Assembly: GCA_015680685.1 (NCBI GenBank)
Contig: MNCI01001903.1
Coordinates: 415,148 to 479,147, forward strand
DNA length: 64,000 bases
Source of the DNA: Gnetum montanum
Lineage: Eukaryota > Plantae > Gnetophyta
Direction of reading: 5' to 3'
Numbering within the stretch: position 1 is the first letter of the stretch; each line of letters opens with the position of its first letter. Positions 1 to 64,000 of the stretch are shown piece after piece. Position numbers and translations under genes: made by a program. Below the pieces are notes generated by a model. That model did no database searches, was not told the DNA's origin, and saw nothing but the letters and a program-made list of their open reading frames with translations.

Positions 1-166
1 TAAAGCATTATTTTCTTTCTCTTTCTACATTTTCCCTATTATTTCCTTTATACATAATGTTGAATATCACATATATTTCACATTTGATATATTTTCTTTC
101 TATGCATAATGTGTAATATATCATATATTTGATGTTTGCCATGACATCCAAGGATGGGATGTCACA
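1..166 (+). repeat. Family B 5' LTR (3' portion only)
   Basis: Aligns by eye with ~6676-6842; ends in ...tgtcaca. Confidence 0.85.
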
Positions 167-168
167 AT

Positions 169-180
169 TGATATCAAAGA
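169..180 (+). promoter_or_regulatory. Degenerate primer-binding site (tRNA-iMet type)
   Basis: tgatatcaaaga directly after the LTR versus canonical tggtatcagagc; copy 2 has tagtatcaaagc at 39461-39472. Confidence 0.7.
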
Positions 181-730
181 AAATCACAACCCAAGGGCCA
201 TTTAGAACCATGGGTCGACTACAATATGAACTTCATGATGAACCTTGAAGCCACAACACATGGAAAGCCATTGATCATCACTGGATGTACCATATATTTG
301 TGATGCAAGTTAGAAGACACCTTTCCATTAACTTCACAAATAATGGATCAGGCATCTAGATCCTAGAAACCAATAAAATTCTTTGATAGATATCATTAAC
401 CAATGAAGATTGATCACACCTCATTAACATTCATGAATTACAAGAGATGTTGATAAGATAATGATACTATCAAAAGTCACGCAAACCCTGAGATGGGTAG
501 CATTGGCCTAGAGGAGGGTTGTGTAAACCTTGAAATGGTGCATCATCATGGTCGTTGTTGGCATTCACAAAAAAACATCAAATTATGCATCATATGACAT
601 TTTTTTTTCAATTGTCCATCAATTGACGTAAAAATTTGAAATTTTTGTCATTGAATTGTTAGTTTAAATTAGAAAATTATGAAAATAGTTTCCAAAATTA
701 GAATTTCATGTGTTGGTAGCAACAAATATA

Positions 731-808
731 AAAATCCCATAATTAAGCATGCCTTCCTTGGAGTAGAACTAGGATGAATGACCTCTCGGGAAGTCTTGTT
801 TTTTGTGC
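731..808 (+). pseudogene. 5S rRNA-derived fragment (3' two-thirds, A-box to C-box region)
   Basis: aattaagcatgc...ggagtagaactaggatgaatgacctctcgggaagtcttg matches plant 5S AGTTAAGCGTGC...GAGTAGTACTAGGATGGGTGACCTCCTGGGAAGTCCTCG; the 5' ~40 nt of 5S are not seen. Confidence 0.8.
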
Positions 809-1567
809 TAAAGGTCTTAGACTCCAGAAGCCATAACTTTTGATTTTTGAAGCCTTTTTCAACAAAAAAATAGTTGTTTCCTATAGATTTCAACCTTTTG
901 GACACAATGGTGAAGTCAAATCAATCCTAAGGAACCCCAAAAATTAGGTATTACTCCTTGCCCGATATAGTGCCTTGGGATCCTCAAAAGTTTAATTTTC
1001 ACACAACTTGATTATATGATGTCCATTTTCAACATATGAATAGTCATTTCCAACATTTTTTACCCTTTTGAACTCAATGTTAAGGTTATATTTATTATTC
1101 AAACATCCAAAAATTTGATGATATCATAAATTCAACCTTTTGGATTTTAAGATTTAGTACATAACCCTTATAGATAGTCTTAAGATCACTATGGCATGTC
1201 ATTAATTACACTGCCAAAGTCAATGTTCTTAAGGGGGGTAGAAAGGACATTAAAAATTAGATAATATAGTTACATATTACTAAAATTATATGATGTCATT
1301 AAATATTACTAAAATTAGTTAATTAGATAATGTAGTTAAATTAGTTGGAGAATTAGTTGTTGTATTAATACCAGTTGATTATTAGTTAATGAATCAGTCG
1401 ATGTATTAGTTAAAGATCAATTGATGCATTAGTTGGAGAATTAGTTGAAGAAATAGAACAATATTTAGCCATCAAGAAAAGGGTATATTAATCCATCCTG
1501 TAATCAAAACATAGGGAAAAAAAACATGGAGACACAAAATCTTGTTTCGATAAGGAGTATGATATTC

Positions 1568-2552
1568 ATGAAGAGAAATGATCTAGACAAGAACCCAAGA
1601 ATGAGAGTCAAAGTTGCAACATACAACATGCCTGAAACATCCCTGGTGAGTGAGAAACAATATCCGCTATGTCCATCATGGGCCTTGGATTAGCACGAAT
1701 ATCAATACCCATGCATTTTAGCAGAATTTCAAGATTTGGATGCTAATTTCTTGTGCTTACAAGAAATATTACAATGGGAATTTCTATATCAATTTCAACT
1801 ACATTTGGAAAAGATGGAATACACAGGTATTTGTAAGCAAAAAGGTTCTTGTGGAAGTTCTTCTTTTGAGTTGTATAGATTAGCATATTGTAGAAATTAC
1901 AACATGGATGATTGTGCGATCTTTTATAAAGAAGCCAAGTTTGAATTGGAACAAAGATTTAAATGGAGTTTAGAAAATATGATTTTTGAAATTCCATAAC
2001 TTCAAGCTATGGAAAAGAAGAAACAATTAAGATTTTGGAAAAATCACATAGCCTTGGCAGTGATTCTAAAAGTTCATCTATCAAAAAAATGTGTATGCAT
2101 GATTAACACACATTTAATTGCCAAACCAACATGTTCAGATGTTAGACTTTGTCAAGGAGCATACTTGATTAAGCAAATAAAAGAAAGTTTGAAGAAGAAG
2201 TTATTCCTAAGTTGTACTAATCTAGTCCCATTTATTCTTTGTGGAGACTTCAATGCAAAATTTGGAAGTAGCATTTATCAATTTTTAAAATATTGATTTG
2301 TAAAGAAATCTTTGGAAGATGAACTTGACTTGAAGAAGATGTTTCCATCAATTCAGCACGTAATTCCATTAACCAGTGCATATTCTACTTACTTTGAATC
2401 TTTAGTAGATAAATCAGACTCTAGAATTTAGGAACATATGATGTTGATGGATAGCATGCATCAAGAACAAAAATTTACAAATTACTCTACTATGATTAAT
2501 GAGGATGAATCAAAAACATTCTTCATTAAGTCTTTGGATTATATTTGGTATG
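1568..2552 (+). pseudogene. CCR4-like: CCR4-type deadenylase (EEP family) pseudogene, 5' part, intronless
   Basis: One continuous frame through ORFs 1736, 2009 and 2438 with in-frame stops: VATYN...YPLCPSWALD*, DANFLCLQEI, INTHL, PFILCGDFN, LTSAY, KFTNY, LDYIWY. Confidence 0.9.
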
Positions 2553-3819
2553 TGTTGGCAACCATTTGGGACGCGACCGCCAACGAGTGTCCTCAAATAG
2601 GATTTAGGTGCCTGCTGGTCTCTGGCAACACCAAGGCCTAGATACCTCCAAATAAACTCAGTAGTTAATGTGAGTATGTGTGTGTGCTGTTGCGGCATGC
2701 GGTTGTGTGAAATGTAACGATTGCGTTGTGTGTAAACTACAAATGACTTACTTTAAAGAGATTCAGCCAACTTTGCCAAGTACTGTGAGTTGTTGAAAAT
2801 TTCCTATGTTGTTCAACTGCCTAGTCTACGTGGTCCTTATAATACCTACTTGTAACAAATAAAATTTTGCAAAAACATTTGAGCACAACTTCGCAATCTA
2901 CTCCTAATTTTCCCCAGAGAAAGAGATAGTTCCATAAGAAAACTAGAAATAGAGCAAGATTCAATGGAAATAGACAGAAAAGAAAAGAAAGCATATTTAT
3001 GTAGACCTCAAATATTTCAACAAGGTAAAATGACACAAGTAAACACTTCGCAATAAAGCTATCCCAAATTCAATATCTACGAATTGTTCAAACTTCCAAG
3101 ACTCAAACAAGCAATTTCTTCAACACAATCCTACTATGCTACCAAAAATTGCTGCGTAAACTACCACGTACAAGACTCCATTTTGACTAGATAATAGATG
3201 TCAACGATTACATTCAAACAGAACCTTTAAAAGACTTGACAATTTCTGATTGAAATACCATGGAAATTCACTTTAAAGATAAAAAGAAGCTATTCTGGTC
3301 CCATCAAAATACCAAAGATTTTCTGAACCCTCTTGACTACTGAATTGTTCAACGGCGTGACTACAAACAGAGGCTTTCTTACAACAATCCCAATAGTAGT
3401 TCCAACACGTTGCACAATAACGAAATTTACTACTAAAATTCTCTTAAGGCTTTTAAACACAAGCACTTCTATGGCAAAATTTTAATAGAAATTTCTATTG
3501 GGCAACAAGAACAATAAGAGCAATCTAAAAATCCCAAAATTACTTGCCAAGGATGATACTATCTAAACCACTAGCTAAGCAATTTAAACAAAACAAAAAT
3601 AAAACATAACTTACAGGACTATGACAAAGAGTCTGAAATCTTTCCTTTAGCAAGCCATCTTACAAGCAATCGTTCACACTTTCTTCCTTACAAAATGCTC
3701 TTCTCCCAAGACCCCAAGTGTGTCTCCAAGTGAGAGCCCAAGTGTGATCCCAATGTCTTCTCAAAAGTGTGATGTATGAGACCACAAGTGATCATCCTTC
3801 CTCCTTGACCCCTGAAGCC

Positions 3820-3855
3820 TTTTTATAGGGTTCAAAGGTAGGTAGGGAAGTTACA
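3820..3855 (-). promoter_or_regulatory. Putative LTR core promoter (TATA box ccctataaaaa on minus strand) at the conserved/variable boundary of family A
   Basis: ttttata(g/a)ggttcaaaggtaggtagggaagt is conserved in all three copies (3820, 31869, 46089); homology stops immediately after it. Confidence 0.65.
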
Positions 3856-3899
3856 AAATATCTTGGGTGGTTTAACCACCATAGAGATAAAAAAGCTAC

Positions 3900-4085
3900 A
3901 ATGGACAAGTGTCCTATTGCATGGCCAAGTGTCTTCATTCAGTTGCCAAGTGTCTTCATTCAATTGCCAAGTGTCTTCATTTAGTTGCCAAGTGTTCACC
4001 ATGGAGAGAAACAAGTTACAGTTGACACGTGTCCCATTTAGTTGACAAGTGGCCTTTGTAGTTGACAAGTGGCCCTTGTAGTTAC
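3900..4085. repeat. 20-21 bp tandem repeats with CAAGTG cores and a palindromic G-box (gacacgtgtc, 4024-4033)
   Basis: agttgccaagtgtcttcattc about 3.5 times; gttgacaagtggc(c/t)ttgta twice. Confidence 0.85.
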
Positions 4086-4258
4086 AACCACTTCAAAGAT
4101 TAAAAAGCTATGGTTCCCAAGTGTTCTATTTCATTACAACCACCATGGTAGTGTTAAAATTAAGTGTTCAATTCATATGGGACTTAGAACAGTTGTCCCA
4201 TAACACTTTTTTTCTTTTTTAAGTCATATCATATTTTATTTGATTTCCCTGTGCAAAA

Positions 4259-4675
4259 ATCGGGAACAAAACAGTTGCGATAGAGAAATCGGAGAACATA
4301 GTAATAGAACTTCTAGAACCGGATAGCGACAAGAGCATGGTGGCAGCAGTTTTGTGGCGTTTTGGGGGCATTGGAAAATCCACCATCGCAGAGGCAGTGT
4401 ACGCAACCATAGACATGGACGAGTACATTTTCTGCAAAGTTGTGCTCTTCGATCATGCCAACAGAAAATCGAGCCTGACCAAGGTGCAGAAGAGCCTTCT
4501 GGACCAATTTGCAGAACCCAACCAAGAATGGGAAGAACTCACATCCCCAACAGAAGGTCAAATGGCTCTGCACCATTACTTCAGGGAGGTTACCTACTTC
4601 ATCTTCATTGACAATGTTCTGGAAATGAGAGAGCTCTGGAAGCTCATGATTCTCATCACTGCTCGCAATATGAAT
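4259..4675 (+). pseudogene. NB-ARC (plant NLR) domain fragment captured inside LTR A1
   Basis: Open frame IEKSENIVIELL...VLWRFGGIGKSTIAEAVY (P-loop), LTKVQKSLL (RNBS-A-like), YFIFIDNV (kinase-2), ILITARN (RNBS-B); no GLPL or LRR. Confidence 0.85.
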
Positions 4676-5635
4676 GCCCACAAAGATCCAGATATCCACA
4701 ATATCATAGGTACAGTAGCACCTTGTAGGTAGTATTTACAACTTTTCACGTAATAAAGGACAGACATAAAATCATTGGCTACAACTAGCAAGCCACAAGC
4801 TCATGAAACTGTGGAATACAGAGAAAAACGAGAGCGATGACAAAGTTAAGGACCGATTATGCCAGTAGCAAATGGTAAGCCCTGAACAAACGTGATTGGC
4901 CAATACTTGAATCAAATTCGCAGTGCCACGTTTTGTTGTTGAAAAAAACTAGTAAAGTAGTCTGTAATGAGAAAAACTACGCTGAAACCCTAAACCTGGG
5001 AGGGGAAAACTTGTACAGCTTGCCGTGCAGTGAGAAAATGACAAGGCCGACCTTAGTATTGCATAGAATGGAGAGTTTGTATGCTCTTTTTCAACAGTCC
5101 GTTTGGGCGCTTTGAGAAAGTCACCTACTGCTACCACTGTTAAAAGTTACTGCCGCTACCATGCCCTTAATGAAACTCACAGCCATTACTGAAAACCTTC
5201 ATACCTTCTTCGCATCCCTGCTATTTTGTGTTTTTCTGGTGGTGGTTTTGTGTAGGGTTTCAGTGCACCTTGGGATCTCCTACAACTTTTTGCGCTTGTT
5301 CTAAATCAGTATTTCGAGCAACGTCAATGGTGGTGGTGTAGAGCAACGGCTGCGGCGGTGTTTTTTGGCTTGGCCGTGACCTTGCGGTGGCTGTGTATTT
5401 TCCATAATAAATTATAGAAACAACATGATGTCCAACTATGTACAGGACAGCGGCTTGGTTTTATGGGTCCGTTAGAAAAATTAGATTTTTACGATACAGT
5501 AAAAACCCAATTCTAACAACTTATTCTTTCATCAGTCTTTATCCAAATGAAATATTGGCAATGTTAGTTATATGATTAGCTTCACAACCTCACAAAGCAT
5601 GCTCCATTAAATGGCCAAAATGTGCCAATAATATG

Positions 5636-5813
5636 ATGTTTGATTCTTTCAAGTTACCAAATTACTAGAGTTGATTTCTAAAGAAGAAGTTGAGAAGAAT
5701 CAAGATCAAGCCTTGCCATCCCAAATATGATCATTTGATCATATACCACTTATGGTAGCATTACAATTACTTCCATCAGTTCATAAGGTTGATCAAGATC
5801 AAGAAGTATCTCA
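5636..5813 (+). pseudogene. CCR4-like: CCR4-type deadenylase pseudogene, 3' part
   Basis: Resumes in frame after the TSD: FQVTKLLELISKEE...QALPSQI*SFDHIPLMVAL (LPS...SDH catalytic motif); 3' end approximate. Confidence 0.88.
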
Positions 5814-6224
5814 CTCTTACTTTTATTTGATGATCTTATTATTTTATTCATTGTTTAATTTATATTTCAATTAGATAAGTAAAATATCTATGATAATAAA
5901 AATTGGGGATAAATAATTTGCCCTACCTTCACTTGGATAACTAGATCCATGTTGCACTTTGTATGATCTTGATTAGGATTGGTGATTAGTGGTTGATAAA
6001 TCTTTAATTCACCTTTTATCATTATCTTAGAAAATGAAGTATCAAGAAAGTAATATTTAATTTTTCATATATTTTTCTCACATATATTTTGTTTACAAAA
6101 TAAGCAAGAAAAAACTTCATGTTCAAAGGAGAAATCAAATTATTGGAGCATAGGATCATGAAAGAAAGCATTGGAGTTGAAAAATGATAGATAATGTGGA
6201 CTCGTTCGAGGATGAAGGAAACCT

Positions 6225-6236
6225 AAGGAGGGTAAA
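6225..6236 (+). promoter_or_regulatory. Polypurine tract of family B
   Basis: aaggagggtaaa just before the 3' LTR; copy 2 has ggggagggtaga at 44606-44617 before tgtcatatc. Confidence 0.7.
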
Positions 6237-6237
6237 T

Positions 6238-6842
6238 TATCACATCTTCATTCCCAAATGATGCTACTAACTAATGACGATGGTGTGTCTTCATAACAAG
6301 TGTCATTGTTATCTTAACAAGACCTGAAAGGGTAGTTGTGATTAAGACTTGAAAGGGCATGTTGTAATAATGGATGTGTCTCTTAAGGTAACCTTTGGGG
6401 GTTTTGCCTAAGGCATTTATACCTAGGGTTAGAGGTTATGCCAACATGGAATGGTGGAGTTGGTACAAGCAAGTCATGGGGTGGCGAAGTTGGAATAGGC
6501 AAGTCATAGGAAGTTGGGTGAAGTGGAACAAGAAGTCGACTAGCCATCCCTTCTAGTTAGGTTATAGGCCTAACCATGGTGGAATTGCTAGATTGCCTCT
6601 AAGGTATAGATGCTAAAGGAAGAAAACCCCAAAGAATACTCTCAGAGCATGATCCAGATACGCTATTTCATATCAATAAATCATACTTTTCTTTCTCTTT
6701 CTGAATTTTTCCTATTATTTCCTTTATCCATAATGTTGAATACCACATATATTTCACATTGATTATATTTTCTTCATACACATAATTTCTAATATATCAT
6801 ATATTTGACATTTTCCATGACATCCATGGATCGGATGTCACA
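6238..6842 (+). repeat. Family B 3' LTR (605 bp)
   Basis: tatcacatc...gatgtcaca termini; homologous to 38941-39458, 44619-44811, 27096-27400 (rc) and 56721-57292 (rc). Confidence 0.85.
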
Positions 6843-6899
6843 CAAGTGGAGGTGGCTCTTCCATAGGTTTCTTTCCCTTATCATCAAGCTTCTTAAATT

Positions 6900-9300
6900 G
6901 ATATCTATTCAGGAGTGCCTACAACTTCTCTTCTTCCATTCTTGGATCATGGACCATCTATGATAATGACCCAATGTTTGATGGATATGGCATGTTCCAT
7001 GAACATGATAGTTACAGAAACATCTAATTAGCTTTAATGTACCATGCTGCAAACTATCGTCACTCTTCTTCAAAAGCTCTTGTATTTTCTCTAAGTTCAT
7101 GATAGTATATTAAGCTTCTAGCTAGATTTGTTGCTACATCAATTTTCCCCTAGTAACTAGCCTTAACTAATTCTAGTTTTGAGTTTGCCAATTGAAGTTT
7201 TTGTAGAGCATCTTTTTTGTGTGCAAACTCTTCATATAAAGCATAAGTGATCGCTACTTACTATTCTAGTTTATTTTTGGGCTTGCATGCTATTAACATG
7301 GCCAAATTAACATTTCAAAGGTTTTCTAACATCATGTATTCTTTTAAGTCTTCTATCTATAGGTTTTTATTTTTCACTTCAGCTTGATAGATCTGGGCCA
7401 TGCTATCCAAGATGGATTGCCAATCAGGATTTTGTGCTACAAAAAAATTGATTTTTGCCTTTGCCATCTAGATCTCTTTCTTATTTATCTATTTATACAT
7501 GCCCACTTGGTCTTGGAAATGTTCTTGAATCCTTTTGTGTTTCTTGACCTCATTTTCCATGCACTGATTTTGATAGCTAATTTCTATCAGATGGCATGTA
7601 ACTCCTCAATAGAGAGGGTTTTATTTTCTCTTGCGAGGTGGCTCATATCTTAGTTTACCCTTATCATCTACTCTCTCAATGAATGGATTCTTTCTTCTAG
7701 AGTGTGTTTCACCTCTTCTACTATGGTCAACTTCATGTTGTCTATAGTGAGTTATTTATTTTCTTCTTGTAAGGTAGCAAGTGCTTTGGCATGGGCATAT
7801 GATTGGGCTTCAACTCCTAGAGCATTCCATACTGCATTTTCTTTCTAATCTATTATAACTTTAATGTTCCTAAGAAGGAAATTAATTTTCTTAATTCTAA
7901 ATTGTGCTATCTGATCTAAAGCTATGAACTCAGTTAGATCTCTCGTTTCTGCTCTCAAGGATACAAGCTCTTCTTGTAATTAATGAAGTTCATTCTTAAC
8001 ATGTTTTACCCTAGCTTCAGCCATGATTAATTATCCTTTGGTGGCTATTAATTCAAACTAGGCTATAGTGATATCACTATGAATATCAAATATATTTTTC
8101 ATAACTTGTTCTATATACAATAGTCTATCCAACACATCTTCATGTTATGTAGGAGTCATAAATGTACCTGCTATCATTTGAGCATCTTTGGCTCCAGAAA
8201 TATTAGTTGGTAGAACAACAGGTACATTAAAGGATTCTTTAATGTGATATGTGATCACTTAGTAGCTCCTGCTACATCATGGTGCTACTTGACCACAACT
8301 ATGGATTCTTCTCCTAATTCAAGCACCACTTGGAATAATGCGGTGTTTCCAAAAATCTATTGTGAACACTAGGCCTCTCCCCTTGACTTCAACGATATCT
8401 GTCCACTAGCAAGATTTGATTAAGATGGTTGACCTAACTACATCATCAATAACTTTAAATAAATTGACCTCTTCCGTACTTCCCCAATTGATGATTTCTA
8501 TAATTTGGTATAGATGGCTCATTGAAGGCCTATAATCTTGCAACAGCGATGGTGGAACTTGTGGTTGTTGATGCTATTGTCCTATGGATTGGGTATTCTC
8601 CTCAATGCCTATTTTTTCTTCTAATTAGTCCTTTTTATGAGGTGCTAGCTTGAGCATTTTAGCATAAGAAGCATTTTATGCCTTCCTCAATGCATCATTT
8701 GTATACCCTTGGATACCAGCCAGTTTACATAATTTCTAGATAGGGAAAGGAAATTGAAGTGTTAACTTCTATACCTTCTTTTCTTTGAACTGCCTTTGGA
8801 TTTTTGTGAAGTAGAGGTGAGTGATGTTTACATTGAATTTTTTTATTAATATTTCACTCCCTCTAGCTACATATGTAGAGATTCTATTCAGTCTTTTGGT
8901 AAGAAATAGGTGATAAGTGCCAATTTTGAAATAGATATTTTCTTCTATAGTTAATTTGTTGTATTCTTTATCTTCCTTGCCATATGCGCACTATAACCAC
9001 ATGCTCCTAGTATATGTGTAAGATATAGTTGATATCTATGCTACCTCTACTCCTTGATTAGGCACATTCAATACCTTTGCTATTACCTCAATTGAGTAAG
9101 ATATTGAGATTCCTTCAATTTTGACTATAGCATCAACTTCTCAATTTTTCCAAAACTAGAGTGTTTCTCCTAGATACCATTCTCCATTTTTTTTTAGAGT
9201 AGGCCATAAAAGAAATGACTAAAGTTGGGCCTTAACAACTTCTGGAGCAAATTCCAAGAATGGACCAAAGTTAAGTTCTACAATTACTATCGACATATGA
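6900..9300 (-). pseudogene. Decayed retroelement accessory ORF ('putative plant transposon protein'-like N-terminus, charged/coiled-coil-like C-terminus)
   Basis: WYLGETL*FWKN*EVDAIVKIEGISISYSIEVIAKVLNVPNQG at ~9180-9050 resembles the Y...V.EFY.N...V.G..I..S...I...L..P..G pattern; many stops. Confidence 0.5.
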
Positions 9301-10229
9301 ATTTTTTCTAAATAGCCTAAAGGCAATCAGGTGATAGTGTAAGTTGTTGTCCTATGATAAGTACTGGTGGAATATCATTATGACTATGGTAAGAACCTCT
9401 TATTAATGGAATGGATGGATACATTATGTGGGTTCACTATGCAAATAATTAGTCTCTTATGACTTGATTTCATAGAGAAATCCTCACCTTATTAGGCCAC
9501 ATCTTGCCTTTATTTAATTGTGTTTTATTAATGATTAAAAATTATTTACAAAATTTTTGAAAAAAATTATAAAGGAAATGGGAAAGATGGTAAAAATTAT
9601 GAAAAATTATAAGGAATGAAAAATGTTGAAGAATTGAAAAATTTTAACGAATATGAAAAATTGAAGAAATAAGAAAAATTGAAGTAATGAGAAAAATGTA
9701 AAAAAATTAAAAATGAAAAGAAAATGAAAAAGCACTTATTAATTCCCAAGTCATGATAACGTGTCTTCCCCATGACTAAACTCTTGGGCAAGTGTTTCTA
9801 AAATGCTCCCTAAATCTCCTAGATCATACACTTTGGGTGGTTCTCTTACCATCTTTAGGGTTTTAACTTTATTATGATTATCCCATGTGATCTTGATGGT
9901 AGTTTAGTTTTGATCATCTAAGTTCTTATTTTCCTTTCCCACTGGTATTTGTTCATGAGTTAATATTTTTGTTTCCAAGTCCTTCATTGGAGTCATTTTC
10001 TTTGGATAGGAATTAGTAATTGGTTCATGTGTATCCATGCATATGTTTGACAAATTAAGGTTCTTAGTTAGTGGCCACAAGGTGTCTTTTTGTTTTGTGG
10101 ATTCTGCTCTTCTTTCTACACATATTTTTGTTTCATTATTACAATGGATTGTTATGATGCTTATGTTAGTACTTTGAATTTCTTATCCACTATTTCATCC
10201 TATTCTTTTAGTAGTTATGCATGGAATTC

Positions 10230-10620
10230 TTTGTGTATGGATGGCTCCATGTTTGTCCTCTTTTGTGATCTCTACAAATAAATCTCTCATGTTTAACCTA
10301 TCATCAATGATGCTAAGCCATGCCATCCCCATGATAATTGGACATTCCTTATCAATATCCTTCACATCAATCACCAAGAAGTCTTCTGGGTAGGACCACC
10401 CATTGATAGTGGTCACTATGTCATCAATCTATCCCAAAGGGATGGCAACAAACTAGTCTACAAACTCCAACCTAATGTTGCAATCTTTAAATGGTGGTAA
10501 GTTTCATGTTTGATATGTGTTGTAGGAGATCAAATTAACTCCAGAACCTAAGTCTAATAGAGCTTTGCACTGTAGATTCCTAGCTACTGGTAGATATATT
10601 AAAGAAACTTCTAGGTCAAT
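10230..10620 (-). pseudogene. Retroviral-type aspartic protease remnant
   Basis: ALLDLGSGVNLIS...INGWSYPEDFLVIDVKDIDKECPIIMGMAWL. Confidence 0.8.
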
Positions 10621-11299
10621 TCATTTCTGTGGGAGCGGCCCTACCATGATCTAATCAATAACAACTATAGTAAGCATGATAGTCTATCTTTTTAGACTCA
10701 ATGATGACAAAAGCTTGTCAAGAGTGAGAAGATCTATTTTTGGAGAAAATGGTCTTCATAAAGATCCGATTCTACCAACCTTCTCTGGATGCATCCTAAA
10801 GAAAGGATGTTTCTTTGTCTAGTCCTTAGCATTGCTGGTGAAATCTTCTATTTATACATTTATTTCCCTTGCAACCTTCTTTTGCTATGGCTGTGATGGT
10901 AGTTCACCCTAACTTATTGGTGGTGGCATTGGTGGCAATGGATTTAGATTGGGATTTGAGAGATCAGCTACTTGTGAATGCATATGGGAATTTAGATTAG
11001 TCCTTAGTAACATCAGTTGGTAGTATTTATGTGGGTGATATTGTGAATTTTGAATCATGGTGTTTGCTAGTGAGATCGAATGCTGAACATAGTATCAATA
11101 AGGATTAGGTTGTCAGTATGGATATTGTTGGTATGGTAGTGGCTTGGCTCATGATTATGGTTGCTACCACTGCTGATGGTAGTGCTCCTGCAACTATGAC
11201 AAAGCTCCACTAGGATAATAGATTGGTTAAGGTTGTTTCCTATAGTTACCTTGAGGATAAGGTAGCTGTTTTGGCATTTTCTTTTGAACAAATTCTGGG

Positions 11300-12300
11300 T
11301 TAAGTGCATATGCCCTAGTTTCTTATAGATGTATCATGACTAGATAACATCCCTTAGGATGTTCATACTGGCACATGATGTAACCTTCATCATCCATGGA
11401 TCTCGTGTCTGAGTACCTAGCTACTAAAGAAACTTTGCCCTTTTGTCCAAATTCCTTTTTCTTCTTTTTGTCTCTACCTCTATTAAGCACTTGTTCTAAT
11501 TTCTCCTCCATAATCTTTAATACTGTTGTACATCATTCATCTACTGAATTCCACATTTTTGCTACCTATGCTACTACATCGACAATAGATTTGTGAATTG
11601 GTAGCATTTCTTTCCTGATGACTTGTTTGAAGGTTTCTTCCTCTTGGGTATCATATACTTGTGCCTCTCTTTTTTAAATTAATGGATCCTTGTTGTATTC
11701 TTCAACTAATTCCATTTTTTTAGTTCTCCTTCTTCTTTTGCCACTTGATCAATTAGTCTTTGGATCCAATGGATGGTTAATTCTAATAATCTTGCTTGGG
11801 CATAAACCCCAAGGGTCCCTCTTATTTGGCTTCTTAGCCCATCTATGATGTGCCTCAACTATTCCTTTGATGAAAATTCATGGCCTGGGCATCTATGTAA
11901 TAGTGAATAATATTTTTCCATTGCTGAATTAAGGGTCTCATGAGTCCCTTGTTTCCAATTCTAGATTTTTCTCTTTAGGTTCGACATTTCTGAATATGTC
12001 TAATATTTATCATTAAAAATTTTAAGCATGGTACTCTAGCATCTAATGGGTTCAGGTTCTAGTGACCTATACCACCTTTTTGCCTCCTTCGCAAGTGTTC
12101 TAGGAAATAGCTTCAATTTCTACCAATCATTTTCTATGTTTTGAAGGGCACAAGCATCGTGGAATACTTGAAGGTGGTGTTGAGGATCAGCATTGTAACC
12201 TCCTTCAAATTTGAGCATGTTATTTATATCTAGCTATTTATTTTAATTATCTCTCACATTCCTAGTTGGTATGTAGACTACTTCCTAAATGTTGATCATG
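11300..12300 (-). pseudogene. gag: gag remnant (retrotransposon gag domain), family D
   Basis: KFEGGYNADPQHHLQVFHDAC...LKLFPRTLAKEAKRWYRSLEP; homologous gag at ~36560-36300 and ~23150-22950. Confidence 0.8.
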
Positions 12301-12891
12301 TTCTAGGTTGCCATAAGGGGTTCATCATCATGATCAAGTTCATAAGATCTATGGTAGTGGTGATCCCTTCTATGGTCATGCCTCTCTTTATCCTCTCTTC
12401 TCTTTCTATGTCTCCTTCTTTCATACTTCATCTTCTAAATTAGAATACCTGGAGCATCGGTCAGCTCTTCTCTTTTCCCTATTCAAATCTCAACACTTGT
12501 GCTATCTCTTGTCATAGTTCTCTGATGATCATCATGAAGTAGAGGAGGTAGAAGGAAAATAATGTTAACTAGTTCTCCTTTCATAACTCTTATGAGTTTC
12601 CTTATAAGACTTAGTAGGATCCCTTAGCCTAGAGTCCTCCTTGTATCTTGAGTTAGTAGCCTCCCCCTTGTGTGGCTCTATCAGGGTGGAGTGAAGTTAA
12701 GCTTTGACAAGTTCTTCTAGTTTGATGATAGGTGTCTTTGATGGCTCCTCATGGTTCTAGTGGAGTTATTTTGAAATGAATTGATCAACATCAAGCTATT
12801 CTATGATAATAGATGTGTTGGCTTACTTCCCTTTGGTATGATCATGCTTGATTTCCATAGCAACATCTTTATTTATCTAGTTCCATGTAGG

Positions 12892-14726
12892 TGTTGATGC
12901 ATAAATTTTGGATGCACCAACACTTAGAAAAACTTGTTTAAGGAGACTATCGTCTAGGGCACCTCCTGTATGGGTACTAAAACCTGAGAATAGTCTCAGC
13001 TAGAGAGGGCTATGTAACATTTTTAAAAATAATAGATCAAACTAGAAAATTGGGAGAATTTAATTTGAACAATTGTCTTGAATTTTAATGAAAATACAGT
13101 AACTAATAAATTTTATAAACTTTTACCTGGTCTTCTACTACTGCCGCCGGTGTAGCTGCCAAAATGTGCTCTCTACTAGGCAAGAAAATCCTGATCGCCG
13201 TTGGAACATGTTGTCTTGTGCTCGTCCTATGTTGTTAGTGATGGAGAGGGATAGGGAGAGAGAGTGTTGGTCGATTGCTCTTGCTAATGCATCTTTGACA
13301 CACAACAATAGATGTTGCCAGTGTAACTACTATCATCGTGCCCTATGTTACCATCAGGAGAGCCTGCTGCTAGGAGAGCCTTCCACCGATGGGAACCTTT
13401 CACGCTTGTCACTATTAATGTCCATGCTTGCTACTACTTTTTTCTACGCAAGGAGGCTACTTAGACTAGCTACATGGTGTTGTTGTCATGTGTAGTGTGC
13501 AACTTAGAGCAGTCACTACTATTTTGCCACATGCATTGCCTCACCCCACACATCATTAGCTTGATGCTCTGATGCCACCAAAGAAAGAGATGCCACTGTT
13601 AGTTCATCTTGCTGGTTGCCTTTGACATGTGGAAGTTTGCAAACATTTCTACCACTATATACAGGTCTACTACTATCTACATGCCTAGTACAGTCTACGA
13701 CGTTGCACTGCTAAAGCTAATGGGCCACCACATTCGCCCCATTGTGATTGCCACATGCTCACCTACAACCACCTGCTCATCGACTTAGGCACATTGTCGA
13801 AGGAAGTAAGAAGTTGAGATCTGTCCCTACCAAAGAGGGGAGGTTGCCTGATGATACTTTCCACAAACATTACATAAATGCATAACTGGCCACTGTCTCA
13901 CCACTCATGCACTACGTCGCCTATTGTCACTCCTGATCATGCACTGTGCCATGTGCTGACGTTGTCAATCACCTACTACCTCTATTGATTCATCACTATT
14001 GATGTTGTCAAAGAGAGAGAAAGAGAGAGGGAGATGCAGTGTGTGTCCATCAACTTAAATGTGCTCCACCAAGCCCTGACTTCTGTCCCACCTCTTCCAA
14101 TGCCCAACACATTCCACCTTTGCTATTTTAATAGTGGTTGTAGCTTGGTGGCATTGAATGCCCATGTCCACACCTATAGCCATTACCATGTCGTCCACCT
14201 CCTTTGGCCATTATGTCCACCACCCAGGCCATTATGTCCACATCTACCACTACGTCTACCACTTGCTCGTGCATACTACCTTGTAACGTCCACCATCAGT
14301 ACAACAATTCATCTCCCCTATGCATTAGTCTACACTTTCACAACTCTCAATTTAAAGAATATTTTATGTTTGTAGAAAAGCCCATATCATCATCTAAGTT
14401 GTATTTTGTGCTATGCTAAAAGTTAGAAAACTTGAAAGATAGCCTTGGAAACACCAAAGGGAAAGCTGTTGTGGACCACCATTCCATGCATAGGTTGACC
14501 ATGGTTAACTAATCATGAAACTAATTATTTAATAAATGAGTTTTATTTTGTGAGTTCATATTTCCTTAAAAAATTTTATTTTGAAAATAAGAGTTAACAT
14601 GATATTGTTGAAGAATAAATGCCTATTGGTAAAGATAACATATTTATAGGACTTTTTAACTTTCATAGTATTTGAACTTATTTAAACATGGCCCCATGCC
14701 TAACATGGGTGATGTTGGCATCAACA
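12892..14726 (-). repeat. Family C 3' LTR
   Basis: Direct repeat of 19165-20977. Confidence 0.92.
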
Positions 14727-16094
14727 GTTAACTCCCAAACTAAAAATTACATGCAAGTGTAAGGAACAACAAAACTACAAAAATTTTAAAAGGAGATGAA
14801 AAAGATAGAGAATTGAAAAGATCATAAAACAAATAAATTTAAATTTAAAAATAAACTATACTGATCTAAACATGATTAAAAATAACCATATAATCAAGAG
14901 AGAACTAAACATGGACCACCCTTACCACACCATCTTATTTAATCAAGACCACAATATGTACTCTTTATAAATCATAACTTTAACTACATAGATACATATA
15001 TATAATTAAAGTATATAACTAAGACCACATTCCCAATATTCTCACAAGGTATAAGTCAAAAGTATGTGGACTACTTTTGAGCATGAGACATATGCCAAAC
15101 TTAATGAAGAGGACAAGCTTATCTTAGATCATAGTAGCCACAACTTTTGGATTTTTTCTTAGGACTCTTTTCTTTTCTTTTCTTTTTCCTTTTTGACATT
15201 TAGAAAGGAAATGGATGAAAAAGGATTACTTGCTTTTCTTCTTGTTTTCTTCAATTTTAGAAAAATAAGTTGAAAAAAGAAAATGGAGGCTAGGGTGAGG
15301 ATTGCTAATGGACCCCATCACACTCAAGAACTTATTACACTGCCAATGAACATGGACCTCATTCTTTTTATTTTGTTTCTTTTTTTTTTAACAAAACCTT
15401 GCTCATGGTATACTTCATTTCTAAGGTAGGAATTCCAACATGAGTCTGGACAATGAGCTGCATTGCCAAAAAACATAGTCCTTTCAAAAAATTGCCCATG
15501 GTGTAGTTCAATCTTTTTGTATGTGCCTTTTAATTATGGCATCATAGCAAGTCTCCTGGGTGGCTAAGGGTTCTCAAGTGGAGATTAACACACTTCACCC
15601 TATCGATCATAAGGTAGCCATGGATCATCACACTTGAGGGTTGGGGCTTATGAGAGAGAAAAAGGCATTTTCCAAGGTCACCTAGTGATTATGGCTAACC
15701 ATTCTCCAACATAACATATCCTACACTCACATGATCATGATGATTACATAGTAAGTAGCATAAATCCCATCCTCCATAATCCAACATAACAAATAAAACT
15801 AAAACCTTGAATAAGAATGGGAAGAATTGTAACATTATTAAAATATTTAATATAAAGGAGATTTTAAGTAATAGTAATATGATATATTATATAAAGCATT
15901 ATGCTTACATTATTCTTCAATGGTGTTATGATGACCCAATGCCAATTAACCATAATGATTATTAAAATCATATGAAAAGCACAAATTAGACCAAAACCAA
16001 TATGCTAAGAAAGAGATTATGAAAATGTAAAGGAAATATGCAAATGCAACTATATACAAATGAAATGCATGGTGAAAGAAAAGAAAACATGTAA

Positions 16095-18950
16095 CTAAGG
16101 ATCTACCAGGTGTCCACGTGGGGCATCTAAGTAGAAAGTCTTTAGATGAAATGCATTAAAATTTCTAGATAATTTATATCCTTGCAAATTAGTAATTTTG
16201 TGAACATTGGGGTTAGTGACATCTATAACTTGGAACGAGCCTGACCACATAGGAGAAAACTTAGTTTGAGAATTGGTTTGACTAGATGCTATATCTTTTT
16301 TTAGGACTAGATCTCCTATTTTAAAGACTTTACCTGCATGTTTCTTGTCAACCATCGTTTAACAATCTTTCGATGATTAAGATTATGAAAATCAATACAT
16401 GATCGTAATTCACTTGTTTTTTTTTTATAAGGCACTAAATTTGATGTCCAACTTGAATGTTTTATAAGATGAATAATCTTAGATTCTAAAATTTCATCAA
16501 TTTTTTCTTTCATCCAAGTTTCAATCTTAGGTCTAATAGGTCCATGTTTTTGTAAGTCATTGATTACAGCTTCTTTAGGAACATGTTCAATGGATATGTT
16601 GTCAAAATTTGGCACACCTTCTAATTTTTTAATGGTTGGAATCTCATTTATATCTTTGTCCTCCCCTAAATGTGGCGGGTCACTCAAATCAAATCCATCG
16701 TGTTGATGATAAGGCAAGGTATCTTCATAGATTTCTTCACCTTCTCTAAAATATTGATAAGGTTGGGTGGAATCTGTATGAGAAAAAGGATTTAGTTTTT
16801 TAATTTTACTCACATGGTCATTTATAGCATGTTTGTCATGCTCAACCTCAATAACTCCAATATAAAGATTAGTGTTTTGATTTTCCAAAGATTGATTTTA
16901 TTCATCAAAGCTTGTAACTACTTTTTTATAGAAAGGATCTCTTGGTATACCCATATATTTAGATTTCCCTTTCATGGGAATTAATAATTCTAAGAAAAAT
17001 TACCTAAAGAAAGCCCCAAACTTGGCTCCAAAATTCCTATATAAGAGCACACCATAAGTGGGTGACATATTAACTACTAAGATATTTGTATAACATGTAA
17101 ATGTAGGGTATTTTTTAAGTGGTACTTTCACTCCTTTTAATGACCCTACTATAGGTATGTTAGACCCATCAAGTTGTATCACACTTCTTGTTTGTGGTAG
17201 CATTCATGCTCCTAAGGTTTTACATACCTCAAGTGTCATGACACTAATAGTTGCTTCAAAATCCATCAAATAATTATGAATGCTCTTTCATAAGATAATC
17301 AAAGTTGTTAGGAAAGGAGGTTACTCTTTTATGCTCATCATGGAATTATTTGTGTTTTGTATTAATAACACATTAGAACTTTCTGCGAAGTGAACTTGCC
17401 TTTCAGGGGTTGGGGATTCTACTTTTTTAGTTTCATGTGTATGAACTATCTTTTGAATCACATCTTTCATTTCACTAAAGTGTAAAAGATCATACATTAA
17501 AATGTTAGCTTTAACTCTTTTCAAATCCTCAACTAGATCATAAGTCTTATGTTCATCTTTGGCTTCCTATTGAGGTGGATTTCTTCTAGGTATGGAAGGG
17601 GAATTTGGTCATTGTGGGGCATTTGCATGGGATAGCCTAGTTTTTTTATTTGTGTTGTTTTGACTAAGAACTCTTCTATTTGGAGGAGTATAAGGATTAT
17701 TCCTAGTTTGCTGTTGTGTGGTGTTCATAATGTCGCTAAGTCTCTAATAACGAGTGCTATGTGGGTTGGGATCACTTACCATGACTTGTTCAAATGAAGG
17801 AACTTCCTCATTCTCGGTTTCATGGGGTATGTTCAAGGTCATAATTGGGGATTTCCCATTTTGTTAACTTTGGACATTGTCACCATATAATGCTAAAAAT
17901 TGAGGACAAGTCTTCTCAACATGTTGCCTAGTGTTATGAAGATGACAATAATCATCATTGACTAATGTACTTGGCTTTTCAAATTGTATAGGAAGCTTGT
18001 TGTTATTTTGCTTTAATTCAACTACTTCATTTGAAAGTTTTTAAAATGAAGTTAATATCTAGGTCATCTAATTTTGAGTTTGAGTTGCAGGGTTGACAGG
18101 ATTGGATATCCCATTTGGGTTTATGATTTATTGGATTAAGGCTTTCGATTGGTTGTCATTCAAACTAGTGTTGGATGGTAGAAATGAAAAAGATGTGAGA
18201 CCTTGAAAACAACTATCTATATGTTGAGTCATTTGAAGGGAACTAGAATTTTTAAACATAGTATTGATCCTTGGGAAAGTTGGTAATGATAGAGGACTAG
18301 ATTACATAAGGTTACTAACTCTCATCATCCCAAATTGGGTTTGAATGTTATTCATGAGGGTAATTTTTTCTAACTTGATGGCTTTAGCCATTGCTCCCTA
18401 TATTTTTGTTATTCTGGGATCAAATTTGATGGCATAGGCAAAGAGTGGGTCAATGATGAACAAGTAAAAATTAAGGATGCCACCAGGATGTTGACACATC
18501 TCACTTGGTACATAAGCAAGTTGATGAAGGAATCTTAGGTTGTAGTCACGAACATTTTTCCCTGGTATTTTTCTTCAACTTGTAAAATTTCTTGATGCTA
18601 TGGTCAGGCTAGTAAACTTGTCAAACTGAAGCAAAAAATTATTTTTTAATCCTTGCCATGAGTCGATGGAGGCATCAGGGAGCATCAAAAATCATTGGGT
18701 GGCTTTGCTCCTAAAAGTTGTCACAAATACCCTACATGCTATGTTGTTTTGAAAAATGTTATGGATCCCTAGTAAGGTTTCAAAACATTGTATATGTTAG
18801 CGGGCATGACTAGTAGGGATTGTAGGATCAAAGAACAAGTTTATGTTTTGGAGTGATTTTGGGATATAATGATAGTTAGTGAAGTTAAAGGGGTTGCTCA
18901 CCAAGGGAGCTAAGGGTTGATTGCCTATCCTCCTAGTTCTAGTTGTCCTA
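16095..18950 (-). pseudogene. gag-pol: gag-protease-RT(N-term)::integrase(C-term) remnant of family C
   Basis: gag ACRVFVTTFRSKATQ*F...SIDSWQGLK; protease region VIQLDGSNIPIVGSLKGV; RT start SSWTSNLVPYKKKTSELRSCIDFHNLN runs directly into integrase tail FKIGDLVLKK...KFSPMWSGSFQV. Confidence 0.85.
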
Positions 18951-19164
18951 GGTATGGAACTTGGAAAATGTGAAGCTCATTGTTTTCTTAATGAGACAAG
19001 AGTTTTCAATAGGGAGCACAAGAAAATAAAATTTAGGGAAACAATAGTTTTAAAATAGGAACAAAATAGAATCAGGAATAGGAAAAAAATGATAAGAAAA
19101 ATTGATATTTTAGAAAATGAAAAACAAAGGCTAAAAAATGGTCCTTCTTTTAGTGCCAAGAAGG

Positions 19165-20977
19165 TGTTGATGCATAAAATTTGGACACACCAACACTTGG
19201 AAAAACTTGTTTAAGAAGACTATTTCCTATGGTGCCTCTTGTATGGGTACAAAAACCTACAAATAGTCTCAACTAGAGAGGGCTATGCAACTTTTCCAAA
19301 AATAATAGATCAAACTAGAAAATTGGGAGAATTTAAATTGAATAACCATCTTGAATTTTAATGAAAATATAGTAACTAATAAGTTTTAAAATTTTCCTTG
19401 GTCTCCTATAGCTTCCATCAGTGTAGCTGTCAAAACATGCTCTCTGCTAGGTAGGAAAACCTTGACTGTCACCAAAACATGCTATCTCACACTTGTCCTA
19501 TGTTGTCGGTGATGGAGAGGGATAGGGGGAGAGAGTGTCAATCTGTCACTCTTGCTAATGTGTGTTTAATGCACAATAGTAGCTACCTTTGGTGTAGCTG
19601 CTACTATCACATCCCATGTCACTGCTAGGAGAGCCTATCATTGGGAGAGCTCATCGCCAATAGGAACCTTTGACATGCACCACTGTTAATTCTTGCAATT
19701 GCTACTACTATTTGTTGGGGAAGGGAAGCCTCTTAGACCAACTACACACTGTCATTTTCACATGCAACGTGTGGCTCGGAGTAGCCATTGCTATTCTACC
19801 ATGTGCACTACCTCACCCCACGCATATGCCACTATTATTCCTTCTACCACATATTGTTGTAATACCACTAGTCACCTCTGATGTGCAGCATTTTTTGGAC
19901 ACTTCTACCATTATTTACACATTTGCTACTATCTGCACACCTGGTATAGTTTGTAATGTCACACTACTGGAGCTAATGGGCCACCACATGTGCCTCCTGC
20001 GATTACCACATGCTCACCTATAATCGCTTGTCCCTCAACTTAGGCATGCTATCAGAGGGAGAAAGGAGATAAGATCTACCCTTACTAAAGAGTGGAGGTT
20101 GCCCAATGATACTATTGATGCATGTTATGTGCACGTGTGCCCGACCATTGTCTTGCCACTTGTGCATCTCATTGTCTATTGATGTCGTTGATCGTGCACT
20201 CTGCCATGTGCTAACATTTCTGGTCACCTGTTGCCTCTATTGATGCACCACTATTGACATCGTTAGAGAGAGAGGGGGGGAGAGAGTGTGTATGTGCCTA
20301 TTATCTCAGACATGCTCCACTTGGCCCTAACTTCCATCTCCCCACTTCCGATGCCTAGCATGTCCTAGCTTTGCTATTTTAATAGTGGCTACAACTTGGT
20401 GGCATTAAATTCCCACATCCATACCTATTATCATTACCCTGTCATCCACCTACTTAGGTCGTTACATCCACCACCCAAGTCGTCACGTCCACATCTACCA
20501 CTACATCCACCACTTACCCATGCATACTACCTTGTAACGTCCACCACCATCACAATGATTCATCTCCTCTGTGCATCGGTCTACACTTTCACAACTCTCA
20601 TTTTAAAGCATATTTTATGTTGACAAGAAAGCCCATATCATCATCTAAGTTGTATTTTGTGTTGTGCTGAAATTTAGAAAAGGTGAAAGGTAGCCTTGTA
20701 AACACTAGAGGAAAAGTCATTGTGGACCACCATTTCATGGATAGGTTGATCATGGTCAACTAATCATGAAATTAATTATTTAATAAATGATTTTTATTAT
20801 GTGAGTTCATATTTCTTAAAAAAAATTTATTTCGAAAATCAACATTGACATGATATTATTGAAGAATAAATGCCTATTGGTAAAGATAGTAGACTTATTA
20901 GAATTTTTAATTTTCATGGTATTCAAACTTCTTTAAAAATAGCCCTATGCCTAGCATGGGTGATGTTGGCATCAATA
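19165..20977 (-). repeat. Family C 5' LTR
   Basis: Direct repeat of 12892-14726. Confidence 0.92.
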
Positions 20978-21936
20978 GTAGGTTCGTAGGGTCTGGTCAT
21001 GTTTTGAGTCACATGATACCCTTCTTGAATCTAATCTAAGTGCATTCCTCATAAAGCAGTTTGTAGCATGGTTGGTGTTGCACATTTGGGAGGTAAAACT
21101 ATGTTTCCTTGCATATCTATCCACCTCATTTTTTTATCCTAATGGAATACGAAGGTGAAGTCTGGATGATATGGATCAGTTTTATAGCCTTCCACAAATT
21201 TAGGGATGTTATTCATAACAAGCCTTTTGATGCAACTTTCCTATGATGCCTATGGGGTATTCTAACTACCTCCATTATCTTCATCATGATCCTAATATCC
21301 ACCAAGGGTTCATCATCATCAAACATGTTGTAATGATGATTTCTATTTATATTTATCTAATTATGATGATCTTGTCTATGCTCACTTTGATGATCACATC
21401 TATTTCTATCTCTATCTTCGTCTTGACCCCTTGGTGTATCTCTATCTCAATACCTACATTCATCTTCATCAAAACTAGACGAGGAAAAGGAAGATGAATA
21501 TGAGGAACTGGGAGAATCACCATGGCTCCTATATTTTCCTTTTTGGTTCCTTAATGTATCTCTTCTAGGTTTGGAATAAAACCTAGGCCTTGAGACCCTC
21601 CTCATTCTAGCATGTGTTCCATCTTCTCTACGATTGTCTACATTAGTTGAATGTAGTCTTTGAGTGTAGTAAGGGTCTAAATGAGCATAGGAAACCCCTA
21701 CTTGTCATTTTTCACTCCAATTCTCTTTAATATATATCCTATCATTTCTCCTACGAGTGTTATCATCATATGATGCATTATTCATCCTATGTAAAGAAGA
21801 CATGGTTTTATTTGATAATATGTGTGACTTATAATATTAATGTTTCCTAAAAGATAAATCATTAATAATTGTACAGTGATTGTTTATGATATAACTAATA
21901 TTAGATAACTAGCACCATCCCCAAAAATAGTGCCAA

Positions 21937-22830
21937 TGATGAGCAGTGGAGTATCCAACACCCAACCATACAAGATACGTGTTCATGTGCAATCCTAGTC
22001 GAACTCCTTAGATAAGCCAATGTGAATACACAAATAATTAGTTAGCATTCATGATCGTTGTCTTCCCATGTGAGCTAGTAAAATCATTGCATATGGTTTA
22101 ACTCATGGTGAGGTTTATGATATTGATGTTGTATTGGCCATTGTGCTCCTAATAAACATGAAGTAAACATAAAAGTTTCTAAATCTAGGTAACAGTGAAA
22201 CAAATCTAAACTAGCCTATATGATGATTAGTTGGTCCTAATCGTTTGGTCACACCTTGGACTTTGTGCAACTAATACTGGGATTACCAAGCACTACACTA
22301 CTAGATGTACTAAGTGAGTACTACTGGGTTACCAAGTAGTTACACTTATATGCTTGAGATCAGTCGTACTCATTCCTCTTAATGACATTAAAAGTAAATT
22401 GCAAGTAATCGTAAACATTGACTATGAAAATGGTAAATAGTAAACTAATTAAAAATAAAAATAAAACTAAGTATTGCTACAATGACATGCAAAGTAATCT
22501 TGGTCTTTATTTCTGGTCATGCAATGTGTCCAAGCACATCACACTCAAATAAAGACTTTTTTCAATCACTTAACATTACAATACAGGCACACACTGCTAA
22601 GTACTAAATTCAAGAAAACAAACTAAAAGAGTTCTATTACTAAGTTATAAAATCTACTACAGATCCATGCACCCAAGTGTTGCTTATATAGGTTGGCATG
22701 CATCCTATGATATTGTATATATGATAACGTATGGTGAGATATGATAACATATTTATGACATTGTAGATACGATATTCTAACTACAATATCGTTGGTTCAA
22801 AATTTTTTGGATTTATCACTAGGCATCAAT
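21937..22830 (-). repeat. Family D LTR
   Basis: Starts tgatgagc...ccaaccataca, shared with 24294, 37677 and 63402; right end approximate. Confidence 0.7.
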
Positions 22831-22879
22831 GTAACAGTAAATATTATATATCTAAGGATCCCTTAATGGATTCAAGGTT

Positions 22880-25140
22880 CCCTTATCTCTATCCTTGAAT
22901 CTGCTTACTCAGGTTGGATATCTTTTAGTAAGTGTAGTAAGAACTCCAACATTATGCTTCATTGGAAAATGGAATCTAATTCTAAGTATCTATATTAACT
23001 TCTTCTTTCTTGATAAGTGTCATTGGAAAAAACTTGAGCTTATGTCATTTGTTCTTAATGTTTTATAAGGTTCAAGAATCATGGAAGACTTGCAAATGAT
23101 TTTGAAAATCTATATTATAGCCTTCCTCAAATTGAGGAATGTTATTCATGTTTAACACCTTAATGTGGCTCTTCTTCTTATGCCTAGTTGGAATGCAAAT
23201 AGCCTCCCTAATATTAATAATACTTTTGGTAGCCAAAAGGAATTCATCATAGTTCTTTAGTTCATCATAGTCTTCATCATGATCATGACCCCCTCTATGT
23301 TCTCTACCATGCCTATGGCCTCAATATCTTTCTTTTTTTCCATTTAAATTTCTTTCTCTATCTTCATCACTATCTCTACCAAGATATCTATCCTAGTTTC
23401 TTCTTCAATCACTGAGAAGTTGTCAAACTTATCCCCCATTTGTGGCCCCATCTCCCAATCTATATTCATCCTTGTTAAAGCTAGATAATGAGGATGATGA
23501 AGAGAATGAAAAATTAGAAGATCCATGTTGATTTTCTATCCTTTCATGATCCCTCTGATTCTCGCTTCTTTGCCTGCTAGAGGACCTAGGCCTAAAGTTC
23601 CTTTACATGTTGGATCCTATTCCACCTATTCTTTAGTTACTTGTCAAGGCAAAACATAGTCAAGGATTACTAGTTTCATCAATGTTGAAGATAGAAGGCT
23701 ATTAATGATGGGATCTTCTTGTTTGGTAAACAATGTTTTTCTTTTCTAATTCAGCTATCAAGGAAATGTTAATGTGTTTACCATTAGAAAATTCATAGTA
23801 AACATTCATGAAATAATATTGGCTACATTATCCTTTTATGAACTTGTATCATATAGACATTTCATCAAGCACTTTATGCTAACTTACAGTAGCTGCTACC
23901 CCATTCTTAATCAATGTTATGGTGAGCATTGATGGATCTCCCTTATCAAGTAGCAACGTAATTTTTTCTTAGAGGTCCTACCATCTGATTGGTTCATCCT
24001 AGTGGAAGACAAAGGTGAATTCAAAATAGTAGAAATCTAGATAATGATGAATGACTTTCACTTGATAGGATACATTAGCATCATTATTATAATTGATCCT
24101 ATAACTATCCTTTATAGTGTTATTAGTAGATGGGAAATAAACCCTATGAGAAGTAAACATATTTGATCAAAATGTATATTATTATAAATTCTTTTTAATA
24201 TTTCTTGACAGAGAAATCATTAAAAATATTTTTATAATGATGTTATGTAATCTAACTTCCTAAACTATCAGTATCATCATTGTAATGGGCTAATGATGAG
24301 CAATTGAGTACACCCTGCATCCAATCATATGACCCATAGGTATTGCAAGTGATCATTTCATAATCCATGAATGGTTACTATTACAAACACTTAGAAGTTA
24401 TTTGGTGAACCAATGATCATTGTCTTTCCACTTGGACTATTTATGACTCTAATGTATATGGTTTAGCCCATAATGATGTGCATAATTATGATGTCCTGAA
24501 GCATTAAACTAGCTAAATTAAAATTATAGAAATTAATTATTTAATCTAATGAATAATGGAATAAATCCTAATCTAGCCTAAGGATGGTGGGCATCCATTT
24601 CTAATTTTTCATACACATCATAGACTACTATAGCCACCATAGGGATTACAAAGCAATATGCTACTAAGTGTACTATGACTATTGGGCTATCAAAAAATTA
24701 CATGTTACATTCCAAAAAATTTGTACGTATTCCACTAATTCACTATCATGCATGGAAATGTAAACCGTTAAGCTAAGTACATTGGAATATAAGAAACATA
24801 GAAAACTAAATGCTTTGAAAAGTAATATTTATTCTAAGTCATAATGTTGCAATAAATAAGAAATAATCTCAAGCTTATTATTACCTTATAATGTGTTTAG
24901 GTATAAACCACTTGAATAAGATAGATAACTAGTTCGAATCCAAACTATGGGCACTCACTAACTACTACTAAAATTATGAAATAAAACTAATAAGGTCTAG
25001 CTCCAATTATAACTAAAAGATGCATTCAATGTGATAGGTAGGTAATATTTATAGCCAAGACCACCCTTGGATACCTTGCATTAGAACCTACAATATCATA
25101 TCTATGATATCCTACTTGAAACATTTATTTTTTATCAATA
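22880..25140 (-). mobile_element. Family D fragment (LTR 24294-~25140 plus 5' gag)
   Basis: IPQFEEGYNIDFQNHLQVFHD gag motif near 23150-23080; LTR homology from 24294. Confidence 0.65.
23880..24099 (+). repeat. Source of 220-bp near-identical inverted duplication
   Basis: Reverse complement matches 45175-45394 with 3 mismatches. Confidence 0.95.
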
Positions 25141-27095
25141 CTAAGTCTAGTACTATAAGCACATTACTTCTTACATCATAAATAAGTTTAATACCAATAA
25201 CATCCATTGATGTTCATAACTCCTACACATTATGAAAATGACTCCACTAGTCTTACCACATGGCATAAAAAGAATAAATGAGAAAAACATAAGGCTATAC
25301 ACCTTATAACATGCATATATATATGCATCAAACATGGAACTAGACCACATGACTTTATAACTTCTAACTAACATACAATGGACTAAGTAACATGAGGATT
25401 ATAAATTACTATATCTATGTTATTTTATGGTTTTTTTAACCTTTACTATTGGCTTGTGAGCCTTTTACATTTTTTACAACATTAGGCTAAAGTAGCCTTT
25501 GACAAATTGAATTATAAAATAATGAATACAAAATTTAAACATTGCAAAAAATACTAACATCATTGGAGGTAATGGAAAAATTTGAAGAGGATGATTAGGT
25601 GGATTTTTTTATAAATGAGAAGTGTAAAAAGAAAATTCATATTATTGGATAGTAGGTTGATGATATTTGGAAGGATAATAATAATGAGTTGTATGGGTAG
25701 CAAGACTAGTGGGAGAAACACATTTCTGTAAACAATAGCCATAAGAATCCATCTAGTGATAAGGATATTGTTTTCTAAATGGTGGCATCCCCCATGACTA
25801 TGGATTTGGATACTACAATTAATATTACTCTTGAAGTTTCAATAATGACTTATTTGGATAGTACTATGGTTAATTGGACCTCTTGTAATTGACTTGTGGA
25901 TATACAAACCTTTCAACATATATGTTTTTATGAACTTTGGATTAAGGGCATAGTTTTGTGACTCCTACATTAAAGTAATCATCTAGAACATGATTTTGAA
26001 AATCCCTTTTGAATGTTTATATTAACAGAATTTGTATTCATTGTTCCTATTTGAATTAGAATTAGACACCTTCTCAACCACACCCACTTTTTCTTTCTAC
26101 TTGTGGAGATCCTTTTCTTTTTATTTTCTTCTTTCTACTTTACTACTACTGCTTTTGCCTCTTTACATTCCAACATGAATCTTAATGTGTTTGTAATTTT
26201 TTCAATAACCACATCTTACATTTTATTGATCTTAACAACAATTTCAAATTAATGTGTATTTGGCAAATTCTTTTATTGAATCATCTCTTATAATGATTCA
26301 TATTAAATATCACATGTTCTAACTTCTTTTTTCTTATGGATGAGTCCTTGTTATATTCTTCGACATTCTATGGTTTCCTTAATTTTTCTTCTTTTTTGGC
26401 CACATAATCAATTATATTTTACACTCAATGGACATTCAATTCTGAGTCTTCCTTAGACATAGACTCTAAAAATTTCATGAGTCTTATTCTATAGCCAATT
26501 GATAATGTGGCAAATTGGCTCCTTCTAGGAGAAGTCATGGTCGAGGAATTAGTGAAGCAATGAGTAATACCTATTCAAGATTGCATATTAGTGATTTATG
26601 AATGTCACACTTCCACCCTTGGATTTATTTCCTAAAATTTCACACTCTTACATATGTCTAGAATTTCTTATTGAATGCCTCTAGCATAGTTCTCTATCTA
26701 TGGATGAAGTTAGACTCTAATGATCTATACTAACTCTTCACTTAATTGGTCAATGTCCAAGAAAATAGTTTTAACTTCTATTACTTACTTTCTATGTTTT
26801 AATCTTTTAATGTGATTCTACTTTTAATGTTCAAGTAGAACACACATAATATCATTTATCTAAATCACATTCCTTGTAGCTAAGAATGGTTCATCCTCAT
26901 TATTAGGCATGGTAATTTTTATATTTTAATCATTCTTATCTCACTAAATATTAAGTTTTGGTTCCCTTTGATCCGTTCTCCCTGCTATTGTTACCAAATT
27001 TCTTTTCATCCTTCTATGTTCTTCTTCATAGTCATCAAATAAGGAGAAATCATTAGAGGATGCATGTCAACTTTGCCTTCTCATAGAATTCATAT

Positions 27096-27400
27096 TGTAA
27101 CATCCCATTTCTAGATGTCATGACAAATGTCAAATATTCGTAACATTCAACATTATGCCTAAAGAAAATAATAGGGAAAATGTAGAAGAAAAATGAAAAG
27201 AATACTTTATTAATGTCGAATAATGTATATGGGTCATGCTCTAAGGGTTCCTTAGGGTTATCTTCCTTTGACATCTATCTCTTAGAGACAATCTAGTACT
27301 TCCACCATAGTTAGGCCTATAATGGGCTAGAAGGGATTACTAGTCACCTTTCTATCTTGCTTCACTTGACATGTGTTACTCACCTTTAATAACTTTGAAA
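27096..27400 (-). repeat. Truncated family B LTR
   Basis: tgtaacatcccatttctag terminus; rc matches ~39170-39458 (both give the spurious MSKEDNPK.PLEHD ORF). Confidence 0.8.
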
Positions 27401-27779
27401 CCCCTTCCTAATATGACTTTGTTTAGTGATTTATTTTATTATTTCAATGAATAAGTTTCATAACAAAAAGTATTTATTAGCAAAGGACAATACTCAATTT
27501 AATAAAACCATAATTGATCATATATAAGGCTAGGATTTTGGGTTATTAAAATATAATAAAAAATTCTATATTTTTAGAGTGATTTTATAACGCTATTTGG
27601 TATATAAAGATAAATATAGCTATATAACATAATTGAAAATTCCAAGTATAAGAATTTAAAATAGTAATTTTTTACAATAATGTAGTAATGTCATGTATAC
27701 AATGAATTTAATATAACATTTTCTACTATATTTCTAATGATTAGAATGAAAATATTCCAAATATAATGAAAACCTCCCT

Positions 27780-30090
27780 AAATACAAATTACGTCAAAGG
27801 ACCAGGCCAAGATAGCTTTCACAAGTCCTTGAGAGCCTTTTGCATATAAAAAGATGTTCTTTAGCCTTTGTAATACTCCTACAATCTTCCAATGTTTAGT
27901 CCTAAGCATCTTTTGGCAATAGATTGGTAGTGGTATGGAAATTTTCATGGATGACTTCTTCACCTATGGTACTAATTTTGAATAGGTATTGGACCATCTT
28001 GAGCAGGTACTTAAATGATGTTTAGAAACAAACCTGTGGCTCAACTAGTATAAGAGCCACTTGATGATCTGAGATGACATTATTTTAGATCACAAGATTT
28101 TAAAGAAAGGAATTGAGGCGAACCTTGAAAAAATAAGGGTCATCCAAGAAATAACCAAATAACCTTAAATTGTTAACTATGTGAGGTCAATCCTTGGTCA
28201 TATAGGTTATTATCAACACCTTATCAAAAATTTATGTAAAATCATTAAACCACTAGTAAAGCTTACCAAGAAAGATATAATCTTTACATGGACCAAGGAA
28301 TGCGAGCAAGCATTCCAACACATGAAGCAGAAGCTCATAGAAAATCCAATTCTACACATCCTAGATTGGTCCAAACCATTTCATATCATGATAGATGCAT
28401 CTAACTATGCCTTTGGAGTAGTTCTCACATAAATAGATGATAAAAATATTCATATTATATCCAATGTACAAATAGGAGCATTATGGATGTATAACTTAAC
28501 TACACCATCACTAATAGAACTCATGGTAGTGGTGTATGCCCTAGAAAAATTCAAGTACTGTGTGCTTAGATACCTAATTTTTGTATATATGGATTATAGT
28601 GCAATCTAATTCTTGGTGAACAAACCAATAGTAAGTCCCTATGTTATATGATAGTTGATGATCTTATAGGAATTTGATCTTACTATGGTGAATGGAAAAG
28701 GAACTGAGAATGTAGTTGTAGATCATTTATCTTGGTTAAGGTGGAATAAGATTGATGATGAAGAACTTTTATCTGATTAATTTTGAAATGAACTCCTCTT
28801 TGCTAAGTTCATCAAAGTTTAAGCACCAAGGATCACGAAATGGTATGATGAGTTCCTCTCATATGTACTCACATAGAAGACTTCTACATAATGAGATCAT
28901 AAGAAAAAAATAGCAATTTATTTACCAGATCAACTATTACATGAAGATCAAAGGCAACCTCTACAAGATTTATGCCGATGACTTAGTAAGATGGTGTATA
29001 CCCACTGCAAATTAGTAGAGAGTCCTCCATGATGCTCATGAAGGTCCTTGTGAGGGCCACTACATACGAAGAAGGAAAACTAGAAAGATTCTTATGGTAC
29101 GATACTTTTGGCCGACAATCTTTATTGATGCTCATCATTTCTTCCATTTATGTAAAATATGTCAAAGAGATGAAGAAACGACCATCCAAATAAAAGAAAC
29201 CCAATAATGAATTGAATCATTGGAGCCTTTCAACCATTGGGGTATTGATTTCATTAGAACCATTACTCCCATGTCTAATGGAAAAGTCTACATTATTATT
29301 ATCAATAACTACTATACTATGTGGGCTAAAGCTATAGATGCATTTGATTGTACATCTACCACAACAACCCAATTTTTTCAACAATAGGTCGTAAACAAGT
29401 TTGGTGTTCCTAGAATACTAATTTCTAATAATGAAATACATTTTATAGATTCTAATTTTCACAAGTTAATGCAATGTTTAGGGGTGCAACATAAACTTAT
29501 AACACCTTATCACACCCAAGCCAATGGTCAAGAAATGTTAGCAGTAGGAAAATCACAAGACTTCTAACATGAACCATTAGTAGATATAGGAAAGACTGGA
29601 GCACCAAACTTAACAATACTCTTTAGGTCTATTACTCAATATGGAAACTTCCTATAGGCTACTCTCCCTATGAATTAGTGTATAGAAGTTTACCCAAGCT
29701 TCTAATTCAAACTAAACTCTATACACATACAACTACTTATGAACTTCGTATAAATATTAACCTAGCACAAAAAGAATGACTTATGACACTTAACGTGCTA
29801 GATAAAAATTGAAGAGTAGTGCTAATGATGAATGAAGTGCACAAGGAACATAATAAATAACATCACAATGCACATATAATAGAAGTTACTTTCAAACTAA
29901 GAGACAAAGTTCTTTATTAGAATCCCATGCATGTACCACAATAAACTAAGTTCTAGATATTATGGGAAGGACCATACATTATCCATTCAACTTTTCCTTC
30001 TAGGGCTCAGATAATTTACCATCCAAAAACTCCTCAAAAACACATGTTAGTAAATGTCTAATAACTTAAACCATTCATGGTATCCTAAGT
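27780..30090 (+). pseudogene. pol: Athila-like pol remnant (RT - RNase H - integrase)
   Basis: MEIFMDDF (RT), VRSILGHIGYY...DWSKPFHIMIDASNYAFGVVL (RNase H), HDAHEGPCEGHY...CKICQR (zinc finger), FNHWGIDF, YHTQANGQ (integrase); gypsy domain order. Confidence 0.92.
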
Positions 30091-30819
30091 AACCACTGAT
30101 AATACTAACACCTCTAATCAAGAACAAGCATATTCCATTTTTCAAATCTCCTCCCTCCAACTTAGTTGTGGCAGAGATATTCATCTACCATAAAGCTTGA
30201 TGAGGAAAAAATATTTGTTTTGTTCCTTTTGTTTTATAATGTTCTTTATATTTTTTTTCATTTTCTTAATATTTTCTTAGTTATTTTATGTATTTCCTTT
30301 TATTTATTATTATCTTGTTCTTTTCTTGTTGATTTCATTCAATCTCATTTAAAATCTCATATTTTGTTCCATTGCTATTGTAAATTTTCAAAATTGTTGA
30401 ATGCAACTATCAAAGTTATGATTGATTAATAATAGAAAAAATTGTCCTTGGATTATGTTTCCTACTAATTTTCTATTAGTTTTCTAGTGGTATCATGGAG
30501 TGAGTTCACAATGTCCACCCACTTCATCTATTTCTTGTGGAGTCTACATCATGAGACCATGGGATTCCTTCACATTAAAACTAAAAATTAACACATGATC
30601 TTCTTACCTAATGAACTAGGAAATGAGAAAGTGAGAATGGAAAATAGTGTGATCTCAAGAGGACTTTATGTATTCTTTCTCAAACTCCTTCAGTTTTATG
30701 GATCTTCATAGATATCTCATCACTCCTTCTATTGAGCATAAAAAAAAAGCATATCTTTGCATGGTGTGGTTCCAATAAAAAAATAACATGAATTCAAAGT
30801 ACATTCCTTAGATAATATC

Positions 30820-33096
30820 TGTTGGTGACCGTTTGGGACGCGATCGCCCACGAGTGTCCTCGAATAGGATTTAGGTGCCTGCTGGTCTCTAGCTACACCC
30901 AGGCCCAAATACCTCCAAATAACTCAGTAGTTAATGTGAGTATGTGTGTGTGCTGTTGTGGCGTGCGGTTGTATGAAATGTGACAATTTCGTTGCGTGTG
31001 AACTACAAATGACGTACCCTAAAGAGATTCAGCCAACTTTGTCCACTACTGTGAGTTATTGAAAGTTTCCTATTTTGTTCAACTACCTAGTCTACGCAGT
31101 CCTTATAATACCTTCTTGTAACAAGTAAAATTTTGCAAAAACATTTGAGCACAACTCCGCAAATCTACTCCTAATTTTTCCCATAGAAAGAGGTAGTTCC
31201 ACAAGAAAACTAGAAATAGAGCAAGATTCAATGGAAATAGACAGAAAAGAAAAGAAAGCAGATTTGTGTNNNNNNNNNNNNNNNNNNNNNNNNNNNNNNN
31301 NNNNNNNNNNNNNNNNNNNNNNNNNNNNNNNNNNNNNNNNNNNNNNNNNNNNNNNNNNNNNNNNNNNNNNNNNNNNNNNNNNNNNNNNNNNNNNNNNNNN
31401 NNNNNNNNNNNNNNNNNNNNNNNNNNNNNNNNNNNNNNNNNNNNNNNNNNNNNNNNNNNNNNNNNNNNNNNNNNNNNNNNNNNNNNNNNNNNNNNNNNNN
31501 NNNNNNNNNNNNNNNNNNNNNNNNNNNNNNNNNNNNNNNNNNNNNNNNNNNNNNNNNNNNNNNNNNNNNNNNNNNNNNNNNNNNNNNNNNNNNNNNNNNN
31601 NNNNNNNNNNNNNNNNNNNNNNNNNNNNNNNNNNNNNNNNNNNNNNNNNNNNNNNNNNNNNNNNNNNNNNNNNNNNNNNNNNNNNNNNNNNNNNNNNNNN
31701 NNNNNNNNNNNNNNNNNNNNNNNNNNNNNNNNNNNNNNNNNNNNNNNNNNNNNNTGAAATCTTTATTCTAGCAAGCCATCTTCCAAGAAATCTTCTTTAC
31801 AAATCTTCCAAGTGTGATGTGTGAAGTTCCTTCTTGTTCCCTTCTTCATGCTTCTCCCCCCTTCTTCCTTTTATAGGGTTCAAAGGTAGGTAGGGAAGTA
31901 TCCAGCATTTCAATAATTATTTTTGCGGCTATGTTTCATTTGTTAGAAATATAATTATTTGTAAAATTAACTTTATGAAACAGTAAATACGCTATCTTTG
32001 GGGGAGGGTAAATATTTTTCAAGTGTTAATGTTTTCCAACACGGTTAACTGTGTTACTTTGCTTCCTCTGTGCGCGCTCCTTCCTTCCGCGATTTGCATT
32101 GCTTCTTCCTCCGGACTGCTCCGTCCGTTATTTTCCCTGCCCCCGCTCTGCATCGGATTGGCCCAAGGTCACGATTGCCGCTGTCGATTTGTGGCTGCCG
32201 TCGCCAAAACCCTGCCGCTGCTTTGCTACCGCCATTCCCGCGTCTCCCGCGTTTGCCATGGCTATGTCATCTATTGAACCCCAAAACACAATTGCAGTTT
32301 GAACAGCTTTTTCGCGGAGCTCGGCATCAGTTACTCATATCAACGGTGCAATAACTTGAATTTGAGAACCCCCTGCAATGGTGTCTTGCCCCTATTCGTG
32401 GGTAGCATCCAAGTTCGGCACATTCGTATTTTATTTGGTAGTTTTTTGCTGGTAACCATCCCGAATTGCAGGCATAGGCGTGGGCGTAGCAACCGGCTGC
32501 GTTCTGACCCTGTTTCATTCATCCGCTATCCTCTTTGGCCAGGAGATTAAGTTCATTGTAGAAACAGAATAAAGAAACCCTTCGCGGCAAGTGTTTGACA
32601 AAATTTTAAGTGGAATATGAATGGATTTCTGGCATTTTCTTGGCAACATTTTAGCAGCAAGCATCACTGCGTTTTTATTGCCATTGATACTACGTTTTTT
32701 CTCTTGGTGTTTAATCCTGTTTCTGATAGTATTTAGTAACTGTTTCTTCTCAACACAGAGTTCATTTCCTCTATTCTTTGGCTTTCATAATTCAGAAAAC
32801 TTTCATCATTCTTGAAAACTCTTGGTTTACCAAAAGAACCACATCATTTTTGAATATTATTTATCCTTGATATATTTGTGGTCAGGCCCTGTATATTCCC
32901 TGTCTGCCACCGTTACTGAGCCAATCTAAGTTTGTAATGTGCTGAAATATCACATTCTTTGCCCAATGTAAGGTAAAAATCAAATATGTGTTTATCATCA
33001 TAAAACTCCTCCGAATCTTAAACACCTATTTCATTTTTATTCTTCTTAAGCAAACTAAAACTCCTGCTCCATGTAGTGGCTGAAAATGTGCCAACA
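30820..33096 (-). mobile_element. Solo LTR family A, copy 2 (contains assembly gap)
   Basis: tgttggtg...tgccaaca termini; perfect TSD atatc (30815-30819, 33097-33101); 30820-31269 homologous to 2553-3002. Confidence 0.92.
31270..31754. other. Assembly gap (run of N)
   Basis: 485 N; both flanks map colinearly onto LTR A1 (~3002 and ~3634). Confidence 0.99.
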
Positions 33097-35169
33097 ATAT
33101 CATGGGCTACAAGCACTGGTTATAGTGCTAGAAATACATGTTACTCATGCCTAAAGGCACTCCTCTAACTAAGGTCCTACTTACTTCATATTTATTCTTT
33201 CTGTCTTGGAGTGATAATGGTTGTCATGGGTTCTTGAGGTAGAATAGAAGGGATATATTAATGCAAGATCATTGAAATTAGAATGGACTTGGTCTAGACT
33301 TGTAATGAATTAGTATTAGATCATCTTAATCATAAATTTCACTAAGGATCCTACATGACTAGGATGCAGATTATCCATCCATCGTTCTCTAACTACCATC
33401 CACTGACTTGATCTTCTATCACCTTATTGTCTCGTATCATGGTAATTTTATAGTTTTATTTTACAGTTCACATAATCATAAGGCAATTGCTCATATGGGT
33501 GTGAAACTTAACTTAAAATAACCATTCATTATCCTAGAAACCTATGGACTCCTTGTGATGTAGTTCTACAAGGGCATACTTAGCATGTGCCTACCTTAGA
33601 AAGGATCCACTTACATTTGTTTTAGCTTAACTTAAGCTAAATTTCCTAACCATAGGTCATTTGTACACTTGATCATCGCAGTAGCCTTAAAAAATCTATT
33701 TTTTTGTTGTCTTTTCCTTGGACTATCCTTTAACAAATCATCTGATGCATTCTAATTACTTCTATTTTCTGAACCATACTCTCTTTCATGTTGTTTCTAT
33801 GATTCTTCATCTTTTTTTACTTCCATTTGTCTCTTATTTTGATCCAAAACTTACCCAAAATTCCTCAATTTTCAAGTGAAAAATTTACCTATGAATAGCT
33901 ATGTCAATGCATCCTCATCGATGTAGTGGGATGAGTCAATGTAGCCTTGTTGACACATAGCAAAAATACCATAGATATGTGCAATACTTAGATTATTTTT
34001 CATCATTTATTTTAAATAAAAAATGAGTTTTTATGATTTTTTAAAGCTAAAGAATCTTCCAAGAACTCTAACTTTCAAACTACTTACTTGAATTTGCCCA
34101 TTCTTTGATGCTTGAGCTACTAGAGGTATGCTTTACTTCATGGGGGCATTAAACATTAGGGTCTTACAAAAAATTTTCTAACTCTTCATGAATAAGATAT
34201 TAAAAGAATATTAAACTAATAATCACAAGAGATAATATCAACAATCAACCTCTGTTAGAATGTGAATAAAATAATAACATAAGCTTACAATCACTTAATA
34301 AGAACTTAATGATGAAATTCCAATATCTAACTAATATTCATTACTTGATCTAATACAGAAAGGTATCTAAAGAAATCAAAATATTATGCCTAAGAACTAA
34401 TCCTAGGTTATGTTTGTGACTATAGATGGTACTCAAGAAAGGACCACAAGTAGGAGGGTTATTATAGCCCAGGGAAAAATGATCACGATGACAAAGGAGC
34501 CAATAACAATAACAACAATAACAATAATCCTAGTAGTAAGCAACCAAAGCTACTCATGCTACTGGAACCTTACAAGGAGGAGCCTAAAGTGGAATTTGTT
34601 CGGTAGATTCCTATATTAGAAATAGGATAATCTAGGAAGGATGAAGTTTTAAGGTCAAGAGCTAATATAGAGGTTACACTTATACAAGCTTGAGTGGAAA
34701 ATGTTTGAATGAAGAATATTTAGAGCTTCATGATGCAGAAGCTGAACTTTGGACCATTCCTAAAGCTTTTAGTAGAAGAGATCTAAACATAACTACAAGG
34801 CTCTCTTCTATGATCCATCCTCTCCACTAGTGAAGAATTACATGTGGGAGAGACATACCTCTTCTAGAACAACCAACAAGGAGATGTAACTATAAAGATT
34901 AAAGACATCACCATCTCCTACTTAGTTTAGGCAATAAAAAAGATCCTCAAAATTCTAGATACTAGGACAAAGCTAGCAAAGATATGAACATAAGAAAACC
35001 CTGAAGCAAAAATGGTATTTGGTTTATAGGGGACTCAAAGGAATTAGACATAAAGGGAGATGGAGAAACAAGATTGCCAATCCCAAGTGTATGTCAGGGC
35101 TTAGGTGGATTGTTGGGTTAGAAGAACGGTCTTTTCTTAGATCAAGTGTTTGAACCGCTCGATCGATGA

Positions 35170-38100
35170 ACCGGTTATAGATTAACAGCCTTGGTGGCAT
35201 TATGTTGTTGCAATTGAGCTAGGAGTTCACCCTACATAGATGGAGCAAGTGGTAGTTGTGTTGAGGGTGCAGGAAGATGTGTAGGAATAGGAGAAGGATA
35301 AGGGTAAAAGATGGTATCCGTCATTACATGTGGAGAATGAGTTTGATAATAATCAAGAGAGTAGTAGTGAGGTTGGAAAGTAGAAATGTGACTGGAAGAG
35401 TCACGTGGAGACAAGGATTGTTGAATGTAATACCCATATGCATTAGGTTGTTTGTAAGGGTATTTTTACCTTAGCAGTGCCAGTTCCCATGATTGTGGTT
35501 TCTACCACGATTGATATTACTCATATGGTTGCACTGGAGTTCCACTTGGATAATACTGTTACTGATGGAACTACCTAGAATTACCTTGAGGGTAAGGTGA
35601 TCTTCTAGGTGTTTGCCTTTGTGCTAGTCGTGGATTTAGGTCATACACTCCAAATTCCTATAAGTGCGACATAATAGGTTAACATCCATTAGGATGTTCA
35701 TAATGGTAGATGTCACATCCACCATTGTCATTTGATTCGGTTCCCACAACTTCCTCTATTATAGCAATCTTGCCCTTACCTCGTTGATTGGTACATTCAG
35801 CTTCCTTGCGCCTCCTACGATCATGATCATAACCTTGTTCTTTGAACTCTTTAGCAATTTTTAAGATAGGTTGAAATCAGCTATCCATGAAGTCCCATAA
35901 TTGATCAAACTTCGCCAAAATTTTAGAAGTGAATTTTGGAAGTGACAAGGTTTTCTTGATTTACCACCTCATTAAGTGCTGATTCTTTCTTACTATCATA
36001 GAATCAAACCTCCCTCTTGCAAATGGAAGGATCGTGGTTGTACTCATTTGTACTTTCTTGTTTTCTTAATTCTTCTTCTTCTTTTGCTACTTGATTAATC
36101 AACCTTTGGATTTGATGGGCTCTTAATTTTGACAATTGCTGTTGGGCATAAACATCAAGAATTCTCCTCGTTTTTTGATTGGAGCCCATCTACAATGTGG
36201 TGAAGTTGTTCCAATTCAAAATAACCATGGCTAAGACATCTATGCAATAAGGAATAGTATCAACCCCATCATAGCATCCAAGGGTTCATGTATTCCTTAT
36301 TTCCATCCTTGGATATGCCTCCTCAAGTTGGACACTCAGGAGTATGTATGATACTTGTCATTGAATAGTTCAAGCATTGTACTCCATTGTTTGATAGATT
36401 CTGGTTCTAAGAATTGGTACCAGCATTTTGATTCCTTAATGAGTATCTTGGGGAACAACTTAAGCTTTTTCCGCTCATTTTTTATATTCTGTGAGGCACA
36501 TGCATCTTGAAAAGCTTGGAGATGGCTTTGTGGATCTAAGTTGTATCCCCCTTCGAACCTAGGGATATTGTTTATGTTTAGCCTCTTGATCTAGCTATCC
36601 TTAATGTGCCTTGTAGGGATTCTCATTACCTTTGCAATATTTAGCATGCTCTAGGTAGCAAGAAAAGGCTCATTAAGGCCATGATACTAGTGCTTACGAT
36701 GTCCTCTGCTACCTCTTCGTTCATGGCAGTGGGTCTCTCTTGAACGACCACAACCTTGGTCTTGACTTGCCTGCTAGTTCCTTCAATTATCTTGGTCCCA
36801 TTGGCCATCCCCATCATGGCCATGTGTCCTATGATTGCAGTTGGAGCTAGAAGAGGAGGAAGATGACTATGAAGATGAAGAGGAAGCTGGACTAGCACCA
36901 TCACAGTGCCTGCTACTCCCTTTTCAATGGTCATGGTCATGATCATGATCTTGTTTCTTGTCCACATCCCTACCCTGACTCTCCTTCTTGGATCCCCCTT
37001 TGTTGTTGGATCCATTCTTGCTAGAACCAAGATTGTGGATCATGGATTATAGGTTCTAATTTTGGCCTCCTTCACTAAAGTCAAAGAAAGGAATTTCACT
37101 AAATGGAAAACCCCTAGAGAAAGGTTCTCCACCATCTTTTTGGTATAGCAAGTATGGGGAATCATTGAACCACCTCCCCTTCATAGATTCATAGTGTAGT
37201 TCTAGCTATTTATCCCTTAGACATTGTGCCTCAATGGGATGATAATCCTTGGTGTCATTATCTTATATAATGTACTCAACATGAAGTCCCTAGAGGTCCA
37301 AATGCACAAGATTTTGTTATAGCATTACAAGAACAGATCGATTGGGTGACAACACGATGTTGCCCTCCATGTCATGCCACCATAGCTATTCATCCTAGTG
37401 TAGGATGAAGGTGCAGTTGGGTACATACTCATTAGGATGAGCATATACTACTCTGTATTGTTGGGGCACATGCTAATGTACCTCGTCAGACTTGGTCAGA
37501 GAATCACTCCTATGAAAAGAAGACATCTTATGTTAGAGAAATAAAAATGTAGTGTGCTTTTTAAAATTTTTGTAGTTATTTTAAAGTATCATATGACTAT
37601 AGGGTTCATTCCAATAATTTTCACCAAATCCTAGATAGTGCACTTAACAACTAAAAGTCCCTAGAAATGATGCCAATGATGAGAGATGAGGTACCCCTAC
37701 TTCCAACCATACAAATCACAAGCATTCATGCGTGATCTGGTCGAATTGTGTAGACCTTAAGGTCTTAAGTACATTAGTTCTAGGACATGAAATCTATTCA
37801 TCACAATTGTTGCCTTCTCAAATATATTTATGAGCTTAATTTTATGGTAAGTATAATTGAGGCACATGATTTATCTACGATTAAGAACAAGTTAAAATGT
37901 AATTTATAATCAATTTAACTTAGTCTAATTGCTAATCAATAACTAACTATCTTAACATATGTATCCAATCCTACTTTCTATGCACATCTTGAACACGTAT
38001 AACACTTCTGGGTTACAAAACATTAAGTGTTGTTGGGATTACCAAGGGTCATATGCATGCTTGAAGTAGTTGTACTTATGTGCTTAACTAATAAACTATT

Positions 38101-38580
38101 ATTGAATATGAGTAGCCTACTTTAGCATAATTACTTAGAAGCATCAAAGGAAATTACATGAAACATTAAATGCATGAATAAGATATTTAAGCTAGGCAAG
38201 GTGCTACAAGGTTTGATTAGAAAGCTTGTCTTTATTTGTGCACACATTGCCATGCTTAGGTATAATAGTGCTCAAATAAAGGTCCATACACTCAATGACT
38301 CCTGCTGTAGGCACTTTGGAAAATATTCTAACTTTGGAGAAAATAAACTACAAGAGATTTTCTATGCTATGACAAAAACCATATGGAAACCATGTTCCCA
38401 CGCGCTATATTTATAGGCTGGCATATACCTTGCAATATTGGATATGCAACATCACATCTTGGCATCCGATATCTAATATCCGATATCGAGGCTTCAATAT
38501 TGCATACATGATATTAGAGCTAGTCAAAACGTGATTCATAATTTATATTGTTAAGCATGAGACATATTCATTCCTCATTA
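35170..38580 (-). mobile_element. Family D copy (LTR 37677-38580, PBS, gag remnant)
   Basis: FEGGYNLDPQSHLQAFQDAC...KLKLFPKILIKESKCWYQFLEPE; PBS remnant ccctagaaatgatgcca next to LTR terminus tgatgag; other terminus ctcatta. Confidence 0.75.
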
Positions 38581-41269
38581 TTTAGCTTCATTGCTAGGAA
38601 AGGCATTAGGTATCTAGTAGTCATTATAGTTATATAAAATTTTTGCAATAGCCAATAACAATATATCTTTATGATATTATTCTTATATTATCATTTGAGG
38701 TAGATTCATAACAAGGGGAAGATGTGAATAATGGGTCACATAGATAAGAGAGGATCCATCATGATAAATCTACCTCAAGTGATCCCTTCAAAACCTTGTT
38801 CTATCTTACTAAAGATGATCTATGTGATATCACCATGTGCTCTTCTTTTGGAGTAAACCCATCAAACATGGAGAGGATTCATGATCCTAAGAAGCCTCTT
38901 AGGCTAAGGGCCTATAGTAGAGGAAGTATTGATGAACACGTATCATGTCCCCATTACCAAATGGTGTTGTTCCATAATAAAGATGATGTTTCTTCATAAC
39001 AAATGTTGTAATCATTATAATAATATTTAAAAGGAAAAGTTATAATTAAGACATGAAAAGGCACATTATAATAATGAACATGTTTCTCAAGGTGACCTTT
39101 GGGGATTTGACCTAAGATTTTTATACCTAGGCATTAGAGGTCATATCAACGAGTTGCACAACTAGCAAAGGTGAGTAATAGGTGTTGGGTAAAGTAGGAT
39201 AAGAAGGTGACTAGCCATTCCTTCTTACTAGTTATAGGCCTAACCATGGTGGTAGTGTTGGATTGCCTCTAAAGGATAGATGTCGAAGGAAGATAACCCT
39301 AAGAAACCCTTAGAGCATGACCTAGATACATTATTCTACATTCATAAAGCATTCTTTTCATTATTCTTATGCATTTTCTTTATCATTTTCTTTATGTGTA
39401 ATGTCGCATATTATTACTATTTGACATTTACCATGATATCTAGGAATGGAATGTTATATTTAGTATCAAAGCAAACCACAATCCAAGAACTAATCAAAAC
39501 CAAGGGTCAAGTACAATTTAATGATGAATTATGAAGCCATGATCTAAGGAGAGTCATAGACCATTACCAGATGCACCTTACATCCAAGATGATCCATGTA
39601 AGCTAGAAGATACTCTTCTAGTGATTTTCTTGGATAACTAAATCCAAACCACATATTTGTAAGAGATCCACAAATGCACATCATGTGCAAGATGGAGCCC
39701 ACCAACAAATAAGACTTCTTCATAATGACTTTCATCAATATTAGTGAATAAGAGATATCATTATGCTTCAACAAAGTACATCAACTACAAGAGATGTTGG
39801 TAAGACAAGGATGCATTAGTTCAGGTAACTCTTACTCATCTTATAGTATTGTTAAAATTTTAATTAATTAAGTTCCTCCCATGAGGCTAGTAACCATAGC
39901 CTAATTCAATCTTGTATTGCTTGAAACTTATTTTTCTTAAATATATAACCACTGTAACTTAATATTACTCATCCTTATTTAAGATCCATACATTGGTAAG
40001 TTTAAGGAAGTCAACCTACCCATAAGATGGCCTCATCCCTATTTAACTAGTAAGAGTTATTATCATGAGACACATAGGGAAACCAATACTTGATGAATAA
40101 TATTGTTTACTTTGCTTCTTAGTACCTTATTAGGGTATAACCATGATCTGAGAGGATAGGCCTACATCACACGTCAAATTTTAAAGGTATATGTGTTACA
40201 TTTTAATTCAAAAGTTGGTATATCATTTATAATTAAGTTTAACTCACTTAGAAGTCCACATGTCACTGATAAGTTAACCTATTAATGCTAATTAGGCAAC
40301 ATAGGCTATTTTGGTCCTTTCAAATATTGAAAATTTAAATTAGTTTTTGAACCTTGAAACTATGCCCAACACATAGTACTCATCGAGACAATTCCAATGG
40401 TACAAATTTCACCTCGATTTGTCATATAGTTTGGGAGATATCACCATTAGAAGTTTCTCATTATGTGTGTTTTAAAAAAATATTATATTAATTAATTAAT
40501 TAAAAATAAAAAAAATCAAAATTTTAGGGATAGGAATCAAACCTAGAATCTCCCCTTAGGTAAACCAAACTCTTATCCATCATTCAGCTAACAACCATGG
40601 TAATTGCCTAGGATGGGTTGCTTAATATAATAATAAAAAGTAAAAAAGAACTTAATATTAAAATTTGGGGCTTGAAGTTGAATTCATAACCTTCCAATCC
40701 TCAAACTTTAACTGTTAAATGCTAACTCACTAACTAGTAAGCCAAATTACTTAGTTATATATATATATATATTAAAAAATTATCATTAGGACCTACCCAC
40801 ATCATGATCAATAAGGTTGGGTAGTCAGTCCACTACGTTACTATGTGGCCTAGCCATAGTAGGGCTAGATCATGCTGCATTGCAATAAGGCTACAAGGCA
40901 TAGTAGCATTGTTTTGTAGCCAGAGCAGGGCAAGGCTAGACCACAGTAAGACTTTGCTACCATGGTGTAGCTGCAATGCTATGGTAGGCCACATGAGCCT
41001 TTTCTTGATTATTCTCTATCATCACTGCTCATGTGTCTTTATGATTCACTACTTGTTGCACCTTTTCTTTGCTTACTTTCATTGTCCTTATGACTCTACC
41101 TGCCACTATGCAAATCAAAAATCCTTGTCCATCATCACTATCATATTTGTCACCTACTTCCACCACTATCAATGCCCTCTACCACTACTCACTATGCACT
41201 ATTTTTGTGCCCTATCACCACTGCTATTTGCACCTACTAATCTACCTACCAAGAATCTTAGACCTACAG

Positions 41270-41440
41270 TGATCATGAGTGCTAGTAGCACTGTAGGATC
41301 CTACCTCCTTTGGTGATCTTGGCCATTGTGAGCATCATTGAATACTACCTTATCTGGTGATCTTGGCCAGCATTATCATTGTTGGATATTACCTCTTTTG
41401 GTGATATTGGCCACCATCGGCATTATCGATACTGTTTTCT
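41270..41440. repeat. Degenerate ~46-bp tandem repeat
   Basis: ctacct...tggtgatcttggcca...gcatc recurs three to four times; a further degenerate unit lies at ~42425-42455. Confidence 0.6.
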
Positions 41441-41443
41441 TGG

Positions 41444-42422
41444 TGCAGGGGGGTTGCACCTTAATAGATCCCAATAGGTTACAATCCACAACTTCCAAGC
41501 ATATCTAGTTGAGAAAATAAGAACAACACAACAAAATGGAGAAAATCTCCCTTATATTAAGATAATTCTTAAAATACATATAAAATACATAAAAGATGAG
41601 GAGCCAAGCACAAATCAAAACTCTCCCAAGGATCTTAGAAGCCACAATTATCCCCTTTTAATGCTTAATTGCTCATAATGGAGCCCAAGCTCAAGACAAG
41701 ACACTTCTAAGAGATTCTCCTAACCTCTCTTAAGTTCTCTCCCTTGCCTCTCCCTCAACTTCCTTGCACAAGCTCTCTTCTTATACAAGCTCTCCTCCCT
41801 TATTTCTCACAAGCTTTCTTTCCTACTCATGGTCAAGATTATGCTCTCTCTTCTCCCAACAATGATGAGTTACATAAATATTTATACAAAACTAGAAGGT
41901 AAAAACCCTAGAAACCTTTTCTCAACTCAACTTGAAGTTCTTAAGATGTTTCCCAGGTATTCTCACCTTCTCCTCGGCTATTTCCATCTTGCTTTAGCTA
42001 TTTCCTTAATTGGAATGGCCATTTTTGGAAGTTTCCTCATGCATTTGGGACCTCTTTAGCTTCATGTAGATGTCTCTTGTGAAAACCTTGCTCTTGGGAG
42101 AGACATATACTATTTTTGGTAGACATATTTTATGGGCTTGAGATGTCTTGACTTCAAGGGAGATGTCTCTGGAAACACGTCTATCTTTGTGGGAAGACAT
42201 CTATCTTGAAGGTGCCAAAAAAATGCTTGTTTTGATGCTGGAAGCCTCCAAATGCCTTTCAACAAGTCCTCGTAGATCTTGGAATCTTCTAAACTCATCA
42301 AAATAAGTCAAAAACACCTTCAAACATGTCAAAACATCCAAGAATCATACCCAACAAAATCAACTCAAAAAGATGCATCACATGAAGGGTGGAACAAGGG
42401 AATTGGAAGAGGTGTCCCTACA
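41444..42422 (-). mobile_element. Possible solo LTR of a further family
   Basis: tgcaggg...ccctaca inverted termini, splits the 46-bp repeat, LTR-like composition; no clean TSD. Confidence 0.4.
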
Positions 42423-42651
42423 CGACTACTTTAATGATCTCAACCACTAGTAGCACCTTTCGACATTTAGAATTTTTCCATTAGTTGATGGAAATTCAAA
42501 AAATTTGTTAATTGATAGAAAAATCTAAAATTCATTAGGTGATACAAAAATTTTAATTTGACATTTTAGTAGGTGGTAAAAAATTTAAATTTTAAAATGC
42601 AATAAAATTTAACTAACGAGATAACTAAGAGGTTGATAGTTATTGATAAAA

Positions 42652-42716
42652 AAATTTGTAATTAAAAATGCATGTTGTGGAGTAGTATTGGGATGAGTGA
42701 CCTCTAGAGAAGCTCT
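42652..42716 (+). pseudogene. 5S rRNA-derived fragment, copy 2
   Basis: ggagtagtattgggatgagtgacctctagagaag matches the 5S IE/C-box region; syntenic with 731-808. Confidence 0.75.
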
Positions 42717-43462
42717 TAAGAAATCTCAAATTCTATGCCGAAACTTTTGATGTTTGGAAGCAATAACTTTTACTTTTGGCATCCTTTTTTGATGAATGAA
42801 GAGTCATTTGTAGTAGATTTTGGCCTTTCAAATAGAATGGCAAAGTCAAATATACCCCATGGAGCCTTGAAAACTATTGTTTACTAATTTCCCCTAAACC
42901 AACCCTCAAGATCATTGGAAGCTCAATTTAGCATAATTCAGGTGTTTGATATCCATTTCTAACATATGGATAGTCATTTATAATATTTTTTATCCTTTTA
43001 ACACAATTGTAAGGTTAGATTGATTATCTAAATACATGATAATTAGGTGATACCTTAAATCATGCCTTAAGAGACTATAACTAAGATAGAATAACCATGC
43101 CTAAGAATTTAATTGTTGGGGCTAAAAAATCTAACCTCTTGGGCCATATTAGCCATTAAAATTAGGTGCTTAGCCTTTGCAAATTGACAATATTAGGTTA
43201 CTAACCCCTAGTGTATCATTATTACATTATCAAAGTTAGTGTGTTGTGGGGGGGGGGGGGGGGTGGGTGTGTTGTAGAAACGCCATTTAGAGTGTAGGTA
43301 ATGTAGCTAATTGTTATTGATCCAACAAATAAATTAGTTGGGGAATTAGTTATTAAACCAAAATGGTCAAAAAGATATACATCAATTTTAGCCTACAACT
43401 TGATCATACAGCTAAACATAATAGAGAATCAAAATTTTGTTCCAATAAGGTGTATGATACAC

Positions 43463-44188
43463 ATGAAGAGAAATGACCAAGGAGAAAATCCAAGAACAAA
43501 AATAGAATTGCAACATACAATGTACTTACAAGGTTCCTAGCCAGTGAAAGACAACATTTGCTATGTTCGCATTTGATTACCAACTCAACATGCATAGATG
43601 TCAGACTTAGTTAAGGAGCTTATTTGATTAACCAAATCAAGGAAAGTTTAAAGAACAAGTTAATTTAAACACATATTGATCTTGACCTAGTGCCATTCAT
43701 CCTCTATGGAGATTTCAATGTAAGAATTGGAAGTAGTATTCATCAATTCTTAAAATATGAACATGTAAACAAATCCCTAGAAGAGGAAACTGAATTGAAA
43801 AAGGTGTTTCAAGTAGTCCACCATATGATTGCATTGGCTAGTGCATATTCCACTTTGAACCTTGAGTAGAGAAGACAACTACTAGAATTAGAGAATAGAT
43901 GATGCTGATGGATAATATTCATCAAGAATCATAATTCACCAACTGCATAGCCATGACTAATGAAGATGATTTGACATCATTCTTCATTAAGATCCTAGAC
44001 TATATTTGGTATGATGCTTGATTCTTCTAAGTTATCAAGTTGCCATAATTAATTCGTAAGGAAGAAATTGAGAAGCAAGATCAACCCTATCATTCTGGAC
44101 AAGGCCCTCTAACCATATACCCCTTATGGTGAAACTATAATTACTTGCATTAATCCTCAAGATTGATCAAGATCAATGAGTATCTTAA
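43463..44188 (+). pseudogene. CCR4-like: CCR4-type deadenylase pseudogene, copy 2 (internal deletion)
   Basis: MKRND...IATYNVL, PFILYGDFN, LASAY, FTN, LDYIWY, SNHIPLM; lacks the segment corresponding to ~1674-2110 of copy 1. Confidence 0.88.
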
Positions 44189-45174
44189 TATTACTTTCAT
44201 TTATAAGCTCTCTATTTTTTTTAGTATTTAATTTATATTTTAATTAGGAAGATAAAATATTTCTAGGTAATACAATTAGGGAAAAAATATTTGTCCTACC
44301 TTCACTTGGATAATTAGATATGAGTTTTCCTTTTTATAACCTTGGTTAGAATTGATGATTGGTGGTTAGTAGATCTTTAATTCACCTCTCATCATTACCT
44401 ATAGATAAAGATAAGTATTGATAAAAATTATTCTTATATGTTCTTATTAATTATATTTTATTTGTAGAATAAGAAGGAGAACATTAGGATATTTAGCTCC
44501 ATTTCATAAGGAGAAATCCAAGTATCGAATCATTGGAACATGGAAGGAATAGTGGAGTTGAGGAAAGATCATTAATGTAAACTTGTTTGAGGATGAACAA
44601 AACCTGGGGAGGGTAGATTGTCATATCTTCATTCTGAAATGGTACCATTCCATAATAAAGATGGTGTCTCTTCATAAGAAATGTAATTTTTGTAATAAGA
44701 CTTGAAAGGAAAACTTGTAATTAAGACTCAAAAGAACACACTGTAATAAAGGGCCTGTCTCTCAAGGTGATATTTGGGGATCTAACCTAAGGTATTTATA
44801 CCCAAGCATTACTATATTTGATATGACCATTATCCAATGGTAATCAGTAGACCACAAATGAAGTTAACAATGTCATTATTCAAAATTACCTTAGAAAATA
44901 AATTATTTTGCATCATAAACAAAAAAAACATTGAATAATATTTACAAGTTCTTCATTAGAACTTAATAGCTCCTAATGCTAAATTCATCACTAACAGGAT
45001 TTACAATAGATGGCAATAACTTCCTAAGTAAGTAATCATCTCTATCATTATTTGGATCATATTGGATGGCTTGAATAAAGTTTTCTTTGTCCTCATCAAG
45101 AATTTTATTGCATGTGTCATCAACAGTTGTAACATCCTCATGTTTGTAATGATTTTCATACGTCTTGCATTGAT

Positions 45175-45394
45175 GGATCAATTATAATAATGATGCTAAT
45201 GTATCCTATCAAGTGAAAGTCATTCATCATTATCTAGATTTCTACTATTTTGAATTCACCTTTGTCTTCCACTAGGATGAACCAATGAGATGGTAGGACC
45301 TCTAAGAAAAAATTATGTTGCTACTTGATAAGGGAGATCCATCAATGCTCACCATAACATTGATTAAGAATGGGATAGCAGCTACTGTAAGTTA
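45175..45394 (-). repeat. 220-bp inverted copy of 23880-24099 at the truncation point of LTR A3
   Basis: 3 mismatches in 220 bp. Confidence 0.95.
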
Positions 45395-45398
45395 CAAT

Positions 45399-47801
45399 TG
45401 TCAACGATTGCATTCAAACAGAACCTTTAAAAGACTTGACAATTTCTTATTGAAATACCATGGGAATTCAGTTTAAAGATAAAAAGAAGCTATTCTGGTC
45501 CCATCAAAATGCCAAAGATTTTTTGAACCCTCTCGACTACTGAATTGTTCAACGACGTGACTACAAACAGAGGCTCTCTTACAACAATCCCAATAGCAGT
45601 TCCCATACGTTGCACAATAACGAAATTTACTACTAAAATGCTCTTAAGGCTTTTAAACACAAGCGCTTCTATGGCAAAATTTTAATAGAAATTTCTATCG
45701 GGCAACAAGAACAGTAAGAGCAATCTAAAAATCCCAAAATTACTTGCCAAGGATGATACTATCTAAACCACTAGCTAAACAATTTAGACAAAACAAAAAA
45801 TGAAATGCATAACTCACAGGACCATGACAAAGAGGCTGAAATCTTTCCTTTAGCAAGCCATCTTATGAGCAATTGTCTTTACAAATCTTCTTTACAAATG
45901 CTCTTCTCAAGACCCCAAGGTGTCTTCAGCTGAGAGCCTAAGTGCTAACTAGTAGCCTTCAAAGTGTGAAGTATGAGACCTCCCAAAAGTCTCTTCTCCA
46001 AATTATCCTTCAAAATTTCCCCCTTAGAATTGAGATTCCAAATTTTGAGCTCCTCCTATGATCTTCCTCCTCCTTGACCCCTGAAGCCTTTTTATAAGGT
46101 TCAAAGGTAGGTAGGGAAGTTACATATTTAAAAATATCTCACCTAACTTCTCTCACAAGTAACTTGGCCAGCCAATTAGAAGGTTACTTGCCCAACAAGT
46201 TAGGAGGAAGCTATGTAGTTAGGGAGTTAGGAAGTTATACATAGAATTAGGAGAAATTTATGCTAACATTAATATTTATATTAAATGTAATGTGATAAAT
46301 AAATATTTTAACATCAATATTGTAAATATTTTTGTGGTAGTAACTTATATATAAAATAAATAATATTCTATGACTTATAATTAAAGGCAAGTTTTCTAAA
46401 ACAAGGCTTCACACTATATGTACTTTATTAATGGTTGTTATATCTATATATATGTATATATGTAGATTAATTTGTAAGATATTTAAGTCACCCGATGCTT
46501 TTGTAAAGTTATATACGAGTGATAGTAATGAAATAATTTTACATATATCTTGGTGAAGGTGGCAAAGTTAATGAATGGGTTAAAATAATTCTTCTTTGTC
46601 TTCCCTGGTAAATCGCGTGGATAATCGGCAATGGTTCCAAAACAGCAGGCGAACTCGGCTGGTTCGTTTTCTCCTTTCTCTGCACAAAACCTATAAAAAT
46701 TGACACATGTTCTACCCAAGATCCAAAGTGTTGTATCACCCAAACCGTATGTTTGAATCGCCACCACAAAATCGTAGCGAACTGCCACCGTGGGAGAAGG
46801 CTCTGCCGCTGCATCTGGGAATTCTGTTTTGCCCCAAATTGGCTTAGGGCTTCCTTTGTTTTTTGAATTTTTTCTTGAATCGTCACTGCCATTTTCATTG
46901 ATCACAGAACCAGGGGCGAATGTATTGTGGATCTGCATCTGCTGAAACTGCAGGAACCTTCAGAACCGTTGCTGCCCGCACAACTGAAACCGCTACAGCC
47001 TGCAACAAAAATAGAATCGGGGCCCCAACAAAACGTGACTTCTTTCTCCGTATATTGTGTGGAGAGGGTTTCGATTTTTTTTTTTTTTCAAAAATAATAT
47101 CCCTGTGTTCTACCCTACATTGGCCTCAGTTCTATCCAAATTTCTCCACGCAATTGCTGCCTGAAACCGCATGAACCTGCTCATCGGTGAAAGAAGGGCC
47201 TCCCACGCACTCCACGAACTTAGGTTCAGCGTCTGGCGAGTCGGCAACATAGATCTGACCGGTGCGTGGACGCAATCCAGAACGGCAAGCTAAAGGAATC
47301 ACCCCAAAACCACGACATTCAGTTCTGCTTGTTTTTCTGATTTCGTTTTTTCTCTGGCAGCATTAACAATGGGCCTTTGGTCATATGTGAATTTGGATTT
47401 TCTGCAATACAAAAACCTTTACATCCTTTGATAATTTTCAATCCACGAATTCAAAACCAGTTGGTAGTCTATTAGGTCCTTCACTTGTTTCCAACTCTTA
47501 GCTGATTTTTGATAATCCATTACCCACAGTGTTGTCTATTTTGCCAATATTAATCAGGAAGTATGCTTTCTTGTGGTAAATAATCACCTCTTTTTTTATT
47601 CCAACCTTCACTCAAGAAAATATCTTGGCATTTTAATTTACTTTCCAAGAAGGCTTCAACATCAATATTATTTACCAAGCTTGCTTCTCCAAGAATACCC
47701 ATTACTCACAATACTAAACTGCAAATTTACAACCAGGGATTGTGCTAATATTTTGAACAAAATATTCCAACTGCTCCATGTAATGGCCAAATGTGCCAAC
47801 A
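45399..47801 (-). mobile_element. Solo LTR family A, copy 3 (left ~650 bp missing)
   Basis: 45399-46124 homologous to 3199-3855; ends ctgctccatgtaatggccaaatgtgccaaca like copies 1 and 2. Confidence 0.88.
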
Positions 47802-48339
47802 AGAATCAACATACTTAAGGAGGTAATTTGTTATTCTTTCTACATTAGCTAACTGCACTGAAGCCCAAAATTCATATTCAATTCCATCCTTCTTCAATTA
47901 GATGAGAAACTCATGTACACCAGGTCAAATATAGTAATAGTTTCTTCCAAGCATGAAATCATATTTTCTTTTGTAGTTCCTCAATTCATTTGCATTTGAA
48001 AAATGTATATCCTTCAAAAGTATTCCATTTAGATCTAGTATAACTATTTGTCTTCTTTCTATTTCTAAATTTATATCTACAAGTATTTACAATACGTAAA
48101 TCAAATAATTGTACATTTATTTCAATTCAGCAAACATTATAATTGATTTCTAAATTTAAAGATATTGATAATGCATGTCAAAAAGTATAATAATCATTAT
48201 AATATGAATGAAAACTCTTTACTATTACAAAACATTCATATGATTCCGAATAAGAAACATTAATATTAAAACACTTGTTAAGTTAGAGATAAGAAAATGT
48301 AATACAGTACACTTATTTAACATTAGAAATCCATGTTGC

Positions 48340-48960
48340 ATGTAAGTCTGACACATTTAATATATCACATACGATTTTTCTTCTATACAATGGTAATGAT
48401 ATCTTTCTATGACATAGAATGCATATTACATAATATAAGGTATAAATACCACTGTCATATTCATTTCTCTACCATGGTATATTTCTTTAAAATAACTATC
48501 TTTATAGTTCTTAATGAAATTAGTCCTTTCTATTTTCAATACTCTTCTCCACTTCAATGAACTTTTATATAATATCAGTTTTCTTCCTACATTCATTATC
48601 ACAATTCATAGGTTTCGTGATTGATATTGACCTTGCAATGATATCAACAATAATAAATACCCAATGAAACATACTTCTTCTAATCTTGATGTTCACTAGG
48701 AAAAATATTTTTTTGTAGCTTTTAAATAGATTCCTTCTTGTTGTATCAATATTAAAATACATTGTCTCAATTTCATCTCCTTGTTATCAAACATATATGT
48801 TCTACTTAATTCCGGTAGTATTGATGAATTAAAAAATAATATGTTGAACAAACTTCTAGAATTGATTGCATCTTTTTAAAACAGTATTTGAATATTGTGT
48901 TCTCTATCTCCTATTTTTTCCTTAAACTTCTTAAATCATTTCTTGTGATTATATTTCCAT
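48340..48960 (-). pseudogene. Ulp1-like SUMO protease (peptidase C48) domain remnant
   Basis: Motifs in the correct order: ITRNDLRSL; KKIFFLVNI...HWVFIIVDI; IPW*RNEYDSGIY (Q.N..DCG, Cys mutated); KDI..LYRRKIVCDIL. Confidence 0.75.
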
Positions 48961-51689
48961 CACTACAACCAATACCTCATTACAGTGTTATGGCAAGAAT
49001 ACTACATTATAAATTTCTACATCAATTTCACTTCGAAGTATTTTTCTTATTGCATCTAATTGATAAGAATTAAAGCACATATGTCAGAGTTATTGTACAT
49101 TTTCTAAGATGGCATATAGCAATAAATTAAATAACATAATATTATTTTCCATCAACAATGCATAATAAAATAGGACAATCATATTACATTTTTAATTTGA
49201 AATGATATATGCAAAAAAAATCTAAAATTATCCTTTCTTTTTTAGGACATTTTACATAAATCTTATTATCTTCAATTCAAACCTACATTAAATTATATAT
49301 ATATATATATAATTAAGTATATCCTTTAATATAAAATCACTACATTTTAAATTCAATATATGATTTTATGTCAAATATTTATCTTTGGTGTCTTCAATTG
49401 TTTTGCGCTACCTTTTTTTACCTCTTTAAAGACTCTAGTATTCCTCCTTGAAACATAAAAAATTAAATCTATTTAATAAATAATTTAATAATATCAAATG
49501 GAGTTAATTCAACATACTTCATTATACAGACTTTACGCTTGCTGCAAAACCTTTACTTGCTATGCCTTATCTAATGGTTTTCAAAGAGGTTTCCTAATCA
49601 AAATGTATATATTAGAGAATTAGCATAATACATCAATCAAAATTTTTTATCTAACATTCGTCATATTAATATAAATAAAAACACACTAATTCCTCATCTA
49701 TTTTAGTTACTTCTTCATCATTAGAATCATCATGTGTCTTCTCATGTTCTTTTCCTTTCATATTCTAAAATTTTAGTAATAACGGTAAGTAATATCATAA
49801 TTTTTCTCTTATTCAAAACTAAGCACTAAGGATTTATTATAATAATATTCTATTTAGAAACTTCTTCTTCTTCTTCTTCTAGATTATCCTGTTATGTTTG
49901 TAACTCATCATCATCAAAGACATAACCTTCCTACTTATGATAAATGTATTATTATCAATCATAGTATTACTATGATACTTTAAACTATATTATTCATTCA
50001 ATTTTACATAGCATAGCTTATTAGTGGACTAATCTTTCAGACTTATTAAAATATCTTTATATATGTCTTTCACTTCCAAAATATTCTAATATTGCTCCTC
50101 TACATTTTTAACATCAAAAGACTCCTCCTCAATTGAAGCTAGTAGCTTTACTGTTGAAGACCATGGGAACCATCACATATTATCATCGTGTACTGATATG
50201 ATACCAATGTCTTCATATTCACTTAATGCTCTTAGGAGGCTACTACAACAAAATAACGATACAATGTAGAAGATACCCTTTATAATTACCTCATCCTTCA
50301 TTAAGACAAAATTAATAAGTTTTCTTCAAAATTTGACTGATTCACATAACTTGTAATTAACATCTTCTAGGATAGCTACATTTGGAAGAATATCTTTAAT
50401 ATATTTCACGTCCACTATGTTTTTTTCCATGATATCATACTCACCTTCCAGGAATGCATCCAAAAAATTAACAACTTCTACCATTGTGAAGAATAGTAAA
50501 TCAAAGCATACATTGCTTTTCTTTTGTAGTGGTAACTTAAAGTATATTAGAATGAGATATTCCAAAATATACAATTCTTATAGTCATTTAGAAGAAATTT
50601 AAATAAGTGATAAGTTTCCATGTCAAGATTAATAACTACCCTAGAATAGACAACAATTGTTCTTCGTACAAACTCAAATAATTTTTAAAAAAAAACTAAA
50701 GGAGTCCTTAACAGTTATATTCTCAAAATCAACAAAATAGCAAATGACTAATTTCTCCATTAACAAAATTTGCTTCTCATATTTCTATAGCATAAGATCA
50801 ATGAACTCTAGATTTTGGCAATAGCAGAAAAAATCATCATGCTCTTTGATTATTATACACATATCCTCCTCTAATAACAAAGACTTCATATGTTGATGTA
50901 GCATTGATTGAACATAAGTCTTAAGCTTTAGCTTTCCCTTAGTAAACTCCACATTTCCAAGAAGACTAATGAACATGTATTTGTTAATTTAAACTTGTCA
51001 AATTCATAAAACCAATAAACAAAGAAATTTTCTATTTAAATATGAATAATATAATATTTTAGGATGTAGGAGATCAAATACCTATTCTAGATGTTATCAA
51101 GATTGAGACCTATGTAGCAGATAATAGATAAATCTCTACCAATAAAAAATTGGACCAAAGCTAATTTGAGTGAGTGAGAGTGCTTCATATGATTGCATTC
51201 CTCCTCTCTAGTGATCATTTTATTAATTTTTGATCTACGAGGCTCATTCTTTCCTTTAAGATATTTAAAACATGTCTTCCTAGAGAGTATCATGTCAGCA
51301 AATTTTTTAACTTTATGTAATCGAAGGTCCTACAGTGGGTAGAAAAGATTCACACATATTCTTCAAGTTATTTTCCTTAAAGTTTTCATCTAATAAAATC
51401 ATAGGAAATCACTATAGGGTACCATTCTAATACATTATGAATATTTCATTCCACTTCTTGAATAATACATCATCTATACGAAGAAATACTTTTCTTTCCT
51501 ATAAAGCCTTGAATATTGGAATGCTACAAGATATAAAATTATTAATATGGAATGATATAATTTATAATATCAAACACAACACAAAAATGAAACAAGTAAA
51601 TTAACTTACTTAAACATAAATTTGAGACTATCATAAATTGATTCTAGCTCTTTAAAAATACCTCATGTTGATAGTTTTTAGATGTTATT

Positions 51690-52735
51690 TTATGCTAGAT
51701 AGCTTCTAGCATGCCTTACCATATCTATATATGATGGATCATATTTCATTCCTTGAACTTGATTATGAGAATAACAAATTCTTGTAGTTATGGAGACTAG
51801 GGTCTCTACCTTTGGCATCTTGGCTTGATGAAATCTATAAAGATTTTCTACATCTTGCTCCATATCATCTCTTTCCAAAACATTTTTGGTTCTCTAAATT
51901 GAGTGTTATCCATCAAGAATTCAAAACCAAACATTGTCATCATCAAGATATAAATCATATAATGGAGTGAACCCCTTGCCACTGTAGACCTTATAGACCA
52001 TTAGTATACAATCATGAACAATAGAAACAAGATCCTTGAACATTGAAGAGCGAAGTTCATTAACATGTTTCATATTCATCACTCTAATTCTATACTTATC
52101 AAGTTCCTAAGTACATTTTTCGATTTTAATTTGAAAGCTAGTTGAAAAATTAGGATGGAAATATGCCCTCTCAATTTTCACAATATTGGTCCTCTTGTTA
52201 GCAACTCTAATTATATTCTTAATTCTTAATTCAAATTTATTTTCTAATTTAAATGGAGTTATCAAGGGTGGTTCTTCTATAGACACCATAAGATGCACTA
52301 AAAGAGATCTTAGTAGATGTATAAACAGAACCTTGTTATATGAGTTTTATGGCTAATTCATATGATTCCTCATATAGAGAACTATAGATGATACTCTCAA
52401 AATTTTTCTTTGTTGTAGGAGCCTCTTTATAAGAAAATGTTACAACTCCACTCTCACTTCAATTAGAATTAATCCTATTTGCTCCATATCGTTTCATGGT
52501 AGCAACAGATCTAGTCCTATTTATGTCCAATGAACCAAGAAGAAATATACCGCTATGAAGTATAGTCCTAGTGGAAGAAAGCAATTTCTCTGACTAAGTG
52601 TAAATAATGTCATTATTCTCTATAGAAGTAGCAACCATAATTCCTTCACCCTCAAAGAAATTTTTATCCATGTCCCTTACAAAAATATGGATATCCTTGT
52701 GTCTACCCTCAAGCTTACAATTAATCATATACCAT
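51690..52735 (-). pseudogene. Decayed exon encoding a ParB/Srx-like 'DGQH' domain
   Basis: Single frame through ORFs 52107-52298 and 51690-51878: YRIRVMNMKHVNELRSSM...VWF*ILDG*HSI* (stops revert to W, Q, Q by single transitions). Confidence 0.55.
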
Positions 52736-52879
52736 GATCTAGCAAGATTCATTTGCATCTTGACATTTTGAACAATATTACCAATTTGATCCTACAACAT
52801 TACCAAGTTAAGAAATATGATGTACCAACGTTATCTAACTAATAGAATAAATAAATATTTTAAATCTAATGATCAGAGA

Positions 52880-55060
52880 TGCCAATATACTCAATGTAAT
52901 CCAACATGTTTTTTATGTAGGCCTCATGATTCAAGTTATGAAATATATATTCTTGAATGGAATCATGCATAGGTATGCAACCCCAAGGATGGAGCCATGA
53001 TACTAAGCACTAACAATCTCTCAATCCAATGAAATAGATCTAACATGTTTATGCATAATTGTACATCCTCCATGATTTAACTAGAAAACTAAGCATAAAA
53101 GAACTATCCACATACATGACAAGGACATGCAGGGATGTACAACCCATAGGATAGATTATATGAGAATCCTAATTACCTTCATTCATCATGAATATTGGAA
53201 ACAATGCATTGACCTATATCTCATATAAAATAATCATGGAACCAAGAAGGATATGTCTAGAAGGTATATCATCTAGAATGTGATCATTCATAGACATGGA
53301 ATCATAGGAATAGAACTAGGATACTCACATCATATTTAATGTGAACATTCAAGGTCATGCATCCTCTAAGAATTATCAATGACTAAGTTTTTTCATCATG
53401 CATGGACATGCAAACCATACATAATATCCATGACACCTATATGGAATGGTTGATGAGATATATCATATCAACTGAGATCATTCCCATACATCTTGTATTG
53501 AACTAGTATACCTAACATGAAATGTCTCTCCTATCGTAGGACATGTAAATGTGCAGATGTGCAACACTCATGATTGAAGCATGATACATGGGAACGAAAC
53601 CATGATACCCACATAATATCTAACATGAACACATATGGTCATGCATCCTCCAAGAATTATCTATGACTAAGTTCATTCATCATACATAAAGGAAACCATG
53701 CATGGATGTGCAATCCATATACTAGAGCCTTGACATTTAGCTAGAACAGTTTAGGAGATATATCATGTCAAACCATATCATTCTTGAACATCCTTTATCA
53801 AACTAGTATACCTAGCATCAAATGTTTATTCTAACATAGGATATGTAAATGAACATATGTGCAACACTAAATACAGAACCTTGATACATTAAAGCAATGG
53901 TCTCTTCTTTATCAAAATAGACCTAAAGTGGTGAATCACATTGAATGAAAACAAGCATGTTCATGCATCCTCCAAGAATTAACCCTCATTACATTTTTTC
54001 ACCATGAACCTTGGAAATATTACATGGACTTTCATCCCATATGAGATAACTAGAAAACCATGGAGAATAGGTTTAGACGGTGTATCATTTATAATGTAAT
54101 ATCTAATATGAACCTGCACAATCGTACATTTCTAGGAATTATCTCTAACTATGTTCATTCATCATGGACCAAGAAAATCATGCATGGATGTGTAACCCAT
54201 ATAATAGATCCATGACACTTAGATGGAATGATTTAGGAGATATATCATATCAAACGAGATCACACACTAACCATAAAACCCATATATCAAATCCATTACA
54301 CATATGGAACAATTTAGAAGTATACCTAGCATGAAATGTTTCTTCTACCACATGACATGAAAATGAACAAATGTACAACACTCATGATGGAACCATGATA
54401 TATAGAAATAAAACCATGATAGCCACTTGATATGTAACATGAACATGCATGGTCGTGCATCCTTTAGAAATTATCCCTAACTAATTTCATTCATCATGTA
54501 CCAAGAAAATCATGCATGGATGTGCAACCCACATAATGGATCCGTGATACATAATGGATTAGGAGACATATCATATCAAACGAGATTATTCCTAGATGAG
54601 AAACATCTTGTTCTGAACTTATGTACCTAGCATGAAATGCTTCCCCTACCATGAAACATAGAATTAATGGTCTTCCATTTATCAAATCAAACCTAATGTG
54701 GTGAATCATATAAAATGAAAACACGCACATTCATGCATCCTTCAAAAATTAACCTTGGTTATATTCATCCATCATAAACCTTAGTAATAATGCATGGAAT
54801 TGCATCCCATATGAGAGAACCATGAAATTAAGGATAGTTCTAGGAGGTGTACCATCTAGAACTTGCTATTTAATGTGAACATGCATCATCATGCATCTCT
54901 AGGAATTAGCCCAAACTACGTTTGTTCATCATTAACAAAAGAAATCATGGACGAACATGCAACCCATATAATATATCCATTATACATAGATGGAAATTAT
55001 GCACTAAATGATTCTCCTACAATAGGACAGGGACATCCATGTTCATGAATTCTTTATGAA
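52880..55060. repeat. Degenerate complex tandem array (subunits ~160-330 bp)
   Basis: Recurrent catgcatcctc..agaatta, gttcattcatcat and catggatgtgcaacccatat motifs near 53357, 53640, 53962, 54120, 54455, 54732 and 54889. Confidence 0.75.
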
Positions 55061-55141
55061 TTAGCCTAGATTACATTCATTGATAATTCACTATAAAAAT
55101 CATTTTACTAAAAATGTAACCCTAAGTGTAACATGCTCAAT

Positions 55142-57741
55142 AACTAAGAGTTCCTAGGTTATGGAATGCTTAGATGAGCAACCTTGAAAGATATGCAAAT
55201 ATACAATTCATGAAACATATTCTATGATGTATAGACATATGAGAATAATTTTTCTAGACTATGCTATATCAATATCCCATTTCATTATGTTGCACAGTCG
55301 TGCAACCTCTTTGATGGATTTTTATTTTATTTTCATTTGATGTATGCTATTGGAGGATACATCCATATTCAATTACATATAGGTAAAAAAGATACTAGTT
55401 TCTTATTCATTCTTCACAACTAAGAGTTCCTAGGTTATGAAATGCTCTAATGAGAAACCTTAAATGATATGTAAATATACAATTCATATGACATATTCTA
55501 TGATGTATAGACATATGAGAATAATTTTTCTAGATTATGTTGTATCAATATCCCATTTCAATGGGTTGCATGATCATGCAACGTCTCCCATGGGTGTTTT
55601 TTCTATTTGCTATATGCTATCAAAGGATATGTTCCTATTTAATTACATGCAGGGGAAAAAGATACTAGTTTTCTTGTTCAATCTCTATAACTAAGAGTTC
55701 TTGGGTTATGGGATTCTCAAACAAGCAACCTTGAATGATATGCAAATATAAAATTCATATGAGATATTCTATGAGGTATAGACATATGAGAATAATGTTT
55801 GTATATTATGTTGTATCAATATCTCATTTCAATGGGTTACATAGTCATGCAACCTCTTCCATGGATGTTTTTTTATTTGACATATGCTATCAGAGGATAT
55901 GTCCCTATTTAATCACATATAGGTGAAAAATACACTAGTTTTCTTATTCATTTTTTATAACTAAGAGTTCCTAGGTTATGGGATGCTTGGATGATCTACC
56001 TTGAATGATATGCAAATATATAAATCATATGACATTTTCTACGATGTATAAACATATGAGAATAAGTTCACTAAATTATGTTGTATCAATATCCCATTTC
56101 AATGGGTTAAATAGTCGTGCAAACTCTCCATGGGTGTTTTTTTCATTTGATGTATGCAATGAGAGGATACATCCATATTCAATCGCATACAAGTAAAAAC
56201 AATACTAGTTTTCTTGTTCATTCTCCGTAACTGAAAGTTCCTAGGTTATGGGATCCTTGGATAAACAACCTTGAATGATACACAAATATACAATTCATAT
56301 GATATATTTTGCAATGTATAGACATATGAGAATAATTTTACTAGATTATGTTGTATCAATATCCCATTTTAATGGGTTGCATAGTTGTCCAACCCCTCTC
56401 ATGAACATTTTTTTCATTTGACATATGCTATTAGAGGATACTTCCCTATTAGATCACATATAGACTAAAAATATACTAGTTTTCTCATTCATTCTCTATC
56501 ACTAAGAGTTCCTATATTATGGGATTTTTGGACAAGCAACCTTGAATTATACACAAATATATAATTCATATGACATATTCTATGATATATAGATGTTTGA
56601 TAATAATTTTGCTAGATTATGTTGTATTAATATCCCATTTCAATGGATTTCATGATCATGCAACCTCTTACATGGATGTTTTTTCACTTGACATATGCTA
56701 TTGAAGGATATGTCCCTATCTATGACATCCCATCCCCGTATGTCATGGAAAACATCAAATATATGTTATATTAGACATTATTCATAATAAGACAATCTAC
56801 CAAATGTGAAATATATGTAACATTCAACATTATGCATATAGGAAATAATAGAAAAAGTACAAAAAGAGAGAAAAGAATTCTTTGTTGATATAGAATAGAG
56901 TATTCAAATCCTGCTCTAAGAGTATTCCTTGGGGTTTTCTTCCTTTCGCATCTATTCCTTAGAGGCAATCTAGCACTACCACCATGGTTACGCCTATTAC
57001 ACATCCAAAAGAGATAGCCAATCCACTTCCTATCTCACTTCACCCAGCTCTCATGACTTGCCTTACCGGCTCTACCACTCCATGCCTGGCATGACCTCTA
57101 AGCCTAGGTATAAATGCCTTAGGTCAAACCCCCAAAGGTTACCTCAAGAGACACATTCGTTATTACAGCATGCCCTTTTGGGTCTTAATTACAATTTCCC
57201 TTTTGAGTCTTATCATAATAACAATAATACTTGTTATGAAGAGGCACCATCTTCATTAGGTAGTAACATCATTTGGGAATGGGGATGTGAAATTATTCAA
57301 TCACATACAGGCAAAAATGATACTAGTTTTCTCATTTATTCTATGTAGCTAAGAGTTCTTGGGTTATGAAATGTTCATATGAGAAATCTTGAATGATACG
57401 TAAATATACAATTCATATGACATATTCTATGATATATAGACATATGAGAATAATTTTTTTAGATTATTCTATATCAATATCCCATTTCAATTGGTTTCAC
57501 AATCATGTCACGTCGCCCATGAGTATTTTTTTCATTTGACGAACGCTATCAAAGGATACATCCCTATTCGATTACATACAGGTGAAAAAGATACTAGTTT
57601 TCTCATTCATTCTTTATAACTGAGAGTTCCTAGATTATGGGATGGTTAGATGAGCAACCTTGAATGATACATAAATATATGATTCATATGACATTTTCTA
57701 TGATGTATAGACATATGAGAATAATTTTGCTAGATTATGTT
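55142..57741. repeat. ~270-bp tandem satellite, about 7.5 units
   Basis: aactaagagttcctaggttatg at 55142, 55418, 55689, 55959, 56229, 56500, 57347 and 57618. Confidence 0.95.
56721..57292 (-). mobile_element. Solo family B LTR inserted in the satellite
   Basis: tatgacatcc...ggatgtgaaa; degenerate TSD ctatc/ttatt; unit spacing 847 = 270+572+5. Confidence 0.88.
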
Positions 57742-59319
57742 AATAATGTAACAAGATAATCTAGATAAAAGATCAACCTTGAATTAGATACCTAGCTATA
57801 ATTTATATGCCCTATTCTACGATGTATGGATACATTTAGATATTAAGATAAAATATAATATAAAATATTGATTTTTACAAGGAATCTCACTTTCATCTCT
57901 CATAATCCTTCATTATTTATTTTTGACAAGTCATTTTAAAAAAAAATAGAAATTAAAGAAGAATCATGGATAATGAGGAATAGTATCATGGAGAGATATA
58001 ATATTAACATACCATAGTTGCTAATGTGAATAGTCATAATTTAATAGGAGGGGACTAATTTAGAATACCAACATCAATAAGTCATCAAGATAGGAATATA
58101 TAGTGTACACCAATTATAACAAAGCTATAGATCCATTATGCATTAAATATGTGCAAACATAACAAAATGGACTATATGGCATGCCTACTTGAAGAATTAT
58201 TACATGAACTATATATCATGAACTATTTAAGGATCTACAATGAGTAGTTTTACATATCATTTAAAACTAAATCTTGTTATTAAAGAAAAATTTTAATTAA
58301 GACTAAATCATTTCTATAATTACATGGTCCTCCTTGACTTGTATATCTTGATTATACATCATGTTTTTTATGCTACAAAAATTGATTGAGACACATTCTT
58401 AGTAATTATAAGTTCAAATAACTTAACTATTACTAGTTCATACTAGCACTAATGACTATAATTTAGAAAGTACTATTATCTATATATTTACTCCTCATCT
58501 CTTGAAACTAAGAATTATATTCACATGTATAATTTCACTAAAACTACATTTACATGAAAGTACAGCTATAAGATATATCCTAATTTATGACAAAACATAA
58601 TACAAAGATGTAAATTAACTAAATAGTATTCACACATAGAAGTGTAAGTAATTTTTTACTTATAATATGTGCATCGTGTATTAATTGTGCTCAAAACACT
58701 TACTTGAGGACATAGGGCTACATGAATGCACTTGTCATTCCATTTTGGTTGGGGCATAAAAATCATATCATATAAACTCAATTATATAGTTTGTTTTACT
58801 ATTGAACTGAGATAGAGGCACTAAAATTAGTAAGAATGATGGTAAGGTAGAAAAGGTAGTAACATTTAAAATAGAACAAATCCTATCATACAAACTCAAT
58901 TATATAGTTTCTTTTTAACCAAGCAAGGCATAAACAAATCCTAATCTATATACTTTGCAACATGTACCCATTCAATAAACTATGCATACATAGCAATATT
59001 AAGAAAACAAAATTAATAAAAGCACAAAATTTTCCCTCTTAGGAAACTTAATTTAGCTCGAGCTATTGAATTATCAAACTAATCCACTCCATAGATACAT
59101 ACAACCATAGCAGTTTTCCTGGATCACAAGTATAACAAGCATCCAAATTAGAAAAGAGAAAATCAATGCATCATTTAAAAGACTTTGGAAACAAGCAGAA
59201 ATAATATATAACACCATGTCTATGACATCATGAATAAGATATCCAAATCTTCCTACTCTCTTTACAAACAGACTTCCTTAAAAAATTACAGTGCACCTAA
59301 ATATGTATCCAAACATTTA

Positions 59320-59890
59320 ATTACAATGGGAAAAAAAACATAATATATCTCCAAACATTCATTTGTATAGCATATAAAATCATAAAATCTCATAGTCTTC
59401 TATCTACACAAGTACTTTAGCCTAGCACTTGAAACTAGGGCATGCTAGGAAATCAAACAATGGAATAAGGAAGATGGTCATAAGCATTTTAAAAGTCTCA
59501 ATAAAAGCATAGAGATACTATCAACTGGAAAAAAGTCAAGGAACATAAAGACATGGGAGTAAGTAACCATAAATGTAAGATATAAATAAAAAATACATCT
59601 TAACCACAAGAGAATCTAACTACAATAATCATGAATATGCATCCATACATTTCAATATAATGAAAAAAAAAACATAATATGTCTCCAAAAATTCATATGT
59701 ATATCATATATGAATATAAAATATTAGAGTATTCCACCTACTCAAGTACTTTTGCCCAACAGTTAAAACAAAGACATTCCTAAAAATCAACCTAGGGAAT
59801 GCCAAAAAATTAGACTCGAGAAATAGTAAAGGAAAATAAAGACATGGGATTGAGTTATCATATACGAAATACATAAATAAATAATATAGC
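59320..59890. repeat. Degenerate two-unit direct duplication (~335 bp period)
   Basis: aaaaaaacataatat.tctccaaa.attcat.tgtata and aagacatggga each occur twice. Confidence 0.65.
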
Positions 59891-61779
59891 TTAAGCTTGA
59901 ACATAGCTATGCCAACATAATTTAGGGACCCAAAATTTAATCCTTGCAAAAGGTTTTCTACTCAAACTATTGTTTCAAAAGAATCTAGCCGCAATAATCA
60001 TGAATAAACTACAAACTGCAATAAAGGAATGATTCTTTCTTAGTATTGACTGTAGAACCTAAATCTTCCATTTTGCATAGAGATATGAATAAAACTAGGA
60101 CTCTTGTAGTCTTGTGCATGAAATTTAACTAGAGCATTCTAGGAAATCAAGCTAGGGCATGCTAGGAAATTTAACTAGCATATGCTAAGAAAATTAACAA
60201 GGTGAAGGTGAGAAATTAGGTCAATCAAACAAAATTTGACAAATTTTAAACCACTTCCTTTAACATTAGGGCCACTACCTTTGAAACTACAGCCACTATG
60301 TCATTCTACTAGGACCATAAAAATATAAATTTGATACTCTAAACAAGAAATAGAACAAATATATACACATTTTAGGCAATTTGCATAAAGCTTGCATGAA
60401 AGTGGCTCTAAGAACAGTGAATTTTGCATGATGTGGTAGTGATCAGAAAAAAACACCTTTAATCTTCTAACCGAAGGCACTATCTAGGAGTAAACACCTT
60501 CAATATTCTAAGCAAAGTAAGCACAAGCTTGTAGTGGAGTATGGAAGATAGAAGTGAGGTAGAGTATGAGCAACTAGTACGCAGTATTTGTCTAACAAGA
60601 GCTCATAATTTTGAAAAGGGGTTTATGATTAGGGTTTATTATGTCCATTATAACTATTTATTGTAATAAAGTTGAGCAAGAAAAAATTAAACACAGAATG
60701 TGTATTTTTAATATTCATGATTTTACACTAATCCTTTTAATAATTAAAAAAAATCATTTATTGAATCTAAATTTAAACTATAACTATAACTCTACAACTA
60801 CCTAGATAATGTTATTCAAGTAATGATGTGGCTAAGAAACATTTAAAGAGGATATCTTATCCTATTTAATCAAATCCAAACTAAGGGTTAGGATAAGGTA
60901 CCTTCCCTATTATCTTTCAAATCATTTAATAAATGATCCTTAGAATTATTTGCCTTATTTTTCTCCTTAAATCTACATTATATGTATCCAAACTCATCAT
61001 CTTTTATATTATGTTATTTGGAATTTTCTCATCCTATAGGTACTTTCCTTATCATTTTATTTAGAAATTTTTCATATTAACATTTTCCAATTGTAATTTA
61101 TGATATTTATAGAACATTTTTTAAAAAAATATGAATAAAAATTTACATAGACAATGTACATGGACATTCCCATGGTGCTTATGAAACATAAAATTGACCA
61201 TAAGTCTCAATCAAAATTTTCAATGAAAAAGTTCATAGTTCTTGATATAAAATTATCTTAGTACAAACATTGACCTATACCATCCTTGGGACAACATGAA
61301 GTATAAACGTAATGCTTGCTACTAGATTTGGAATTTTAAGTAACTTACTCTTAGTACAATCTTGTCTATGAGTAGATACACCAAGAACATGTTTAATAGT
61401 CAACATTAAAACCTAGGTTCTCCAAAATTAGTCTTACATGATCCAAAACCTTATTATATATATACAACCTTGATACATAAGTTATAGAAACCATCTATTT
61501 TCTGATAATTATAGATGATCGTAGAAGATATTAAATAGTCATAAGCATGATCACATACATCATAAATTAAGTTGTTAGAAATACAAACAAAGATAGTTCT
61601 TCTTACAAATTATTGTACAACAACATTTCGTAGGTGAAGACTTCTTGCTACCATTGTTATGCCAAGACTCTAATATAATTTCTAAATAGTCTAGATAATA
61701 AAGGAAAAAAGTGAATTTTCCTTGGATAAAACTTAAGCATAATAACAACACAACAACTATGAATGAAACTCTAAATAAA

Positions 61780-63400
61780 ATCATGATTGAATAATCCCAC
61801 ATGGATGAGGAGATCAAAACATAAAATATATAAATACATGCTTATTACATTGAGAACTTGGATGAGAACTTGTTTGGTTAATAATCATCTAACTATAAAT
61901 AATGTTTTACAATAGTCTTTGATGGTGATTCAACCACAATAATTACTAAAGCTTAAGCTCTAGTAATTATTGTCACTCAATCATCATCAAAATTTACCCC
62001 AACTCTATAGACATAGTAATGGAGAATAACCAAACCAAACTCTCATTTTTCATAGATATGGTATTAATATTTGCAATTCATAGTAAGATTTGTAGTCTTT
62101 TGTGCTTATGATTTTTACATTTCATCATAGCAATACGTCATATAGAAGCATGATTGAATAATCTCACATGGAGGAGGTCATGAGAACATAAATTATATAA
62201 ATGAATGCTTATTACATTAATAAATTGAATAAGAACTTTTTTGATTTAAAACCATCTAACTATGGATTAGGATTTGTAGCAAATTTTGATAGAGACAGAG
62301 CTACACTAATTGGTAGAGCTTAAACTCTAGTAATTGATGTAACTTAGTCCTCATCAAAATCTACCTCAAGTCTATTTACATAGTAAGGGAGAACAACTAG
62401 AGCAAGCTCTCTTTTTTTTTTTTTCTTTTTTTTTTTTGGTATTTCAAGTTATGATTAATCTTATATAATATAAACATACATTATAGTATTTATCTTGTTG
62501 TAGATTAATCTTATATGATTAATCTTGATTCTATTTGAGATTAATCATAAAGTATGTATAAGATTTATTTTCCTTTTGATTCGTTAGACTCTATGAAGTT
62601 AGTGTTTTGATCACTTCAAATAGGAAATGATGTGTGTGTGTCTGTGTGTGTATAAAATGTTTATTTAGTGATATTATGATACTATAGAAAGTTTATATGT
62701 GAAGGTATCTATAATCTTCTTTAAATCCCTCATACTATGCTATCAATCTTTAGTATGATTTGTCTTATATTGTAGTCTTTGTGCTCATGATTTTTACATT
62801 TCATCATAGAAATACAATGGATCTTATCTATACATTAATTAAAATTTCTTATTTCATGTTTGGCATATGTAAAAATCTTGATTCTATTCTAGATCATTAC
62901 CATGACAAAGGATCAAGAAAGTTTAATTGACATTATGTTTTCTTAAATAAGGTTAGGATCAAATGATGCTAAAACATTGTTGAAAACGAATTCTAAGATG
63001 CTTATTACTATAATATAGGTTTGGATTTAAATTATTTTTACATATGATTCATGAATATTTGACAATGAGAAATATCTTGAAAAAGATATTTAAAACCATT
63101 ATATGCACATAGGATTCATATATAAATAACAAGTGAGGATAAAGTAAAGAATCAAAGTGAATAAGAAAATATGCATAATCCCACATTGAAGAGGCAATGA
63201 CAAAGTGAAGAATATAAATGATTACTTTTTTGTAATGATAAATTTTAATTGGAAGTTATTTGGTTAAGAACCATCTAAGTATGAATCATGTTTTGAAGCA
63301 CACCATTGCGATGACCTAACCACACTAATTAATTCAGACATTAAGCTTTATAATTGGTGTAACTTAGTCACCATCAAAGTTTGCATCAACTCACTAGACA
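61780..63400. repeat. Three dispersed copies of a ~260-bp repeat (~61780, ~62148, ~63170)
   Basis: ataatc.cacat.ga.gagg...catctaa.tat...taa.ct.ta.taatt...catcaaa shared. Confidence 0.7.
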
Positions 63401-63401
63401 T

Positions 63402-63820
63402 TAATGAGCAACAGTTATCGCCTATGCCCAACCATACAAGTCACAAGCATTCATGCATGATCCGGTCGAATTCCATGGATGGGACTAGTTGTGGCACCTA
63501 GATCATTATGCCTTGATCATAGTTTGCTATCTTCCCACTTGGACTAGTGGTAGCTTTGTCACATATGGTTTAGTCCAAAGTGAGGCATATGATTGTTGAT
63601 GTGGTTTGGCCTTATGCTACTCCTAACAGTAATAGAGAAATTAATTATCTAATCTAATTAACAATGGAAAGATAAAGTCTAAACTAGCTTATGGGTGATG
63701 AGTGTCTATTCCTAGCTTGCTGAACATGTCCTAAACCAATGTATCCACTACTGAGATTACCAAGTGCTATGCTACTGGGTGAACCAAGTGATAACACTAT
63801 TGGGATTACCAAGTGTTGAA
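63402..63820 (-). repeat. Partial family D LTR
   Basis: cccaaccatacaagtcacaagcattcatgcatgatccggtcgaatt matches 37700-37750; gggattaccaag motifs match 22278 and 38035. Confidence 0.75.
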
Positions 63821-64000
63821 CCCTAAAATTTGTCCAATTTTAAAATAAATATCTTTGTAAAATTTATGTATTTAAATTGATTTTATTTAAATATCTTTTT
63901 TTAATTAATTATTATTTTAATAATGATAAGAATTAGTTTATTGATTTGTTTTATTTTAATTAATATGATATATGATTATATATTAATATAATTATAAATA

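Follow-up and report, generated by a model that had tools for sequence, protein, structure and literature searches.

Putative solo LTRs of a Gnetum montanum retrotransposon family with unrelated U3 bodies between conserved anchors

Three copies of an LTR-like unit in a 64,000-nucleotide stretch of Gnetum montanum DNA (hereafter the window) are alike at both ends and unrelated in the middle, which raises the questions of what kind of element they represent and how the middles came to differ. Copy 1 (2553–5630) is a complete, LTR-like unit of 3078 bp that ends in TG..TA and has an empty site in a paralogue. Copy 2 (30820–33096) has TG..CA ends and perfect ATATC duplications, and contains a gap of 485 Ns at 31270–31754. 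Copy 3 (45399–47801) is cut at its left side, the presumed U5 side, and has CA at its right end. All three copies are located on the same strand, assigned as minus from the TATA block described below, and have approximately 1.3 kb in common at 91–92% identity.

The common sequence is distributed over both ends of the unit. The left block, the putative R-U5, has a length of approximately 1.24 kb (2553–3790 in copy 1, minus strand) and is 91–92% identical to copies 2 and 3. Positions 2553–3002 of copy 1 and 30820–31269 of copy 2 are 91.1% identical (K2P 0.096), and positions 3199–3783 of copy 1 and 45399–45980 of copy 3 are 92.5% identical (K2P 0.079); divergence among the three copies outside the variable part, or cassette, is 8–10% (K2P 0.08–0.10). 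The right end is formed by a conserved terminal block of approximately 30 bp (5600–5630, minus strand, in copy 1; 33065–33096 in copy 2; 47772–47801 in copy 3), which would correspond to the 5' end of U3 and the integrase att site. The block begins at 5600, 33065, and 47772, and all three right-hand boundaries agree to the base. The pattern described in the initial annotation, of copies that are alike at the left, unalike in the middle, and alike again over a short terminal block, is confirmed. Two conserved 23–24-mers had 0 exact matches in metagenome contigs.

The middles are 1.2–1.7 kb long and mutually unrelated (3856–5599 in copy 1, 31900–33064 in copy 2, and 46125–47770 in copy 3). Standard blastn found no match among them, and at word size 7 with +1/−1 scoring the best matches reached 25–28 bits, compared to 24–30 bits in shuffled controls. 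Homology of the middles, which the initial annotation had named as evidence that would count against it, is thus absent, with scores no better than those of shuffled sequence. The cassettes have a GC content of 0.45–0.56 and a CpG observed/expected ratio near 1, unlike the remaining LTR. Their cores reach ratios of 0.9–1.1, compared to 0.24 for the whole window, and the core of copy 2 (31990–32620) combines a GC content of 0.48–0.56 with a ratio of 0.9–1.14. The conserved LTR parts also hold ratios of 0.3–0.9; therefore, the CpG richness claimed earlier for the cores stands, but with a smaller contrast than was implied, and their gene-like character is limited to one recognizable gene, in copy 1. 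Of the four longest stop-free frames in the 64 kb, two fall in cassettes. The motif AAACCCT is approximately ninefold enriched in the cassettes according to a post hoc test, with full telo-boxes only in copy 1. Rfam searches of the whole window at the gathering threshold, and of the three copies at E ≤ 1, detected no real RNA family; the lone row, with an E-value of 0.4 and far short of the gathering threshold, is attributable to chance.

The borders of the copies are those of insertions. Copy 1 is preceded by GTATG (2548–2552) and followed by ATATG (5631–5635), a match of four out of five positions. Its flanks run uninterrupted in a 73%-identical paralogue (43570–44802), where a single GTATG (44009–44013) marks the empty site. 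Copy 1 is a discrete insertion. Its TG..TA ends differ by one base from TG..CA. Copy 2 is flanked by perfect five-base target-site duplications (TSDs) at 30815–30819 and 33097–33101. The TG..CA ends with 5-bp TSDs that had been ascribed to the copies are thus exact in copy 2, degenerate by one base at each feature in copy 1, and limited to the right-hand CA in the truncated copy 3.

An 8-bp inverted terminus is common to the copies, and the perfect terminal inverted repeat (TIR) extends over those 8 bp only; no longer inverted match was found, and a TIR transposon was therefore rejected. Local alignments between the two terminal 300-bp stretches of the units scored 16–18, compared to a mean of 18 for shuffled sequence; TRIM and LARD elements were rejected because of this lack of terminal direct repeats at the unit ends. 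Because the copies have neither terminal direct repeats, nor long TIRs, nor marks of nested insertion, their sequences are best read as solo LTRs, one of them truncated. The window contains no full-length element, and no PBS or PPT flanks any copy; the copies are assigned to LTRs, and oriented, by means of their ends, their TSDs, and one TATA block.

The TATA block, the putative core-promoter anchor, is nearly invariant. It is located on the minus strand at 3821–3851 in copy 1, 31869–31899 in copy 2, and 46090–46120 in copy 3; copies 1 and 2 agree at 31 of 31 positions, and copy 3 at 30 of 31. The zero to one change per 31 bp compares with 8–9% elsewhere, with a rough chance probability of 0.03. 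A 23-nt anchor is present exactly in all three copies and nowhere else within the window (0 occurrences expected by chance). The block is the sole strong TATA in the conserved part, and from its strand the placement of the variable part in U3, as the initial annotation had it, is judged the most plausible. The non-homology would then be limited to U3, the ends of which are conserved, as is R-U5; this arrangement hinges on the orientation taken from the TATA block. The minus strand of the putative R-U5 (2553–3790) contains no canonical AATAAA; plant signals are loose.

The left breakpoints differ among the copies. Copies 1 and 3, at 97% identity over the promoter, remain similar for approximately 20 bp past the anchor, further than copy 2, and have no similarity beyond. 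Copy 2 has variable sequence on both sides of the TATA block, and departs from the other copies just downstream of it. Differing left breakpoints are expected from independent replacement events.

The cassette of copy 1 is composite. Its first 345 bp (3856–4200) form a tandem array with units of approximately 100–120 bp, subrepeats of 20–21 bp, and a CpG observed/expected ratio of approximately 0.1. The array contains eight CAAGTG motifs, oriented like four more in the conserved sequence at 3650–3820. This part of the cassette is the family's own CAAGTG array and not host DNA, and the earlier reading of the cassettes as captured host sequence is not supported for it. The array shows growth of U3 from within the family. 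It is followed on the minus strand by an AATAAA and, 14 nt later, an A6-G-A7 tract (4207–4240), which resemble an mRNA 3' end. The resemblance is suggestive only, as the window contains such a tract approximately every 3.4 kb. The cassettes are not enriched in poly(A)-like tracts relative to the remaining window, and for this reason evidence from poly(A) tails was downgraded.

Positions 4244–4729 of copy 1 (plus strand) contain a fragment of an NB-ARC (NLR) gene that extends from the P-loop to kinase-2/RNBS-B. The 162-codon open frame, antisense to the presumed LTR sense, matches Pfam PF00931 (E 1.6e-6) and MLA13 in the PDB (E 3.4e-4), and has codon periodicity (p 6e-6). The fragment is genuine host coding sequence. 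No donor is present within the window, and a comparison with proteins of similar length, whose length filter leaves out full NLRs, returned no match. The remaining foreign part of the cassette (4730–5599) has a GC content of 0.40–0.46, a CpG observed/expected ratio of 0.5–1.0, and no recognizable gene.

No host gene could be identified in the middles of copies 2 and 3, and the middle of copy 2 has no Pfam or Rfam match. Copy 3 includes an AT-rich stretch (46150–46500), a T14 run (47075–47088; A14 on the minus strand), and an open frame of 158 codons on the minus strand (46486–46959). The frame has 0 relatives among 1.84 billion representatives, a recognition score in the protein atlas under the level typical of real proteins, and weak codon periodicity (p 0.075), and was not accepted as a gene on these three grounds. 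A Pfam search of 30 further stop-free frames from the cassettes gave no credible match. The systematic replacement by captured host sequence that had been proposed is not supported: a host gene is identifiable in only one of the three middles.

We consider it probable that the three copies are solo LTRs that belong to one family of plant LTR retrotransposons, in which the LTR is modular and its U3 body has been wholly replaced. Read along the minus strand, the LTR would consist of the 30-bp att block, a dispensable U3 body of 1.2–1.7 kb, the 31-bp TATA block, and an R-U5 of approximately 1.24 kb. Selection may retain only what integration and transcription require, and the U3 body could therefore be replaced in its entirety. 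Such replacement by non-homologous sequence would have occurred at least two times while the other LTR parts diverged by 8–10%. The material appears to be mixed, combining motif arrays of the family itself with foreign GC- and CpG-rich DNA, including the host NLR fragment in copy 1. The likeliest route may be template switching, or illegitimate recombination, during reverse transcription of U3. Because U3 is copied at the 3' end of the element RNA, a change there would enter both daughter LTRs and be inherited by the lineage, and later LTR–LTR recombination would leave solo LTRs.

Several observations speak against this proposal. The NB-ARC fragment is antisense, whereas the sense orientation would be expected if the minus strand had simply switched onto an mRNA. 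The identity of the right-hand boundaries to the base is not obviously predicted by independent random events. The lack of an identifiable host gene in copies 2 and 3, of a canonical AATAAA in the putative R-U5, and of a full-length element in the window, the poly(A)-like tracts at background frequency, and the repair-type filler at copy 3 described below count on the same side.

A stronger form of the proposal, which we regard as rather unlikely, makes U3 a high-turnover acceptor slot, in which most transposing lineages gain new host-RNA-derived sequence between the fixed att block and the fixed core promoter, and almost all copies have a cassette of their own. Some cassettes would then run antisense to NLRs or other host genes. 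In a more radical form, the single LTR-like unit would itself move. Evasion of silencing and borrowing of promoters by the cassettes, which the initial annotation had suggested, are conjecture.

Rather unlikely, in our estimation, is that the middles are the native, fast-evolving U3s of three long-separated lineages, each present in many copies, with the NB-ARC fragment as a one-off passenger and no special capture involved. With 8–10% divergence, the three copies may represent three old lineages, as do Tnt1A, B, and C, instead of per-copy swapping, and three such copies cannot separate the two. The K2P distances of 0.08–0.10 outside the cassette, the departure of copy 2 just downstream of the TATA block, the home-grown array at the start of the copy 1 cassette, and the absence of host-gene matches from copies 2 and 3 all suit old subfamilies, for which the Tnt1 superfamily provides a precedent (PMC1838419). 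However, cassettes that differ from other LTR parts in GC and CpG content, and host coding sequence inside one of them, are not what native U3s would lead us to expect. Neither is the abrupt loss of similarity between copies 1 and 3 beyond a promoter that they share at 97% identity.

It is improbable that the unit of approximately 3 kb is itself mobile and carries Pack-like cargo, either as a non-autonomous element moved by an integrase or Ginger-type transposase, or as an integrated single-LTR product of reverse transcription. All copies are single, with intact ends and TSDs, as mobility of the unit would have it, but three copies inform the ratio of solo to full-length elements poorly. The unit's ends are imperfect inverted repeats of each other over approximately 20 bp, of which just 8 bp are a perfect TIR, whereas Ginger and GingerRoot elements have TIRs of tens to hundreds of base pairs and 4- or 6-bp TSDs (PMC6839031), to which the copies do not correspond. 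The 5-bp TSD is typical of LTR elements; those of Ginger1/2 are 4 or 6 bp, and GingerRoot has 6-bp TSDs with TA..TA ends (PMC6839031). Furthermore, the internal position of the TATA, with a long block downstream of it, suits a U3-R-U5 layout.

More improbable still is that each copy received, at one and the same site, an insertion of an unrelated element into a short ancestral U3, or filler from DNA repair. Where copy 3 is truncated, a patch of 220 bp (45175–45394), which is a 98.6%-identical inverted copy of 23880–24099, shows that repair-type filler at the DNA level also acts at this locus. The cassettes have no flanking TSDs, TIRs, or LTRs, each is unique within the window, and insertion would have had to occur three times independently at one base of the 31-bp block. 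Nested insertion was rejected on the lack of TSDs and TIRs around the cassettes; nested elements with their own TSDs had been listed in the initial annotation as a second finding that would speak against it, and none was seen. An assembly artefact, in which a collapsed repeat was misjoined to unique sequence, is barely credible: the assembly is fragmented and copy 2 contains the 485-N scaffold gap, but copies 1 and 3 are gap-free over both anchors, both ends of copy 1 lie in one host context that is contiguous in the paralogue, and the TSDs of copy 2 match at both ends.

If per-copy turnover is true, LTR U3s would be a large unrecognized route by which giant plant genomes shuffle host sequence, among it promoter-proximal, 5'-exon, and immune-receptor sequence. 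Antisense gene pieces would also come to lie within retrotransposon transcripts, which bears on small-RNA cross-talk between transposable elements and NLR genes. If the cassettes are instead the U3s of old subfamilies, the family would be a large-format case of the modular LTR evolution known from Tnt1. Its main relevance would in that case be to annotation, as consensus-based repeat libraries will split or miss such LTRs.

The copies resemble Pack-MULE, Pack-CACTA, and gene-carrying GingerRoot elements in combining fixed ends with variable cargo, which is host-derived in those elements (PMC6839031, PMC13317346); the initial annotation had drawn this analogy. Pack-type DNA transposons have long TIRs and TSDs of 9–11, 3, or 6 bp, and gain their cargo at the DNA level, whereas the present copies have TG..CA ends, an 8-bp TIR, and a 5-bp TSD.

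Bs1 is reportedly an LTR retrotransposon that carries a gene fragment. LTR retrotransposons with gene fragments are also present in rice and sorghum. In maize, 425 of them were described, none of which held more than one gene, and the position of the captures within the element was not stated (PMC2774510). Gymnosperm genomes contain approximately 400,000 gene fragments each that were captured by transposable elements, biased to first and second exons (PMC13477047). Copy 1 is similar to these elements in that a host coding fragment, NB-ARC, lies within the element boundaries, and the GC- and CpG-rich, 5'-end-like pieces in the cassettes suit the reported exon bias (PMC13477047). However, in those reports the captures were not placed in U3, and no family-wide variable slot was reported (PMC2774510, PMC13477047).

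Chimeric LTRs that arose by aberrant template switching are known from BARE-2, which has a Wis-2 segment in its LTR, and from Veju_L (PMC13317346). As in the route proposed here, foreign sequence entered the LTR during reverse transcription and was then inherited by the lineage. The donors were other retroelements or unknown DNA, each in a single event, and multiple unrelated replacements between the same anchors were not described (PMC13317346).

A further likeness is to the copia elements Tnt1, Retrolyc1, and Retrosol of Solanaceae, in which U3 is modular and hypervariable and variation is restricted to it (PMC1838419). In the Tnt1 superfamily, as here, the remainder of the LTR and the element are similar, and lineages are defined by U3s that cannot be aligned. 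Escape from host control and new expression patterns have been proposed as adaptive readings (PMC1838419). The variable part of Tnt1 consists of a few hundred base pairs of regulatory repeats common to many copies of a subfamily, whereas the cassettes described here are 1.2–1.7 kb long, GC- and CpG-rich, different in all three copies, and in one case contain a host gene fragment. LTR elements are already known for U3-restricted variability and for gene capture, of which kilobase-scale replacement between fixed anchors is a variant.

Comparison of the window with itself reveals three copies of one LTR-like repeat on the same strand: copy 1 at 2553–5630, copy 2 at 30820–33096, which contains a gap of 485 Ns at 31270–31754, and copy 3 at 45399–47801, the left part of which is missing. 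Copies 1 and 2 are 91.1% identical (K2P 0.096) across 2553–3002 of copy 1, and copies 1 and 3 are 92.5% identical (K2P 0.079) across 3199–3783 of copy 1. The conserved part runs up to a 23-nt anchor, which is identical in all three copies, has no other occurrence in the window (none expected by chance), and sits within a 31-bp block bearing a minus-strand TATA (3821–3851, 31869–31899, and 46090–46120). In the 67 bp preceding the anchor, copies 1 and 3 share 97% identity. At the far end, the copies have in common a terminal block of 30–31 bp that starts at 5600, 33065, and 47772, respectively. The variable parts, or cassettes, lie between the two blocks (3856–5599 in copy 1, 31900–33064 in copy 2, and 46125–47770 in copy 3) and are mutually unrelated. 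Standard blastn among them gave no matches, and with a word size of 7 and +1/−1 scoring the best matches reached 25–28 bits, compared with 24–30 bits for shuffled cassettes. Self-comparison, blastn, and the shuffled controls thus bear out the initial annotation, which described three copies with shared ends and unrelated middles.

Copy 2 has TG..CA termini and is flanked on both sides by a perfect ATATC duplication. Copy 1 has TG..TA termini flanked by GTATG and ATATG, and its flanks are stronger evidence of a discrete insertion than its ends. Flanking segments 2111–2552 and 5632–6423 are continuous in a paralogue at 43570–44802 (73% identical), which has one GTATG, at 44009–44013. This is the empty site for copy 1, and it fixes both ends of the copy as the result of one insertion event. 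The right end of copy 3 is CA; on the left the copy is truncated at 45399, where a 220-bp patch (45175–45394) adjoins it. The patch is an inverted copy of 23880–24099 (98.6% identity) that sits precisely where copy 3 breaks off. It resembles ectopic filler left when a double-strand break was repaired from a template 21 kb away, or it may be a small mobile element that is very young. As ectopic filler, it shows that DNA repair has also been active at the copy 3 locus.

Copy 1 is nested in another, plus-sense LTR element (1–6842). The LTRs of this outer element end at 166 and 6842, their last 166 bp are 86.7% alike, and the element has a PBS-like sequence from 167 and a purine-rich tract at ~6208–6234. 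By eye, its internal region resembles a decayed CCR4/EEP-type gene; the two frames tested, 1736–1999 and 2009–2296, have no Pfam matches. A second copy lies at 43421–44811 (73% identity), and related LTR pieces are located at 27098–27387, 38941–39456, and 56723–57294. The last of these abuts a tandem array (53300–57740) of ~270-bp units with 77–85% mutual identity. Direct repeats of 1.85 kb at 12878–14728 and 19151–20979, 75% identical and 6.3 kb apart, could be paired LTRs left by an old element, or both could be solo LTRs from a different family. No stop-free frame in the window is longer than 16319–16897 on the minus strand, whose 193 codons have strong periodicity (p 1e-8) and an AT-rich third position; it has no Pfam match. 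For a proposed 5S rRNA fragment at 731–808, there were no Rfam matches in the window at the gathering threshold, below which a short fragment could fall.

The repeat unit is not a long-TIR transposon, nor is it a TRIM or LARD bounded by small LTRs, because its first and last 300 bp lack direct similarity, their inverted similarity stops at the 8-bp terminus, and the scores equal the shuffled mean. TG..CA ends and a 5-bp TSD are the signature of LTRs. The TSDs of Ginger1/2 are 4 or 6 bp, and GingerRoot has a 6-bp TSD, TA..TA ends, and TIRs of 100–150 bp (PMC6839031), in contrast to the 5-bp TSD and TG..CA ends of the Gnetum unit. No PBS-like sequence follows and no PPT-like sequence precedes any of the three copies, which are solo or truncated; the 64-kb window contains no internal region of the family. 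Exact scans of metagenome contigs with two conserved 23–24-mers gave no hits. An LTR is the best reading of the unit, though the window holds no full-length element, which would be the strongest proof. Only one strong TATA occurs in the conserved part; it lies on the minus strand, in the block that varies least across the entire unit, and in copy 2 this block has variable sequence on either side. This argues for the TATA block being a constrained core promoter, which would place the variable part in the U3 of a minus-strand LTR. The absence of a canonical AATAAA from the minus strand of the putative R-U5 (2553–3790) counts against this orientation, although such signals are loose in plants.

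The variable part of copy 1 is composite. A tandem array at 3856–4200, with units of ~100–120 bp and subrepeats of 20–21 bp, contains eight CAAGTG motifs oriented like four others in the conserved segment 3650–3820. The motif occurs about once per kb in the window and is absent from the remainder of the copy 1 cassette. The array is home-grown U3 growth rather than capture. An open frame of 162 codons follows on the plus strand (4244–4729). It matches Pfam PF00931 (NB-ARC; E 1.6e-6) and residues 190–290 of barley MLA13, from the P-loop to kinase-2 (E 3.4e-4), and its codon periodicity is strong (p 6e-6). The frame is a genuine piece of a host NLR gene and runs opposite to the inferred sense of the LTR. 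Beside it, the minus strand carries AATAAA and, 14 nt on, an A6-G-A7 tract (4240–4207). The remaining segment, 4730–5599, has a GC content of 0.40–0.46, a CpG observed/expected ratio of 0.5–1.0, and no recognisable gene.

The core of the copy 2 cassette (31990–32620) has a GC content of up to 0.56, a CpG observed/expected ratio of 0.9–1.14, and no Pfam or Rfam matches. The CpG-rich core of copy 3 spans 46500–47400. Along the minus strand, an A14 tract (47088–47075) is followed by a 5'-UTR-like start, a 158-codon frame (46959–46486), and AT-rich sequence extending to the anchor, a layout that looks like that of an mRNA. A search of 1.84 billion representative proteins gave no relatives of the frame, the protein atlas does not recognise it as natural, and its codon periodicity is weak (p 0.075). 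A- or T-rich tracts like those of copies 1 and 3 number 19 in the window, and the two within cassettes represent no excess. When the stop-free frames of the 64 kb are ranked by length, two of the top four are inside cassettes. CpG depletion is far milder in the cassettes than in the window as a whole (observed/expected 0.24), although the conserved LTR parts also retain 0.3–0.9. The telo-box core AAACCCT occurs at 4985, 5260, 32207, 32575, and 47071; in a post hoc test, these five in 4.2 kb of cassette compare with 0.13 per kb elsewhere in the window (shuffle mean 0.46). Full AAACCCTA motifs are confined to copy 1, one of them being a 12-nt telomere-like run.

When an LTR retrotransposon replicates, the 3' end of its genomic RNA supplies the U3 of both daughter LTRs. 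The outer ~30 bp of U3 (integrase) and the core promoter must survive, and the rest is free to vary. The fixed terminal block, free middle, and fixed TATA block match these constraints. The U3 body would have been fully replaced at least twice while the rest of the LTR diverged by 8–10%. Separate replacements are expected to leave different left breakpoints, and copies 1 and 3 remain similar for ~20 bp past the point where copy 2 diverges; the right-hand boundaries coincide to the base in all three copies, which separate random events do not obviously predict. Being only three and 8–10% divergent, the copies may simply be three old lineages. For replacement of the U3 body, the likely route would be illegitimate recombination or template switching during reverse transcription, processes from which the known chimeric LTRs BARE-2 and Veju originated (PMC13317346). 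The antisense NB-ARC piece is at odds with the simplest form of this route, a switch onto sense mRNA in minus-strand synthesis. Its orientation would require a plus-strand event, an event at the DNA level, or a transcript that was itself antisense or chimeric.

The initial annotation had proposed that U3 is systematically replaced by captured host sequence ('Pack-LTR'), possibly as a means of evading siRNA silencing or borrowing host promoters. A modular U3 with unrelated middles and an NLR fragment in one of the three copies uphold part of this proposal; systematic swapping is not established from three copies, and evasion of silencing and promoter borrowing are conjectural. The term 'Pack-LTR' is absent from the literature searched. 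Hypervariability limited to U3 is well documented in the Tnt1/Retrolyc1/Retrosol superfamily, where it is modular, defines lineages, and has drawn the same adaptive speculation (PMC1838419). In maize, 425 LTR elements carry captured gene fragments, none from more than one gene (PMC2774510), and such capture has recently been reported in gymnosperms at very large scale, with first and second exons favoured (PMC13477047). What may be new compared with these systems is the combination: replacements on the kb scale, rich in GC and CpG and in part genic, that are confined between two fixed U3 anchors and differ in every copy (n = 3).
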